Source: Marsupella aquatica
Taxonomy: Eukaryota > Plantae > Marchantiophyta
DNA: 64,000 nucleotides
Assembly: GCA_973895155.1 (NCBI GenBank)
Contig: OZ316896.1
Coordinates: 21,699,150 to 21,763,149 of the forward strand
Reading direction: 5' to 3'
Below are positions 1 to 64,000 of this stretch, in pieces (position 1 is the first letter of the stretch; the number at the start of each line of letters is the position of its first letter). The translations under genes were made by a program, and so were the position numbers. The notes under the pieces are model-generated. The model was not told the DNA's origin. It ran no database searches and saw only the letters and a list, made by a program, of their open reading frames with translations.

Positions 1-647
1 GCTACGTCATATTTTAGATCTACCCTGTGCGGAGGTTGGTGGCTTTTAGATCTGTTTTCGTCGTACAGGGAAGAATTCTTATTGGTGTAGATGGGTGGTA
101 TGCTGTTGCCTGATGGGCTGTGTTCATTCTGGATGTCCCATGCCCAAAAGGGAATAGCAAATGTATCGTCTCCTATGAGCCTTGCGAGAATGCGCTCGTA
201 GAAGTAGAGGAACCAGCGGTGGAATGGAAAAAATAGCCAACCAAAGTGTACTGTCATCTGTAAGGTAGTATTCCGTTGATTGTACGCTCCTGAACAATAG
301 GCACAATGGATCTTTGACTGCGCTTCAAAGGAGCGAGGGTCTTCTGGCGGGAGTGCTTTCATGAGCTCCACTGCTCTCTCGTATTTACGGACGGATTCAT
401 CGTCTAGCGTATGAGCGGGTTTGCGAACTCGCACAGGCAGGTCCAAGTTGAATTTGAAGTCCTTGATGGGCCTGCTTGTGTCAACGAAGCAGCAGTCGAC
501 TGGCTCAGCAAGAGGTCTGCCAAAGGGCAACACTGGCATACAAGTGTTCAAGTCCGGGCCCAGAATGGGAAGTCCCTCGACAAATACCAAAGTTGTCGAG
601 AAAAGGATCACCGCAAAGCAGACGGAAGGGCACACTCGCTTCGACAT
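1..647 (-). CDS. PPO: Polyphenol oxidase (tyrosinase/catechol oxidase family) with N-terminal signal peptide; 5' part only, runs off the window edge
   Basis: Manual minus-strand translation from ATG 647 is open to base 1: MSKRVCPSVCFAVILFSTTLVFVEG-LPILGPDLNTC...DCC...RKPAH...ELMKALPPEDPRSF...IHCAYCSGAY...VHFGWLFFPFHRWFLYFYERILARLIGDDTFAIPFWAWD, the plant PPO CuA signature. It is missing from the ORF track because there is no stop inside the window. Confidence 0.95.
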   Translation of the reverse strand, partial: MSKRVCPSVCFAVILFSTTLVFVEGLPILGPDLNTCMPVLPFGRPLAEPVDCCFVDTSRPIKDFKFNLDLPVRVRKPAHTLDDESVRKYERAVELMKALPPEDPRSFEAQSKIHCAYCSGAYNQRNTTLQMTVHFGWLFFPFHRWFLYFYERILARLIGDDTFAIPFWAWDIQNEHSPSGNSIPPIYTNKNSSLYDENRSKSHQPPHRVDLKYDV

Positions 648-3600
648 AGTTCCTTCTCCTGTTCGTCGAACAGGGTGCTAGCTTGCTCGATGGCGAGCTT
701 TTGCTTGCTGTCGATTCTCTCCCTAACCCCAGATCGAGGACCTGCATCAGACAGGAACTTCAGATGTGAATGCAACCCATTGATGGTGACTTCAATTCTC
801 TCGAACTTTAGTTCTAAAGATTCTCGATTTCAAAACAAAACACAACAGAATGTGATATTTTAGGATTCTGTGATCGATCTACCGAACCCGGCCCTCCTTT
901 CGCACGGGAATGCGGAAAAAGGCTGACGCACTGGCCGGCATCGATCGGTTGCCGCAGCTTCTAAAAACCAGGGACAGCCTTTAAGGGAAGAATTCCTTTC
1001 CGATTAATTTCCCTTCTAGCTAAAAGAAATCAGAAACAACATGGACTGGCTGCAAGGACCGGGACTGGATTCTGTGCGATTCTGTCTTGTGTATCGTTAC
1101 CCTTCTGCGGTGCATGTAATGTAGCTACCAACAAAATAAAACACAGACTTATTACAATATTCTCACTACAATGAATGACGGCATACTAAATTTGCAAGGA
1201 AAGGTACTCTCCGTCCTAACTGCTACTCAGAAGTGATCGGGCGACTATCAAGCCCGTGACGTAGATCTAGGCTACGGCGAAAAGAGATGTGGCCCGAAGA
1301 TGTCGAGAGGCCTCGGAAATCCTGCGGGACAGTTGTGATCTTCTGTGGAGAGAAATATCTACTTAGTCAGACTACTGAGATAGGTAGCGCAGCAACGTAC
1401 TAATACCGTTGTTCTTCCGTAACCGCGACAACTTCTGTCAGAGATCTTTGACTAACTAGTTGAGGTTCCATACGTGCAATGTCGCTGACGTAATAAATAT
1501 CTGAACGAGAAATATGCTCTGAAGTACAATTGTACAACTTCCAAGTTGAACTTCCAACCCTCTCAATCATAAATTTGTTCAAGCTAGAACATAAACCTGG
1601 GTCGAGAACATAACTGGGTATCCTCGCGCTCTGAACTTCGTCTAGTTGTGAAGTGAAATTATAAGGCACCAATGCCACTAAAGCTTGTCTCTGCGTCTGA
1701 AGTTAATGATACCTCTTACTAAATTTCTCACGTTTTTGCCGTATATCTCTCAGTGAAACTAAAAAAGTTGACTAGCAGAGTATCTGAAAACGTTTGAAGT
1801 TAATGACAAACTCCGCGGACGGCTAGGTAAGGCATGTATACCGATACTTCCTTTACAGCAAAGTCGCCCTCACCGGCTGTCAACAGTCCACGGCATTGGG
1901 CTGGCTCCAGGCGAACAATTACTTCAGCATTTTGAGACGCAAGTCATGAACTTCTCAAACAACGACAAATTCAGAACCAATCTAAACCTATTCTCCTTCT
2001 TCGCAAGTTGGTAATCCACAGAAATGTTAAAGGGAAAGGGATCCCATCATGCTCGGAGAGGTACCTGCGTCGACTCGGTTCGAAGACTATATGGCGATAG
2101 AGAAGAACGACCAGCGTCTGCAATGTTTTAAAATTGACACAGAAATGATTTCCAGCTCACAATTCCAAGCGGTATCGTTCTCAAGATGTTGTGGAAATGA
2201 AAGCATGCATGCTTCTACTGCCTATATATACGCATTCACGTAGGTGAAGAAAAAGCCTTTTTATACATGCAATTGTTAAGTCCAGATGGTCATCTCTACA
2301 CAACACAACATGCGGGTGACCTGCACTTGCCTGGTAAAACCCTCACACCAAAACCTCCATCAAGGAAATCCAGGAGGGATCATTGCTGTCAATTCAAGCT
2401 AACAGATTGAAGTAACTGGTGGATCGAGGGACGAAAGTGATTGTGAAGGGCTGAAACGGATTGGAGCTCAAGAGTGCAAAACGAAGCCAGAAATGAAAAC
2501 TGGTTCTCTCCTTTCAGCAATCTCCTGAGCTATGCAGCGGTACAGCACGAATGATCTGTTTGTACCGGGGCTCCATCTCTCGGACTCACTGGGAAACGAG
2601 ATGTTCGTAGGTACGAGGAATGCATATTTGTCATCTCGTGTCTCGTCTTATAGCAGCTTCCGGACAAACTGCTTTCTCTGTTACGCTAATATTTATGGCA
2701 AATAGTATAACGCTTTAGCAAGATTGGTTTTCCTCACCTCTAATCTATGTTTGCATTAAAAAAGAGCACAGCCATATTTCATTGATGTGATCGTTCTAGA
2801 AAACTAGCCTCATTACCAGTTCCTTGAGAGAGATGCTCTCCTCCCAAAGAAAAACTACCATTTTTTAAAGTGTCAAACAAAGTCCAATGGAGTTAAGGGA
2901 AACGAGTTCCAAAGAGGACAAAACCATGAATTTATGCAAACCCCCAAAACCTCTAAACAAAATTGTTGCACAAAATATCAAGGTGAGGCCAAAAAAAATT
3001 GCAAGTGAAATAAAGAAGGATTGTTACTCCGACTATGTAACTGTGTACTAGTAAAGGTTGTGAATGAGAAATCTCATCGTTTTCAGTTTGCACCATGTGG
3101 TGCAAAAATGTGCTCTTCTGAGGGCAAGATAGCTGCCGCGGGTTGGGAGTCCATCCATGGTCACACAACAGGGGAGAGGTTTTTTAATTTTTGTTTGCTT
3201 TTCATTGTATTTTTGTTTATCACGGGCAGGTGTAAGGCTAGGCAGCTCAAGCAGCTAAGTGAGGCAAGAGAGGTCTATGGGCGAATCTGATGGTGTGGAA
3301 AAACTCAGTTTTGTTGTGAGATTACCCGTTCAACAAACATTTTCTTTGGCATTTTTTCCTTCTTATCAAAAAACAATCCCCCTTTTCATGGGATTACTTA
3401 TTTTACTATTTGATCCCTCGGGATTGAACGGATCCCTAGAATTGCCTGTGTCACTGTTGCTTGAGCCTATGATTGTGTTGAGCCCAATGTGATCCATAAA
3501 ATTGGGGTAGTCGCAGCTGCAGTTGGATGCATAGAAAGACTAGCACTCTGATCTAAAATTAGAATCAACAGTTTATTCAACCCGTAGGCACTTATCACAA

Positions 3601-3680
3601 ATGAAAATATATAGTATGCTCTTGTGTTTTGATTTGTGATTAGAACCAGGCCATGTTGCTTTTTGATGTCAGTGCACATA

Positions 3681-3864
3681 CTAACTTGCTGTTGTTTCCT
3701 GATGACAATTATAGCCAGGCAGGAGATTAGGGTTAACGCTTCAAAACTGTGTGGCTAGCTGGCATCCAACTCTAACTTGCTGCTGTTTCCTGATGACAAT
3801 TACAGCCAGGCAGGAGATTGGGGTAAACGCTTCGAAACTGTGTGGCTAGCTAGCATCCAACTCT
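3681..3864. repeat. Tandem duplication, 2 x 91 bp
   Basis: CTAACTTGCTG(T/C)TGTTTCCTGATGACAATTA...GCATCCAACTCT starts at 3681 and again at 3772. Confidence 0.85.
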
Positions 3865-5255
3865 CCTGCAAGCCAAATAGTGCAGCTGACTAGCATTCAA
3901 CTCTTATGCAACTTGGTATATCTATTTATTAAGTAATAAATAAACTCGTCCAAGTTCCATTACAAACCCACATACATGTACACCCAGTTTTCCAACCGTT
4001 CTGTTATGTCTCCCTTTAACCATATGCCCCACATGTAGGTCTACCGTTCTTGTAAACGCATTTACCTAACCTAGGTGCACCTGTATTTAGCACCCAAGGG
4101 GCATGTTGCATGAAAGAAACAAGGTGTGCATGATTAGCCAGATCCACGTGCAAAACTATTTCACTGTTTATTCTCGTGTACACGTTTAAGGGTCATTCAA
4201 GGGGAGACTGGATTGCTTACTGTACCTGACTTGCTCGAAGAATCATTGTTGTGGAGAGATGACTTGGAGCTCAGAGGTCGGACTGACTCAATTATTTTGA
4301 AGCATACAGTCGCATGGTATTATTATTGTACACATTCTAGTAAAACACAACAGTCACCCTTTCTCCTCCTTGGGTATCGTCCACCCTTGTGGGCTACCTC
4401 ATAGTGATGCATATTCCATAGTAGAACGTCCATTATATGTTAAAATGAGTTTACTTTCAGCTCTCAAGGTAAAAACGAAAACCAGCACCCTGAACTCCTC
4501 TACTTGCATGATGGCTCCTGCGTTACACTTTCCAGTCTTCGAGGTACTTGATAGTTCTTTAAAAACTGGATAGTGAGCAGACTGTTGAGTGGCTTTTGTG
4601 AGTGAGTTTGCTGAGATGCCTTTTGACCTATATGGACAATCCACGTGATTGGAGGTATATGTTTGGAAATAATGAATCAAATAAGAAACTTAAGGGGGTT
4701 CATTATACCAAGAATTATTCTGCCTCTAAAAATTGAAAGGTTGCAGTGTAATTCAATAAAACAACAAAAATATAATCTCAAATAAATAAAAACTTAAACA
4801 TACACCAAAACAAAATCCTGTGCTGGTCAAGTTTTATTTTCAGGGTGGGCCACACCATCTCAAAGCACGGCAAGAAACCTTTGCAAGGAGTATAGCACAG
4901 GTTCTGGTATTAAAAGCACTCTCAGTAGGAATTTGTGCCGTTTTGTACCTTAGAAGAACGATGTAAAGTACATTCAGAGGGACCAGAGTTGCACGGTGTG
5001 TTCCCAACATAAACCCCCTTCAGATCATTTCTAGGCTTAAAAGTTGGAAACCAAGAAGTCAAGATTTGAACCCATAGACCTCATTTTCTCAGGTCAATTT
5101 TACTTCCAGGTAAACTACAAGGCTCAACCGTAAACTTTCTTCGAGGTTAAGATACACTTATTTTATTCTGGGTTTCAGACTTGCCCATGCCATACGTGAA
5201 TTTTCTCCCTCTGTACCCTGGACTCCACTATTGCTGGCCCATGCTGGTACTCATG

Positions 5256-5870
5256 CCCGGTTTGACCTTGCCCGTCAAACTGGCCAAAAATCGTCGGCAA
5301 ATCGGCAACCCGGCACCCGGGTTCGGGAGCAGTCCGGGCCGGGACAAGTTCGGGAGACATTCGGGCCGGGTTCGGGCGAGGTTTGGGGGAGGTCGGGGGA
5401 GTTCGGGGGAGTTCAGGCGAGGGGGAGTTCGGGTTCGGGGGAGTCTGGGCCGGGTTTGGGGGAGTTTGGGCAAGGTTCGGGGGACCGGGAGTTCAGGGTA
5501 GGTCGGGGGAGTTCGGGGGAGGGTCGGGGGTGTTTCGGGGGAGTTTCGGGGGAGTTCGGGGGAGGGTCGGGGGAGTTCGGGGGAGTTCGGGAAGGGTCCG
5601 GGTTCGGGTCCGGGGGAGTCCGGGACTCTAAACCCCGCCCTCCTTCCCCCAGCCCCGACCCCAGACCCGGCCCCGGCTGGCTGCCACCCCGAACCGGGGT
5701 CCGGGGGAGTCCGGGTTCGGGTCTGGGGGAGTCTGGGAAGGGTCCGGGGGAGTCCGGGTGAGTTCGGGAGAATATTGTGGAATATCCGTCAAATTGGTCA
5801 TTTTCGAGCCGTCATTTGACAGTTTGACGTGCCCGGCAAGCCGTCAACTTGCCCGTCAGGTTAAACCGGG
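5256..5870. mobile_element. Non-autonomous hAT-type MITE with G-rich internal repeats
   Basis: TIRs CCCGGTTTGACCT (5256) / AGGTTAAACCGGG (ends 5870). Perfect 8-bp TSD TACTCATG at 5248-5255 and 5871-5878. The interior is an array of GGGGGAGTTC-like units. Confidence 0.88.
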
Positions 5871-6504
5871 TACTCATGTAATCAAGGTTTTAAATGAGAA
5901 AGGCTACTTCAACAATTGCCTTGCATCACTCCACTTGTCAATGTAGTCGCATAGCATACTGTGTACTGTGCCATGTGAGCACGTGCCCATACGTTGAACT
6001 AATTTTCATGTGCCCTACAAACCTGATTGTTTTGTTTAATTATCTGGCCACGCCTCTATGTGCAATTACCATGAAGCAGTCGCCCCTACTGTTAAAAGGA
6101 TTACATAGCGTTCCTACACGCAACTCCCTGCAAAAGTGTCATCCCCAACACTTTCGGCAGCATGAATGCTAACACATTAAAATAATATAGTACAAATAGT
6201 AACAAATAAATCAAAAATTTCCAAACCTAAAACATATGGCTTGTTACCTTTTACCATCAAGTTGAACACAGATTTCAATTGGCAACTGGCGTGCAAAACA
6301 TGAGTCCTTTCCCATCAATGGGGGCCTTACAAGATAGGCATTCTGCACCAAAAACTGTTTTCCTTGTCTCTCTATCCAAAGCAAAGAGGAAGGCCACTTG
6401 CATACACTAAAGTCAAATTAACCCAGTGAAAATGTGTCAGGTTTGGAACTATTACATGCAAAGACTATGAATAGGAACTATCTGTTGGTCCGTTCTTTCA
6501 GAAT

Positions 6505-6725
6505 TCAGACCATCTCATACCCCCAGTAGGGTTTGTTGGTTGGTGTTTGCTTCTTGGTTTTTGTGGGATACTCCTTGACTTGTTGAGCCTCTTTGGTCTT
6601 CTGGGGGTCTTTCTCTCCCCCCTTCCCCCCCTTTAATGGTTTCTTTTGCCTTAGAGACCTCGGGAGAGACCTGTCCATGTCTTCTGGTTTGTTGTTCTTG
6701 TCTTCTTGGCAGTGTGATATATATC
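6505..6725 (+). mobile_element. Short retroposon-like 3'-end fragment ending in (TA)n
   Basis: Shares blocks (ACTCCTTG, CTCTTTGGTCTTCT, GACCTGTC, TGTGATATATAT) with 16236-16490. It lies between two copies of a ~100-bp host segment (6395-6490 and 6751-6850). Confidence 0.45.
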
Positions 6726-8854
6726 TCAAGAGTAGAGATATGCTGAAATGCACTTGCATACACTAAAGTTAAACTAAGTAACCCAGTCAAAATGTGTCAG
6801 GTTTGGTAATAATAAATGCAAAGACCATGAATAGAAACTATATCTTGGTCCATATCTAAAATCTTATGGGGCCTCATAGGGACTATCAAGTAACACTTCT
6901 CAATTTAGGGGTAGGTCTAGTATCGCTCTCTGAAGAAGAGGTCTAAGTTTTTGACAAAAAGGCATGTGAAAATAAGTAAATAGGGGAGTCACAAGGGTCC
7001 CACTAGCAGATAACAAGGATTGGTAATGGTTTTGCCTTGTTGTGCCCCCAAAGTTCATTTAAAGTGAAATCCTGTTCCCACATTTGAATGGCTAGGATTG
7101 CATCTCACACATAGAGAAAAAAATGAACTGTTGTTGCAGAGTTGTGAATATTATCTATTGTGCCTGGATCCACATAATTAGAAAGTTTGTTCTTGAAAAG
7201 TCATCCCAACAAGTGTAGCCGGGCCGGCTATAAGTGTGTTTTGTGTGTTCGAGCCTTCCAAGCTGAGCAGCTTTAATTTGCATAAACCCTCATCTCACAC
7301 ACACTTGACTTGATACTTAATTAAATTAGAAGTCCATGTAACCAAACCCTTTGCTCATTAACAAAGGACTTTACATTTAGTAAAAAAATTGGAGACCACT
7401 CTCTTACCACCTAAATGGAGGACAATCAAATGGACAAATAGACCCCCAAGGAGTTGTGATAGAAAATGAGTTTTTCACTAGCCTTCCACCTGAATAGTTG
7501 GGTCCATGGACCCATTTGCTTGCTAGATGTATTCTCAGCCATTCAAATATGGGCAAGGCACAATCCAACAAAAATATTGCCTATCCTTGTCACTTGACTT
7601 GACACCATGCCTTCTGCCAAAGGTTTGACTACCTCTAGAGTTGGTCTAAAAAAGAACTGCTCCATTCCAATTTTAATTATTTTGCATTTAGTTTCCCACA
7701 ATTTTCATGTTTTGGCAGTTATTTTTGCTTTGGGGGAAATATGTCTGGAGAGCTGTTTCCAGACCTCTAGCAATTCTACATTGTTCACCCTAATTAGTGT
7801 TATGCAAAAATTGGCACTAGTACACAATTAGTATTACTAACACTAATTTTGGTAGAAGTGATTTTGAGTCCAAGGTAGCACTGATTTTTGTTGGTTTTTT
7901 TCACTCTTGTTAAATTGCTGATGAAAATAGATGATTTTGAGTCCAAAGTAACACTAACAGAAAGTAAAGCCTGGATGGAAAGAGGGGTTTGCTCTGATGC
8001 CCCCAATCATCCTAAACTATAATACAAGATTGCGCCTTTTTATGAAGTGGTCGTCATTCAAATTTGTCCAAAAAACATTAATCATGTCAAAGAAGGAATA
8101 AAGGTTATATTAAATTTAGTGTGCACCAAAAAAAAAAATACATTCCAAACAAGCCGGGAATCAAATGGGAGACACAAAAGTAGGTAGCCAATGCTAGAAC
8201 CAATGAGGCACACAAAACAAGAGAGTGAATGTACATGCATGGTATCAAGGAGGTATATACATGAAATACAAAAGTACATAATATATATGATATTATATAT
8301 TATTGCAAGTATTACAATATTGTAAAATATAATAATGATAGTAATTTAATTAAATAAGTTAATTTAAAATAGGTTAAATTACAAAGAATATAAAAAGCTA
8401 TAATAAAATGTTATTTTTTTCATTATAGTAGTCATTCAAATTTACAATATCTCAAAAATGAAAAACATGAAAGAATGATTTCTTTTGTGAATGAAAATGG
8501 AGAGAAATGTTTCCAAGCAAAAAATGAATTTAATAGTATAAAGAAACTAAGGATGGTCTCTAGCAATGCAAGAGTATCAAGGAGACCTCCCTTTACCATG
8601 TACCACTATAATCCTGATTAGGTCCCTTTACAAACTAAAAAAAGTGACAATCAATCTAGAATGTTCATCAAAATATAATTTTTTTCACACTTTAAGATCT
8701 ATCCATACACCCCTTCTAAAAATAAGTTCCTGCCCAACCTACCCTTTAACCTTCCCATACCTACCACAATTGAAAAAATTAATCAAATTTTAATTAAATT
8801 TATTAATATATAAATAATTCTAAAATTTTTGAAATAATTTCAAATATAAATAAA

Positions 8855-10015
8855 GTATTTTCTCATCTTGACATCTTTTCTTCATATTAAGATCTTCTCA
8901 CCTCAAGATCGTTGCTCACCTTGAGATCTTGCTCATCCTTTCTTCATATTAAGATCTTTGACATATTTTTCTCACCTTGAGATCTTTTCTCACCTCAACA
9001 TATATATTATATTTGTCTCATTTTGCCATATTTTTTTCACCTGGTCATCTTTATCTCACCACAACATCTTTCTTCACCCTCACCATTTTTTCCTCATATT
9101 GACATCTTTTTCTCATCTCACCATCTTTTCTCTCCTTGACTTATTTTTCTCACCTCCGAATGTTTTTCTCTAATATGACATCTTTTTCTCACCTTGCTAT
9201 ATTTTCTTTCCTTGACATATTTTTCTCAGCTCAAAATGTTTTTCTCTTATCAACATCTTTTCTCACCTTGATATATTTTCTCACCTCAACATGCATCATT
9301 TGTGCAATGCACAGGTATCAGGCCCGATATGTATTTAACAACATCTTTTAGTAATGACATACTTCATCTATTGACCATTTTATACTTAACAACATTGTAA
9401 TACTTTAACGACATCTTTGGCATAACGACATCGTTGGCAACATGACATCTACTTACTTGATGACCTTTTGGGCAACATGCCATCTTTGGCAAAATGACTT
9501 CTTTTTCTTAACAACATCTTTTTATTTCATGACATTTTTCACATAATAACATCATTCTTGGGAAACACAACATATAATTCTCTTAAGAGCATTTTGGGCA
9601 CCACAACACTTTACTCTTAGCAACATCTTGGGGGACATTACATCTTGGGCATCACAACATCTGTTTTCTTAACAATATCTTGGGCGCCATGATACCCTTA
9701 TTTTAATGATATTTTGGGCGACATAACATTTTTTTTCTTAACGACATCTTTTGTGCAATGCATGATTGGGTAATTTCCCTCAACGATGTCTTGGCCGACA
9801 TGACATATTTTCTCTCAATGATGTCTTTGCTGACACGACATCTTGGCCGACATGACAACTTTTTTTTCAACGAACTCTTGGCCAACATGACATTTTTTCT
9901 CTCAACCACCTCTTGGCCGACACGACATTTTTTTCTCTCCACGACCTCTTGGCTGACACGTTTTGTTTTTTTTTCTCAACGACATCTTGGCCGACACGAT
10001 TTTTTGTGTGCAACG
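8855..10015. repeat. Degenerate minisatellite array: ~20-bp units grading into ~33-bp units
   Basis: TTTTCTCACCTTGACATC-like units at about 8855-9295, then TCTTGGCCGACACGACATTTTTTTCTCAACGAC-like units up to about 10010. Confidence 0.75.
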
Positions 10016-13000
10016 CACGGGTATTGAGCTCGTGGATCTAGAAAGTTGGGATGGCCTGACTCAGAACAGCAATACCTGCTCGGATAGCACACTACAGTTT
10101 TGACTCATATGTGGCCTGTAAACAGGCTCTTGACCGTTTGCAGCTGGTTTCCATTAATATGGGCGGTGGTCCCGGTGATGGTAAGTTGCAGCTCATGCAA
10201 ACTATCTGGGCATCCTTCAAAGAAGTGAAGCGTCCTTTCCCAAAGTGGTAAGTTGGTGCTTGTGTCCAACTATTGAGGGCGTTCTTCACAATTTAAGTGA
10301 AGCATCCCTTGGCAGTCCGGTTTATAATATTTGATCATCTTTGCACTCATCAGCAATACAGCAAATGGTTTCAAATAAAATTGGCAATGGAGCAAATTAA
10401 ATGGTTTCAAAGAAAAATTGGAACTTTGTAAGGTAATAGATTTGACAACACAGAACATGGAGCAAATGGTTTCAAAGAAAATTGGAACTTTTTCAGGTAA
10501 TAGATTGGACACAGAGAACATGCATGAAACTTAATTTAAATTTTGAGCTCAAACATAGATCTGAAAGTTGGCCTCCCTGTTCGATATTGGCCTCCCTGTT
10601 CCACGGTCGAATTATGCTGCTCATGGTTGTTACATTGCCCTTGCTTGATAAGTCTACGCACTCGATGCTCGCAGCTTGAATAAGTGCAGTGGACCCTGCC
10701 CATGTTCACTTGTCGATGTCTCCAGTGCCATCTCGATTCAGCCGTTTCACTTTCCAAGAAGGTTCACCGGACAGGCTCCAGCGTAGCGTGCATCAAACCA
10801 TTGCCTGTCCGGTGAACCTGGCTGCCTGCCATCACTCTGCTGGCTGCTAAATCGATGTGATTCAGAATATTGATTGCACGTGTTGCCAAGCCAACACTAG
10901 TACTTGATTCTCCGGAGGCTTTCCGTCCCACGGATTGACTTCCGGATTGATGCTTGCAAAGCAATCTTCCCCGCTGGCCGCAATTTCACTTCTGATCAAC
11001 CTGATTCAAGCATCGAAACTGACAAATGAATGCTGGCCCTCACGTACGTTGCAACATGGAAATAGCTTCGTTGTTTCATAAAATATGTGTGGAGTTACTT
11101 TTTCCAAATGAAAGGAGTTATCAATTCTCACGAATTTCTCTCTCGGATTTTGATGAGTGAGGATCCCATCTTAGCTGATGAGTCTGCAATGTAGTGATTG
11201 GTACCTTGGAGACTGTGTCGACAGCTGACCGGGTACTGTAGAGGAAGGTCGTGGACTGATCAATTACTATCTTGACAGAAACTAGAGATCGCCACGAAGT
11301 CGGGACTGGGCCGCGTGGTTGAATTGTTCATGAGGTGTTGCCAGCCTTTGTGTGCCGAGGTTGAAGCTCACCATGGCCTTCGGCGTTCTTTGCACGATTG
11401 TTGTATGAAGATGGAGGTGCTCGTCAAATTAGACTTGGACGTCCGAAATTAAGAGGCTGGCACTATCGTTCCATTAGGTATCGTTGTTCACCTGGTCGGT
11501 CCACTGGGTTGCCCATCGCTTGAGCCTAGTTCTCGTAATTCCGTCGATGGATCTTCAAAATTTTGTGTGCTCTGTCTCAGTCCCGCAGCGAATCTGCCTC
11601 GATCTCAATCATTGGATCTTAGTCATGGGATTGCTCATTAAAATTGACTGGCATCACTTGCTACAGACTCGGCTACAGACAGATTGATTGTCCGGCCTTG
11701 TCGGATTTTTTATCGGAAGTATCTTTGAAGCAACTAGTTTCAACTCAAGGATTGCTAAGTGTACGAAGACATCAATATGAATTCGCAATCCTTGAACAAA
11801 ACCGGAAGGTCTGGCTCTGAGCCAACTTTTACACTCTCCAGGCTACTGTAGCTATGGGCCATAGAGTTCAGTACAGTTTGGTAGAGAAAGTTGATATATC
11901 GTTAGAGCGCCCATATGCGGTGTCTTTTGAAGTTCAACTCCGAGCTCAGGTGCTTGATTAAGGAATCACTGGTATGGGATTGGACCTTCGAAACATTATG
12001 TTCGAAAGAGCCATCTCCGCTCCAGCATGAAGTGATCCGAGGAATTTCATGACAATGCGAGTTTACCGTCTTGGTATGGAACCGTGGTCTGACTCCTGCG
12101 AATTGAAGCCAGTTTTGGCACGCGTTTAGCGTTATTTATAATAGTTTCCGAGTTTGACGCTTGTGGCTACTTCTTACTACTCAATTTTGAGGCACTTCCC
12201 TATCGTCCGAGTGGTTCACTCAAGTTCCCCCACATTCTCTCTTGAAATTTGGAAATCTAAAACTTATGCATCAAAATACCCTGTTTCATTTCTTTTTGTC
12301 TAGTCAACAAAACCAAAGGGCTAAAATCTATTTCAGTCCGATGATCGAAACCCAAAACAGCTCGTCAGAGTTCCTTTGTTGGTCAAGGTCTCACCGTAAA
12401 GGTGACGGAGGTCTCAAGACTTCTCGTCTTGAGGACAGAATAAAATTCTCCACCTTCCTTGAGATTTGAAACTCTGAAAGATAATCGTTCTTGCTTTGAA
12501 GACGTCCAGACCCATTGAAGTCTCTGCGGAGATTCTTGTGCTATATCCAGGGTGATGGAGCAACGTACGCTGCGGAGCTTTTGTGCTATCTCCAGACTGA
12601 TGTAGCCATCAGATAAACGTACCCAAGCGTCGGGTATTGCTTCACACCGATGGCGAGAGCTGCAGATCTGACATGCATGCCTCCTGCCAGTCTCAAGGCT
12701 GTCTGTTACAGGTCTCTTTCAAACAAAACAAACACCGTCGCTGGAAACCGATCCTGATATCTTGTGCAGTCTGTCTAGTTGCATGAGAAGTTGACAACGA
12801 TTCGCTGCCAGGAAGCCATTGATTTCGTGGGCTGGATGTCATGAGATTCCTTCTTGAAAATGACTCGCATCCCTCGCGACTCTCAAAGTAAACCTCGGAA
12901 GCCCACGAGTGAGAAATTCTCGGCGATCTGCAGACTGAATCACAACACAGCAGTCGGACTTCACAGCCCTCAATTTCCGATAGAGTCACCGTGAGGCTCC

Positions 13001-14093
13001 CTCAGTTGGATTGGTTTTAGCAGAAATCCAGAGCTCTTTTGTCACTAGTATCTGATTTGGGGTGCGCTCGCGTACATCAAGTTCTCGGTTCAGCCCACGC
13101 AGCTTTTCTGTCTACAGCATTGTTCATTCATCTGAAACAGGATCCTGGCTCAAAGTTTCACAGATTACCTGTGAAAGTTTCTTAGCAGTAGATCTCGAAT
13201 CAGCTCAGGTACAGAGACTTCGAATTGGAATTTTTGTAAATTGGGATCGTCTAATTAAGCAGTATCTCCTACGACCGTCTTGGCATTGTACTCATTGATT
13301 GGTAAGGGTTTCTGAGATCGAAACAACTATAGCAGAGAGATTGAGGGAGGTCGCCCACAACTCAATCAAACGTTTTGGTGACTTTATTATGAGGTAATTA
13401 TGCTTCGAGAGGTCGATCTCGCGAACTAGATTGGAGAGGTTGTCCCACGAGTCATTCGAGCGTCCGATTGCTTGGACATGATAGAGAATTTACGCTTTGA
13501 AGCGACTCAATCGAACGTCCGATTGCTCGGAAATATGAGGGCAATTACGCTTTGAAAGGTCGATTTAACGAACTAGATCGGAGAAAGTCATCTTAACGAG
13601 ACACAAATAAGTCGTCGACATTGACGGAAAAGATAGGGATGAATGTCTTTTTTTTTTTTTGTCTTGAACGGAAATGGGGAGGAAATACAATTAGACTCCC
13701 CCCATCCCAATGTGACAGGGATGAATGTCTTTCAGGGCGAACTTATTTGCCTGTGATCTGCAAGAAGATGAATAATAATTGTAATTCTGTAGCTCGAAAA
13801 TGAAAATGGCCTGGCTTGCATGATAACCACAGAGGGTTTACTTAGGGTTTAAAGGTTAGGCTAGGAAAAAGAAATCGGCATGATCAAGTACTTAAAGACT
13901 GAATAGCAGAGATTCGACTGGCTACCTTATTTCCGGATTACGTAACATTGAATTTGGCTGATATCAGGTGAGGAGGCCGGGTGTTGCGATTTTCCAGTTT
14001 TTTTCTGTCGTTCTGTCGAACTACGCACACTTCCCATCGTATCTATATTGCTTTTTGGACAAAGCATCGCAGGCTCCTTCGGGGTTGGGCGCC

Positions 14094-15090
14094 ATGTCGA
14101 AGGGTTCGAAGAGAGGCATGTCAATGGAGGACAAAAGGGAGAAAATGCTGGAGATCTTCTACGAGGCTCAGAGCTTCTTCCAGCTAAAAGATCTTGAGAA
14201 GCTAGGTCCAAAGAAAGGCGTCATTAGCCAGTCTGTGAAGGACGTCGTCCAGAATTTGGTGGATGATGACCTTGTGTTTAAGGATAAGGTCGGCACATCC
14301 GTTTACTTCTGGAGTTTACCAAGCAGTGCAGGTACTATACGAAATCGATTATTGCACTGTACTGTAAAACTTGTTATCATGATTGATTCTTGTAGATCGG
14401 CTTAGGTTACAAGCTCAAAATTAAGCAAACCGAGCTGGCATCGAACTGAATGTCATAAGAGTCTTTCAATTCTGAACTACTAAAATATTATTCCCGTTTG
14501 TATTCTATACCAAGGGAAGTTTACCGTCTGCTTACCGTTGGATTATCTGTTAGTCCAGTTAACACTCAGCATGATTGAAATTTCCAACCATGGACGCTCT
14601 CAGTTTTTGAACTCCGGAGTTGATTACTTCGAAAAATTGTACACCACTGTGTCAGCCATTGAAATGATTGAAGATCCTCTTGTTTGTGTGCACTGTAGGG
14701 AACCAGCTGACAACAATGCGCAAGAAGCTGGAAGACGAGCTGGAATCTTCCACAAATCGGGAGGCTGAGCTACAGAGCGAGCTAGAGCATTCCAAGAAAG
14801 GCAGAGAGGACTCTTTGGCACGTGAAACTGCCCTGATGCTCTTGAGGAAACTCCAGAAAGAGCATAAAGCTCTCCACGAGGAACTAGATTCGTATACAGG
14901 GAACGATCCAGCCCTCTTTGAGATAATGAAGAAGTCCACTCAGATAGCTCATGATGCTGTCAACAGGTGGACTGAGAACATCTTCACCTTGCAGAAGTGG
15001 TGCTCTAGCACTTTTCCCGAAGCAAAGGAGAGACTGGAGCAAATGTATGCAGAAGTGGGCATTACAGAGGATTTTGATACTCTAGTCTAG
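14094..15090 (+). CDS. MND1: Meiotic nuclear division protein 1 (HOP2-MND1 recombination cofactor); exons 14094-14331 and 14699-15090, 209 aa
   Basis: MSKGSKRGMSMEDKREKMLEIFYEAQSFFQLKDLEKLGPKKGVISQSVKDVVQNLVDDDLVFKDKVGTSVYFWSLPS and C-terminal AVNRWTENIFTL. GT..AG intron 14332-14698 joins in frame. Confidence 0.95.
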
Positions 15091-15193
15091 CTGGCTCTCT
15101 ACAGCACTTTTCTCGAAGCAAAGGAGAGACTGGAGCAAATATAAGCAGAGGTGGGCATTACAGAGGATTTTGATACGCTAGGCTAGCTGGCTC
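15006..15193 (+). repeat. Tandem duplication of the last ~95 bp of MND1 CDS into the 3' UTR
   Basis: AGCACTTTTC(C/T)CGAAGCAAAGGAGAGACTGGAGCAAAT...GATTTTGATAC..TAG.CTAGCTGGCTC occurs at about 15006 and about 15103. Confidence 0.9.
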
Positions 15194-16235
15194 CATACAG
15201 TAGCTGATAGATGTTTCGTTTCTATGAAGGGAATGGCTTTTTCCCTGTTGTAGACAAGATCTCCTCAGAGGGACTGCCGCCATTGCTGTGGTTGTTCAGG
15301 TCAGCTCGACATCCAGAGCTGCTCAGGTCAAGCATAATATATATATAGTAGAATTTACCTCTACTTGTATGATCAGGCTTTGGTGACACCAGTGCGTGAT
15401 AACCCATCTGATCAAATGTTTGCTGGATACTATCTGGACATTTTTATTATGAGTCAGCCTACAAATGTGTCATGTATAAATCGTACATTTCCAATTCTAC
15501 AGTACAGCTCTTTTTCATGTTTATGCATGGCTTGTTGCCTTGGTCAAGGTTTCCCTTCGCCCTCTTTCAATCAAGACAAAAACACACGGTGCCACCAGCA
15601 GAAATGCTCAATGGACATAATACGCTCATTCAGTTGGTGATGAATTGATGCTCGAAGCTGATCGACATAAGCTCATTGAATTGGTGATTAATATCAGCTC
15701 GATCAAGCTGACGTTTTCTCCCTCTCGGAGCAACTAAAAAATGGATAAACAACTTGGAATTGATAATGGGACATCTAGCCCATATTAGGACTTAGTATCT
15801 CTAGTTAATATCTCTCAGCATTTCTAACTTGTCACTCTCCCCAGCCAATGTCCTAAGTCCAGGGTGTTTAAGCAAATAATAATGCCATCGAAATATTTGC
15901 GACCCATAGAAAAACCACTCAAACATGATTTGGATCAAAGTACTATTGTGTTCTCCAGTCTTTGAGTGGGAGCGAGCTGGGCAAAACGGAAACTCTGTTG
16001 CCAGATTCAAACTTACGATGTTGCAGCCCCCATTGATCCGGTCATAGCTCAATCCATGCTTTCAGCTCTCAGGCAAGTTTGTTTGACACAAGGCCGGGAC
16101 GGTATGAAAGGGCTGACCAGGCTCAGACAGAGGATGCGGTCCAGCCAAATTGCAGTAAATGCTCTTCACTCTCCTTCCTAGGGCCGAGATAGTTGGTTTT
16201 AGTTTAGGGACTTTAGACAGATTATTCTCTGGGAT

Positions 16236-16490
16236 CCTCATACCAGGCTTTTCATTTCTCGGCCTGGTCAGGTGTTAGTCTTCTCGGCTACTCTGTGGGT
16301 TCTCTGGGTTCTCTCTTTTTGTCTTTTTTTCATTTGTTGCTGTGGGGGACTCCTTGGCTTGGGCTGTCTCTTTGGTCTTCTTAGGGCCTTTTCCCTTCCT
16401 TGGACATCCCCTTCTTTATTGGGCGGCTTTGCCATTGGGACCTGTCTCCCTGTTTGGCATTTTTGTCTTTTAGGCTGTGATATATATTTT
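16236..16490 (+). mobile_element. Short retroposon-like 3'-end fragment related to 6505-6725
   Basis: Pyrimidine/T-rich sequence with shared motifs and a TGTGATATATAT end. Confidence 0.4.
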
Positions 16491-17194
16491 CCAGGGAATC
16501 CCCGTCATCTCTCTCATTATGGCAGTGGTACCTTGGGTTTGTGATCCTCAAAGACTAAATAGTTATTTTTCCCTACTTCCAGACTTTCACAAGTGGCCCT
16601 TTAAAGTTTAGTTGTCGATACTAGAATCTGATTTCCTTTCCCTCTTTCCCCAAGCTGTCCCTATTTTTCCAGCCCACCATTTTTGGAGATTCTTTGTGCG
16701 AACCAGGTTAGTACTAGGGTAGCGATTGATTTCTTGGTTCACCGTTGATTGTATCTTGCTCCACCATATATCTTGACCGAGTCCCATAATGTTTACTGGG
16801 GCCCCCAGAAGTCACAAGTCAGGACACCAGTCCGTATTGCGACTTGCAGCGTCAGTAAACTAGACGCTTCGTCACTATTTACTCTCCAACGAGGCCACGA
16901 CCCTCGGTTCAGTTGGTGGCAATTTCAATAGTCGCCTAAATAATGTTTGTCGGATGAAATTCGGACAAGCATGCTTAGATTGCCCCTCCCTGTCCACTTT
17001 TCCATCACCGTCCACTACAGTACCACTTGGCTAGATTGGAGATTCGACTGTGCCTCCACAGCTCTACTCCTCTAGTACAGTACTACCTGGCTAGATTGGA
17101 CATTCGACTGTGCCTCCACAGCTCTCCTCCTCTAGCATATAGCTAGCTCTCTGCTTCGTCTGGGTTCTGCTACAAGATTCAGTCTACTGCAGTC

Positions 17195-18680
17195 TTGGGC
17201 TAGATAAGACTGTGCCTCTACTCTAGCATCTAGCTCTATGCTGTTCTGAGCTCTTGACAAGATCCGCAATGCCCTGCAGAGTTCCGCGTTCTTGAGGTCA
17301 AAAGGTTTGACTCCTTTAGTTGCTCGGTACGTCCAGTAATAGTAGGGTCATAGCATGGCAAATACGAAAAATGGGGACTGGGGAGACAAGAGAAGTCCAC
17401 CACATCCCCAGTTGTCAAGTGGTAGTGGTGTTGGACACTACCACTTGTCACTTGTCATTTGTTGGCTCCAAAAGGGGTCATTTTTTGCATATTTGTCGGT
17501 ATTCCTGACCGGCCCGAACTTTCCCGACCCCCTCCCGGACTCCCCCGGTTTAATGAGCCGGCCCCCCGGTTTGGGGTCGGGGCAGGGTAAGGTACGGTTG
17601 GCGTCGGGTCAAGGTTCATTGGGGGGGCCCGACAGGCCGGGGTCGGGCCGGGACAGGTCAGGGCCGGGGCTGGTCAGGGTCAGGGCGGGGTGTGGGCGGG
17701 TCAGGCCAGGCCGGGGCCGGGGCGGGGTGGGGTGTGGTCCAGCTCGGGCCGGAGCCAGGGGTTGGGGTCGGGACAACCGGGTGTTACAAATGTCATTTGT
17801 CGTGGTCCAGGCCAGGCGGGGCCGGGGCGGGGTGGGGTGTGGTCCAGCTCGGGCCGGAGCCAGGGGATGGGGTCAGGACAACCGGGTGTTACAAATGTCA
17901 TTTGTCGTGGTCCAGGCCAGGCGGGGCCGGGGCGGGGTGTGGTCCAGCTCGGGCCGGAGCCAGGGGATGGGGTCGGGACGACCGGGTGTTACAAATGTCA
18001 TTTGTCGTGGTCCAGACCCCTTATTTGCAGGACAAGTCACCCCTTATTTGCAGGACAAGTCCAACCCGGGAGCACGTCTACCAGAGAACAGGTCTTGCCT
18101 CTCAGGGCAAGATTCACACATTAATGCACCATTACTCTCCACCATAATACTGGGCAAGATTAGACTGTGCCTGCACTCTACCATTTAATTAGCTCTCTGC
18201 TGCTTCTAAGCACTTGGCAAGATTCACGATGCCCAGAGTTCCCCATTCTTGGAACCAATTAAAACTTGTGCCTCCTTATTTGCTCGGTCCAGTACTTGAA
18301 GAAGTGAGTTCATTGCATGGCATATACGAAGCATGGGGACGGGGAGGGAGAGAGAGAGAGGTGCACCGCATCTATATATTACTATTCGAGAGCAGGTCTA
18401 GCTTTGCCCTGACTTTAAGATTCACAAAGCTAGCATCACTCGATCTACACAACAGTCCGGGGCTAGATTAGACTGTGCCTCTACTATAGCATGATTTAGC
18501 TCTCTTCTGCTTCTAATAATTAAATTGTTGGCAAGATCCACAGTGGGCACGGTTCCCCGTTCTTGGGGCCAAAACTATTGATGCCTTATTAGCTCGGTAC
18601 AGCACCGGAAAGAGTGAGTTCATTGCATGGCAATACGAAGAATGGAGACTTGGGAGAGAGGGAGGGAGATGTCCACCAAT
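17195..18680. repeat. Three imperfect copies of a ~220-bp unit (about 17195-17406, 18150-18375, 18460-18680), with a MITE inserted after copy 1
   Basis: Recurring GGCTAGAT(T/A)AGACTGTGCCT...AGCTCTCTGCT...CAAGATCC...GCTCGGTAC...GCATGGCAATACGAA..ATGGGGAC. Shorter related units lie at 17030-17140. Confidence 0.75.
17407..18070. mobile_element. GC-rich MITE-like insertion (probably hAT) with ~105-bp internal tandem repeats
   Basis: Ends CCCAGTTG / CAACCCGGG. Imperfect 8-bp TSD ACCACATC (17399-17406) / AGCACGTC (18071-18078). Three copies of GGGCCGGGGCGGGGT...GTTACAAATGTCATTTGTCGTGGTCCAG. Confidence 0.6.
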
Positions 18681-19756
18681 TTTATTAGGGAGCAGCTCTT
18701 GACGTACAGAGGCAATCGCTCGATTGAGTTCATTCGAGAGTACATTGCAGGCTTAATTTTAAAGTTTTCACTGTTTCGCCAGTGTTGCATTTCTAAGGTT
18801 CTTCCTTTTTAGCCACGGGCAAATGTCACCTTGACTGTGAATGAGAAGATGCTAGGAATAACTTTATCTGATTTTCCTACGCTATGTTCAGATGTCCCTA
18901 GATATAAAGTTGACTTTTAGATTCTGGCTAATGGAAGGGTGGCAAAATAAATTGGATCGAGACGAGAATCTAGTAATTTGGGCCCTTAAAAAATCCTGTT
19001 CACTATAGTCCTAGCATCTAAGCGCATAATGGATAACTCCACTCAATGGATAATGAGTGGATAAGTGTGGAATGGATGGCTCCAATTCCATGGATAAGTG
19101 CAGGCTGGTTCTCTTTTTAGATACTCCAATTAGACACGGGAGTAGTGTACCTTTAATTTTAAGAGGCAATTGGTCGGGTGGTTAGCTGAGCTACCTACAG
19201 TGCTCCACTGGAGCCCAGCCAGGCATGGTCGTTCCGTTCGGACGTCACTCACTCTTCAAAAATTATTATTTTACATACATACCAAGTCATTTTTTTTCCA
19301 TGGACATACATTTTGGTGGGACCCTGGAGTCACACCCTAGAGTCATGGTCTAGAGAAGATCTATTGTAGCGGCTTCACTCTAGAAAGACCCCAACTCTAG
19401 CTTCTGATCAAATTTTATTAGGACTATAGTCACCAAGGAAGCCCTGGCTACCATAACGAGTCCAAAATGTATTTAAAAATAGATTATTACGGTCCAGTTA
19501 GAGACTCTTGCAAATTTATAAATTCAGAGAAAATTCCACATATCCATTCATTCTTATCCATTGGATTTTACTTATCAATGGTGGAGATTGCGCAACGTGT
19601 CGTATCACTCGTGTGACCATTCAAGACACTCGTGTGGCAACCGTGAATAAAATGTTGGGTTCATTTGCAAGAATGATACACATTCTTTGATGTCAAATTT
19701 AAACAAAAACTTGGGTAGTACTTTGGGTAATAAAATAAGATAACAAGCTAGTCTTA

Positions 19757-21726
19757 CTGCTTTACGAGAAGCCTCCGCGGCCCACCCCCAGTGTATCTTC
19801 CCCTCCCTTTCAGATGACACCCACATCATTGGTCCACCTGTTGCTGTTACTTCTGCCCTCGCCACCCTTTCCACCCATTTGTTGGGCCTCGGTTTACGAG
19901 TTCAGCCGGTGAAGAGTCGTGCATGGAGTCCAGCTGGGTTACCCTCTGATCTTGCGCTTCCCCTGGGTTCTTACGTCCTACCGACGGTCTTCGGGTCCTT
20001 GGCTCCCCAGTCGGTACCGCCTCCTTTTGCTCATCTTTCATTGCTGACGCTCTCTAGGCTACCTTAGCCCCTACTCCTATGCTCCCTAAGTTAGCAGACT
20101 CTCAGGCAGCATTTGGGTTGTTGTTGAGATGCATCCACCCTCGTGCGTCCTATTTGGCTCGGACACATCCCCCTACCGAGGATCTTTATCTACACCTCCG
20201 AGCGTTTGATGTCTCCATTCGTGAGACTTTGGCCTCTCTTTTAGGGCCAGGTACTTTACTCTCATCTCCGTGGCTTCATCGACAGCTCAGTCTTCCTATT
20301 TCTCACGGTGGTTTTGGGCTTACTTCCACTGAGCGCCTTGCACCTTTGGCCTTCTTGGGCGCGTGGGCGGCCGCCTTCTCATTGTTGGCTAATCGTTTCC
20401 TTACTGAGGATCGACCTTTTTTACTTTCATCCCTCATGGTCGTCGAGGAGGGTTCCCTCCCATTTCAGGTTCATTTGCGCACGGCGCGGTCATCATTACC
20501 CGATCCTGTTCGAGCTGCGTTACCTTCATTCCAGGAGTTTTTATCCTTGGACCCCGTCCGTCTTCAGGCAGACCTTGCTGGGCGTATGCACGCTTTCACC
20601 CTTTCCAGCATCCTCACCGAGGCACCTGACACAGACCGAGCTCGGATTCTTTCTTCCGGGGGGAAAGGCGCAGGAGGCTGACTTCAGGCCAATCCAGTCA
20701 TTCCTCACCTGCGGATGTCTTCAGCGGAGTTTGCGACAGCCATGCATCTTTGTATGGGCTTGCCCCACCCACTTCTTGCTGGTTTACCTCCTACTTGCAG
20801 TTGTGGGAAGCCTTGTGATGCCACAGGTGTCCATCTTCTTCGATGCGGTTTGGGCGGCGAAACCATTTTTGTTCACGACGCTGTGAGAGATGCGACTGCT
20901 CAGGTTCTCTCTGGCTCTTTGGTCTGCGCGCGGCGGGAGGTGGTGCTCGAGTTACCTGGTCCTCCATCACAGCGGTTACGGGTGGATCTTACCATGGTCT
21001 GTGACGGTCACCGTACTTTGGCAGATGTAGTGGTGGCAAACCCATTGCGCCAAGACATCATTGGGACAGCGGCAACAACGGCAGGGGCAGCAGCATCATG
21101 AGCAGCAACAACAAAGGAGGCCAAATATGCTGCACGAGCTTCATCTGATAGCTTCTTGCCCCTTGCTCTTGAGATATTTGGGCGTCTCCATCATCAGTTC
21201 GACGGGCTTCTTCGCCAAGCTGCTCGAGATGTTCACGGCCGGATGGGTCCCACCGGGCCCCCGCTATCTATTTTGACCACGCACTTTTGCCAACGCATTT
21301 CAGTCACCTTACAGCGTGCTCAAGCTCGGGCCGTCTATCGTCGATCTCTGACAGTGGGTGCTAGTGTGACTCCGCAGCGGCTAGCCCCCCTAGAGGACAT
21401 TCCTGTCCCACTTGCCGATCTAGTTTCGACACTTGATGTAGACCACTAGCTTGTTGCCACATTTGCTAGGTATGATGAGGACCTCGGTCCATTTGCGGTA
21501 GTTTTAGTTACTCTTTCTTGGTTTTTAGGGGTTTCTTTTTGCTCACTTCTTTTAGTTCCTCTTTCTTGGTTTTTAGGGTTTCCTTTTGCTCACTTCTTTT
21601 GCGTTTGGTTTTGTCCACTTGGGACCTCTCTTGTTTATTCTTTTGTACTCTATTTGGCCTTTTTCTGTATAAAGTATGTGTATATATATATATATATATT
21701 TTTTATTTTATTTTTTATTTTATTTT
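19757..21726 (+). mobile_element. 5'-truncated non-LTR retrotransposon of the RLE type (CRE-like), decayed
   Basis: RT C-terminal motifs (FPSLSDDTHIIGP, GLRVQPVKS, GLRVLGSPVG), QLSLPISHGGFGL, Zn-knuckle CSCG...HLLRC...HDAVRD and RLE motifs RVDL...DVVV...KEAKY...PLALEIFG. In-frame TGA stops at 20679 and 21099. (TA)n/(TTTTA)n tail. Candidate TSD TAGTCTTA at 19749-19756 and 21727-21734. Confidence 0.88.
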
Positions 21727-22183
21727 TAGTCTTAACCATTGATGTTTGTTGATCAATGATGAGAGTTGTGCAATGTGGGTTGATGCACAATAATGTCGCT
21801 TGTGTAAAAATTGTCATGTGTGCGAGAATGGAAGTGCGCAAGAATAGTAATGTGTGTGAGAAGTATAACGCATGTAAGATCTATGCTAGTTGTCACTCAA
21901 AAACTGGGAAAGAATAATTATTAAATATGGGCCAGTAGTGTGGGTCAACTAAGTTGAAGCCAAAATCAACATGGATCTCTCATAAAAAATCATTTTTGTT
22001 TTACTCAACCAAATGGGCTGAACATTCTCTAAGGGATAGAGAGGAAAGTTGGGGAATCTAGTATTAAAGTTGGAGCTCAAACTTAGCTCCAAATTGTGAG
22101 TTAAAAAATATATTGATTTGAAAATTTTGTCTTAATCCAATCTCATCAGTCTATTCATTAAAACTGGAAAATTATTTGATCTT

Positions 22184-22310
22184 TGGACATTTGGGCACCA
22201 AAATATATACTTTTGGGTACAAGAATTATACATTTGGGCAGTGAAAGTTGTATATTTGGGCACAAGATCATGTACATTTGGGGAATCAAGATTGTATATA
22301 GGGGAAAATG
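22184..22310 (+). repeat. Left subterminal ~22-bp repeats of the transposon
   Basis: About 5-6 units of (T)ACATTTGGGCACAAGAATT-like sequence. Similar units in the same orientation lie at 35396-35458. Confidence 0.7.
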
Positions 22311-22871
22311 AAATATTAATTTGGATTCTAAAGAAAAACATTTGGGTGATAATAATGTAAAATATGTTGGATAAGAAGTAGAAAATTGATTCAATCTGAC
22401 TAACTAGTAAGTAAGTAATATAATATAACTAAAGCTAACTTCAATATGATCTCGACCCTAGCTATTGTAAACCTTCTACGTAATAAATGAAAGTATTAAT
22501 TTATAAACTTGTCAGAATGGTATCTATCCATATTAATTCAAGTAACTAACTAATTTGTTAGTACATTCTACAGTAAGCAACTCGAGTTGAAACTAAGGTT
22601 TACTAGAGGCAGTCACATCCCATCACGGATATGACTTCTTGTAATATAGTCAGATAGTATATTATGTAATTATAATTAAAGCAATTAATATAAAGGTATC
22701 CAAGTCCAATTAATACCTCCTGCCCACCTATTCAAACTAGTCTCCCAAAATATTATAAAAGTTACTTAGATTCACTAGTAACCAACTAGCTAGTACGTAA
22801 ACTAAGACATTCCAAACCAATTGACATACTTAGACTCCCTCACTCTGACTACTAGAAAACTTTAATTTGAC

Positions 22872-25800
22872 TTAATGAACAATCCCTTCCATGTAGGTTT
22901 TGAGTGTTTTCAAAACACTCTTGGGAATGGTCAAACCTCTATCAATTATATTTTCTTCTCTAGAGCGTGACTTGAATCCATACATAGCAGAATTAGCAAA
23001 TTGCCAACGTTCAGTGGCACTGTCAAACCCAGGATCCATCTCCCAAGTCTTAGTGGTCTGAAAGCAACGTGAATATCGCACATGATCCGGTGCATCATGT
23101 TTACCATGTTTAGGCCTCCACCATTGCACTTGGAACATAGGAGCATACCTTGTACTAGTAGAAATACTATTATTGCATTGCAAGTCTCCTGAAGGAACTT
23201 CATGGTTTGGGTCCACAACACCCAAAGCTCTCACCAACCAGAAAAGTTCCTTGCCATTCTTCTTTTCCCATTCATCCTCTGGACGAAGAAATACAAAGTG
23301 TCCCTCTTCAATGTCCTGGAGAGGAATCCAACGGGCAAGTTTTCGCTCGTGTCGAGTGCCAACAAATGGTGCAGTTTGATCCTCCATCTCTTCCAGGTAA
23401 TCATTCTGAAGCTCCACCATTTCTGGATTTTGTGTACTACTACTAGGTTCCCCCAATGGTTCAGAGGTTCCTATACTATTCACCTTGTAACCAGTTCCGT
23501 GGTTGGTTTTTGGCCAAAACTCATATGTCAATGCCAACTGTACTTCGGCCTCCCCTTCAATTGTAAGCTCCCCAGATAATACTTGCACCACCATTTCCCA
23601 ATATTTCACCAAAGGAAACCTCTCACGATATGCTGTAGAGGTCTCATCCTTACAACTCTTCTTCAAAAACTCGATGTAACGATTAAGGAATGGGATGATT
23701 TCTTCAACCTTGCCTCGTACATCCCCGGAGATGGGTTTTGCAAACGGTTGACCTTCTGGTAAAATGAGAGCATTGGTGTTGGAATCAGTTCTCCAAATGG
23801 ACCTTCCGGTTGGAGGATACCAAGGTTGTTTCACATGTGCTTTGTATTGATATACTGGAACATTATCTCTCATAGAGAAAAGAAATGCCACTGGTTTTGA
23901 GTGACCCTCTATGTCTTTTACCTTGAATGTTTTCAAAAACTCTTTGTAAGCTGCAACCTCTTGAATCAACCGTGGAACAGGATGAATGCTTTCACACTCC
24001 CAAACCTCAGCCATCAACCCCAAGAGGGTAGAAACCTCCTTGTACTTCACTTGGTTGGATACTTTTGAAAACAATGCATCGACATCCTCATGGGTGTGAC
24101 CAACCATGAGAAATGACATCTGCACTGTTTCAAAGACCCCTCTACTAACAAGCTCACTGCAAAATGCCATCACGTATTGGTTTTTGTTATCTTTCCATGA
24201 ATTATCCATTTGCAAGGTCAGGTGCCTTGGCAATGGTTTGAAAGAGGTAGCAGCCTTGGGATCAATACCAAACTCGTCATCCACCACATTTGATAACCCA
24301 ATATCTTGGTCATCTTCAACTCCTTGAAATCTAGCAATTGAGACTTTTTTGGGTTCTAAGTACCCTGCAAGAAATGCTTCAAAGTCCAAAAGAGATTGAA
24401 AAATTGGCCTCGTTGCAGCCCAATATAACCCTTCAAGGAGGTCTCCAGATTTGTCCCCCTTGTAATCCTCCAGATCTCTAAGGCACTTGGCCAACGATGT
24501 CACTGTGAAGTCTGCATCTCCCGGCCAAAGCTCAGTGAAACTGAAGTGAGCATACACTCCGGGATCCCTTCCGTGGGTCAACATCCCAGTGAGCGCAATG
24601 GGGAGAGGTTGACCACTGCCAGACAATGATTTAGGAGTGGGGACCAACCTAGGGATCCATGTCTTGGCTTGGTCCATCTTGTCATGTATAATGCCAAAGA
24701 TAGTTCTCAGGATCCTTCTTCGCAAGAACCCTGTGAGCATAGTAAACATATCTCCTAGACATTTGCTCACGAAGATGACGAGCTCTTCTTTCCTCAATCT
24801 CTAAACGCTCTTTCTTTCTCTTCTCACGCATCAACTGATCTTTGAACTCAGTGCAAAGTATACACTTTGCAAATGCACTACCCTTGTGAAAGTCAAAATT
24901 CATGAAGGACTCACTCCAGAGTTTATACATAGTGTTTTCACTCACCTTCACGTAGCCATCTAATTCCATCTTGGAGTACACCTCCTCAAAAATCTCTTTC
25001 TTTGTGAAACAAGATGGAAGTCTATACTCAACCGTGTTAGTACCATGAGACCCTCCATAGGGTAGATGCGGCATGGGTTCTCCGTTTTGGGTTAGAATGG
25101 ACTCCAACAAAGCACGAGCGTGCAAGGTGCTTCCCCGTGTCTTGTGTGAACCCTTGTTTCCATGGAATTCAACCTTGCAACCTGCTTCGTATTGATTTTT
25201 GTAATCATAATACTTGGCAGTGCTGAATCCATGCATTTTAATAAATGCACCCTTGCATACAAGTCGACCTCTTACAACAAAATATCCTTTTGTCTCCACT
25301 TCCTTCTCCCTGCAACCAAAAAGAGTGAAAATGTGACTGGTTTTGTTGTCGCTTGACATCCCATGGTATTCCCTCCTTATCGCCTGTAGGTCTTCTCTCG
25401 GCATGTTGAGGCAACACTTCAACTTACAACAACCTTCTCTTTGGATGGAATCAATTTCCTCTTCTGTGATTTTCAGAATTGCCCTTGACTCCAGGTGCTT
25501 CTTCCTTTTTTCATCAGGGTTCCCCTTCGTTCTCTTGATGAAATTATAAGGCCGTTTTGAAAACTCAGTATGACCATTCATATCTACCTCTAGACGATCT
25601 CGACCATCAATAATTGGCTCGGGAGAAACCTCTCCAATGAGATCCAGAAGAAAAATCCCCCTTGATATCAGCACAAGTGAACGGATGGCCCACCTAACAA
25701 GACCGGGCACTCCGGGGGAGATATTCGGGAAAAATTGAGGGTCAATCACGCCTGTGACAACAACCCCAACGTGATCTGGCCCAAGAACCTCATCATCAAT

Positions 25801-26591
25801 GGCACCGGACTCGAAAGGAACTGTGATGATGCCAAGCCCGACCTTGGTCCGATTATCATCAACATACAATTCCACTTCCTCCGCCATCCAGTTCGAACGC
25901 AAACTATAATCTTTGAAATTATAATTTCCAAAAACATCCCGTGCGGACGGCTCATCTAGTAAATCATGTGAAGAACATTCCTTAAATTCCAGATTACAAA
26001 ACTGTCCAATCCTTCCTGAACGGTAACGGCTCCAGCGTGCGGAAAGGGTAACCTCTCCATTCCTTGAACAACTTCACATATCTTCACACTAATCCTATCA
26101 GGGCCAAGTCTTTCATTGTGACAAGTCTCATCGGGATTCGTCTTGAATACAAATCCTCGACACACAATCTGATTTCCAATCGAGAGCTCCACTTCATCGC
26201 CATCTGTAATTGAGTCTCCCAAACTTCCCACCACAGATTTGTCAGGTAAGCAATTGGGAAATGAATCATTTGTAGAACATGTAGCATCCACTTGTGTCAT
26301 CGCTGGAGTTGATTGTGACCTCAAATATGCGAAAGAGGCATCCCAAATAATGCAGGAGTCTACAACATCAAAAAGTGTTCTGATCGGTGGCAACGGGAAT
26401 GGAATTTCTCGAGATCCATAATAGCACCTCTCAATAAGAACTCCTATACGATTAATACCCAAATCAACGTTACGCACTGAGTCACCGGGGTCAACCTTAA
26501 GGACTGTTCTAGAGGCAACTTCAACTCCGTCAAGTAAGAGGGAAACCTCGTCTCCTCGAAAGAATATCCCCATTTGGAAAAGATGTTCCAA
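22872..26591 (-). pseudogene. Sola/DUF7869-like DDD transposase (~1240 codons) with three N-terminal Tnp1/En/Spm-like domains; two frameshifts; start not resolved
   Basis: Core motifs IIHDKMDQAK, LTLQMDNSWKDNKNQYV and FLMVGHTHEDVDALFS. Cys-rich CCKLKCC / VCKGAF..HG / FAKCILC. Three track ORFs join through frameshifts near 25970 (NVLH to HDLLDEPSARDV) and near 24697 (ENYL to IIHDK). Confidence 0.85.
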
Positions 26592-26667
26592 ACAGGAAGC
26601 TGTTGTACCTCGAGATGATCTCGAGGTAAAGTGACTAGCAAAAACAAACCAACAGAACTAGCAGTAA

Positions 26668-26903
26668 CAGATTAAGAAGTCTTTAGCTCGAGACAATCTC
26701 GAGGTAAAGAATGGACCACAAAAACCATGAGATATAGATTAACAAAGTCTTCAGCTCGAGATGATCTCGAGGTAAAGAATGGACCACAAAAACCACGAGA
26801 TATAGATTAACAAAGTCTTCAGCTCGACACGATCTCGAGGTAAAGAATGGACCACAAAAACCACGAGATATAGATTAACAAAAGTTTTCAGCTCGAGACA
26901 ATC
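26668..26903. repeat. 68-bp tandem repeat (~3.5 units), each unit containing the element palindrome
   Basis: CTCGAGA-type starts at 26687, 26755, 26823 and 26892 within GAGGTAAAGAATGGACCACAAAAACCA.GAGATATAGATTAACAAAGTCTTCAG units. Confidence 0.9.
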
Positions 26904-27349
26904 CACATGAAGAGGGAATTCAATACTTCCCACGATCAATAATCCACCCTAGAAGAAGAACTATGAAGTGCATAGAAACAACAGCTCATAATAACTCCTC
27001 AGAGAAGCATGAACTCACGCAAGAGAAGGAAAGATACTTAAATACTTGTGGATTTAAAGGAGCTAGAAACAAAAATAGACAATTCCCAGGAAGATACCTA
27101 AAGCTCGAGACGATCTCGAGCCACAAATGACACTCTAATTGAAAAATATGTTGGAATGAATGAGGAGCTCTAGATGATCTAGAGGTAAAAGTTTGACATT
27201 GAAATACATAAAGTAGGCTTACAGAAGACTAATGAGAAATGAGAAATAGCTTCAAAAAAAAAAAAAAAGGTTCACAAATGGATTCTGAGTGGCAATGTTT
27301 TAAGCATAAATGGTTTGGTATTCTAAAAGGTATGGGTTCAATTATTTTA

Positions 27350-28052
27350 GACCAACTTCATGGCTTCAAATGAGAATGTCTCCAAAACCAAATAAACAAC
27401 TGAGAGAGAAAGGGATTCGAGAATAAATCTAGAGCCAGAGAACAGGGAGCGAGAGGTAGGGGCAGGAAGAGGGATAAGAGAGAGAATGAGGGGAGCAGGA
27501 AGCGAGCAATGAAACGATATCTGAAGAATGACCCGGTGGGGAGGAAAAACGAGCAATATATAAAATCCTACCTGACCAGACGGCTCTGTCAAACCAATGG
27601 CAGGGATGAACTAGCGGCAGGGTGAAGTACGGACCGCAATAATGACGGTACGTGTGACAGCACCGTCATCATGACTCAACTCAAGATTCACTCCCACGCA
27701 TGGGCGCGTGGCATCCTGCACGTGGCCGGGCATCAGTCGCCGGGCACCCCAGCCTGACTTAGGGCCGACTGAGCGGCTTATAGTCCACATTCGTAATGTC
27801 GCCACCCTCATTTGCACATTCGCCTCCCTGCCTACCTCCCCTCCGCGCCTCACTCGCCTCTTGCTTACTGCCTCTAGATATTTCGTCGCTTTTGCCTCTA
27901 GATCATTATTTTTCCCTCGAGACTTGTTTAGGGTCAAGATCCCCTTTGAGCCTCGAGATATTTTATAGCCGTTTGGATCGGGATTTTCCTGTGAGCCTTG
28001 AGACAATATTTTTCTTATATCACCCAGATCTAGTATCCAGTATCCAGTAGCC
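27350..28052. promoter_or_regulatory. Putative bidirectional promoter region between the transposase (leftward) and cargo (rightward) genes
   Basis: GC-richer non-coding core at 27600-27860. TATA-like ATATATAAAAT near 27557. Purine/pyrimidine skew flips across the region. Divergent ORFs lie on either side. Confidence 0.4.
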
Positions 28053-31000
28053 ATGTCGATCGTTGTAGATTTCTCCAAGGACGACTTCGCCGAGTACGAC
28101 ACATCAACTGTAGCGATGGAGCTTCAGACCCTTCTAGATTCATCGCAGAACATCCACCGCACTATCAAACGTAATATATTATCTTTTCTCATTGTTAGAT
28201 GGAGGTTTGGCTCGAGATCATCTCAAGCTTCAAATCATACTTGGTTTTTGATCCACTTGAGGGTCGAGATCATCTCAAGCCGATTGATATTTTCTACATT
28301 ACTTTGCTTCAAGAGGTGGCTTCGAAGTGAACAAGTTTATCGTTTGTAACTGAGATTAGGCTCGAGATCGTCTCGAGCCTAATATCCATAAAGTTAAGAG
28401 GTTTCTGTCATTTTCATATTGATGTATCTGTCAGATTGTTGTATTTGTCATGCTGTATCTGTCAAATACTAACAGCATATCCAAAAGGGATTATGGAAAA
28501 GGCAGATTTAGATTCCTATTGAATATGTTGTTCGTATTTGACGGATGTTTTATTATTTCCGATGGAAAACAATATCCTTCAGAAACCAACATCATATCGA
28601 AAGTCGTCCAAGCTTGCTTCTGAAAACGACTTCTGTACTCTCCAACTTGTTCTGATCATGGAAATCATCCTGAGTTAGAGAGTTTTTGAAGCCTTTTCTA
28701 GAGGTAAAATTGGACAACTTTTGAGTATGTTGTTCGTATTTGATCGATCATATTTGAGAATCAATGTCTTCAGTGAAGAAACATGATAATGCAAAGATTT
28801 AGTTAACGGTGAACGAATGCCAACTATGAGTCTCTGTATTCTAACTTTTAGAGACTTGGGTCGAGATCATCTCGACCCAAGTATTAAAATATCCAATTCA
28901 TCAACAATATACTAACTTTTTGCCTTGTCAGATTTTTTGCGTATGGAAGACCACGTCTGTCGAAAACCAACATCCTATCAAAAGTCGACCAAGCTTGCTT
29001 CTGTCAACGACTTTTGTACTCTCCAACTCGTTCTGATCATGGAAATCATCCCGAGTTAGAGAGTTTTTGAAGCCGGTGTTAGACGTAAGCTTGGTCAACC
29101 TTTGAGTATGATGTTCGTATTCGATGGAGATTCTCATAATTGAGAATCGATGTTTTCCTATGACGAAATATGATAATGCAGAGATTTAGATAACGTTGAC
29201 TGTTTAGCCATGATTGACTCTTCCTGTATTCTATTTCTAAAGTATTGTTCATGAATTTAGGGTCGAGATCATCTCGAGCTTCCATTGTATTCCATGGCTA
29301 CTTGCCATCTGTAGATTGCAAAATACCCTCCAACTCGTTTCCATTGATGATTGGGGTTCGAAAAGGTGATTGGTAGTTGGGTTTATGATATTTTAGAATC
29401 AATTCCTCCCCCCAAATACATCTAGCCATGAAACAACAGTTTTGTACTTATTTGAGTTCAACTATGTTAATGGGTGAGGGAAGCTCGAGATCGTCTCGAG
29501 CCTCTTACCGGATTTCTCATTTCTGTGATTCTGACAATTGGTCTATTTTTCATTTTTTCCAGGTGCAAAATTGGGATCGCCCAATTTGATTGTTGAAGAT
29601 GAACATGCCCTTGAGGTTTTGTGCCCTGGACAAACTGATATAGGATTCTGTTGGGCCATTGAGCTAGCTGAAATTGAGGAGATGGAGGGGTCAGTTATTT
29701 GTTTGAAGACGCGGTCTCCATCTACCGAACCTCTAGTTTGCAGCTTACTTGGGCCTGTTGTTTCCATTGTCACAAGTAATGGTAAGGAGATGATCTTGAC
29801 GGTGGAGAACCATGAGACTGGGAAATGGGCTCTCATTAGGCTTCACTCCAAGAACTACTCGTGCGATCTTAATATTGAACGTGCTGCTAGGAAACAACTG
29901 AGCGTGATACCAATGGGATTCTTCCCTGATGGATTTACTGCCAGTAATTTGTTGGAAGAGTCCAAAATGACTGGGGCAGATATAATTTTTGGATTCTTGT
30001 ATTGCCGGAAATACGGTTTTGATCATGACAATGAATTCACGACTCCTTTCACTTGGAAGGTTTTGAGAATAATGTCAGATTCCAAGGTGGGAGAGTTTCA
30101 ATCCATTTCCCCTGATTTTGTTTTTGGAGCTGGTGAATTTGACGAGGAAGGGTGCAAGAAGTGGGTGTTGTCTCATCGGAGACAAACAGGTAAAGGGAAA
30201 TCAGGAGCTGCAGGAGATAAGATGTCAGGCTCGGACAAGAAGAAGGTAAAGGTGGCGCAAAAGAGGAAAAGGGTTGAGAAACCTGAAAGCGGTTCGAAGA
30301 AGGCTCCGCCTAAGAAAAAGTCTGCTCCTGTAAAGGTAGATCTCATTCCGGCATCTTCTTCGGGTGTGATTGCACATACCGATGATGATGGCACTCCAGG
30401 AGATGCTCCGGGTGAAAAGAGCGTTAAAGAAGGAGCCGAAGTTCTTAAGGAGATTGAGGAGTATTACACATTTGGCATGAATGAAACTTTTGACATTCCT
30501 GTCACTAGTATAAATTCACCCTCTGCAGTTTTGGTATATAGGATGTTCAATAAGGACCATGCCATGGAGATTGCAAAATCCATGGTTAGAAACCCTGGAA
30601 TGGTACCAGCTGTGGCGGATTTAATTCCGTATTCAAGAGAGAGTTCGCAGTTGCTCCATTATGATAATACTCCTGAGGATCGAAAGGAGTTCGAGTGGGG
30701 TGTTAAGAATAAGAAGGTGCAATTCCTTGCAATTAGTGGACAACACTCGGCCAAGGCAGTAGTTTGGATCATTGGTTGGTCTAAGAGCGATGCAAAGTTG
30801 AAGGAGGTCGCCAAGAGTCTTCAGCTTCGAAAGTCACGAATTCTTTCGGACAAAACTCCAAGAACAATACTTGCTCAACACTCACAAAGGGCAAATGCAG
30901 TTAACAAGACGATGGAGTATGAGTCCTATTTTCTTGATACTATGGTCCATGCCCGTCGACAGTTTGACGAGTGTGGCCGTCCCGAGAGACCCGTGATTGG

Positions 31001-33500
31001 GTCCAATAGACTAACGGATCATCAAAAGTTCCAGGTATATTCGAACTCAAATCCACTTCTAGCTTGAGATTGTCTCGAGCCTCGAGGTCAAGTTTTTGTA
31101 TTCAAGTCTTTTTCAATAAATTTCAACATAGTTTCTTCTACCTCTAGATCGTCTCGAGCCTCAGTTTTTCATTGTTATCTTTGGATCAGGATTTCATGGC
31201 TTTGGCCAAAATAACGACTGGAAAATCCGACCTGAGGAATATTTTTTGGTTGTTGTTTTTGGAAGAGAAACTGTTCCAGTCTTGGAGACTAATGTGCATC
31301 GATTGGGTCAAGGGGCTGATGGACTTGGTGAGTTAGGTTCAAAAACGAATGGGAAAAGCCGGACAACCAAAATGATTACACCGGCATTGTTTAGATGCTT
31401 TGAAGGGGACCTCAGTAGTGAGGACATTCTAAAGGTGTTCACCGCCGTTCATCATCAGAAGGTTCTATTGAAGAAAGACCCGACGAACAAATCTGATGTT
31501 CAATCAATGAGTGACATGGCCCATATGTTTAAAGTCATGACAAAGCTAAAGGCAAAAATTGTGGAGTACTATGTTTTAAAGTATCCCGAACATTTTTCCG
31601 ATTCACTTACTTGGTTTGAGCTAACTCAATTTTTGCCAACATTTTTAGATCACGGTGAATTGCCGAAACTGAGACAGCTCGCTAGTGAGGTTTGGCTGTC
31701 CAATCTCCTAAAGAGAAATAGGGCCAAAGAACCATTTCCGCAAAGTCTCATTGTGAGCTTGAGCAGATATACTACAAGACGTTTGGTGGGACTCCTGCTA
31801 TGGTGGATACTCCTTATCGCAGTTTTTTAAGCGATAATCTTATGAGGACGATGAAGCCGGAATCAGTTGGACCCTTTCATAATACGTGCGCACTTGCCGT
31901 TGTCGACTTTGGTCGTATTCGACAACGTCAATGGACAGATGCTGAGATTTTTGTCTTGTTGGAATATTGTCTGGAGATGTCTAACTCAACCGAGTTTTTG
32001 GAAATCATTTTTGTTCGTCAAGGCCCTTTAATAGGCCAGATTCAGAGTGCCTTCGAGAAGTTCCGTCGTGAGAAGAAAGTCCACACTAAGCTCGAGTACG
32101 GTAGTTACTACCGTGAAGATGTACCCAAGGAGGAAGGTGACTTTCTCATAGGAGCACGGGACACTATCATTTTTGGGGGAGTTTGTTGTGACGAAGAGCC
32201 TGACTGGTCCCAAATTTTCTTCGACGATTTTTATGCGTTCTGGAATTACAGTGCTAAGTACGACAAAGACTTCACCGTCTTACCGATGAGGTCTTCCGCT
32301 GGGAAACGCAAGGATCAACAAAGAGGGAAAGAGAAGCAGGATGAAGTTGGAGTTGATGTCGAAGTATTGGAGAAGATGGCCCCGTCTTATGAGATGGTCG
32401 GTAGGAGAGGGGGCTTTGTAAACCCCAGAGCTAAACCTATACGAATGACAAAGCGTCTTGTTGATTATTTCTCCAGCACTAGTCACACAGTGCTTGACTT
32501 CTTCTCCAAAGGGCAGACCCTCAAAGCTTGCGTCATTGTTGGTCGGGATTGTTTTGTTTATTCTGACACAGCTCAAGAGATGGAATTCATCGAAGCTTAT
32601 GCGCGGCTCCTCCATGACAACCGCCATGTTTTATATATTCCACCCCCAGAGTCGTTGCCATCTGAGGCCATTGAAGCCAGTCCCCTTACTGTTTTGGAAG
32701 AAGTGGCCTCGGATCCAGCTCCAGTTGAGGCGAGTGTTACCGAGGAAGTTTTTGCGGAGAATTTGGAGCATCGCAAAACAGAGGGCCCCAAAATCCCAAG
32801 CTACATGGAAGAGGAGGGTGAAATATTGCCCGAATTTAATGAGGTAAATGATGGTCGAGATGATCTCGAGCTTCCTGGTGTACCTTCTTCGGTGGACGCG
32901 TTTCATGTAGAGGATGCACAACATGAGCAGCAGTCTTCAAACTTGGATGTTGGTTGGGAAACCACCTTGCAGGACGCTGCCAGCCACCCAATTCCTAGCC
33001 CACCTTGACTCGATGAGATCCTTTCAACCAAGAAAGCTTGTTGCTCCCCTGCCACAACTCCCCCTCAGGACGAGGCAGGTGCATCGTCCTCTCCCTTGGA
33101 CCAAATGTTTTGCGCTTCAGAGGATAAGCTTGTTTTCACATATTCTTCTACTGGAAGCCCCGTAATTCTCCCTTTTGTTAGGAAACCTGGTGTTGAAATC
33201 GGTAGAACTGGCTACAAATCTCTCAAAGCTAATGCTACTCATTATGTGTGGATTCATGGTCCATCAAAAGGAGAACAAGTCAATGTAGATCAGGCTGAGA
33301 AGATTATGCGTTCCAGGGATTATAGGAAAAATAAGTTTAAATTAGTGCCAGTTTGGTCTGAGCCAGCTCTTGTTGAAACGCTTCCTGGAGGGATCAATTT
33401 GGACATCCAAAACCAATTAGGAGATAACCTTCTAGATGAATTTGGGTCTTTCAGCAAGTGACGTTGAAACCCAAGCTACCTTCAGTCCTCAAATTCAGCC
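28053..33500 (+). pseudogene. Transposon cargo gene: basic NLS-like segment + ParB/Srx(DGQHR)-like domain + degenerate beta-class N4/N6 DNA-methyltransferase-like domain; spliced, several lesions
   Basis: Probable ATG at 28053, large exon 29563-31034, GT..AG intron 31035-31189. ParB-like FDIPV...VYRMFNKDHAMEIAKSM...FLAISGQHSAKA (30483-30760). MTase-like NPRAKPIRMTKRLVDYFSSTSHTVLDFFSKGQTLKACVIVGRDCFVYS (32421-32565). Frameshifts near 31320 and 31750, in-frame TGA at 33006. Confidence 0.6.
28560..29280. repeat. Internal direct duplication of ~0.3-0.4 kb, each copy ending in the palindrome
   Basis: AAGTCG(T/A)CCAAGCTTGCTTCTG...GGAAATCATCC(T/C)GAGTTAGAGAGTTTTTGAAGCC at about 28600 and about 28982. 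Confidence 0.85.
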
Positions 33501-33726
33501 ATCTAAATTATTATGTCTACCTTCACAGAGATAGGCGGGCCATTACCAGTTGTGGATTGCGTCGACAATAGTCTCCGAAGCTTTCCACATTCTTTGACAT
33601 CTGCCCTTCAGCCAATTGCAGGTTTGTCGCGCACTGTTGTTCATTTACTTTTCATGCTCGAGATCATCTCTAGCCTACCTTTATTCTGTCTCACACAATT
33701 CTAATATAGGTGTCTCTTGTTTGCAG

Positions 33727-34783
33727 GACCCTTGCCTCCACTTCACGGTCCAATCAGACGGAAGCTATTGATTCTTGACCTCAACAAAATGTGTTGGGAT
33801 TCTGTTAGAACTCCGAGTCCTGGACCGCGCCGAAGTGCCACAAGTGTCAAGGCTGTTCATTGGGGGAGACGTGGAGGATTTAACTTTATGTATGTTGAGG
33901 GTCCCCATCTTCACGAGTTCTTAATCGCAGCTTTTGCTATATTTGATGTTGCCATCTGGACTTGTGCAAGAAAGCCTAGGGCAAATGAAATGATTCATTT
34001 GATCTTCACTCAAGAAGAGCAGGAGCAATTCAAGTTTATTCTGACGCAAGAAGATACATTTGACATTGGAATCCAGAGGCCTGACGTCACCGAAGGAAAG
34101 GCAAATATTCTTTTGAAGGATTTGAGGGTTGTTTGGAAACGTTATGGTTTATTATACGATGAGACTAATACACTCCTCCTTGATGACTCTCCAATGAAGG
34201 CGTTTGCAAATCCAGAGAATTGTGGATTGTTCCCTTCTTCATTTTCGCATCACTCCACGGATGATACTTTCTTTCCCGAAATACTGTGGCCTCTGCTGAG
34301 GAAATTGTATCATGCCTTCAATCTTCAACACTACCTATTTATCAATCAACCAAAGTGGTCTATGATCAATGTTTTATCGGATAGGGATCAACAGGTTGCC
34401 ATTTATGCTCTGTTGTCGGAGAGGTGGGGTAGTATGGTATGGGTTCCCAATGTTATCCATACAGTCTTGGATGTTACAGCGGACGAAATTCCCTGGGATA
34501 TCAAGAATGAAGTGCAACAATTGCCACCAATTGAGGAATTGACGGAGGAGGCGATCGAGGACCTTATAAGGATATTAATTGGGGATCAGTATACAGGACC
34601 CTATAGAGACAATCATCTGGCATTTGTTTAGGAAGTTCTGAGGACTAGAGACCTCACGACTAAGTTTTGGAATAGAAATCCTCTGGATTTCTGCAATCGC
34701 GATATGAAATATGACCCGTCAGGGTCTAGATTTAATTGCTCAAATGAATTTTGCGAGGAGGAGGATCATGAGATTTGGGTCTA
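33727..34783 (+). pseudogene. FCP1/SCP/NIF-like HAD phosphatase domain carried by the transposon (separate gene or last exon of the cargo gene)
   Basis: RKLLILDLN...PHLHEFL..AFAIFDVAIWTCA...LKDLRVVW...YDETNTLLLDDSPMKAFANPEN. Acceptor TTTGCAG ends at 33726. The TAG at 34629 looks premature because the frame stays open to about 34783. Confidence 0.8.
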
Positions 34784-35547
34784 GATGATCTCGACCCTAC
34801 ACCAAACACTGATTATTAGTTAGGGGTATATGTTTGCAGGAAAGCGTGAAGCTTACCGTAACATCCATTTGGGTCTAAATGTTCTCGACCCTCTACTGAA
34901 GAAATAGGGTTTTACTTATAGATATATACTCATAAAAAGGTTAGTCTATTCGGGGCTTAACCCTGTACAGAAAGAATAGTAAGTTAAAGATATACATTCA
35001 ACAACGGGTCAGAATTATGTGAACCCTCCATTTGGGTCGAGATGGTCACCATATAGATTTTTACAGATATGCATTCAACAACCGGTCAGAACCATCTGGA
35101 CCCTACATAGGGGTCAACGTGATCTCGACCCTGTAAAAATAGGTTTTATAATTTTATAATACATCACTTGTTTTCCTGGAGTTCCGTGTTCATGACCCTT
35201 GGTTAGAGTGTGTCATTTTTAATGTTATCATTTGAATTTATTGTATTGTCAAACTAATATTCTAATATTGTCTTATTCTGTATTTTTATCTGTTTATATT
35301 TATAATTAATAATATTTATAATTAATAATATTTATAATTAATAACTTAGTTATTTAATAATTTGAGCATTACAATTGTAAATTTAGACTTTAAAAAGTGT
35401 ACATTTGGCCACGAAAATGTATGATTTTGGGGACAAAGTTATAGAATTTTGGGGTGTAAAATAATAGATTTAAACGTCAACTTTTGGACTAGAGAAATTC
35501 CAGTTTTAATGAATAGGGTGATTCTCAGTTACGATAAGCCTACTTAG

Positions 35548-35745
35548 GGATGTGTGCACCTTAATATCTTAACTCATAACCTTATCAATTTCAAAGTTAT
35601 AATTGGGGTCAAACAGTACACCAACCCTTGCGGATGTGTGCACCAGAATGCCTTAACTTGTAACCTTATTAAGTTTAAAAGGTATAATTGGGTCAAAAAG
35701 TACACCAACCTTCCGGATGTGGGCACCAAGATGCCTTAACTTGTG
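35548..35745. repeat. ~84-bp tandem repeat, ~2.4 units
   Basis: GGATGTG(T/G)GCACC...CTTAACT...GTACACCAACC recurs at about 35548, 35632 and 35715. Confidence 0.75.
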
Positions 35746-37740
35746 ATCTTCTTCATTTTTAATGTAAAGACAATGTTATGTTAAGAGTAGTATCAAATGT
35801 TGATCTTGCTTTTGCTATTTCTATTGGAAAAGGAATTTCAAAAGGAAATAACTCTCAATCTAAAGTCTTCTTATGCCTGTCTTTGTAGCAAAGTTCCTTA
35901 GATAGAGTATCAATATTTACATCTTTTCAGTTGTCAAGATTTGAAAAAGTATTTACAAGTAAATATGAAACTCCAATTTTCAGGTCAAACAGTTCACTAA
36001 GTTTAGATCTGATGTTGCAAATTAGAACTTAAAATTCACTTTCTTTTATCTAGAAATAATTATTACAAATCAATTGACTAAGGTGAAATCTTGGAATTGA
36101 ACAAATGTTTGAAATCTAGGGTTATCACAACAAATATTAGCAATCACACTTCTGGACCATAAGGAGAGAAGAGAGGCAAACCTGTATTTCAAGTGTTGTC
36201 AAAAAGTTGAGCTTGTTATTGATTATAAAATAATTCGTAAATTCTCCCAAGTTTGTCTGGCAACCAAGAGTAAAATGTTCATCTCAAGAAAGGGTGAAGA
36301 GGGGGGCTCAACCATTGAATTGAAAGGACATTGGGCCACTTCACAACTAATAAAATCCTTACAAACTGTAATTATTCAACAAAACATGCAATGCTACAAA
36401 CCTACCTGGGTCACATGATGAGAGCCATACAAAAAATACTTTGCCACTTGATGTCCGCCTCCAAGCTTGAATGTCTCCTGTAAACAATACTCCCACCTAG
36501 CCTGAAGTATGCATTAAACCCCACTATGATCACCCTAGGCACACCAAAAGAGTCATGAGTTCAACCTCCAATCAGCCTCCACAAGCACAACAAATTAGTC
36601 CCTGAATATTGAACACAACATCACTAAATCTCCTATCCAACCTATTTTTGTTCAGTTTATTAGTTACAATCTCTACATAATGGAGAAAGCTACATTTAAT
36701 AATAAGACAAAATAACATCATAAAGTACAATTGATTACATAATCCACATCATGCAAGAAAACAAGTGTTCATAGTCCCATCAAAGTTGGTCTATATGACC
36801 TCTCTCTCCAACACCTATGATGATTCTACACTTATGGTTTTTGTCTTTGTTTCCATTTGTCATGATCATTAGGAAATTGATGCAAATTTTGTTTTATTAG
36901 CATTTATTAACAAATTGAATCTTCAAACTAAGTACGTTGCTCAAGATAATATCATAGATATTTACAATTAGTGATTCAATCCAAGCCGTCATTTTTCTTG
37001 TCGCATCCTCTTATTATTATAGATGAGCTTTAGATGTCATTCTTACCAAAATTAAATTTTATGCACATGAATTTAAAACGACAGATTTATAACGCTCCTT
37101 TCAATGCACTTTGGCAATCTGATCTAGCCTACATATATAGAACACTCCTTTGAATGCACTTTGACAATGTGATCTAGCCCATACACAACACTCTATTGAA
37201 TGCACAGTCCACACAAAAAAGAATTGAGCTGGACCCACATACTAGTTTTGTCTCCCACAGCTGGGTGTGGCAATGGATGCGGCTCAGCTATAATCTTCCT
37301 CTGACTAATTAAGTGCTCATTAATATTGCAGATCGATGTATATTCATTTTATGTACAGAAGTGCATAAACTTTGCCTACGCACTTATTTGTGTTTACTGC
37401 ATTTATTGGATAGTGTATCCTGTGATAGTACACTAAATTTACTGGATAGTGCATACAGTTGGCTCTTGTTAACTGCACAATCCTGGGCAAAGCATCCAAT
37501 GTGCACCTAAAGTGTGTTTGCATGACATGATAAGTGCAAACCCATAGAATTATGCGCACATTGATTGGTAAGGGACTATGCTTCCAGTGAACAGTCTCCT
37601 GACTCACAACCCAAATTGTACACCCCTCCCCAAAATTTGGTGTCCTAATCCATAAGTTTATTTTTTAATTTACTCTTTTTTCTAAAGGGCATGCGCTCTA
37701 TCAGAGAAAGGAATGTGAAGCTGTTAATATGATGAATGCA

Positions 37741-38038
37741 ACTTTCAGTATTTTGTCTTATTCAAACTTCTTTTGTCATGCATTTTTATTTCAATGTGTT
37801 TTACCAAGGTGCATCCCTTGTATAGTTTAGATTTCCAATTTATTCTGGCACCCCTCTAATTTTAATAAATCTTTGTTCTATTTTAAGATACTTTCAGTAT
37901 TCTGTCTTATTCAAACTGCTTTTGTCATGCATTTTTATTTCAATGTGTCTTACCAAGGTGCATCCCTTGTATAGTTTAGATTTCCAATTTATTCTGGCAC
38001 CCCTCTAATTTTAATAAATCTTTGTTCTATTTTAAGAT
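37741..38038. repeat. Near-perfect tandem duplication, 2 x 149 bp
   Basis: ACTTTCAGTATT.TGTCTTATTCAAACT...GTTCTATTTTAAGAT at 37741 and 37890. Confidence 0.92.
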
Positions 38039-39000
38039 CATCCACCCTGTAACAAAGCTTGTTGAATTTCTAGCCTTTATTCTCATGAGCACAGAATAAA
38101 TTTTCTAGCCTTTATTCTCATGAGTAGAAGAAATTGTCTAAATAATGTGCACACCTGATGTAGTTAAATACTACTTATGGTTTTGTGTCCTAAATTTATG
38201 GTTTTAATTATTTTGAGTGTGCTTAACGAAAAGTGTACATGTACAGCTATCAAAGTTTTGCACTTATAAATTGTCATTTACCAAAGTGTTTCGACAGGTG
38301 CCAAAGAAAGGTGCATGCTCAACGTAAAAGAAAGGAGCATTAGGCTTCCCAATAAATGCACATCTAAATATGACAATATAAGGTGTACTATATTACTCCA
38401 TACCACAATAAACCAAAATATTTTATTCAAAAATCACGTGAATGTTATTTTACATGTGAATCTAATACCCATTCTTTGAATGTTAATGTAAATGATGTCA
38501 AAAAATCACATAACATCACATCTTCACATGGTTCTTTCTTTAATTCCCTTCACATAAATTTGGGTGGGGCCCTAAAATCATAGTCTATAGGCTCTGGTCT
38601 CTTCACTCTAAAAGACTAGAGTCTAGCTTCTTCTCAATGCAATTTACTAGTAAGATGTATCTGGCTGTTTGGTTTTTACGGACCCCATGAAAGGTCCCTT
38701 CCAAAATTCCTGGCACCAAAGTGTGTCATGTCAACAACAACCGCAACAAACAAGACTTGTCAGTTTTTTAATCAAACTTATAGTTTTCATTCGTGTTTGT
38801 ATCAATTATTTTGGGTGTAAATTTTGGGATACCATGTTTTTAAAAGAAATGTAAAAATTTAGATATGCAAAGAGCAAGACGGGTAAAACTGTCACTGCGT
38901 AACTGTTTTAGTTCCCGTTTTAGTTACGTATCCAATTTCAAAAAGTAATTAAATTTATGGGGTCCGTAACTTACTTGATAACTTCCTTGTTAAAGGGTAA

Positions 39001-39372
39001 CTAGCCCCGACTACCCGTTCTTTGAACGTGAATAGCAGAGAGGACAATAAAGGAATTATTAAAATATATTTTTTATTCATATTCTTTGAAGATTAATGAA
39101 ATGATAAAAAAAACCTAACATTTTAATAGTCATATATAATATATCATTCTCCTTGATGTGCACATCAAGCTTTTTGTATGCACATCCATGTTCTATGCAC
39201 ATATGTTGTGGTGGGGCCATACTACCTATATATTTTGAATGTAAATATTTAAAAATTATCACATAAAACTGACATGTCCATACATCACAGTCATATCATA
39301 AGTTTTTCCCATGCACATGATGACCATAGAGTTATGGTCTAGAGGCTTCACTCTAGACCCTAGCTTGTGAAA
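39001..39372 (-). mobile_element. Non-autonomous Helitron-like element (copy 1)
   Basis: On the minus strand it ends CACGTTCAAAGAACGGG (hairpin)...CTAG|T. Homologous to 55253-55681. Confidence 0.7.
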
Positions 39373-41051
39373 GTAGGCTGCAGTCCGTGCTTTATTAGTA
39401 AGATTGGCACATGGAGTAAGATTTTTAGTGTTACTTTTGCAATTCATGCAAAATGCCAGCTATGGTAGGAACTTGAACTCAATATTAATTGTTTTTTCTA
39501 CAATTGCTGGATTTATTAATTATGGTCAGCAAGCTATACAAGCTGATACAATTCATTTGATCAGTCATTGATCTGGTTTCAAATGAACTTACCATAGATT
39601 GACTACTCTCGTAGCTTAAAATTTTGGTTACATGTAACGAAAAGGCCTGTGTCACACCATTATGAGTAGTAGTATAAGATATCGGACTATGTAGGTTTGA
39701 GGCTTTCATATGTGTGTTATCTAAGTGTTTTAAAGTTAGTGTATGTTTGTGAGGGATAGGTATATATCTCTTTGTGTTGGCTCAAAGGTCTCATCTTTTG
39801 ATGTTGAGCCTTTCGAGCACAAACTCTAGCGGCTATGGTGTGGCTGTCTAGGTTGTGTGTACGTAACGTGGATTCCTTGAGGCGCAAGGTGCGTTTGGCT
39901 TGATATAAGTGTGTGATCGCGTCGGACAGGATTGTGTGTTTGATTGGCATCAATCGTTGTTCGATTGCTCTTGAAGATTATTGTGGGTTTTGGACATGTG
40001 TGGATAGGAGTTCCACTTGTACTCCATTCTCTTATGTTTGTGATGTTGATTGTGACTATGCTTAGATATGTGTGACAAGCGATGTATGTTGTGTAGCGAT
40101 GTTTATGCGCACGACACCTGATTTTGACAATTGCTTGTGATAACCATGCTGTCAACTTTGGCTTGCAAAGCAAAGTATTCCTATGGCAGTTGAAAAAATG
40201 TCAAACTGCTTAGGCCATGGCTGAATGGGTCCACAATGATTTCGTGAGAAAGTCTAATCTAAACAATGCAAGCTGTAAATCTAGCATATTTATCCAACAC
40301 AACATGACTACCAACTTCTCTTCCTAATCAGACTTCTCTCTTCTGAAAGTTTAAGCACTGCCCTTCTCCATTTGGTGAATAGTTGCGTCAAGGTCACGAG
40401 GCTATCACCCTCTAATTCAAAACCTTGCCAAAGTCAGACTTCAGTGAAATTTCCAGAATTTCCAATTATTTGAAAGTACATTGACAAATTGGGCGACAAA
40501 TATTCTACAAAGAGAACTCAGCTACTAGAAAGCTTAGGGTTCCTTGTTGAGAAAAGCAAATTTCTCAATTGATCTAGAGAAAGTAGTCTTCTCAACTCAA
40601 ATTGAGTGCCCAGGGCAATTTAGTGGTCAAATATAGTGTCATCCAATGCCCAAATCAACTAATGTAAACAAAATTGTGCCTTGGGTTTATTAATTAGTGT
40701 TCTAAAATTAGTGAAAATATCTCATAGATCTTAAGTGTTTTAATGTGTGCTAGCAGAGCATTATGGACCATATTAGCCTCTCAAAACTCAAGCTAAATGC
40801 CCTTATTTTCCTGGTCATTATGAAGAAGATTGCAAAATCACATTTATATGAGGTAATTTCTCCTATGGTTTCATTAAAATTTGTCAAACTATCTCATCAT
40901 AATAATCTGTGATACCAAAGCATTTTGGACCATAGTAGCCTCTCACAACTTGAGTTAAAGCTAATATTACATACATTATTTTTGCTCAAACCAGGCCTCA
41001 AACAAAGCCAAAAAAATGTAACCAGGGGGTCCACAAACTAAATATATGTAA

Positions 41052-41438
41052 CCAGCCTCCATTACTCGTTCTTTGAATATGAATATTGGAGAGTACAATA
41101 AAAGTGTCATCAAAATGTATTCCCTATTCATATTCTTTGAAGGTTAATGAAATGATCTTTGAAGGTTAATGAAATGATAAAAAACAATCATGATGCATGT
41201 CAAAATTTTAATAATCATACATAGCATGCAATCCCCACATCCCTCTTTCTATTCACATATGTTATGGTGGGGCCATAAAGTCCATTTTTTGAATATAAAT
41301 AAAAATCATGACAAAACAGTAACAAAATATATATCTATGGTTATCATTTGTCATACATCATAGCCATGAGTGGGCCATGGAAGTAAGGTCTAGAAGCTTC
41401 AATATAATATAGAAATCTAAACCCCAACTCTAACTTGT
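41052..41438 (-). mobile_element. Non-autonomous Helitron-like element (copy 2, more decayed)
   Basis: Shares CGTTCTTTGAA..TGAATA, ATTCTTTGAAGGTTAATGAAATGA, TGGTGGGGCCATA and GGTCTAGAAGCTTC with the other copies. Confidence 0.6.
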
Positions 41439-42833
41439 ATTCATTTGAAACTTTAAATAAAATTACCAGGATGCAAAGAACATGACACCCTGCAAGTATC
41501 CGGGCTTTGCACTTAGATGGAGCCCACCTGGATAAGTGCAGGCCTTGGGCTGTTCTCGTGAAATGCTTGCTCCTCTCGTGAGACTGCAGCTCTTCTCGTG
41601 AGACTTCAATTCGACATGGTCGACAGTAATTTCAGTTCTCCGTTCGAAGAGGCGATTCGTCGGGTACCTGACCAAAGTACAGTCCTGCACTCGGCCTGGC
41701 CCAGATTCTGAGATAGGCCATTCAGAACTCTCACACTCTTAGAGTCTGGGAGTACGAACAGTTGCATTAAAGGTTTGCTCCTCCAGATTCACGGAGTCGA
41801 ATCTCAAATTCCCATGTAGAGCGATCGCTTCACCCGCCATCGTTAGATTCGCATGCGGTTCTAAGGATCCGGAAAAACCTTGATTCGCTTGATTGTGGTT
41901 GAGGCGGAAGCGAATCGAGCTGTAGGGCTCTACTCTATTAGAAGATGAGATTCAACGCCATTGTACTTGAGAATTCTGACTACGTGTCAACGTGAATGAA
42001 TGACTCGCATGCTTTTGTTTGATATCGAAGGGAATCGAGTTGCTTGCCTACATCACGAGATGAATTCCAAAGCAACTGTACTTAAGAATTCTGACTACGC
42101 GTCCACGTAAATGAATGGGAGGGCAGACTACGGATCGAGAGAGGAGAGGAGAGAGAGTTTGCAAAGGAATTTATGGACAGACTGAGGGAGCGAGACTCAG
42201 GGCCTGAGGATATCCAATTTTCCGGGAGAACCATACTACCACTACCACAGGTCCCGAGTTGGGAAATTTAACGACAACGGTTTCGGTCCGCTTTTTGAGC
42301 GACAGAAGAAAATACATCGTGTAAAGTAAGTACGGTGTTTGCTTCGGGCCCTGAATTGCCCTCGACTCCTGAGAGTTTACAGTCATCTAATAACGGAAGA
42401 TTGGGTTGCTCGCTGACGTCCGAGGTCGCTGGTCAGCTGACGACCGAGTCACTTGTCACCTGACCAGGTCTTTGTGGATCAAGGTTTTGCATTGGACGAT
42501 CGTCTAGACACGGTTGAGCTGTGGAGCTTGGGGGGGGAGCTGGGGGGAGCACGGTTTCTTAGATGGGTTCCTACCTGGAGAATGGAAAGTAGAGTCGTTC
42601 TCGGTGAGAGATTTGTAGTTGAGCTTCGGTGCTCTGCATAAACATGAGAGTAGTTGAGGTCGATCAGGCCTAATTGAGCTTCGGTGCTCACCAAAAACAT
42701 TCGAATAACAGCGACGAAAACTCGGCAGCTTGGACGTGCATAGATCCTGAAATCCTGCCCTCCTTGCAGAAGGTCGGGTCAGCAGTTCCTTCAGTCTTTG
42801 ATCAGAATAGAATCGGGGCTGACGGACTGAAAG

Positions 42834-45800
42834 ATGGCGACGCAAGACACCGCGGAAGTCTGGAATTTGGAGAATACGCCAACATGGGCTGTGGGCAGTG
42901 TGTGCGCGATTTTCGTCTCCATTTCCTTGATCTTCGTACTTGCAATTGAGAAGCTTGAGCATGTAAGTAAAATCTTCCTCGTGGTACACGCCTGACCTTC
43001 ATATAATCTGCTTTCTATTATTGAGTCTCGATTTAATTGCAGGGCTTGCACTTTCGTATTAAATTAAGAATCTGGACATGAATCGAAAGAAAACTAGCCC
43101 AAGTTGTAGGCGTGGTCTTGATTTGGTTTGCGTAGCTGGATGAGAAGCCGGCTTGCCTAATTGTCTTTCCTTTATAGAGAGAGGATGGGTCGGGATGCTC
43201 TTACTGGGCGGACAAGCGGAGCTTTAGGGCGACAGTGTGCAGGTGGCTCGAATATTGGCATGTGTAGATAAATCCTGTGGGACTGACCCAATAGATAGTT
43301 TTGTCGCCCAAATAATTCTCACAATCCATTTCAAACCCTTCCACCATATTTAATTTCGTTGGTCTGCGATTGAGGTCAACAGAAACAAACTCCTGTTGTT
43401 ACAGAGTCTAAAAGGTCATGTCTTTAGAGTATGAATCCGTAATTCCTGTGTGGGGCTCACAAGAACTATTATTGAGATTGGGTTCTTTCTCCTGTGGATT
43501 TGCAGTATCTCAAACACAAGAACCGCAAACCACTCGTGCAGGCACTTGACAAACTGAAAGAAGGTAAGCCTCTGTTCCAATCTTCCCTTTCTTTCTGGTT
43601 GGCAGATTGAGCGTGCTCTGTCTTTCGTTGTAGGACTAGTAGGACCGGGTAACCCTTTCAAGAGGTGTCGAAGTTTGCATTAGGTTCTCTTTTATGTTGA
43701 AATGATGCTCAGTGAATGTTTCCTTCCCGGGGCAAAAGTCATGTTAATCACTTGTGACTTCAAATCCGAAGAAAAATTCTGCACACTTTTTATACGGTTT
43801 TAACTTCAGAGCGTTAATGTATTCAAACAATAGCCTTACAGCTATCGCTGGATACGAATGATGACATGAGCCATTTGTTTCCGTTTGGTTTGCAGAATTA
43901 TTGCTACTGGGATTCATATCTCTCCTGCTCGCGGTGTTTCAAAATTACGTCGCAAGTATATGCGTCAAAACTAGTTTATTGGAGGATTGGCGTCCCTGCA
44001 AACTCCAGACGAAAGGGGCTTCGGGAGGATCAGAAAATGTTACCGAAGGGAAGCGAAGACTGTTGGCAACTGATTCGTGGCCGATGATTGATTGGCGCGA
44101 CGAGCCACTTTTCCATGGCCGGATCCTCGGTCAAAGTGCTCCCAAAGCTTGCCATGCTGTATGTACATGAAATTCTCAGGCAGATTTTAGACGACCAAAT
44201 TCGTTGTTTTCACATTAATTTATCACCTTCAACTTCAGCCGGCGTCTGGGTATATGCATGCGTGTGCTGAAGCACACGATCTTTCTCCCTTATCAGCGAT
44301 CTGCCTGATTTTCGAGCACTCTGCTTGGGCAGCATGACCTGTTCAATGATGAACAATGATGAACACGAGGTCTGTCCGATTCCCACGGATCTGACTGACG
44401 ATTTTGAGTGTTTCCTACCAAATCTTTCCGACCAAATCTTTCCGAGGGCAGATATTGAAAATCCGAACTTTTGTTGCAGGGAGCTACCGCGTTAGTATCG
44501 GTTGAGACCTTGGCACAGCTGCACACATTCATCTTTGTCCTGGCTGGCGTGCACGTAATCTACAGTTTGTTTGCAATGCTGCTGGCCTCCACCAAGGTGA
44601 ACAGGTGGAGAGTGTGGGAAGAGGAGGCACATCAGGACACCAACGATACCTTGGGCGAAGCTGTGAGGTCACTGTCGATGCACCGGCAAACAACGTTCAT
44701 CAAGTACCACACTTCCAAGCCTCTTACCACGAACCGGTTCTTTGGCTGGTTGATTTGCTTCTTCCGACAATTCGGCAAGTCGGTTGTGCGCTCAGATTAC
44801 CTTGCTCTCCGCCTCGGATTCATCGGAAGTCACAACACGGGTCAAAGTTTCGATTTTCATAGCTATATTATCCGATCCCTTGAAGATGAATACCAGGACG
44901 TGGTAGGGATCAGGTAACCAGCTTCACCCCTTCGCACTTGTCTCATTTATTTTCTTCAATTTGATAGGTAATTCTACAACTCAAACATATGATGAAAGGA
45001 TCCTTGATTTTAACGTTCTGCCATCGTTTTGTTGTGCTGCCAGTCCCTCCCTCTGGTTATTCGTGATCCTCTTCATGCTCATCAATGCTGCCGGAACAAA
45101 CCTCTTCTTCTGGCTTTCTTTGATCCCTGGAGTGGTATGCCCTTTACTCCTTAGTTTTCGATCTTCTCCTCAAAATATATAGATCACCAACTTGCAATCA
45201 AGATAGCCAAGATGTAGAAGAAAATGAAGCAAATAGAAATTAAGTGCGAGGCAAATCAAACTTGAGGCATTCATTCAAAACAGTAAGTCATTCAAAACAG
45301 TACATTCATTCAAGACAGTACATTCAAACATAGTTTATTCATCCTGTTTAGACCAAACCCAAGTTAGGAAAATGGGCTGTAGTTCTGTTGGATTGAGATG
45401 TTGATGCCGTTCACTTTGTTGTACTTGAAGCTAGTTCTGTTGGTGGGAGCTAAGCTACAGCACGTTATAGCGACTTTGGCGTGGGAGAGCGCAGGACTCA
45501 ATCCGAATGGCGTGTACTCTGGACCGACAGTAAAGCCGCGAGATGATCTATTCTGGTTCAAAAGACCTACGCTGATTCTCTATTTGATCCACTACATCTT
45601 TTTCCAGAATGCGTTCGACATGGCAACTTTCATCTCATACGTGGTGAGTGTTTTTTCGCTGATCACGTAGAATTCTTGATGACATCGCCGGAAGAATTGG
45701 GAAGTGATCCTTCTTCTCCTTTGATCTCGCAGTGGCAATTCGGTTTGAATTCGTGCCTTCTGAGCAACAAAGGCTATGTGTATGCTCGCCTTGCGATCGG

Positions 45801-46653
45801 AGTGATCGTGCAGATAATATGCAGCTACAGCACTCTACCACTTTATGCTCTTGTCACTCAGGTATCCACCAATTCGTCTCTTAAAATTATTTTCTCCGTC
45901 TTCTCTACAAGGTAGCAATCTGTAGGACATTCTCAGTGCGCATGAAAATGGATGGATTAGCTCACTTTGCAACTTTCACAATTGAAGCTCAATTGATGTT
46001 CTAGAAGACTTTAGAACTCACACGACTAGATGGGGAAGGAAAATGACGAGTCTGCACTGTCTTATTTCTCTCCACCCCGCTTCTCTGGTGAGATAGATCT
46101 CTATTGATTTCAACTTCCACAGGCCATTCCCGATTTCTGTTGCTCCCTGGACCTTTGTTTTCTGAGGACCTAAGGAACGTGCCTTTGTATGCCTGGACAG
46201 ATGGGATCTCACTACAAGCGAGCTATCTTCCACGAGCACGTGAAGGAGAAACTTCGCCATTGGAAAAAGGGTGCAGCGAGGAGGCTGAAACACGGTACAC
46301 TGACAGGAGATTCTCCAGATGGATCCACTCATAGTGAAAATAGGCGAAGCGTAGACTTCAGTTCACCTGATGAACTTGAATTCGAAACTATGCATGACAG
46401 CGGGAATGGCGACCGGGAGAACAGGGAGCTGTCTCACGCATATTCACCGGACCCCAAGTTCTCAACCCTGGAGATCATCGGTGAGAATGACGGCAATCCT
46501 CTTTTGGTCCCCGAGGCCCCGCTGCAGTCGTACACCCGGGCTAAAAGCGTTCCTAGAATCCCTACACAGCACGTTTCGAAGAAATTCTACAAGCAATTCT
46601 CCACAGATCCGAAGGCAGGCAGCAGTGTCCGCTTCCACGAAGACTCACCTTAG
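42834..46653 (+). CDS. MLO: MLO-family seven-transmembrane protein; exons about 42834-42962, 43506-43563, 43896-44158, 44480-44913, 45044-45134, 45431-45643, 45733-45861, 46201-46653
   Basis: LENTPTWAVGSVC, ELLLLGFISLLL, QLHTFIFVLAGVHV, CFFRQFGKSVVRSDYLALRLGFI, FDFHSYIIRSLEDEY, KPRDDLFWF, SYSTLPLYALVTQMGS, LRHWKK. All inferred introns are GT..AG. Confidence 0.95.
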
Positions 46654-47257
46654 ATTAGGTCCATTCACTCACCGTTTATTCATTCATTCAAACATGCTTT
46701 GAATCCAGGGCCAGGAAACACTTGCTCGTCAATGTGCAAACACTAGGAGATTGGGCTCTTGTAAACATAGAAAGAGAGTTGGTCGGGTAGCAAACAGTCA
46801 GTGGAAAGCTGTTATCAAAACTAGATAACATTTTGTTTGGGTCCACTTTGCACTCCAATGCTGAGGGACTGTGCACACCAGCTGCGGACAGGTTTGGGTT
46901 TTAAACAATTTTGCAATTCGAGTTCACAGTAGATACCCATCGCAAATGTCCATAGGTTCAGAAATTGTGTATGAAGATGGACACGGTTTTTATTTCTTCC
47001 CTTGCAATTCAGGATCAAGTAGGGCATGCATGATTTCTGTTCTCTGTGTTTATCTCCGAGGGAGACAAGACTCTAATTATCCCCGTGCAGCTTCAAACAA
47101 GCATTTACTATATTCAAACTAGTTCGGACAAGGGATACAATCAAACGGCATTGCTAACAAAAACAGGATATGAATTATGGTGAATAAAAGCAGATGACAG
47201 AGTCGAATGGGAGACACGAAACGGAGCATCTTTCTTCTCTAATACTTGTATTAAGCG

Positions 47258-48025
47258 ATCATGGAAGACCTTATGCGAAACAGGGACTTAGCTGCCAACG
47301 CTTGTACTGGAACAGAATCTATCAAGCCAGATGATATCCCGGGGAACACAAACTAGCACCGAACTGGCAAAGCGTCGAGTGACCCCTGCCTTCATCGTGG
47401 GGGTCAATATTCCATGTTTTCAACTTGCTATGTTTAATCCTACACAATTTTCAGAAGCAATGCATGGTTTACAGGGGACTCCTCTTGTGACAGCATTTGA
47501 AGTTTGCATAAGATAGAACAAATGATAAGATGTAAATCAACGAGACTCACAACACATGCCCGAAGATTTCACCACAGCACAGTATCTGGAATGTGTCCTC
47601 CCAACCGAGTCCTACACAACTTGAACTCCAATATAATTGTTACTTCTGTCACTCGGGTAACAAAGTTCTCGTTCGAATAGATAACAACATGATCTGCTAC
47701 GTCCTCGTTTGCTTGCGTTGCTTACAACTCTGTCGACACTGCAGCGATCAGACACATTAGGCTGCAACGAATTAGGTTTGCTGCATGCAATTGGAGCTGT
47801 TCATTGAGCCAGACTTGATTCGAGCTGAAACAGTCTTTCTTCAGGGCTGGGGCTGTAGACTGATAGCAGGGACGGAACCTCTGGTCTCAGCTGAGTCCGG
47901 TGCCGAATTGTAGAAGGACTAGTGACCCAAGGTTTGGAGCCAGAGGTGCTTTCCTGGAACATGGAGACGCCCGAGCATCTACATGGCGTCGACATGTCCA
48001 ACTCTCACATTTCGAAATCCAAAAA
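47258..48025 (-). pseudogene. Decayed partial duplicate of the quinone oxidoreductase gene at 52311-54878
   Basis: 47260-47410 matches 52500-52650, 47540-47750 matches 52870-53085, and 47940-48020 matches intron sequence at 54365-54460. It has indels and missing exons. Confidence 0.85.
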
Positions 48026-49516
48026 TGCTGAACTTACTCCGTGTCCGCCGCGAGTGAATGTGAATGCGGAAGAACAACTATGGAGGTCGATCAAATAAGC
48101 AGGATGAAACACTAAACATCCCACAACCTGCTTACCGTATATCCGGCATGATCCGAAGCACGCTGCTTGCCCGACCCAATCTGCAAACCTACTCTCAGTA
48201 GCCGGATCGGCGAAAAATCAAAGATTTTAAGAGCATTTCATCTGTTTGCTGGACGCGTGCACTCTGCGAAGCGGCATTCGCCATAGTGAGCCTCTTTCCA
48301 GTTTCCATCATAATAATTGCAGCGGCAAGCACTGAACCCGCGGCAATTCGTGACGCCAGAGTTCCTGGCCAGCAGTTCACCATGGCTAGCGCCAAATACT
48401 TGACGAATTGAACTCCTGTGAAGGAACTAATTCGCCTCAACTCCCGTGAGGTTTTCCCCTAGCAGGAAACCTCCAGTCGCGAACCCTAATCCTTTCATAC
48501 AGCACGCACACAGACAAGCTTGAGGTTGTACTGCATGTTCCACAGCGGAACCAGATTCGGACAAGCGGACAAGTGAAACAAGCAGGCTCGAGGTTTTTCG
48601 GGTGGGTTGCAAGCCAGACACTCAAACATGAACTTCCAATGTGAAATTCGAGTGCTTTGTCCGCTTTCTAATTGCCTCCATGCACTATCCGCCACCGGAG
48701 CGCTGTGATTTTGAGGAGGTTAAAAACATTTCCAGACGGACCAAGAGTGTAATGACTCCCCACAGTCCCCGTCGTTCATGGATTCTCTGACTCTCTGCTA
48801 CACCATCCCCAGAGCCAGAGACTCGGAGCCCATATCCTCTTTGTTGACCCACGAGGTACGCCCCTAGTCGGCCAGTCCCTTATATCATTCTCATCCCAGA
48901 AAGACAGACAGTACTGAACTACAGTGCTCGCATTCTTCCGAACCTGTGCTACAGTTCCATGCTAGGCTACAAGAAACCAACAATGTTGGTTGGACTTGGA
49001 GCTTGGTGCAATTCACTAGACTTGCACCCTCAGAGGGTTGATGGTATGCCTTGGACGAGCACTGGGGCAGGTCTTCCCAGGGAAGGATTTGTCAATGGGT
49101 TTCGAATGATTGGCGCGTGGATGCTTTGCAGTCTGCCGATTGCACAGCAACACCAAATCTTATCGCCTCCCCTGCCTACTCGGCACTCGCCTTCTGCTCT
49201 CTGGGCCCCCCACGACTCGCTTTTGCTTTATTTGTCTTGAACGGTAAATGCTCAAGAGGTAAAGCGAACAAGAGACCTCCTTGTTTTCCGCTCGTTGCTT
49301 CTCCTTTAGCTCGTCTGATCCATATTTCGATTCAGAGGACGAGCTCGTCCACGCATCCGTGAATCCGTTCTGACCTCGGCACGAGTGATGTCTCCGGAAC
49401 GAAAGTTGAAGGGGCTTCATTGTCTCCCAGGAGCACTCTAGCCCGAGGACCGACGAAGCTGTTGGAGATTTTGGAGACTCTGAGGATTAGGGTGTCGTGA
49501 AGCCCACCGAGCGGTG

Positions 49517-50350
49517 ATGGAGGCAATTCAAGCTGGAGCGAGGGCTACTGCGATCGGGCCGGCGGTCGCCGTGGTCGATTCCTACTGCGCGACGTCGTCG
49601 TCTTCGTCCTCCCGAGCGCCTTCCGCTCGAGCTTTTCTGTCTCGGAAAACGCTCTCGTGCTCAGGTTTGTCATCTTCGTCCTCTGGAGCCATAGCTGTGA
49701 GCTCGTTTTGCTACAATGCTCTTGCAGCCAAGGTACCTGAGGCCGAGAATGGGAGCAAAGGACATCGGGGCGTCATCACTATGAGGTCGGACACCGCAGC
49801 TGGAGGATACGCGACTGCTCTGGCGGAGCTTGCTCAGTCGACCGATCAATTGGAGGCCATTCACAAAGACGTTGAGAGCTTTGGCGACATTTTGAAGAAC
49901 CCCGAGATTTACGAGTTTCTAGTAAGCCCCGTGGTCATAGACGAGAAGAAGAAGAGCATTCTGAAGACCTTGGCCGACGACGCCAAGTTCAACCCGTTTA
50001 CGCTCAACTTCTTCTATGTCCTCATTGATAAGAAAAGGTTCGGCCTCATCAACGACGTTGTGAAGGAGTTCTCTACAATCTACTACGAGTTAACGAACAC
50101 GGAGCTTGCTACAGTGGCATCGGCTGTCAAAATTGAGAAGGCTCAATTGGCTCTCATTGCCAAGAAGATTCAGACCCTGAGCAAATCAAAGAACGTTCGG
50201 ATTAAGAATGTCATCGATCCCTCGTTGATTGCGGGTTTCATTGTGAAGTATGGAAAGGATGGATCCTGCTTCGTGGACATGAGTGTCAAAGGGCAGTTAG
50301 ATCGCTTGGCTCTGCAGTTTGAAAACGCCGAGAAAGTGGGAGCATTTTAG
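49517..50350 (+). CDS. ATPD: Chloroplast ATP synthase CF1 delta subunit precursor, intronless
   Basis: Ser/Ala-rich transit peptide, then TAAGGYATALAELA...IDPSLIAGFIVKYGKDGSCFVDMSVKGQL (plant AtpD signature). Confidence 0.95.
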   Translation: MEAIQAGARATAIGPAVAVVDSYCATSSSSSSRAPSARAFLSRKTLSCSGLSSSSSGAIAVSSFCYNALAAKVPEAENGSKGHRGVITMRSDTAAGGYATALAELAQSTDQLEAIHKDVESFGDILKNPEIYEFLVSPVVIDEKKKSILKTLADDAKFNPFTLNFFYVLIDKKRFGLINDVVKEFSTIYYELTNTELATVASAVKIEKAQLALIAKKIQTLSKSKNVRIKNVIDPSLIAGFIVKYGKDGSCFVDMSVKGQLDRLALQFENAEKVGAF

Positions 50351-52310
50351 TGCCTTGGAGGGTAGAGTATCTTATTGCGTACTCGAATAGAATTCAGCTC
50401 TGTTTGCCTTCTTTGTTACCGCCCAGGCCTCCTTCCTGTGGTTGTCGTTGCATTGCATCGTGAAAGCGCCTTTGGTTGCGGAATTAAGCTTTACCCTTTA
50501 CTGATTTTCTTGAAACTTGGAAGCTCAGGCTCTGGTCGAGCATTAGGTGTGGAATGCAGTCTCTATTCTGAATCCCTTGCTCACTTTGTGCAATTGGAAA
50601 CGTTGCGAATCAAGACGGATGAGAATGGTGGAAGTAGAATGCGGTGGAAACGTATTTTTCATCCCGATTCATCGACACAATTTATGAACATCGACTCCAA
50701 AGATTTCTTCAGCTTGTGAAATACTGTATGAGTTGCTCAGGTGCTTTTCGGAAGGAACTGAAACTCTCCGGGGCCTCACTTTCACGTTGGGTGAGTGTAA
50801 AGAACAGCATAGTGCAGGAGATGTTCGATGACGATGGGCTGGTTTCCTAGCTGATACTTCTGAGAAAGGAACTTTAGAGCATTTTCTCCAAATGACGATG
50901 ACATGTGCATTCCATCAAGTTTTAACAGGGATTCTCTTAAAACAACATGAGATAAGTTCATCGTTGTCCAAGAGTCTGCGTACTATCAAATCGGGTAGAT
51001 AATTTAATTTAAGTGGCACCAACGAAGTAAACATTCAGACGATGTGTCTACTTAGTATGTTCGCTACTGCATAGCTCTAGAGCAGACTGATTATGCATTC
51101 TCTGGAAACAGGACTGCGGCTGTTCATATCCTAAGTGAAACCGGAGTCACACGTGCACCTTGATATAATACTGGTCACTGTTCCGGTCTCAAGTCCACCT
51201 CAATATACTAGAACGACAACCACTACTTCTGCTTCGTCCGTAATTTTCGGTCTATCTGCCCTTCTTGTAACTGTAGGGTCCTGTTTGTGATTCTAATTCT
51301 TACTGCTTGATTTGATGTTCTCTTATGGTCATCCATTCTGGAAGGGTTGTCTCGGATTTGAGTTGTCTGAACAATCCATTGAAAATGCCGTCTCTGTCAC
51401 CAGTCGACTGTCGTGTTCTCATCATTCCCCTTCTACAGTAGAATTTCCACTTTACTCTTCTGTGAGCGGCCGATAATTGGGGGAAGAATACGAAAGCTCA
51501 CAAATCTCAGATATTAATTCTTTTACAGATCTCCAGCGATCCCTTCTTAAGCACACAGATTTGAGTACCCGTTTGATTGGATGTACACGACCAATCACCA
51601 ACTACATTCAAGCTACTCCTGATTGCATTATTTTACCCGTGTTCCAATGCCAGAAATTCAATTCTCAATGTTGTATTTCTGTCTGTCTCCCCAGTATCCA
51701 AACGATAAACGATTATGTATCACGTCTAGTATGAACCATAACAAACTTTGCTGGCCAAACACGGACAAGGATTTCCAACATGATAATGATGTTCAGTCAT
51801 CACTAATACTAGAGATGGAGACAAGTTTATTGTCACCCGAGACTTACGGACTACAGCGCTGCATGACTACTGTCTAGCCATGAGCAAAATCCGAGACTCG
51901 AATAATGTAGAACGATTAGCGTTCTTCCTGGGATCCCTATGCCACCTAGGGCTTCACAAAGTAGCCTTATTTTCAGTCAAGACTAAAGGAAGTGAAGAAC
52001 AAGGGCGAGCAAATAACTTTCTGCCGATCCAGAGACGGTCATTTTTCCGCCACCATACACCAAGGCATAATTATCAATTGTCTAGTCAAGGATACAAGTT
52101 TATTGCAGCAAAAGCCTTTTAAATGTTTCGTTTAGCCCAAACCTCGAGAATTCTTCTTTCCTTACATGAACAACAGAAAACTCAGCGTGCTCTGAGGGCC
52201 TCATCCTTCGGGTGTATTCAGCATCAAGTGTTGGGCAAAGAGAGATATAGTAGCAGAATCCAGTGTCGGGTCCAAACCCGTCTCTAAATCTATGCTTTCA
52301 CAACTGCTTT

Positions 52311-54878
52311 CTATCCTGAAGTTACAGTGAGGACGGTGGAGCCGGAAGTTTTTCTGGCCTCGATGTCTGAGTGTGCCTGGCTTACTTGGGCAAGAGGGTA
52401 TGTTTGGTTCACACGGAGTTTCATAACTCCTTCTGAGAGAGCAGCAAAAACCTCCCCTGCAGTAGACAACAATTCGTCTCTAGTGGATGTGTACGCCATC
52501 ATGGAAGGCCTGGTGAGAAACAAGGACTTAGCTGCCAAAGCTTGTACTGGAACAGGATCTATCATGCCAGATGATTGCCCAAAGGATACCAAATAGCCCC
52601 GAACTGCCAAAGCGTCCAGGGACCCCTGCATTCATCGTGGAGGTCAATAGTGCAAATCAATTTGTTAAGTTTAACATCAATCCTGTAAAATTCTCCAAAA
52701 TAATGCTTTCATTGATTCCTTTCATCCATTCCTTTCACTTCATCGAATGGCTACTGATGGATCACCGCACGAGATTGCCAGAAATTTATGTCACAGGCAA
52801 TACAGAATTTTGATTGCACCCCTCTATGGCAGCCTCTGAAATTTGCAAGAGATTGAGAACACATGATAAACAACGCGACTCAGAACATAGACCCAGCGAG
52901 TCCATCGCTACACAGTACCTGGAATGTGTCCTTCCCAACCGAGTCATACACCACTTGAACTCCAAAACCATTTGTTACTTCTTTCACTCGGGCAACATAG
53001 TCCTCTTTCGAATAGATAACAACATGATCTGCTCCATCCGCTTTTGCTTGAGCTGCTTTATCCTCTGTCGACACTGCAGCAATCACAGTGGCACCCAAAG
53101 CATGTGCCCATTGCACCAATAGCGAACCAACACCTCCTGCAGCTGCATGTACTAGGACAGCATGCCCACGTTCTACCTACGAAATTCAATTTTGGTCCAG
53201 CAGTCAGTCTTCAATCCATATGTTAAGAAGCCTTCCCGGCGCCAATCTTACTCTGTAATCACCTCAAACTGCAACATAAGTACACATCCTCGTGAGATCC
53301 AAAATTTAGAAGTGCTGTGGAGAAATCACATTATCTCAAACCTCTTTGGAGAACCAATTGACTATCCCAACCTACGCTGACTCTACTGCTCTAAATCAGA
53401 AGTACAATAAGCTTGTCCAGGCGACATCCAAAGCAACTCATCCCAGAAATCTGTTCCACTAAAACTCCCATCTCGTCTCCAGAATATCACATTTGCATCC
53501 TAAGGAAATCTAACCTCCACTTTTACAAGAGAGAAAAGCTCAAGCTCTTGCACCTTGAAGCATCGGCGTAGTAGAAACTGAGCAGTCATTCCTTTAAGAA
53601 GTACCGCAGCCGCAGTGACATCATCGATGCCATTTGGAAGGGGCACGAGTTTATCAGCGGGTATGAGACGTTCTTCACAATACGCCCCCATTACTCCTGC
53701 ATAGGCAACTCTGTCTCCAACTTTTCTTCCTGTTAGGCCAGGCCCCACAGCCGTGACAACCCCAGCTCCCTCCATGCCTGTTGCCACAAGACGCACCCAA
53801 TGGATTGCATATTAAAACCCAAGAATCCAAGAAACTCTATAACCCAAACACGCGCGCAGTTTACCTAACCCATTTGCACACCCATTTGCACAGCTGGAGC
53901 ACTATCTGCTAATAATTTCAGGTTAACCAGCGTACCCGGTATGAATGGTACAGGAGATTTGTAGACCCCCGTCCGGAAGTATACATCGATGAAATTGAGG
54001 CCAATTGCTGTGTGCCGAATGCGCACCTGCCCTTCCCCAGGTTCTCCCACCTCCACGTCCTCCCAACTTAGGGCCTGCACAAACAGAAAGTCCTTCAATT
54101 GAAATGAAATGTCCATGCTTCTACAGTCGATACCAAGAGAAACCACACGCTCAAGAGCACACCAGAAATTGAAATCCTTGGCTTTGATTGCATCCTACAT
54201 TATCAGTCTGGACAAACAGGATCAATACCACGAATTAAATTGTGCACTGCATTGGCTAATTCATTCAACAGTTCACAAGGGTTAGGAAGGTCTTCGCAAG
54301 CAGTAGTAATCAAGCATCACAGGGTTGTGATCATGGTGACAACACTTCAGAACCCACATGGAGGCCCTCGGAGATGCTTTCCTGGAACATGGAGACGACC
54401 CACAATCTACATATGGGCGAGTCGTCAACATGCAAAACTCTCACGATTCGACATCTAAAGCAAATCGAATTCACATTGAATCCCCTTCTCGTCTAAAGGA
54501 TTTCTCAAATCCATTCAGGATGGAGGGTCATCGCCACTTCTTCATGTAAAATAGGCGAAGTTCTTTTCCAGGCCTTCAAGGAGAGGAACCGAAGAGCAAC
54601 ACAGATACCGAGAAGGAAGATGAAAAGAGGAAAACGATATTAGCTCATGATCACTGACTGACCTCAGGACCGCCCACTTGGTTCACTTTGATCGCTTTTG
54701 CCTTCACCATCTCTGCTGATGTCCACTGCGCTCTACACCCGCCCAGGCCCAGGCTCACCCTCCTCCGTGTGGTGCTGTCGCCCTGCAAACGGATCAGTGC
54801 CGATCTCGCATGTGCCTGTTCCCGATTCGAGACCAACGATACAAATGAGAAGAACGTTTGCCTCGAAGCCAATTTCAT
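52311..54878 (-). CDS. NADPH:quinone oxidoreductase (zeta-crystallin/Qor, MDR family); exons 54878-54663, 54074-53936, 53777-53554, 53176-52919, 52625-52311
   Basis: GGPE..., AIGLNFIDVYFRTGVY, PGMEGAGVV, KGMTAQFLL, VLVHAAAGGVGS, VVYDSVGKDTF, LVSFGQSSG, KSLFLTRPS, ARKTSGSTVL. GT..AG junctions are in frame. A second in-frame ATG lies at 54710. Confidence 0.93.
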
Positions 54879-55252
54879 GGGCCCCAAGCTAACAGCAATG
54901 CCCACCTTTTCCACTCTTTCTTGCAAGTGAGAATTACAACTCAAAGTGAAGGAATTTGCAAGATGAGTAGAAATGCCCAGCTCTTCCTGTGTTCACGTGA
55001 GGATTACATCTCAAAGAGAAGGAATTTGCATGATGAGGATGATGAGAAGAACATGGACCACATTATGCTTCACACTTTCTACTACTTGTCACTTTACATG
55101 CTCCATTCGTATACTGCGAAAATAGAAGCATACCGAGAGGCTTCAGGTTGACCGAGTGGGCATGGATTTGACAAATTAATTCCCCTGTGAGAGGAGGGAG
55201 TCAGAGGGGTCATGAATTACAAAAGAGTGCTGCCATCAGGGTATTTTGCTTA

Positions 55253-55681
55253 CTAGCCCAGATTACCCATTCTTTGAACGTGAATAGCGGAAAGAACGTG
55301 AATAGCAGGGAGTACAATAAAAATGTCACCAAAATATATTCCTTATTCACATATTTTGAAGGTTAATGAAATGATAAAAAATTATCATACATATCATCAT
55401 TTTAATAATCAGACATAATATACCATAGTACTCTTTTATATGCACTTCCCTAGCTTTTCTATCTTACATCCCACTTATGCACATATAATATGGTGGGGCT
55501 ATAGAGATCAATTTTATAATATAAATAGAAATCATAACAAAAAGCAGTCATAATTATCATTTGACATGACATACATCATAAACATCAGTTTTCTCATCAT
55601 TCCACATGATGAGCCATGGAGTTACGGTCTAGAGGCTTCACTCTAGAAGCCTAGGCCCCAACTCTAGCTTGTAGTTACAGA
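55253..55681 (-). mobile_element. Non-autonomous Helitron (best-preserved copy)
   Basis: Minus strand reads A|TCTGTAACTACAAGCTAGAG...CACGTTCAAAGAATGGG(hairpin)TAATCTGGGCTAG|T: TC start, CTAG end, AT insertion site and no TSD. Confidence 0.8.
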
Positions 55682-56799
55682 TTTATAAGTAAGATTTTTC
55701 TCTAATTCTTCAAGGTGGCGAATGTTACCTTGTGGCAAGGAGGCTGGACTATTCTTTAATTAAACATCCTTGATAAATCCGTCATCTTCCTATCTCCATA
55801 CATCTAAGGGCGTACATCTAAGGAGAGCCCTTAGATTCCTGGCTTTCCCACCAATGGGACCTCAATTAGGTTCGTTGTGCATGTGAAGATTACTTTCTTT
55901 TCCAGGCCTCAAGTGAACTGGTGGTATTCCAAGATTGAGTGAAAGTTTGCATACCAAGAATGGGTGAGAGTTGTATGCCTCAGCACCTTCTTTATTAAAG
56001 AGGGAGACCTGATGGCACTTGGTGGAGAACAAAGGCAAGGGCCAGAAACCAACCTTCAAAAGCTAATAAAACAAATTGAAGTTTTGCTTCTAACACATTT
56101 TGCTGCCATAATTACTGAATGTAAAATCAGAGGGAGGAAAATGACATATTTGCATGTAACATATTTGCAGATTATGTGGACAAACGCGATAAAATTGTCA
56201 CTGGTAACTTAGGATTGCCAAGGGCCGGAAAGTGAAGGACTCTTCACATGCGAGTCGGCCCAAAGCTTGCTGCAATTAACCAGAAGTGGCTAAAGGTTTA
56301 TGAGAATGCAGATTCTCAGGGGGGTCATTATATGGAGGGCCATACATCGCGTGCGACGTTGTAGGGTTTGACCCCCCTAACTTTTAAGTGAAAAATATTT
56401 TTTTGCAAAGCCCTTTCTTTCTTTAAATTTTGCCATTTTTATTAAAAAACCCCTAAAAACTTTACAGAAAGTAATTTTTGCAATTAAATAGGCCTATGTG
56501 TTCTTTAAAGTCGACCAATCAATAAAACATGCCCTATATGTTCTTCCACCAAACTTTGGAAGTCTTCCGCAACACCCATTAAAATGGGCCTATATTTCAT
56601 CGCATGTGACGTGTTACTTCCGTGGAAGTGACCCCCCCGAGTGCAGATTGTTGCAAAAACTTGGGTCTAAAACAAATGTAGTTCAGGACTATGAAGCATA
56701 GTGTTGTCCACTCTATTAGAACATCTCTAGTGGTTGCTAGGATGGCTTGTAACCTCAGTTTTTCCTTAGATGGCAAGCATTTCCCCGGCTCTCCACGGT

Positions 56800-59700
56800 G
56801 ACACGGGTAATGCATCACTAAATAGGACGCCAATTCTAGATTAGGACTTATACGGTCATTAGGACCGTAGCTGTAGTGTAGAGTAGTACGAATAGCCGTC
56901 TTTGCCATTATGAATAGATTAGGAGTAGGTTAGTTGACTAAATGATTACAAATTAAGGGAAGGAAGTTATTACGATCGGCCGAAACACGATGGCGGCGAC
57001 GGAGTAAAAATCCGTTAGGAGATCACGCTTGGACCAAGACACCCAACTTCAAGCCATAATCAACGACTAAAATGGCCTTGCCTTCTCACGCTCGAGCTCA
57101 CCCTGGCACCTCCATAAGAGCTGAGTCGATGGCGCCGAGGCCCATTTGCTCATTCATACTTTTCGGAATTCGTGGACGCTACCACTCACTCTCACATTTT
57201 TCTCGGATCGAGCAAACTTTTACGGGGAAATTATCGAAGGTTAAGAGCGGATTGTGGCGAGATTTAGTCAGGGTGAGGAAGGCCTCCACCAACGAGCGAC
57301 ATTGCTGAGCGGGGACGCAGACTCGATGAACCAGATTGCAAGGTTAGTATGAACCTTACAGCCTTGGGATTTTGGACCTTGTTTAGCGAGGTAGGTGCTA
57401 AGTTCTCCGAGACTTATTGGTACTCTTGCCCTGAGAAAGCCGCCTACGAACGAAGATATGCAAAGCTCGTGGCCTAGGTAGCGCGGGTTAACAGCGAGAA
57501 GGCAGCAATTACCCGAGATTCCAGCTACAACGAGCTACGGGACTACATTACCGAGTTGTACATCAGCGAGGAGGGATTCAGGACGGTAGCCGAGGCACTC
57601 CTCAAAGTCCCTACAAAGTTCTTTAGACTAAAGGGCGGCCAGAAGCTCACACAAGCGGAGTTCGACAAGATCCCGGATTACCTCTAGCAATAGATTGTGG
57701 CCGAGAAGCGCAAAGAAGATATTAGCAGACAACGAGAAGCGGCGCATAATCTTACGTTCCTTGGGGAAAGCTTGTCAACACCTTGCAATGGGGCTTAACT
57801 CTTCACTAGAGATAATTCATCCACTTATGCCCCTTCTTATTGTTGTCCGGGTTCCCAAGACGGGTAAATAGCAGGACATGAGGTCTTCTACTCTCGAATT
57901 TACTTCTTACTCACCCACACACCCAACCAGGTAGTTTTATTTCCACCGCTGGAGAGATAACCTTGAGGGATGGCTATCACTCCACTGTTTTCCCATTGGA
58001 AAATACTCACACCTCCCACTTCCAATCACAACACGGTAAGTGCAGACCCACAAGCTGTCCCCACAAACTCCCAATGTGGCTGTCACTGCAAGAGTTTCCT
58101 CTACTTACTTCACCAAGAACTTAAGGACCGTCACATACTATCTTAACAAGGCAAGTGCTTGGTTCCTCCGTTGTTCCCTAGCTTCAAGTCTCACCCCCCT
58201 TGGGTTGAGTCACACTAGAGCTTGCATACACACTCACTGGATTCAAATAATCACTGGATAGACGCTTCAAGACTGAAGCATCCGCATGAGCCTTTACTAC
58301 AAGGAATGGTACAAGATTAGATCACAACACTTCCCCCTACCCTCTCCTTGCTATCTACCTAGTGGACTAGTCCCTTGTCCACTCTCTCTAGTGCCTCAAG
58401 CCAATGCTGACTCTCTCTAAGTGAGATCTCAGCCCCCAAGCCTTCAGCCTTCAAGAGAATGTGCAAGTGAACAAGTGAGGAGGTAGCTCCCTGCTTCTCC
58501 CCTTTATTCAACACCCCAGGGCTCCAAACCAACCCAAGCTGGCAAACCAAACCACCCCTAGGGTGCTAACTTAGGTTAGTGGTTACCTTAACCCAAATAT
58601 AACTACTTTCCGCTAAAGTTAACCAGGGTTAAGTTTCTACTTTTACCGCAGGTCAACTCAACTGCCACCAGTATTCTGGTTTTTACACAGGACATGAACA
58701 ACAACAACCTCTAGGTGACATGAGTAATCAGGGTAGCCCCTTGGTAACCCTTACAACCACCCAAGTTACAACTCTTCATAAAATAACATTTCTCACGGAA
58801 AGAAACTCTAAGTTTGGCCTACAACTGTGTGTCCGTACGTCGCTGAATTATGGGTTACCGCTGAGTCTCGGGTTTTGCCACTGAAACTCGGGTTACCACT
58901 GAAGTACAGGTCGCCATTTCCACAGTTGTAGGCTTACTCAAAGAGTACTTCCGCTAGAAATGACCCTGGCAGACCGTTGGTGATACAACTGAGGTTATAG
59001 CCGCTTGTAAACTAAACTTAATGACTGTAACCCAACTCACCAGCAGTACTATAACTAATTCTCATCTCCCAACTCTATCCACCAAGTGTCGAACTTCATA
59101 CTAGTCCAACCCTTTTTACAAAGCCACTTTTAAAGTCAATAAAAAAACTACTTAACATATTACAATGACATTCAAAATGGTCTACCGGGCCTCAATGGAG
59201 TTGAGGCACCCTTGCTGGGTCCTCCCCTACTCGCCCTGGCCCCTCTCCCGGCCTCGAACCGGCCTCAAAGTCCTCCAAACGAACCTGTCAAAATGCTGCC
59301 GCAAGTTCAATTAGAGTTGATGTGAACATCTTAAACGAACAGCTTGGACAGCTCCCTTGGTAGCACATTCAAATGCCTTAGCAGGTCGCAAGTTCAAAAT
59401 TGGGCGCCGACGTTTCCTTTGCCATCAACATTTTGCAGTGCTATGCAGCGTTAGGCAACTGCTGCGCGAAGCAGCACAAAGCATCACCCGCGATGCTGCT
59501 TGCGGCAGCTTGAAACAGCTCAATGCTTCTGCCCCCGTTTTTTTTTTTTTTTTTTGGTTTTTCCTTCAGCAGCGTTCTCTCCAGCAACGCATCTCTCCCC
59601 TTTCAATCCCCATAGCTCAGCAACAGCGAAGGCAACAACATTCCTCCATAACTACGAACTCTATAGCTCTTATCAACAGCAAGCTCCAAGTAGAAGCTGG

Positions 59701-62700
59701 AGTAGTAGCACAACATAAACTCCTGAGTAAGCAACAAGGAGCTCTTCTCCTGGTGCTCTTCATCGGCCCAAAGCTCCTACTTAGTCAAGCAGCACAAACT
59801 AGTCTGCTAATCCCCTTCCTGAGCCCCCATGGCAGCAATCTCCATCCACGGCTTAGGACCATCGGCCTTTGATGTAGCAGGTACGAGCTCCAATGTAGCA
59901 GCTCCTCACGTCAGGCCAGCAAGCAGGAAGCTCAATGTAGCAATTCCTAATTCCCTAGCTCTCAGCGACATGCAACTATTCTCTCGATTCACACTGCCCA
60001 AAATTGTTCTACACGGCAATGCAGAGCTAATCCTCATTGCAGCAGTGACACTACCTGAGAGGATTAGATCTCCTTATCTCCCTCAGCACCATAGATTTTC
60101 CCCCTGTGGCAGCCTTCCGTTCATTATCCCTTCATGCCTCAATTTCAGCGAATTCCTATGTTTCCCCCGGTTTTCACAAGTCAACTTTGTTGTCCTTATG
60201 GCAGATTTCAATTTCTCTTAATTGCACTCGGCTGCCATTCCTGAATCTGTTGAAATCCTATTGCCCTCCCTTGGCCGTTACGTAGAGTGTCCCTGGACTG
60301 TGTGTCCTTATGAGGGGAACCCCTATGGTGACACCTGGCTTCCAGGGAAACTCCCGTAGCACGGCTTGCTTTGTACTCAGAACTCGCAATTTACCTCTAC
60401 GGTACACTGTTTGAGTGTTCCTTTAACAAAATCCCTGTTTTGTAAATCTCCAGTGTCGTGCTCCAACCTCCGTTTCCTCCAAAATTCTACTCTAAGACTT
60501 TTCTATAATTCCGCTAAGTAGGCCATCCGTTCAATTGTATACGAATTACTAAAACTACCAATGCTAACCTAATAAATGTTAACCTAACTTCATTGTACCT
60601 AAGTCCACTTGACACTCCATGCTAAGTTGTCTCGACCTTCTACCACTTACTATGCATCCGTTTTCTTCGCTTAACCCTACTTTACTTCTAACTGCGGTTA
60701 CTTCTAACTATAGTTACTCCAGTTTAACTCTAGTTAACCACTACTTCCTAATTCGGCATCCGACAAAGCTCCAACGCCTTCAACTGGGATATGGCTACCC
60801 CGATGCCACCCCCAGCCCCTCGGCCGATGACCACCGACGTACCACCAAACCGGTCCCAAGTCCGTCCGGTGAACAACACCGAGTGTTCCTCGGGTTCCGA
60901 GCGTGTTAGTCCATAGCTCGAGCAGCGTTCTCAGAAGCGAGCAAGGACGACGCCGGCCCCCAAACCGACCGTGGGGACCAACGCCGCCCCTGCACCTGCC
61001 TGGCCAACCCGCCGACCAACCAATCCCGGCGGTCCTCAGATAATCAACAGCCCAACTTATTATAGGTAATCTGCATCCCCAAGGTAGTCTGGACCGCGAT
61101 CAAAAAAACCCGACCCGCGGACTATCTCAAAGAGCATCAGTTAGAGCAGTTTGCCCATTTGCTATGGAGGCCTTGTGCAGCCACACCCAAGGACATCTAT
61201 GAGTTCATCTCCAACTTCAACATTGACGTAGTAGCGACCAAGGTCTCGGGACAGACCTTATCACTTACGGAGTATCGGTTGGCACAAATCTTTTGTCTGC
61301 CAACTGGGACCGTGTCGGTAGAACCCCGCATTCAGGATAAGGAGTATATTCCTCGGTATTTCAAACCCAAGGGTAAGATGGACAACGGGTATAAGCAGGG
61401 ATCATGTACCAACTTAGTCTGTATGGAGCGGCTTAAATTTATACGGACTACCTTACACATGATTGAGCCATGATCCGAAATCTCCCTCTGTACGATTGTA
61501 CAGGTGGAGTAGTATAAGCGACGGAACTGGGCCCAATTCTTTGGCCACAGATTCCTGGGGGAGCTTAAACGCGCTCAAACAAGTATGCCTATGGGAGGGA
61601 GGACCTATCTAGGAAGTCACATGGCCATCATCCTAGCTTGGTATAAGGCACGGCAAGAAGCCAAGGGAAAGAACATGGCCACCTCAGACCCAACTAGCGT
61701 CGCCCCCGTTCGAGAGGAGGCTACCCCGAGCGAGCGGACTACCACACCTCGGGCAAACCCCGAGCCCAGGCCCCGACTAATACTCCGCCACCTCCTCCCG
61801 TTGAAATCCCGCCGCCTCCTTTTGTCGAGCCTCCGCTACCCCCAGTACAACCACCCTCAATCCCTCCACCACCTGAAGAAACCTTCCCCTCCCCGTTGCA
61901 AACTATGGAGGAGGTCGCCGCCCCGCCCGAGGAACCACCGGTGCCCGAGAGGATGGAGGACTACCAAGTAGTCCCGGGGACCATGGCCTACGACTTGGTC
62001 CAAAAGTTTAGCCAGACTCTATCAGGGGAGCTAGCGATGTACATCGGGCAACAGGTCTCGGCGTACTTCCAACTAGCCTTCTTCATGTTAGAGCACCAAC
62101 CACGGATCGTAAGCCGCTTGGAGGAAGAACTCATGGCAAAGGGGAACGAGATCGGGCGCCTCCAAATGCTAGTGGAACACCTTGAGGAGGAGGCCACCAC
62201 CCGCCATGAAGAGTTAGTCCGCACCATCGAACAACGGGAAGGACTCAACCAGGAGTTGAGCGCGACGCAAGCAGATCTCAAGAACCTGGAGGACACTGTG
62301 CTTCAGCTACGCTCAGAGTCCTTGGCTTGGGTTACCAGCCTGACCGACCTCAACAAACAATTTCTACAAGCAGCTCAGCAGGTGGCTAGTGTCTCCGTCA
62401 AGCGAGACAAATTGCTGGCGCAGAACCAGACCCATTGTGACTCCATCGGTAGCACGGCTCCAGACCGAGGCTGACAAAGCCACGAATGAGGTAGAGGAGG
62501 CGGTATGGGATAACAAAGCCTTGCAGGAGCGCATTACCCTACTCATCAGCCAGTGGGGGGGACCTGGAACCACCTTTGATCAAGGCGGCTTCAGGTCTCG
62601 CCCCGACAAGGGGACAAATCCTGGACCGACCACGGCACGCACGTAAGGGGTGGTTAGCAGAGGGAGCGGGCATGCGCCGCTCGTTGCGGTTGGGTGCGGC

Positions 62701-63544
62701 ATCTTTTCCAATTAGGCTTAACGACAGAATAGCTGTCATTAGGCGCCGATTAGCGATGCAGTAGGAAGGATTAGGACAGGATCAGTTAGGATCATCCGGC
62801 GTAGGATAGAGCCCATCGACGGACTAGAACTTTGGTCAGTAGGCTTAGCTATTGACGTCGGTCAACGCCCCTTGCCACTAACAGTCAACCGGTCAGGGAA
62901 AATGTGGTCGGCTAGTCAGAAGGTAGTTAGTGAGTAGGCATTACCCCGGAAGGTAGTATCTTTTGGTTCCTTTCCGCAAGCGTAGTATTTAGGCTTCCCC
63001 TTCCGCTGTGGCGATGGGGAAGACTTAGTTTATCTTAGCGCAAGAAAAGGCGAGGCACGGGGAGTTCCGGCCTGAGCAGGGTCAGAGTGCACTAAGGAGT
63101 GAGAGCCGGAGTCGAGCTTGCTGGGCAAGGGCAGGGCGGGGCCTCGTAGAGACTGGGCATCGACTGCCGTTAGGCCTGCTGACCCCTTAGAAGTTGAGTC
63201 AACTATGTAAACCAATTCTTTGCTGAGTAAATGTAGTCTTTTCCCTTTGATTCTATCGCGAGTAATTGGTGTTGTGCGTATGCTTTGTCTGGGCAAAGGC
63301 ACCATTTGAAGGGACGTACCGGGTGCGGACTAATGATGGGGATTGCCATGAATTTCATGTCGCAAGGTTCTAAGTCGCGTCGATGGCTTGAAAGCCCCAA
63401 GCCGGGAGTTAATCTGAGTCACTAACTGCGGGAATATTCCAGCGATGGAAAACAAATATACATATGACCAGTGCGAGTTGTGTAAGTATTATACCAGTAA
63501 GTATATTGACTTAGCCCGACTTAGGGCTAATTAGGACCACTACA
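56800..63544. mobile_element. Probable LTR-retrotransposon-derived region; boundaries unresolved
   Basis: Decayed ORFs with TAG/TGA stops (57380-57750, 61030-62650). On the minus strand a purine tract GGGCAAGGAGGTG is followed by TGTAG near 63544 (PPT/LTR-like). No gag/pol motifs recognised. Confidence 0.35.
61030..62646 (+). pseudogene. Retrotransposon accessory-type ORF (plant transposon protein-like N-terminus, Pro-rich linker, coiled coil), disrupted
   Basis: IYEFISNF...TKVSGQTLSLTEYRLAQIFCLP...NWAQFF...YLGSHMAIIL resembles accessory ORFs of plant LTR elements. A heptad-rich region follows. Multiple stops and frameshifts. Confidence 0.5.
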
Positions 63545-64000
63545 CACCTCCTTGCCCGAACCCTCACCCCTACTGGTGGTTGTGGTCACCCCAGGGAACT
63601 AACTCGGATTTAAGGCCCGGGTTATGCGCGCGACATCCACCATCAACCTCTATTCCCAAATGGGCATGCCAACCACCCACATGGGAATACGCAGGCTGGC
63701 GCTACATCTATAAGCATTGGCAGTCACCCTTGTCGTGTGCATACACATCATTACACAACATAATTACATTGTTTGTCACATACATTCAAACATGGGCACA
63801 ATCGAACATCACAAACATGGGACCAAGAATGGAGTACAAGTGAAACTCATGTCTAGACATGCCCAAACCCCACAGTAACATTTCAAAGTCTAGCTTCCAT
63901 TCAGGTTGCAACTCTCCATCCATGCATTTTGTCAAACCTTGTAGTTCATCTACTAGAAAGAGATAACATACACCAATTGGGTTTACGAATCCAAGCTTAA

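Follow-up and report, generated by a model that had tools for sequence, protein, structure and literature searches.

Giant DNA transposons with ParB-like accessory genes have been described in algae. The Ectocarpus element Sola1-1_Ec32 is a 21.5-kb Sola1 transposon with a 4-bp TSD and 282-bp TIRs. Its accessory gene, on the strand opposite to the transposase, encodes a 1104-amino-acid protein with ParB-like and N4C/N6A-methyltransferase (MTase) domains, for which the authors propose self-binding and self-modification and give Sola1-1_PPa as the best protein match (PMC12477816). The giant transposon Plavaka (EnSpm; PAG2/PAG3) of Bostrychia and other red algae has a ParB-like accessory and an N6-MTase accessory, and inverted-repeat arrays beside PAG3 have been proposed as the sites of the ParB-like protein (bioRxiv 10.1101/2025.02.11.637652). 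In Arabidopsis, VANC21 binds dense, co-oriented motifs in the non-coding parts of its own VANDAL21 element (PMC5735166).

The element described here, from the liverwort Marsupella aquatica, shares features with all three. Compared by description, it resembles Sola1-1_Ec32 in being a giant Sola-type element with a 4-bp TSD and an opposite-strand accessory of the ParB plus MTase-like type. Its TIRs, however, are 25 bp rather than 282 bp long, and whereas the brown-algal MTase is predicted to make a methyl mark, the catalytic motif of the liverwort protein is gone. The liverwort element also has palindromes and a phosphatase gene; the word stem "palindrom" does not occur in the main text of the Ectocarpus report, and we found no phosphatase mentioned for Sola1-1_Ec32. 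With Plavaka it has in common a ParB-like accessory and inverted repeats as candidate sites, but Plavaka belongs to another transposase superfamily, its ParB and its MTase are fused with a 2OG oxygenase and with SET, respectively, and its repeats form tandem arrays beside PAG3 instead of being dispersed through introns and UTRs. As in VANDAL21, an element-encoded accessory protein is accompanied by short, family-specific motifs, which lie densely and co-oriented in non-coding DNA (for the liverwort palindromes, within the analysed window), although VANDAL21 is a Mutator-like element with a 9-bp non-palindromic motif (PMC5735166). The function of VANC21 has been demonstrated, whereas anti-silencing by the liverwort cargo would be an analogy; no VANC Pfam family was found at E up to 0.1 in any of 10 ORFs. 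The first-pass annotation had considered the combination unknown among described plant transposons. This holds for land plants, in whose transposon literature we found no comparable ParB plus MTase-like cargo, but the implied novelty does not, given the published algal cases (PMC12477816; bioRxiv 10.1101/2025.02.11.637652). Because a similar design has already been proposed for algal transposons, we regard the element as a land-plant variant and not as a new type of system.

Element boundaries and transposase gene

The transposon spans positions 22145-35522 (13,378 bp) of the 64-kb stretch (hereafter the window). Inverted-repeat comparison places its 25-bp TIRs at 22145..22169 (plus strand) and 35498..35522 (minus strand), complementary at 23 of 25 positions, and TCTC copies flank them at 22141..22144 and 35523..35526 (both plus strand). 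Empty-site contigs in two of four runs (three in one run, one in the second, none in the other two) join 22140 to 35523 with 13,382 nucleotides missing, that is, 13,378 plus 4; these empty sites may be paralogous or alleles, since the flank of the element is repetitive. Together with the TIR pairing, they confirm the bounded element with TCTC TSDs that had been proposed from the sequence. Sola DNA transposons have a 4-bp TSD (PMC10741241) and TIRs of reported lengths from 11 to 1124 bp, and both the TSD and the TIRs of the element agree with this. Repeat searches found 22-bp subterminal repeats on the left (22187..22296, in tandem) and on the right (35423..35471), those at the left end being candidate transposase sites. 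Repeat comparison revealed no further TIR or TSD inside the element. Contigs matching positions 32800-34900 at 93% likeness or more numbered 163, 61, 669 and 158 in the four runs. The element belongs to a multi-copy family of 13.4-kb Sola-like cut-and-paste transposons, and the copy in the window is broken.

As expected of a left-pointing Sola-like transposase, a gene in three ORF pieces lies on the minus strand (22872..26573) and matches DUF7869 in Pfam (E 6e-46). It has a frameshift near 24694, absent from other copies, and a second frame change near 25960-26000. Sola transposases are of the DDD type, and the three Asp-bearing motifs at 24692-24669, 24215-24180 and 24101-24069 are candidates for the catalytic triad; a CxxC lies at 24864. 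At the N-terminal end (approximately 25650..26570, minus strand), three tandem beta-rich repeats of about 80 amino acids were recognized by pairwise comparison (E 6e-12 and 1e-5), with no family match in a Pfam search.

The cargo genes and their relatives

The cargo gene lies on the plus strand. A putative first coding exon (28054..28171, from the ORF list) is followed by an internal duplication of two 195-nucleotide copies, 381 bp apart and 84% identical (28553..29128). The large exon (29563..31034) encodes an N-terminal domain common to the relatives, a Lys-rich linker and a predicted ParB/Srx-fold domain (30405-31034), with SGQHS at 30732-30749. It ends at a GT-AG intron (31035..31189) that holds two palindromes, and the similarity of several relatives' predicted ORFs ends at the same point. 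Behind the intron come a helical, HTH-like middle part (31190..31755), predicted from the model of a homolog in Riccia, and a beta-class amino-MTase-like domain followed by an acidic linker and TGA (31757..33008). The window copy has frameshifts near 31314-31317 and at 31756; both are absent from other copies.

The ParB-like part has no Pfam match, and its assignment comes from predicted structure. The AlphaFold model of the window domain (pLDDT 92) gave Noc, PadC, ParB and Srx as the top Foldseek rows with a best E of 1.9e-3, so that no ParB fold match was found at E 0.001 or better with this domain. In a VIA fold search, the top eight rows were all of ParB/Srx fold (Z 4.7-7.8, with KorB second at 7.6; next row 3.1), where a Z under 8 can reflect a common arrangement. 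The full-length Riccia model extends the Noc/ParB alignments, which reach E 1.7e-4 and cover about 275-297 columns instead of about 165-186, and it shows three confident helices behind the ParB fold (residues 284-327). These models predict a ParB/Srx N-terminal fold with a helical HTH-like module behind it, the order seen in bacterial ParB, Noc and KorB (PDB 7ol9, 7nfu, 6ryk, 8qa8). The resemblance extends to their parS, NBS and OB sites, which are likewise multiple palindromes of similar length on the same replicon. Unlike the bacterial proteins, the cargo has large insertions and an MTase-like fusion, lacks a ParA, is encoded by a eukaryotic gene with introns, and reads GQHS in place of the Box II GxxR. 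None of 46 aligned members has the Box II Arg (Ser in 42, Thr in 3, Leu in 1). Since this Arg is required for nucleotide binding in the tested ParB-fold proteins (PMC12704722), it is doubtful that the cargo forms a canonical CTP clamp; conserved Arg residues elsewhere (query positions 46, 142 and 184) might substitute for the missing one.

The MTase-like part matches PHROG 3008 (E 3e-6), N6_N4_Mtase clusters of the ESM Atlas (0.91, 170-173 shared features) and M.RsrI (E 0.006), and N6_N4_Mtase at E 0.005, below the Pfam cut-off. The profile and fold searches thus support the ParB-like/MTase-like cargo of the first-pass annotation. As in beta-class amino-MTases (M.RsrI, PF01555), the Rossmann order is permuted, with motif I near the C-terminus, and M.RsrI aligns with an H/N-P-x-x-K-P stretch that precedes motif I; at the sequence level the match is confined to the motif I region, and the model predicted for this part is of low confidence. 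In beta-class N4C/N6A MTases the catalytic motif IV is [DNS]PP[YF]. Unlike in these enzymes, the PPY motif is missing: we found no [DNS]PP[YFW] in the four cargo ORFs or in the homologs examined. The strand at the motif IV position (31893-31916) ends in DFGR in the window copy and in DLTA or DLIA in Riccia, and motif I (DFFSKG, 32487-32513) is shortened relative to M.RsrI. Because both the catalytic motif and the Box II Arg are absent, enzymatic marking of the element's own DNA, which had been suggested, is unlikely. An active beta-class enzyme of the host is known from Marchantia, MpDN4MT1 (bioRxiv 10.1101/2021.02.12.428880).

Further downstream on the plus strand are a 150-codon frame that matches no assigned family and is under purifying selection by substitution counts (33009..33461) and a NIF/FCP1-like HAD phosphatase gene (33513..34631; exon 33513-33621, a palindrome-bearing intron, exon from 33727). 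The suspected phosphatase is well supported by Pfam NIF (PF03031, E 9e-16, 58.3 bits against a curated cut-off of 21.8) and does not reach the NCBIfam cut-offs of three HAD-III models. Canonical HAD phosphatases have DxDx(T/V) as motif I. Here it is DLNKM (33771-33791), with the nucleophile Asp kept and the second Asp replaced; the protein also has the WT, K and DDS motifs.

Diverged copies that carry the cargo are numerous in every run. Among the best-supported differences (the best 40 of 2,141 in one listing and the best 40 of 42 in another), 32 of the 55 that fall in the cargo are synonymous, where about 26% would be expected (p = 6e-7); the three listed for the MTase ORF are all non-synonymous. 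The ParB part has 81 homologs at E up to 0.001. Cargo homologs occur in at least two liverwort genera, with full-length homologs in Riccia; R1sor_004962 of Riccia sorocarpa keeps the order ParB, helical part and MTase-like part. The homolog in Calypogeia fissa is close but partial. The cargo is conserved as a family trait under purifying selection.

Palindromic sites within the element

By motif scan and weight matrix, 19 palindromic sites with the core (C/G)TCGAGA-N3-TCTCGA(G/C), and a consensus reaching about 21-25 bp, lie within 25588..34889. They start at 25588, 26609, 26687, 26755, 26823, 27104, 27168, 28211, 28263, 28361, 28860, 29262, 29484, 31063, 31142, 32854, 33657, 34779 and 34873. 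Their restriction was judged against the remaining 50.6 kb of the window, and the earlier estimate of about 20 element-specific palindromes holds at this scale: all 17 matches to CTCGAGA-N3-TCTCGAG with two or fewer mismatches fall inside the element, and shuffled sequences gave a mean of 0.15 and a maximum of 1. A weight matrix trained on 18 sites placed its top 23 positions in the element, the training sites at 26-37.5 bits and the following five at 18.0, 13.7, 7.3, 6.1 and 5.4 bits, compared with a best score of 3.5 in the rest of the window. It found no strong palindromes in the terminal 3.4 kb at the left end.

Under the working gene model, 17 of the 19 palindromes are non-coding (p = 1e-6), and 12 are located between the transposase ORF start and the large cargo exon (26609-29484). 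At 16 of 19 palindromes the spacer polarity matches the direction of transcription (p = 0.004), or at 14 of 17 with the tandem array collapsed (p = 0.013), and it flips across the intergenic region between the divergent genes (27185..28053), a putative bidirectional promoter. The array, a 68-bp tandem repeat in 3.5 copies with a full or half palindrome per unit (26669..26903), yields three of the palindromes. The core positions are near-invariant and the symmetry is often broken; CG is kept in 28 of 38 half-sites, and GATC is found within 16 of 19 palindromes. Perfect 13-bp arms occur at two sites, which differ in sequence, and co-variation between the arms is slight (168 of 228 matched positions versus 156.7 when shuffled, p = 0.019). 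Of five palindromes that were folded as hairpins, two are perfect and three are no better than shuffles.

Possible roles of the cargo protein

Our tentative reading is that the cargo protein is a non-catalytic, element-specific candidate DNA binder that counters silencing. It has to be weighed against the possibility, which we consider rather unlikely, that the palindromes are not cargo sites at all, being bound by the transposase N-terminal repeats, working as hairpins in the RNA of introns and UTRs, or arising by neutral local duplication and hairpin self-conversion. An activating effect on cognate copies has been described for transposases and TnpA-like proteins themselves (bioRxiv 10.64898/2026.08.24.746577), but the element ends have separate, different 22-bp repeats. 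The tracking of transcription by spacer polarity, which a symmetric dimer site would not require, also fits this alternative, as do the two perfect hairpins and the three sites from one array; hairpins or self-conversion would also produce the perfect-arm sites and the slight arm co-variation. However, three of the five folded sites do not exceed shuffles, the core is near-invariant despite broken symmetry, and red algae again pair a ParB-fold cargo with inverted repeats, there next to an unrelated transposase. Also unlikely is a cargo that binds the palindromes as a KorB-like repressor of the divergent promoters, or as an architectural protein that compacts the long element and so brings its ends together for transposition. 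KorB, second among the VIA rows, belongs to the ParB-family clamps and silences promoters at distances of up to 1.5 kb (PMC11790492), and 12 of the 19 palindromes lie between the transposase ORF start and the large cargo exon; yet sliding is doubtful in the absence of the Box II Arg, and end pairing would want strong sites near the ends, where the left terminal 3.4 kb has none. Host repeat methylation, as read from a CpG observed/expected ratio of 0.64-0.68 across the window, would favour counter-silencing over repression.

That the cargo is catalytically active as an N4-cytosine or N6-adenine methyltransferase, which the ParB part directs to mark its own element, has the Ectocarpus precedent (PMC12477816), the fold likeness to PHROG 3008, the ESM Atlas clusters and M.RsrI, and the GATC of most palindromes in its favour; we judge it very improbable given the missing [DNS]PP[YFW], the altered motif IV strand end and the shortened motif I. 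For the family of this element, a one-off capture or nested insertion that does nothing for the element is largely refuted as the source of the cargo, and we give that explanation almost no weight. A metagenome contig with a decayed transposase relative shows, at this one locus, neither a cargo match nor a palindrome array in the 10 kb on each side, but it is fragmentary and 48% identical at best, and the many diverged cargo copies in every run, the purifying selection, the homologs in other liverworts and the lack of inner TIRs or TSDs all stand against a one-off event.

On our tentative reading, the passenger, with its predicted ParB fold and likely inactive MTase fold, would likely bind the element's own 19 palindromes, which two HTH-like modules, one per half-site, would probably read. 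Given binding, the effect would more plausibly be anti-silencing, as for VANC or TnpA, than repression, and would keep the two divergent genes out of host silencing. The dead MTase fold may serve as an extra DNA- or SAM-binding module and not as a writer, and broken copies such as the one in the window may receive these proteins in trans from intact ones. NIF-family phosphatases are known for RNA polymerase II CTD-like substrates, and the phosphatase might conceivably aid transcription in this way. A bolder proposal, which we consider unlikely, is that a ParB-MTase fusion of bacterial origin has become a catalytically dead loader in a land-plant transposon lineage, with one palindrome per family: it would bind parS-like palindromes, spread over its own 13-kb element and override silencing together with an element-encoded CTD-type phosphatase. 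If true, this would be a ParB/parS module at work on eukaryotic chromatin.

Element boundaries, transposase and surroundings

The element spans 13,378 bp (22145-35522), ends in 25-bp inverted repeats with two mismatches, and is adjoined by TCTC on both sides. Contigs carrying the empty site, with 22140 joined to 35523, are found in two of the four public sequencing runs compared with the window (three contigs in X2 and one in X3), and none is found in X1 or X5. The 13,382 bases skipped in these contigs equal the element plus one copy of the target site duplication (TSD). Given the repetitive flanks, the empty site may represent either a paralogous locus or an allele; in both cases it fixes the ends of the element. 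The first-pass annotation had described a bounded element of this length with 25-bp terminal inverted repeats (TIRs) and a TCTC duplication, and both its ends and the empty-site contigs confirm that description. Repetitive DNA surrounds the element, with many contigs covering both flanks (21600-22144 and 35523-37000), and the right flank begins with an 84-bp tandem repeat.

The transposase is encoded on the minus strand by three ORFs (26657-25956, 26073-24682 and 24800-22872). Its protein matches DUF7869 (Pfam, E 6e-46) and contains one CxxC and three Asp-bearing motifs, the latter of which we take to be the Sola DDD triad. In all four runs, other copies lack a frameshift that this copy has near 24694. 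The N-terminal part, which precedes the transposase core, carries three tandem repeats of ~80 aa (25650-26570, minus strand); searches named no family for them (Atlas best 0.88; PDB 0), and they are presumably similar to the small beta-barrel domain found in En/Spm TnpA-like proteins. Sola elements are described as having a DDD transposase, a 4-bp TSD and TIRs of 11-1124 bp, and are reported in Physcomitrella (PMC10741241). The class label given here is Sola-like, and the element is a real, well-bounded, recently spread and locally broken member of this class. A metagenome scan with the transposase found one decayed relative, a single locus in two contigs, with no cargo beside it. In one of these contigs, L121, a second, inverted-repeat element with its arms at 9119-9432 and 11514-11827 interrupts the relative (8321-10545), which lies in AT-rich, plant-like DNA.

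Elsewhere in the window, host genes of the MLO family and for the plastid ATP synthase delta subunit are located at 44459-46653 and 49484-50350, respectively. Left of the element, a very high-copy region of degenerate ORFs (20058-21600) has no Pfam hit and presumably resembles the sequence that follows a LINE reverse transcriptase. Further repeat tracts, at 5340-5780, 8860-10005 and 17570-18015, comprise G-rich arrays with 10-11-bp units, pyrimidine-rich arrays with 18/35-bp units and one 105-bp tandem repeat; they are possibly subterminal repeats of other transposons. A Pro-rich, coiled-coil ORF of 258 codons (61698-62474) resembles retrotransposon accessory ORFs and gives only sub-threshold Pfam rows.

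The cargo genes and their relatives

The last 210 residues encoded by the large plus-strand cargo exon form a domain for which 81 relatives reach E 0.001 or better. Foldseek with its AlphaFold model (pLDDT 92) returned Noc, PadC, ParB and sulfiredoxin in the first rows; the best E was 1.9e-3, and no match reached 0.001. VIA-align ranks eight ParB/Srx-fold proteins first (Z 4.7-7.8), and the ninth row scores 3.1. When PDB sequences were searched with either the ParB ORF or the profile built on it, only low-complexity or chance rows came up, and none of the 76 stretches matched in a metagenome scan with the ParB alignment was confirmed. The ParB likeness claimed for the cargo is thus upheld by fold searches of predicted models. 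G112, Q113, H114 and N164 are near-invariant in the domain, and none of 46 aligned sequences has Arg at the Box II position, a residue needed for nucleotide binding in the ParB-fold proteins tested (PMC12704722).

Under the working model of its exon structure, the cargo continues after the ParB-like exon with an intron, a helical part and a methyltransferase (MTase)-like part. In the window copy the latter two parts are broken by two frameshifts, which are absent from other copies. The same order is unbroken in the Riccia sorocarpa homolog R1sor_004962 (1010 aa), whose model shows three confident helices behind the ParB fold; its Foldseek alignments with Noc and ParB lengthen to ~290 columns (E 1.7e-4). 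The helices and the longer alignments suggest a ParB-type HTH in the helical part. No match to the Riccia homolog was found among phages by tblastn. Other homologs in R. sorocarpa and Calypogeia fissa include R1sor_008738, R1sor_000947 and CAM6105388.

The MTase-like part is recognized by PHROGs (E 3e-6), the ESM Atlas (0.91) and M.RsrI (E 0.006), all through the motif I region, and to this extent the annotated similarity stands. The catalytic motif [DNS]PP[YFW] is missing from the cargo ORFs and from every stored homolog, and the strand aligned to it ends in DFGR in the window copy and in DLTA or DLIA in Riccia. Judged by sequence, this part is most likely not a methyl writer, and the methyltransferase marking of the element that had been proposed most likely does not take place. 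The full-length Riccia model, whose alignment included one window piece in the wrong frame, is poor in the MTase part, and VIA rows for residues 511-629 are generic alpha/beta folds. Neither length setting of a word-index protein search gave any match to the MTase ORF, a weak negative given that homologs exist. A TGA at 33006-33008 recurs in X2 record 12, so at least one closely similar contig shares it, and the ParB-MTase part, the 150-codon frame and the phosphatase may accordingly make up one protein or two. The phosphatase scores above the Pfam NIF cut-off, with motif I reading DLNKM. Its frame runs on beyond a TAG (34629-34631) into a short Cys/His-bearing stretch (34632-34770), so that a premature stop may precede a zinc finger here. 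The 5′ region of the cargo (28553-29128) contains a 381-bp internal duplication; each copy has exon-like borders, and both share a stop in the likeliest frame.

The cargo also belongs to the transposon family, and other copies carry it. At 93% likeness or more, 163, 61, 669 and 158 contigs in the four runs cover 32800-34900, and they spread over identity bands. Among the best-supported differences between cargo copies, a subset of all, 32 of 55 are synonymous, compared with an expected share of about 26% (helical region, 6 of 8; 150-codon frame, 11 of 18; phosphatase, 12 of 17; ParB exon, 1 of 3; MTase ORF, 0 of 3). Of 94 hit lines, 55 ParB-like domains entered a tree, pieces below 140 residues and near-duplicate cluster members having been dropped. 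The window's domain belongs to a six-member group (support 95/81), one of whose members is a Calypogeia fissa protein, and the Riccia proteins fall in three other groups. We take the host to be a bryophyte, probably a liverwort; transposon and host phylogenies can differ. The ParB-like cargo of R. sorocarpa divides into no fewer than three divergent clades, whose genes are annotated as hypothetical host genes (R1sor_004950, P0049; R1sor_008624, P0071; R1sor_004962, P0087), and two of these gene numbers are close together on one chromosome-size contig.

Distribution and polarity of the palindromic sites

All 17 matches to the palindrome CTCGAGA-N3-TCTCGAG (at most two mismatches) in the 64-kb window lie inside the element, with 0.15 expected by chance. 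Scoring with a weight matrix brings in two further good but weaker sites; the resulting 19 score 18-37.5 bits, against 3.5 for the best position outside the element, 18 of them being the training set of the matrix. The claim of about 20 element-specific palindromes therefore holds, "element-specific" meaning within this window. Under the working gene model 17 of the 19 sites are non-coding, as is 35% of the element (P = 1e-6), and both definable introns contain palindromes. CG is kept in 28 of 38 half-sites. When each site is oriented along the gene closest to it, the spacer is T[CT][AG] in 16 of the 19 sites (25588-34889), and its polarity flips between 27168 and 28211, at the intergenic region. 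Two sites form perfect hairpins with 13-bp arms, three other folded sites are no better than shuffles, arm co-variation is slight (P = 0.019), and Rfam gives no hits in 13.7 kb. The exact palindrome also occurs in at least 120 stretches of viral contigs, with one site each in the 80 listed, and these matches are treated as chance. After five of the seven transposase-side palindromes (26609-27184), the plus strand continues with GTAAA, which resembles a splice donor and is antisense to the transposase.

A candidate self-binding cargo and its alternatives

We think it rather probable that paired HTH-like modules of the cargo bind the palindromes and, given binding, equally probable that the cargo keeps cognate copies transcribable against host methylation, an effect that would come without writing a methyl mark. 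Taken as a whole, this proposal is tentative. VANC21 provides a proven anti-silencing parallel (PMC5735166), and transposases and TnpA-like proteins can also counter silencing (bioRxiv 10.64898/2026.08.24.746577). It is rather unlikely that the palindromes instead serve the transposase or have a function in RNA, or that they are neutral. The spacer polarity would not be required by a symmetric dimer site and could come from local duplication or a role in RNA; different 22-bp repeats at the element ends are more natural transposase sites than the palindromes. Repression or compaction by the cargo, as in the repressor KorB (PMC11790492), is similarly unlikely. An active methyltransferase, as the MTase similarity might imply, is improbable in view of the missing catalytic motif. 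One-off capture of the cargo would fit the decayed metagenome relative without cargo but is highly improbable, given the many diverged contigs covering the cargo in four runs.

Similar arrangements have been described in algae. Sola1-1_Ec32 of Ectocarpus, a 21.5-kb Sola1 element with a 4-bp TSD, encodes on the opposite strand a 1104-aa ParB + N4C/N6A-MTase protein; its authors suggest that proteins of this kind bind to, and modify, the element encoding them, citing green and red algal cases (PMC12477816). The element described here likewise combines ParB and MTase parts, but its MTase lacks the catalytic motif. In Bostrychia Plavaka elements, a ParB-domain gene adjoins inverted-repeat arrays and the same self-binding is proposed (bioRxiv 10.1101/2025.02.11.637652). 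ParB-linked adenine MTases of chlorophytes and chytrids have been reviewed (PMC4738411). Other literature considered comprises PMC3627910, PMC5751038, PMC4455052 and bioRxiv 10.1101/2021.02.12.428880. In the accessible text of the algal reports, self-binding by ParB-fold accessory genes of giant algal transposons is proposed, not shown. The core idea, a self-binding ParB cargo of a giant transposon, is thus already in print; new are the host group, as far as searches show, the catalytic-motif loss, the phosphatase and the dispersed, polarized sites. A full-text literature search, with most subscription papers and Repbase Reports outside its coverage, did not find the arrangement in land plants. 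In a survey of 1007 plant genomes, Ginger and Sola together make up only 9 of 3203 active clusters and element length was limited to 12 kb (PMC12973397); a 13,378-bp element would therefore be missed.

As a defined test pair, the element offers a single protein family rich in natural variants together with a sharply delimited candidate site of 17-25 bp. Its plant group includes a transformable model. The methyltransferase half may be dead in this lineage, and the explanation would then shift from self-methylation to DNA binding. If both binding and anti-silencing hold, a protein that is not related to VANC would be the basis of transposon counter-silencing here, and a ParB/parS-like pair would be at work in a plant nucleus.

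Follow-up and report, generated by a model that had tools for sequence, protein, structure and literature searches.

The stretch of DNA that we analyzed (64 kb; hereafter the window) contains a whole DNA transposon of 13,378 bp (22145..35522, no strand assigned), flanked by a 4-bp target duplication, TCTC, at 22141-22144 and 35523-35526. Its 25-bp terminal inverted repeats (TIRs; left, 22145..22169, + strand; right, 35498..35522, - strand) are 92% complementary. The ends could alternatively be read as CA...TG termini with a 2-bp AT duplication. The related element L018 (11,273 bp) has TIRs beginning A-W-C-A and a 4-bp duplication, ATAT, and a further related element, L112, is also bounded by terminal inverted repeats. 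The proteins nearest to those of the element are from Calypogeia and Riccia.

Genes of the element

The transposase gene (22872..26573, - strand) needs no intron in its coding part. Its product contains three Tnp1/KOW-like barrels, a Cys-rich and winged-helix region, a DUF7869 DDE core (Pfam E 6e-46; HDKMD...MDNS...GHTHED) and a C-terminal domain; the structure model of the N-terminal part has only KOW-like and winged-helix-like matches, with Z about 7. The reading frame is broken by frameshifts near 25950 and 24695. In a tblastn comparison with this region the Calypogeia protein P0134, in which Transposase_23 scores above the Pfam cut-off, is 39-62% identical. Sola elements as a rule generate 4-bp target duplications, and Sola1 prefers AWWT as its target; the TCTC in the window departs from AWWT, whereas its length agrees with the rule. 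If DUF7869 is, as we presume, the Sola transposase, then the element, judged from its sequence, is a decayed Sola-like (DUF7869) DDE transposon.

A cargo gene (28054..33461, + strand) runs divergently from the transposase gene. Between the two lies a CpG-rich region (27400..28053, no strand; CpG o/e 0.9, GC 0.51) that probably acts as a divergent promoter. The 5' exons of the cargo gene (28054-29562) were placed by eye only. The exon at 29563-31034 encodes a PH-like domain, a disordered linker and a ParB/Srx fold (about 30450-30980); after an intron (31035-31189) follow an HTH-like and helical region recognized by its sequence pattern (31190-31760) and an N6/N4-methyltransferase-like region (about 31760-32620; PF01555 E 0.005, below the cut-off; PHROG 3008 E 3e-6), all on the + strand. 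The intron and the continuity across it are taken from the natural proteins P0173, P0122, P0227 and P0234. P0173 and P0122 span the pieces that are separate in the window, where the cargo gene is broken by frameshifts near 31320 and 31760 and by an in-frame stop at 33006. P0227 and P0234, from Riccia, combine ParB-like and DNA-modifying domains in one protein, and four of the eight Riccia homologues that were looked up lie at most two locus tags from a DUF7869 protein (among the 95 listed). Downstream on the + strand is a gene for a NIF/FCP1-like HAD phosphatase (33513..34631; Pfam NIF E 9e-16, above the cut-off), whose first exon (33513-33621) and intron (33622-33726) were inferred from GT-AG borders and phase.

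The cargo protein is predicted to contain the ParB/Srx fold from its structure model, which has high pLDDT in this domain. Each of the top 16 rows in the Foldseek listing is a Noc, PadC, ParB or Srx structure (lowest E 6.7e-3, probability 0.99), and the best six VIA rows all belong to the ParB/Srx family (Z 7.5, rmsd 3.2-4.2, 98-120 residues aligned). The fold also occurs in enzymes (Srx, SerK and SbnI), and the Z-score of the domain in the window is below 8. Sequence profiles from Pfam, PHROG and the PDB did not detect it in the cargo protein. A HMMER search with the exon that encodes this fold found 81 homologues, and a word search for longer homologues found none. The CTP-binding box of ParB carries the arginine motif GxxR; its counterpart in the window reads GQHS, and ISGQHS is conserved across 78 aligned sequences. 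By this sequence comparison the box is degenerate and the GxxR arginine absent. An HTH probably follows the ParB fold, as suggested by a helix-GKS-helix pattern after the intron that has no profile match. Methyltransferases of the N6/N4 type have a catalytic motif of the DPPY/SPPY type. No intact motif of this type was seen to be conserved in the proteins from the window, Calypogeia or Riccia, and the match to the methyltransferase-like domain is limited to the motif-I region and falls short of the Pfam cut-off; from its sequence the domain looks degenerate. A link to the Marchantia methyltransferase DN4MT1 (TSPPY motif) was considered and found unsupported. No ParA-like family was found among the open reading frames of the element with Pfam and PHROG, and among viral contigs we found no relative of the transposase or of the cargo protein.

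A dispersed palindrome confined to the element

All 18 full or near-full copies of a palindrome listed in a preliminary description of this DNA were recovered at the positions given there, and degenerate sites were located at 22440, 34873, 35036 and 35113; a half site lies at about 26892. One copy lies in the coding sequence of a transposase linker, where it is translated GRDRLE (25588..25604, - strand), and a cluster upstream of the transposase (26609..27184, - strand; sites at 26609, 26687, 26755, 26823, 27104 and 27168) includes a 68-bp tandem triple and the half site. The 5' introns and UTR of the cargo gene contain six copies (28211..29500, + strand; 28211, 28263, 28361, 28860, 29262 and 29484), and two more (31063 and 31142; 31063..31158, + strand) share the 155-bp intron that separates the ParB fold from the HTH-like segment. 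A coding copy in a linker of the cargo protein is translated GRDDLE (32854..32870, - strand), and the putative intron of the NIF gene has one (33657..33673, + strand). The right-end cluster (34779..35129, - strand) comprises the near-full site at 34779 and three degenerate ones, and a pattern match identifies the degenerate left-end site (22440..22456, - strand). No palindrome lies in the putative promoter region, across which the centre of the palindromes switches orientation.

The sequence TCGAGA-N3-TCTCGA, with up to two mismatches, occurs 24 times in the 64-kb window versus 2.12 +/- 1.45 times in shuffled sequences, none of 100 shuffles reaching 24. The proposed confinement to the element was borne out, with 21 of the 24 matches inside 22145-35522. 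A refined pattern gives 18 matches inside and none outside at one mismatch, and 22 and 1 at two, but it was derived post hoc from the same sites that it counts. The flanks are unrelated, as described before: in only 3 of 153 pairs do more than 40 of 60 flanking bases agree (median 18), and the exception is the 68-bp tandem triple. The motif is thus not similarly frequent outside the element, nor do its copies share homologous flanks. As had also been noted, most sites are non-coding (20 of 22, the exceptions being those at 25588 and 32854); coding DNA makes up 63% of the element (P=2e-7, in a test that treats sites as independent).

Some features had to be revised. The three central bases are not a free spacer, as all 18 oriented sites read T-[C/T]-[A/G], and the dyad is better written SS-TCKAGAT-(C:G)-RTCTMGA-SS, in which 8-bp arms surround a 1-bp centre and a weaker preference for symmetry extends to about 21 bp. 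Nine core positions are invariant in 18/18 sites. Symmetric variants had been thought to indicate maintained dyad symmetry; however, the two halves do not co-vary (124 complementary pairs; reassigning the right arms at random between sites gives 122.2 +/- 2.4, P=0.33). A slight excess of symmetry over chance is seen only in the outer flanks (62 versus 51.4, P=0.03). Longer perfect arms do exist, the longest at 26609, 28361 and 28860, and in a few sites they reach 13 bp. The claim that each arm holds a methylatable TCGA failed for 6 of 36 arms, which are of the TCTA type or otherwise lack CpG, so that in the sequence record this methylatable site is not essential; in addition, the methyltransferase-like domain looks degenerate. 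Preservation of CpG is no better close to the sites than away from them (o/e 0.46 near versus 0.65 far), and there is therefore no footprint of local hypomethylation. An argument from more decayed CpG in the spacer than in the arms (12/18 versus 3/30) was dropped, because a spacer TCA makes the palindrome perfect. The 19-bp word has 23 exact matches in viral contigs, which we take as chance, as these are single sites in GC-rich contigs.

Related lineages have their own palindromes

At least seven related lineages (L001, L004, L012, L065, L110, L112 and an AT-rich clade) carry their own, different palindromes, which are confined to the element wherever ends were mapped. L012 has 10 palindromes in 3 kb, and L065 has 20 in 6 kb, grouped outside the transposase exons; the L065 word has no match in viral contigs. 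In L112, 31 palindromes lie inside the TIRs and none outside. In the AT-rich clade, 52.8 kb of sequence within the right end contain 58 sites and 104 kb beyond it contain 2; L018, from this clade, has 28 sites inside the element and none outside. The word of the window is absent, at one mismatch, from 79 of 80 loci. The words of L063 and L080 are non-palindromic, and eleven of the more distant loci that were examined showed no clear motif.

A ParB-like gene lies opposite the transposase strand in the window, L110 and L112, the profile matches of the divergent reading frames being weak (hhalign E 1.7e-4, probability 50%, in L112; E 0.027, probability 2%, in L110). No such gene was detected in full-length L018 with its 28 sites, in the 8.4 kb upstream in L004, or in loci L001-L103. 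The copies without it have decayed or are short, and they could be served by a protein acting in trans.

Discussion

The previously suggested reading of the palindrome as a homodimer site similar to parS or an operator remains the best one, given the predicted ParB/Srx fold encoded in the element itself, even though the maintained symmetry and the free spacer had to be given up. In this reading the palindromes are candidate family-specific sites to which the ParB-fold protein of the element would bind, so marking the element's own copies, and we put its probability slightly above one half. A dimer of the protein would land on the palindrome, the HTH after the ParB fold presumably reading each 8-9 bp half site, and with so many sites spread over introns, UTRs and linkers, protein would be loaded across the whole 13 kb. 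The most likely purpose would be to keep the element open or expressed against silencing by host methylation, similar to VANC or TnpA; the methyltransferase-like domain may serve as a DNA-binding or shielding module rather than as an active enzyme. New sites would arise through local duplication (as in the 68-bp and 77-94-bp repeats), which may also explain the orientation shared along each gene, and protein and word would diverge together, giving each family its own word.

The sites might instead be bound by the transposase, through its winged-helix or Tnp1-like barrels, or by a spliced product of its gene, either in transpososome assembly or in the activation of its own copies, like AtMu1 transposase and Spm TnpA, and the ParB gene would be a passenger. 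No other gene has been shown in all motif-bearing loci, the transposase has Tnp1 (PF03017) domains related to TnpA and a winged-helix-like unit of its own, the sites of L112 and the AT-rich clade are concentrated towards the ends, and activation driven by a transposase is reported in 10.64898/2026.08.24.746577. We regard this as unlikely, if far from negligible, because in the window the best sites lie 4-9 kb away from the ends and decay is greatest in the terminal ones, the TIRs lack the word, and ParB-like genes and palindromes co-occur on unrelated transposase superfamilies according to sections of 10.1101/2025.02.11.637652. A neutral origin, in which an old palindrome was copied by local duplication, perfected by template switching and tolerated only outside exons, would account for the tandem triple and the 77-94-bp repeats, the common orientation along each gene, the few arms perfect to 13 bp, and the L110 array, which is a plain 43-bp tandem repeat. 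It is improbable, because flanks have diverged to background while the nine core positions stayed invariant, and because the same design, with different words, recurs in at least seven lineages and does not extend past element ends.

Just as improbable is that the sites recruit a host factor (a transcription factor or demethylase pathway) or are marked as self by a methyltransferase of the element. Both TCGA and GATC occur within the word, TE expression in Arabidopsis is reportedly raised by GATC motifs, and the cargo protein has a methyltransferase-like domain; however, no intact catalytic motif was seen to be conserved in that domain or in the Calypogeia and Riccia proteins, TCTA arms without CpG are tolerated, and the word changes completely between lineages. 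We give very little credence to an RNA hairpin in introns that acts as a splicing or small-RNA signal. The same orientation relative to the gene in 16 of 17 near-full sites (25588 to 33657) and the position of many sites 30-60 nt before a putative 3' splice site would fit such a signal, but compensatory changes are absent, related words have spacers of 0-2 bp and their orientation is mixed in L065, right-end sites also occur in antisense, and no Rfam family matched. Independent variation of the halves is what two protein half sites, and not a hairpin, would be expected to show.

For algal transposons, the idea that a ParB-like protein binds the element has already been put forward. The giant Ectocarpus element Sola1-1_Ec32 carries, opposite the transposase, a gene with ParB-like and N4C/N6A methyltransferase domains and was proposed to bind and modify its own sequence (PMC12477816, in part). 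By layout and domain description the window shares this opposite-strand gene; it adds a PH-like domain and the NIF-phosphatase gene, its methyltransferase looks degenerate, and it is likely from a liverwort. The main text of PMC12477816 does not contain "palindrom" and names no binding word. Red-algal PAG3/PAG2, on Plavaka, Zisupton and Mutator-like transposons, likewise comprise a ParB-like accessory protein, a methylase (PF01555) carried by the element and inverted repeats that the protein was proposed to bind (Bostrychia; sections of 10.1101/2025.02.11.637652), and the window has counterparts of all three. In the PAG3 system as described there, the repeats form tandem arrays beside PAG3, ParB is joined to a 2OG oxygenase, and the element has an EnSpm-type transposase, whereas the sites in the window are scattered among the introns, UTRs and coding linkers of the three genes.

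VANDAL/VANC and Spm/TnpA of Arabidopsis act against silencing, with binding and demethylation shown (PMC5735166; 10.64898/2026.08.24.746577; both in part). These systems, too, have a family-specific non-coding word that is partly tandem-duplicated and differs between related families; however, as described there, their words are non-palindromic and 8-10 bp long, and their proteins are unrelated to ParB, whereas the pairing of protein and word in the window is a candidate predicted from sequence. No reading frame of the element matches a VANC-type family, and the transposase is DUF7869, not Mutator-type. With bacterial ParB-parS, Noc-NBS and KorB-OB the element shares the predicted ParB/Srx fold and dispersed palindromes of about 16-20 bp; it differs in having no ParA, a degenerate CTP-binding box and spliced genes, and the segregation role of ParB-parS is not expected of an integrated transposon.

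The layout of the ParB-like gene has thus already been published for algae, with inverted repeats in Bostrychia PAG3, and with a decayed copy in the window the surprise is limited. New are the lineage-by-lineage turnover of the motif and, likely, the land-plant case. Our literature search found no liverwort element of this kind, nor any Sola elements with dispersed palindromes specific to a family, although such repeats may be described in Bao 2009, in Iyer 2011 or in the Bostrychia and Ectocarpus supplements. In the portions of the literature searched, the target word of the self-binding ParB-like transposons proposed for algae was found neither defined nor tested. The self-binding hypothesis is here extended to land plants, with related lineages swapping the word. 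If true, transposon self-recognition distinct from VANC and TnpA would have been derived from bacterial partition proteins and could supply orthogonal DNA-binding pairs. A broader conjecture, which we hold only tentatively and think more likely wrong than right, is that in Sola-like transposons from algae to land plants a parS-like, ParB-derived clamp loads at palindromes private to each family and spreads over the whole element as a self-addressed anti-silencing coat, word and HTH co-diverging into a natural library of orthogonal protein-site pairs that would function in plant chromatin.

The locus makes the hypothesis directly testable, as it supplies a precisely defined candidate site and the variants that it tolerates, probably from a liverwort, and Marchantia genetics and methylomes exist for work in liverworts. 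A peptide pattern based on the motif has 15 matches in 9,409 Calypogeia residues and none in 106,266 others, although it was tuned post hoc on those matches and we do not rely on it. Ten of the 11 peptides that the motif can encode occur in Calypogeia element proteins, which suggests that the same word persists in this closest relative.

The palindrome within the element

The palindrome repeated in the decayed Sola-like transposon is a real, selected-looking feature. A scan allowing up to two mismatches found 24 sites in the window against 2.1 expected, and 21 of the 24 fall within 22441-35051, in agreement with the confinement to the element proposed in the preliminary description, whose 18 full or near-full starts are exact in every coordinate. 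When these 18 sites are oriented on their centre, the consensus reads SS-TCKAGAT-(C:G)-RTCTMGA-SS with nine invariant positions, and what had been taken for a free three-base spacer is one base pair. Nor is the suggested maintenance of dyad symmetry supported: the halves vary independently, with 124 complementary pairs versus 122.2 in shuffled sites (P=0.33). The flanks are indeed unrelated, with 3 of 153 flank pairs alike and one 68-bp tandem triple as the exception. Placement is mostly non-coding, as also described, with two of 22 sites in coding DNA though 63% of the element codes, a fraction that is approximate because it leaves the cargo gene's 5' exons unmapped. Of 17 internal sites, 16 have their centre oriented with the gene, the direction switching at the promoter; such a shared orientation could result from local duplication.

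The palindromes at 26609, 28361 and 28860 have perfect arms of 10-13 bp. Symmetry in the outer arms is a little higher than in shuffles (P=0.03), possibly through template-switch correction.

Transposase and cargo genes

The element ends in 25-bp terminal inverted repeats (22145-22169 and 35498-35522), and a copy of TCTC adjoins each end. We call it Sola-like, a name that draws on motifs, a 4-bp duplication and the Ectocarpus parallel rather than on direct sequence comparison. On its minus strand is the gene for a DUF7869 DDE transposase, in which Tnp1/KOW-like barrels and a winged-helix-like unit precede the core; the closest named relatives are proteins from Calypogeia fissa (66%) and Riccia sorocarpa, which makes it likely that the window is liverwort DNA. 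The transposase is a single reading frame in full-length relatives, and two frameshifts break it in the window copy. Subterminal 22-bp repeats at 22187-22296 and 35378-35471, in the same orientation at both ends and not inverted, may be separate sites, unlike the palindrome, for the transposase.

On the plus strand lie two genes, the divergent cargo gene and one for a NIF phosphatase. The fold predicted for the large cargo exon has a mean pLDDT of 83.6 (77 homologues supplied), and Noc, PadC, ParB, KorB and Srx rank above all other structures as matches to the predicted model of its second domain; the scores are modest (E at best 6.7e-3, Z 7.5). In four natural homologues (P0173, P0122, P0227 and P0234) the ParB-fold domain runs on into an HTH-like helical region and then an N6/N4-methyltransferase-like domain, the first of these transitions crossing the position of the cargo-gene intron at 31035-31189. 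The position of the ParB arginine box reads GQHS in the cargo protein, and its methyltransferase-like domain contains no conserved DPPY-type motif; a methyltransferase role for the protein is doubtful. The window copy of the cargo gene is dead, since it contains two frameshifts and one stop. Four of eight Riccia cargo homologues checked lie at most two locus tags from a DUF7869 gene, and a homologue is present in the lycophyte Diphasiastrum.

Towards its 5' end the cargo gene contains a 300-bp internal duplication (28552-28843 and 28932-29233, 80%), each unit of which has a 35-bp hairpin with a palindrome upstream. Past the NIF stop at 34629-34631 the frame stays open until a TAG within the palindrome at 34779 (34629-34783), so this first stop is possibly a lesion. 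NIF cargo is common to the window and to L018, a related metagenome or genome-collection locus whose divergent cargo consists of three tandem NIF-like phosphatase segments (2120-5198, minus strand).

Words in related lineages

We compared at least 80 metagenome loci (63 distinct) and 14 genome-collection loci, all with more distant transposases. The window's word, at one mismatch, is missing from 79 of 80 metagenome loci among the matches listed, and other palindromes stand in its place. Locus L065 carries CATCCCAG-W-CTGGGATG 20 times within 6 kb, at intronic and upstream positions, L012 carries CACGGGTG-WW-CACCCGTG ten times, and L001 and L004 have their own dyads in six copies apiece, at two and four mismatches. 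The word of an AT-rich clade, which is monophyletic (100/99; eight members on the tree), is YTRGTGGCCACYAR; in its loci with a mapped right end, 58 sites lie in 52.8 kb inside the elements versus two in 104 kb outside. The complete 11,273-bp element of L018 holds 28 sites, with none in 9.4 kb outside, and in L112 all 31 copies of GTTGAAATTTCAAC lie inside the terminal inverted repeats and none outside. The repeat in L110 is a 43-bp tandem array that contains a dyad. In L112 and L110 a divergent ORF aligns to the ParB-fold profile (E 1.7e-4 and 0.027), over the stretch between the LPV...R segment and the GG box. Counting against this pattern, L056 has two word copies only, and 11 other distant loci examined gave no clear word. 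L063 and L080 have directional words; these closely related elements carry differing, non-palindromic repeats (11 copies at 3830-5740 and eight at 1109-5420, respectively). We regard the differing palindromes as evidence for turnover of the site from one lineage to another.

Among 163 proteins, 11 five-residue peptides could be translations of the word, and 10 of them are in Calypogeia element proteins; two of the latter sit in linkers that hold the window's coding palindrome copies. From protein alone, this suggests that Calypogeia, the nearest relative, retains the window's word.

Spliced genes and Sola-like elements lie on the long contigs of L110 and L112, which are titled as bacterial MAGs and are probably mis-binned eukaryotic DNA. 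L112 has a helicase-like neighbour by eye. The 1445-aa transposase frame of L073 (1018-5352) has an N-terminus that by eye resembles a SET domain.

Likely reader and purpose

The independent halves, constant length, exon avoidance, abrupt halt at the element's boundaries and word replacement across lineages fit a model in which an element-encoded dimer reads the candidate site as double-stranded DNA, and to this we assign a probability of about 0.75. An RNA role is disfavoured because compensatory change is lacking. As putative reader of the double-stranded site we lean slightly towards the ParB-fold protein, for two reasons. Palindromes occur together with ParB-like genes in transposase superfamilies that are unrelated (10.1101/2025.02.11.637652), and with the putative ParB-like ORFs of L110 and L112. 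In the window, moreover, the strongest sites surround the promoter and fill the cargo-gene introns while the terminal sites are decayed. Counting against this reader, no ParB-like gene was detected across L001-L103, full-length L018 included. Reading by the transposase, the main rival, appears rather unlikely.

The literature describes comparable elements. In Ectocarpus Sola1-1_Ec32 a gene with ParB-like and methyltransferase domains lies opposite the transposase (PMC12477816), and the red-algal accessory protein PAG3, which includes a ParB-like domain, is accompanied by inverted repeats in tandem (10.1101/2025.02.11.637652); for both, the same sources put forward self-binding without test. 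By analogy with the Arabidopsis anti-silencing proteins VANC and TnpA, which are proven functional analogues (PMC5735166; 10.64898/2026.08.24.746577), the element would mark its own copies against silencing through its word. This is the best analogy; however, CpG is not better kept near sites (0.46 versus 0.65 far from them), and purpose is the least certain part of our account. The literature searched, which also includes PMC13547354, PMC5751038, PMC9033089 and 10.1101/2021.02.12.428880, describes neither a case in land plants nor words specific to single families, though supplements may contain one. The element is likely a liverwort member of the ParB-carrying transposons, with a defined candidate site and evidence for the turnover of this site between lineages.

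Other features of the window

Decayed frames at 20058-21450 resemble by eye the end of a non-LTR retrotransposon and have no significant Pfam match. An 84-bp tandem repeat (35548-35744) lies just beyond the right end of the element, and a separate dispersed repeat family occupies 39024-39357, 41080-41439 and 55294-55673.

Follow-up and report, generated by a model that had tools for sequence, protein, structure and literature searches.

The window, a 64,000-nucleotide stretch of the Marsupella aquatica genome, contains a cut-and-paste DNA transposon of 13.4 kb in decayed form, within which an accessory gene lies on the + strand, opposite to the DUF7869 transposase gene (Table 1). With moderate confidence, we propose that this is a decayed helper gene whose product has a beta-class methyltransferase fold and which, having D-F-x-R in place of the catalytic DPPY, would be non-methylating and likely to bind the DNA of its own element.

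Table 1 Features of the transposon and its accessory gene (positions in the window)
Feature	Position	Strand	Basis or remarks
DNA transposon, 13,377 bp	22146..35522	.	Empty-site contigs, terminal inverted repeat
Left terminal inverted repeat	22145..22169	+	25 nt, 92% complementary to 35498-35522
Right terminal inverted repeat	35498..35522	-	Partner of 22145..22169
Transposase gene, three ORF pieces	22872..26657	-	PF25273 DUF7869, E 6.2e-46
Palindrome CTCGAGATNRTCTCGAG, 18 sites	25588..34795 (span)	.	All inside the element
Accessory gene, predicted exon 1 (MKQQFCTYLSSTMLM plus one base)	29428..29473	+	ATG, GTGAGG donor, kept frame
Predicted intron 1, GT..AG	29474..29562	+	Contains palindrome 29484-29500
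Exon 2: conserved N-terminal domain of unknown fold, Lys-rich linker, SGQHS domain	29563..31034	+	
SGQHS domain (ParB/Srx-like candidate)	30489..31034	+	25 invariant columns in 10 rows
FDIPVTSI	30489-30512	+	
YRMFNKDHAMEIAKSM	30537-30584	+	
FLAISGQHSAKA	30723-30758	+	
SGQHS motif	30735-30749	+	
Predicted intron 2, GT..AG	31035..31189	+	Palindromes at 31063, 31142 inside
Helical linker region of exon 3	31190..31755	+	7-nt deletion behind 31315, 1-nt deletion behind 31755
Methyltransferase-like domain	31755..32651	+	Homologs, profiles, predicted model
VDTPY	31803-31817	+	
Motif IV place, LAVVDFGR	31893-31916	+	
Motif X, VNPRAKP	32418-32438	+	
Motif I, VLDFFSKGQ	32490-32516	+	VLDFFSKGQT, 32490-32519
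Strand beta2, GRDCFVYSD	32541-32567	+	
Acidic, poorly conserved stretch	32652..33107	+	In-frame TGA 33006-33008; palindrome 32854-32870 (GRDDLELPG)
Conserved C-terminal domain of unknown fold	33108..33461	+	FC..DKLVF ... GP.KG ... E[FY]GSF
Third ORF, NIF/FCP1-like phosphatase domain	33705..34631	+	PF03031, E 9.3e-16

The element is flanked by a target-site duplication, TCTCA, at 22141-22145 and 35523-35527 (a register of 4 or 5 bp is possible), and ACATTTGGGC-like subterminal repeats lie just inside its left terminal inverted repeat. Seven contigs from three of the four runs (X1, one; X3, three; X4, three) join 22140 to 35523 as an empty site with a 5-letter overlap, while run X2 contained no contig with this joint. 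Hundreds to thousands of contigs represent copies of the transposon, 90–99% alike. In the window copy the transposase gene is frameshifted, with one nucleotide at 24694 that most other copies lack, and another at 26638 that is missing from some.

All strings quoted in the preliminary description were found on the + strand where it had placed them, and from the sequence, the SGQHS half and the methylase-like half belong to one gene. Exons 2 and 3 are bridged by proteins P0055 and P0009: P0055, an annotated Calypogeia fissa protein, reads KFQ/DWQVLAKIT across intron 2 (slash, intron place), whereas P0048, P0049, and P0051 stop 2–3 residues into this intron. The 1009-aa P0058 has no break there and combines, in a single ORF, an SGQHS domain, helical linker, methylase-like domain, acidic stretch, and small C-terminal domain; the last of these domains in the window aligns with the C-termini of P0001, P0002, P0003, P0010, P0015, and P0058. 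Exon 2, with a Lys-rich linker at about 30237-30272, has 8 homologs (E 1.5e-149 to 3.1e-41), and the predicted exon 1/2 junction would use a pyrimidine-rich acceptor at 29562 that maintains the frame. Across at least two liverwort classes, the family is conserved at 25–50% identity with invariant motifs.

The accessory gene of the window copy is dead, with two frameshifts and one stop codon. Both frameshifts, earlier placed at about 31320 and 31750, are real: other copies carry 7 nt (CTTCTTC) behind 31315, in one contig each of X1, X3, and X4, which is all the depth there, and 1 nt behind 31755/31756 (X1, X3, X4). Frame arithmetic agrees with both insertions, and homologs P0001, P0002, P0004, and P0009 run uninterrupted over both places.

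The initial reading of the second half, as transposon-borne and related to beta-class N6A/N4C amino-methyltransferases, is borne out by profile and predicted-model matches, and the resemblance is confirmed to be far above chance. Relatives of the methylase half numbered 47 at E ≤ 1e-3 and 27 at ≤ 1e-10. Of 17 relatives, 11 were matched by PF01555 at E ≤ 0.1 and five reached or exceeded the curated cut-off, with the window's own sequence below it (18.2 vs 26.7 bits). The family profile matched M.RsrI in the PDB (E 1.8e-8), and hhalign against a plasmid methylase gave 93.5% (E 2.3e-7). An AlphaFold and Foldseek check, suggested at the outset, retrieved a methyltransferase fold: the AF2 model (pLDDT 82.2, pTM 0.82) matched CcrM best (E 5.6e-10), then M.BceJIV, M1.HpyAVI, RsrI, PvuII, and rotifer N4CMT. 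In VIA, CcrM reached Z 16.7 (rmsd 3.6, 212 residues aligned), RsrI 15.3, and N4CMT 14.8, vs only about 11 for the MT-A70 clade, and matches in BFVD were phage and giant-virus N4/N6 methylases. Overall, the likeness to the PF01555 enzymes CcrM, M.BceJIV, M.RsrI, M1.HpyAVI, and M.PvuII covers the whole-domain fold (Z 14.5–16.7, about 190–210 residues), and that to bacterial and phage beta-class methylases extends to a permuted arrangement in which the motif IV place precedes motifs X and I, and to N-P-x-x-K-P and D-F-F-x-G (M.RsrI reads VLDFFAGSG). Unlike these enzymes, the liverwort family lacks [DNS]PP[YFW], has a glycine loop one residue shorter (here vs M.RsrI), and places the domain in a 1000-aa eukaryotic gene with predicted introns.

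As first proposed, LAVVDFG occupies the DPPY position, where the model predicts a strand ending in Asp and then a loop. This residue register comes from the motif pattern, predicted secondary structure, and aligned-range offsets; a single global hhalign run placed DPPY 4–5 residues upstream, with low confidence. VDTPY was ruled out as motif IV, as it falls in an N-terminal strand that relatives conserve as xEP[FY]. None of the 52 family proteins contained [DNS]PP[YFWL], and the motif IV place holds a conserved D-F-x-R (D in 21/22; F in 18/22, with L in 4; R in 19/22). The catalytic death suggested for this gene would extend beyond the window copy, and the methylase-like protein is probably dead family-wide, judging from these motifs. 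The motif X region (V-N-P-x-x-K-P; N223 in 30/36, K227 in 33/36) and the motif I region (D-F-F-S-G-G; F249 in 32/34, F250 in 33/34, G253 in 30/32) are conserved, and the acidic residue closing strand beta2 is kept in just 16 of 29 rows. Neither the shortened glycine loop nor this acid count settles SAM binding.

A candidate DNA ligand is a palindrome of 17–29 nt with two CTCGAG sites, which populates the intergenic region and predicted introns. Its 36 strand-matches correspond to 18 sites (25588, 26609, 26687, 26755, 26823, 27104, 27168, 28211, 28263, 28361, 28860, 29262, 29484, 31063, 31142, 32854, 33657, and 34779), against 0.73 expected, a number reached in none of 100 shuffles; CTCGAG itself occurs 26 times in the 13.4 kb of the element vs 7 times in the other 50.6 kb. 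In our proposal, the accessory protein would have lost methyl transfer to exocyclic amino groups, and its fold of methylase origin, which may dimerise as in bacterial relatives, and/or its SGQHS domain would recognise these palindromes, which may aid transposition or shield the element. The palindromes could also be promoter elements, recombination hot spots, or hairpin-forming insertions; in one element copy, the stretch between two palindromes is missing.

The same observations have been weighed against a protein that would still methylate DNA (or RNA) by means of a non-canonical motif IV. Such an enzyme would mark the element, as has been suggested for the algal ParB-methylase accessory proteins, e.g., at CTCGAG, a typical restriction-modification target, to escape or redirect host silencing. 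The strong conservation around motifs X and I might just as well reflect retained SAM binding and some catalysis, and a D-F-x-R that is conserved, not decaying, is compatible with a remodelled active site. However, every known active PF01555 member has, to our knowledge, the Pro-Pro-aromatic loop that this whole family lacks, and we know of no active member without it; the shortened motif I loop and patchy beta2 acid also argue against activity, which we consider unlikely, even though the authors of the algal cases interpret their methylase domains as active N4C or N6A enzymes (PMC12477816). Still less probable is that the accessory gene is passenger cargo or a roleless relic and the palindromes unrelated regulatory or structural repeats. 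Host-gene capture is common among transposons, and the window copy is dead and its transposase frameshifted too, but the family conservation across liverwort classes speaks against this, as does the same kind of gene accompanying brown- and red-algal transposases (PMC12477816; 10.1101/2025.02.11.637652).

A closer contender, to which we give slightly less than an even chance, would make the SGQHS domain a genuine nucleotide-binding DNA clamp or nuclease-like module of the ParB/Srx fold; this domain, instead of the methylase-like one, would then read the palindromes like parS, and the two-domain gene would derive in one piece from a ParB-methylase fusion of phage or plasmid origin. The preliminary description had likened this domain to ParB/Srx/DndB: the domain is real and conserved (F109 and S113-G-Q-H-S117 do not vary among the 10 rows), but the fold drew no significant profile or structural match, only a motif pattern. 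The hydrophobic strand followed by S-G-Q-H-S-A-x-A is one we take to resemble DGQHR, GxxR, and FGGCHR, and the predicted order (helix 52–64, strand 73–79, strand 107–113, helix 114–127) is consistent with it; conversely, Ser replaces the Arg of the DGQHR-type motif in all ten rows. ParB, Srx, and DndB gave no significant score in Pfam, NCBIfam, PHROGs, PADLOC, or PDB profiles, and hhalign with one plasmid ParB gave 0.35%. Weaker signals came from DndB (E 0.052 in one of nine members), a language-model search (ParB_N cluster 0.90 at rank 13; DUF6551 clusters 0.88–0.89), and a 494-aa phage protein named ParB/Sulfiredoxin, rank 7 among the BFVD fold matches of the methylase model. Fold searches gave no ParB support, although the SGQHS-domain model has a pLDDT of 50.7 and these searches therefore test little. 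Identical domain order is described for algal transposons (PMC12477816; 10.1101/2025.02.11.637652), and mainly on these counterparts and the motif pattern, a ParB/Srx fold appears about evenly balanced.

Returning to our proposal of a non-methylating helper, transposon accessory proteins of the ParB-like plus methylase kind have already been reported from algae, and the liverwort gene is a land-plant variant of them (PMC12477816; Bostrychia preprint). Sola1-1_Ec32 of Ectocarpus, compared here by description, is likewise a large cut-and-paste element with a long accessory protein (1104 aa vs 1009 aa in P0058) encoded opposite to the transposase, whose C-terminal half holds an N4C/N6A methylase domain of prokaryote type, preceded by a DNA-binding-type, ParB-like domain (PMC12477816). 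It differs in host and size (brown alga, 21.5 kb vs liverwort, 13.4 kb), whereas the liverwort family has D-F-x-R in place of the catalytic motif throughout and only a putative ParB identity for its first domain. Among eukaryotic genes of prokaryotic PF01555-type origin, Marchantia DN4MT1a/b, also from a liverwort, and bdelloid N4CMT belong to the host, keep (T)SPPY intact (TSPPY in DN4MT1), and have proven 4mC activity (10.1101/2021.02.12.428880, PMC8885841), unlike this multi-copy transposon gene without (T)SPPY. Inactive methylase domains are known from METTL14 and the transposon-borne, degenerate domain of DIRS1 elements, with a methylase fold likewise selected for after loss of the active-site motif, as a putative binding scaffold; their fold clades (MT-A70; PCIF1-like in DIRS1), elements, and partners are different (PMC4738411). 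Finally, red-algal Plavaka/EnSpm elements carry the accessory genes PAG2 (PF01555 plus SET) and PAG3 (ParB-like plus 2OG oxygenase), with inverted-repeat arrays beside PAG3 in Plavaka that are thought to be bound by its ParB-like protein (10.1101/2025.02.11.637652). There, the methylase and ParB-like domains lie in two proteins, with SET and oxygenase partners and another transposase superfamily, whereas the liverwort element has one fusion protein and a NIF-like ORF (10.1101/2025.02.11.637652). Contig depth over this ORF resembles that of the remainder of the element.

The part of the accessory gene that the preliminary description had likened to a beta-class amino-methyltransferase is supported as methylase-like by its relatives, by profile matches, and by the fold of an AF2 model. 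Taken alone, the window piece scored 17.3 and 18.2 bits against PF01555, i.e., under the curated cut-off of 26.7 bits. A search of 1.84 billion representatives returned 47 relatives at E ≤ 1e-3, including 27 at E ≤ 1e-10, and PF01555 was matched at E ≤ 0.1 in 11 of the 17 relatives scanned, reaching the cut-off in five; the relative P0058 displayed no PF01555 match. Against the PDB, the family profile matched M.RsrI (E 1.8e-8), and hhalign against one plasmid methylase gave 93.5% (E 2.3e-7) over the stretch from motif X to motif I. Matches of P0003, another relative, to plasmids by tblastn were weak (E 0.06–3), and among those listed, 28 of 30 lay under annotated DNA methyltransferase genes and two under no annotated gene. 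The AF2 model (pLDDT 82.2, pTM 0.82) displayed across the whole domain the Rossmann-type fold of beta-class N6A/N4C amino-methyltransferases, both in Foldseek, where CcrM ranked best (E 5.6e-10) followed by M.BceJIV, M1.HpyAVI, M.RsrI, M.PvuII, TTHA0409, MboIIA, and the rotifer N4CMT (to E 5.5e-7), with METTL3-14 behind these bacterial enzymes and N4CMT, and in VIA-align, where CcrM (Z 16.7, rmsd 3.6, 212 residues aligned over model residues 19–297) was followed by RsrI (Z 15.3), N4CMT (Z 14.8), PvuII (Z 14.5), and the MT-A70 clade (about Z 11). A viral structure library likewise yielded N4/N6 methylases of phages and giant viruses, and the permuted motif order is present, with LAVVDFGR at model residues 47–54, VNPRAKP at 222–228, and VLDFFSKGQ at 246–254. 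Searches for related loci with two alignment profiles gave 101 pattern matches in viral contigs (A4) and 178 in metagenome contigs (A2), none of which was confirmed, and a protein homologue search found none for ORF3 at near lengths and none for ORF1 at longer lengths.

Within this fold, the catalytic motif is missing throughout the family. None of the 52 family proteins holds [DNS]PP[YFWL] anywhere in its sequence, in line with the earlier guess that the domain is possibly dead, and 22 of them carry L-A-x-V-D-[FL]-x-[RKQ] in its stead; DPPY, SPPY, or DPPF is present in each of the six phage and plasmid methylases that served as a comparison. Across the 22 sequences, the motif IV columns read D in 21, F in 18 (L in the other four), and R in 19, with x being S in nine, A in four, T in three, and another residue in six, and thus the replacement motif is conserved in its own right. 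The string LAVVDFG had been proposed as the expected DPPY position, and two observations bear this out: a hydrophobic strand (model residues 47–51) with Asp at its end is followed by a loop and a W-T-[DE] helix, a layout that matches the "hhhhDPPY...W.D" pattern of real enzymes, and the offsets of the VIA-aligned ranges, which start from the chain N-termini (model 19 to CcrM 4; model 17 to RsrI 36), place DPPY near model residues 46–54. One global hhalign run placed DPPY, with low confidence, 4–5 residues upstream, and Pro-Pro-aromatic is absent in either register. The upstream string VDTPY was ruled out as motif IV: this place is xEP[FY] in relatives, which read TEPF, QEPY, IEPF, or KMPF, and it forms an earlier, separate N-terminal strand in the model. 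Other motifs are kept. In the motif X region, V-N-P-x-x-K-P retains N in 30 and K in 33 of 36 rows; in the motif I region, D-F-F-S-G-G-Q retains its two F (32/34 and 33/34) and its second G (30/32), with a glycine loop one residue shorter than the FFAGSG of M.RsrI. The acidic residue (Asp) past strand beta2 is retained in only 16 of 29 rows. The window copy is the sole one among 32 rows with Lys in place of the first Gly of motif I.

The accessory gene comprises four long plus-strand open frames, in which each of the strings quoted in the preliminary description was located at its stated place, and the window copy of this gene is a relic. The two frameshifts suggested at about 31320 and 31750 proved exact. 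Other genomic copies carry CTTCTTC behind 31315 (X1, X3, and X4, three of the four runs of genomic contigs with other element copies, one contig each making up the entire depth at that position) and one additional base behind 31755/31756 (same three runs), and these +7 and +1 bases lead from the frame opened at 31190 into the second and then the third frame. Homologs read straight across both places, and homology to the third frame begins at its residue 11–13, directly past the second shift. An in-frame TGA in the window copy is absent at that place in relatives. The intron behind the SGQHS domain begins with GTATAT and ends with CAG; it is spanned by KFQ|DWQVLAKIT in P0055, an annotated Calypogeia fissa protein, and the ORF-called relatives P0048, P0049, and P0051 terminate 2–3 residues inside it. 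A candidate intron enclosing the palindrome at 32854 was excluded, as P0001 is continuous as a single ORF at the matching position. In P0058, a member of the P0009 cluster, one ORF of 1009 aa encodes in order the SGQHS domain, a linker, the methylase-like domain (CAIVDFAR, VNPESKL, IFDFFSGG), an acidic stretch, and a C-terminal domain. Gene structure in relatives thus puts both segments in a single product, which speaks against the refuting condition set in the preliminary description. The N-terminal domain, aligned in 5–6 relatives, and the small C-terminal domain, with FC..DKLVF, GP.KG, and E[FY]GSF, are both conserved and without a family match.

Features of the transposon, its accessory gene, and the surrounding sequence
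Feature	Coordinates	Strand	Remarks
Tyrosinase gene	3-677	-	host; long exons
Mnd1 with LZ3wCH gene	13962-15090	+	host; long exons
G-rich array	17570-18008		families D1, D3
Left-flank repeat	20500-21633		different repeat from the element
DNA transposon	22146-35522		13,377 bp
DUF7869 transposase gene	22872-26657	-	E 6.2e-46; three frames
Range of palindrome sites	25588-34795		18 sites
Low-depth region	26737-29571		
Accessory gene	29428-33461	+	relic
Upstream exon	29428-29473	+	prediction (splice consensus, kept frame)
Upstream intron	29474-29562	+	prediction (splice consensus, kept frame)
Open frame 1	29535-31067	+	
N-terminal domain	29563-30230	+	
SGQHS domain	30489-31034	+	ParB/Srx-like candidate
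Intron	31035-31189	+	
Open frame 2	31132-31830	+	
Open frame 3	31722-33008	+	
Methylase-like domain	31755-32651	+	
In-frame TGA	33006-33008	+	
Open frame 4	33009-33461	+	
C-terminal domain	33108-33461	+	
NIF/FCP1-like ORF	33705-34631	+	PF03031, E 9.3e-16
Mlo gene	44459-46653	+	host; long exons
ATP synthase OSCP gene	49484-50350	+	host; long exons

This gene lies inside a bounded element, opposite in strand to the transposase gene. Direct joints from 22140 to 35523, which skip 13,382 bases with five letters fitting both sides, were found on one X1, three X3, and three X4 contigs and on none of X2; TCTCA stands at 22141–22145 and again at 35523–35527, and the element is terminated by a 25-nt inverted repeat. 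The joint contigs, the duplicated TCTCA, and the terminal inverted repeat therefore set the element borders, with a target duplication of 4–5 bp, which fits the 4 bp known for Sola1. Parts of the element were found on hundreds to thousands of contigs, 90–99% alike. Its left flank is a different repeat with a summed contig depth much above the element's own, and the element seems to have inserted into this repeat; since the left flank is very high-copy, what look like "empty sites" could instead be further copies of the left-flank repeat. The transposase of the window copy is also broken, as most other copies are without one base at 24694 and some without one at 26638. A Cys-rich CCKLKCC motif stands in the middle transposase piece, and the term DUF7869 was not found in the literature. 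The third ORF of the element encodes a NIF/FCP1-like phosphatase domain that reads D-L-N-K-M at 33768–33791, in place of the DxDx(T/V) motif of these phosphatases; judging from this reading, its product may be inactive too, or mutated in the window copy. Outside the element, the G-rich array is built from tandem units of 105 nt together with shorter repeats of the GGGGC type.

The upstream segment, likened to a ParB/Srx fold, is a real conserved domain, but the ParB/Srx/DndB fold found no significant match in profile searches. A search with the first frame retrieved eight relatives (E 1.5e-149 to 3.1e-41), and 25 columns of the domain alignment are invariant in 10 rows, including F109 and S113-G-Q-H-S117. 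The GxxR/DGQHR nucleotide-binding motif of ParB/Srx would be expected to hold Arg at the last position, where all 10 rows read Ser (S-G-Q-H-S). Pfam gave no ParB/Srx/DndB match for the window piece at E ≤ 10 and none for P0058, the sole exception among profile searches being a DndB match at E 0.052 in one of nine members; there was no ParB, Srx, or DndB match in NCBIfam or in PDB profile searches with A2 and A5, and no shared family in PHROGs and PADLOC. The only PDB match of A5, to a fimbrial fusion, consisted of three repeated 7-bit stretches and was taken as spurious. Comparison with one plasmid ParB by hhalign gave 0.35%, tblastn with the SGQHS domain returned a single phage match (E 1), to a large hypothetical protein encoded next to particle proteins, and two irrelevant plasmid matches without ParB, and the A5 profile matched none of five phage/plasmid records, a blank that says little since ParB_N is matched, and weakly at that, in just one of these records. 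The AF2 model of the domain, built from nine sequences, was poor (pLDDT 50.7, pTM 0.35), and its blank fold searches therefore test little: Foldseek gave nothing at E ≤ 0.001, and VIA-wide scores reached at most Z 5.2, with unrelated chains.

Nevertheless, we consider the chances of a ParB fold for the SGQHS domain about even, because of its motif pattern, which presumably resembles that of ParB, its predicted helix/strand order, the ParB_N (0.90, rank 13) and DUF6551 (0.88–0.89) clusters found in a language-model search, and above all its published counterparts. The top neighbour in the same search (query 30399–31034) was DUF3723 (0.94; 167 of 256 features), and the nearest neighbours are fungal clusters, with DUF3723 in 31% of their members. 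DUF3723 is a conserved accessory gene family of Starship giant transposons in fungi; there was no supporting Pfam match for it, and no link of DUF3723 to ParB was found in the literature, so that this kinship is a lead only. No ParB-methylase fusion was seen among the six phage and plasmid methylases, the four scanned with Pfam being stand-alone PF01555 genes and the other two too short for a second domain, and three further plasmid methylases are likewise short stand-alone genes. In Burkholderia phage vB_CB2a (L005 1785-2606 / L008), an ORF right behind a PF01555 methylase has a weak, sub-cut-off ParB_N match (E 9e-4, 14.8 bits); the two genes adjoin, unfused.

In 2025, a class of accessory proteins whose members combine a ParB-like part and a prokaryotic N4C/N6A methylase was put forward as binding and marking its own element (PMC12477816), as in Sola1-1_Ec32, described there as a 21.5-kb element with an accessory protein encoded opposite the transposase. 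By architecture, as judged from these descriptions, the liverwort gene is alike: it sits in a transposon with defined borders, on the strand opposite to that of the transposase gene, and encodes a protein of about 1000 aa (P0058, 1009 aa) with a methylase fold in its C-terminal half, the ParB part being a candidate only. In the red alga Bostrychia, on Plavaka elements, PAG2 is described as PF01555 plus SET and PAG3 as ParB-like (HHpred E 0.29) plus a 2OG oxygenase, with inverted-repeat arrays adjoining PAG3 (10.1101/2025.02.11.637652). Inactive methylase folds are described in METTL14 and DIRS1 elements by Iyer et al. (PMC4738411). Unlike genuine beta-class enzymes, the liverwort family lacks the catalytic motif, and its window copy misses the PF01555 cut-off; Marchantia DN4MT1, a host gene, retains TSPPY (10.1101/2021.02.12.428880). 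All relatives with a named organism come from the liverworts Calypogeia fissa and Riccia sorocarpa, an organism name being attached to 4 of 20 proteins in two look-ups and to 2 of 8 in the first-frame set, and the family was absent among the matches listed in a literature search on liverwort DNA transposons and PF01555. This kind of gene is already in print for algae, from which the class has been known so far, and the liverwort family is a land-plant variant that extends it, with named relatives in two liverwort classes. The initial observation was largely right. The loss of the catalytic loop in this family also calls for caution, as PF01555-like genes in liverwort assemblies should not be read as 4mC/6mA writers beside the genuine DN4MT1.

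The accessory gene is hence a transposon helper gene whose product has a methylase fold without the canonical catalytic loop. The loss of this loop in every member while other motifs are kept argues that, at least in this branch, the accessory protein would bind instead of methylating. Its likely target would be the element's own palindrome CTCGAGATNRTCTCGAG, which occurs at 18 sites against 0.73 expected; among bacterial relatives of the methylase fold, short palindromes are acted on by dimers. The 17-nt palindrome holds two CTCGAG sites and is found solely inside the element: the divergent intergenic region has 12 sites, the two predicted introns together have three, and single sites fall in the acidic coding stretch, between genes, and past the NIF-like ORF. 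Individual copies extend their symmetry to 25–29 nt with co-varying flanks (ATTAGG..CCTAAT, CTTGGG..CCCAAG), and the extended copies fold into DNA hairpins of 8–13 bp (z -6.9, -7.7, -2.5, -7.1). A bolder version, to which we give a rather small chance, would see in D-F-x-R a remodelled pocket and not decay: a DNA reader that senses SAM or has a new activity and that, with a ParB-type first domain, loads the 18 hairpin-capable CTCGAG palindromes in introns and intergenic DNA as a parS/ParB- or KorB-like coat controlling transcription, splicing, or escape from silencing. If true, bacterial partition and operator logic would have been rebuilt within a land-plant transposon. On one X4 contig, 26628 and 29481 are joined through 29 other letters, a 2.85-kb central deletion with both ends at palindromes, and across the low-depth region the summed depth is far below that of the genes.
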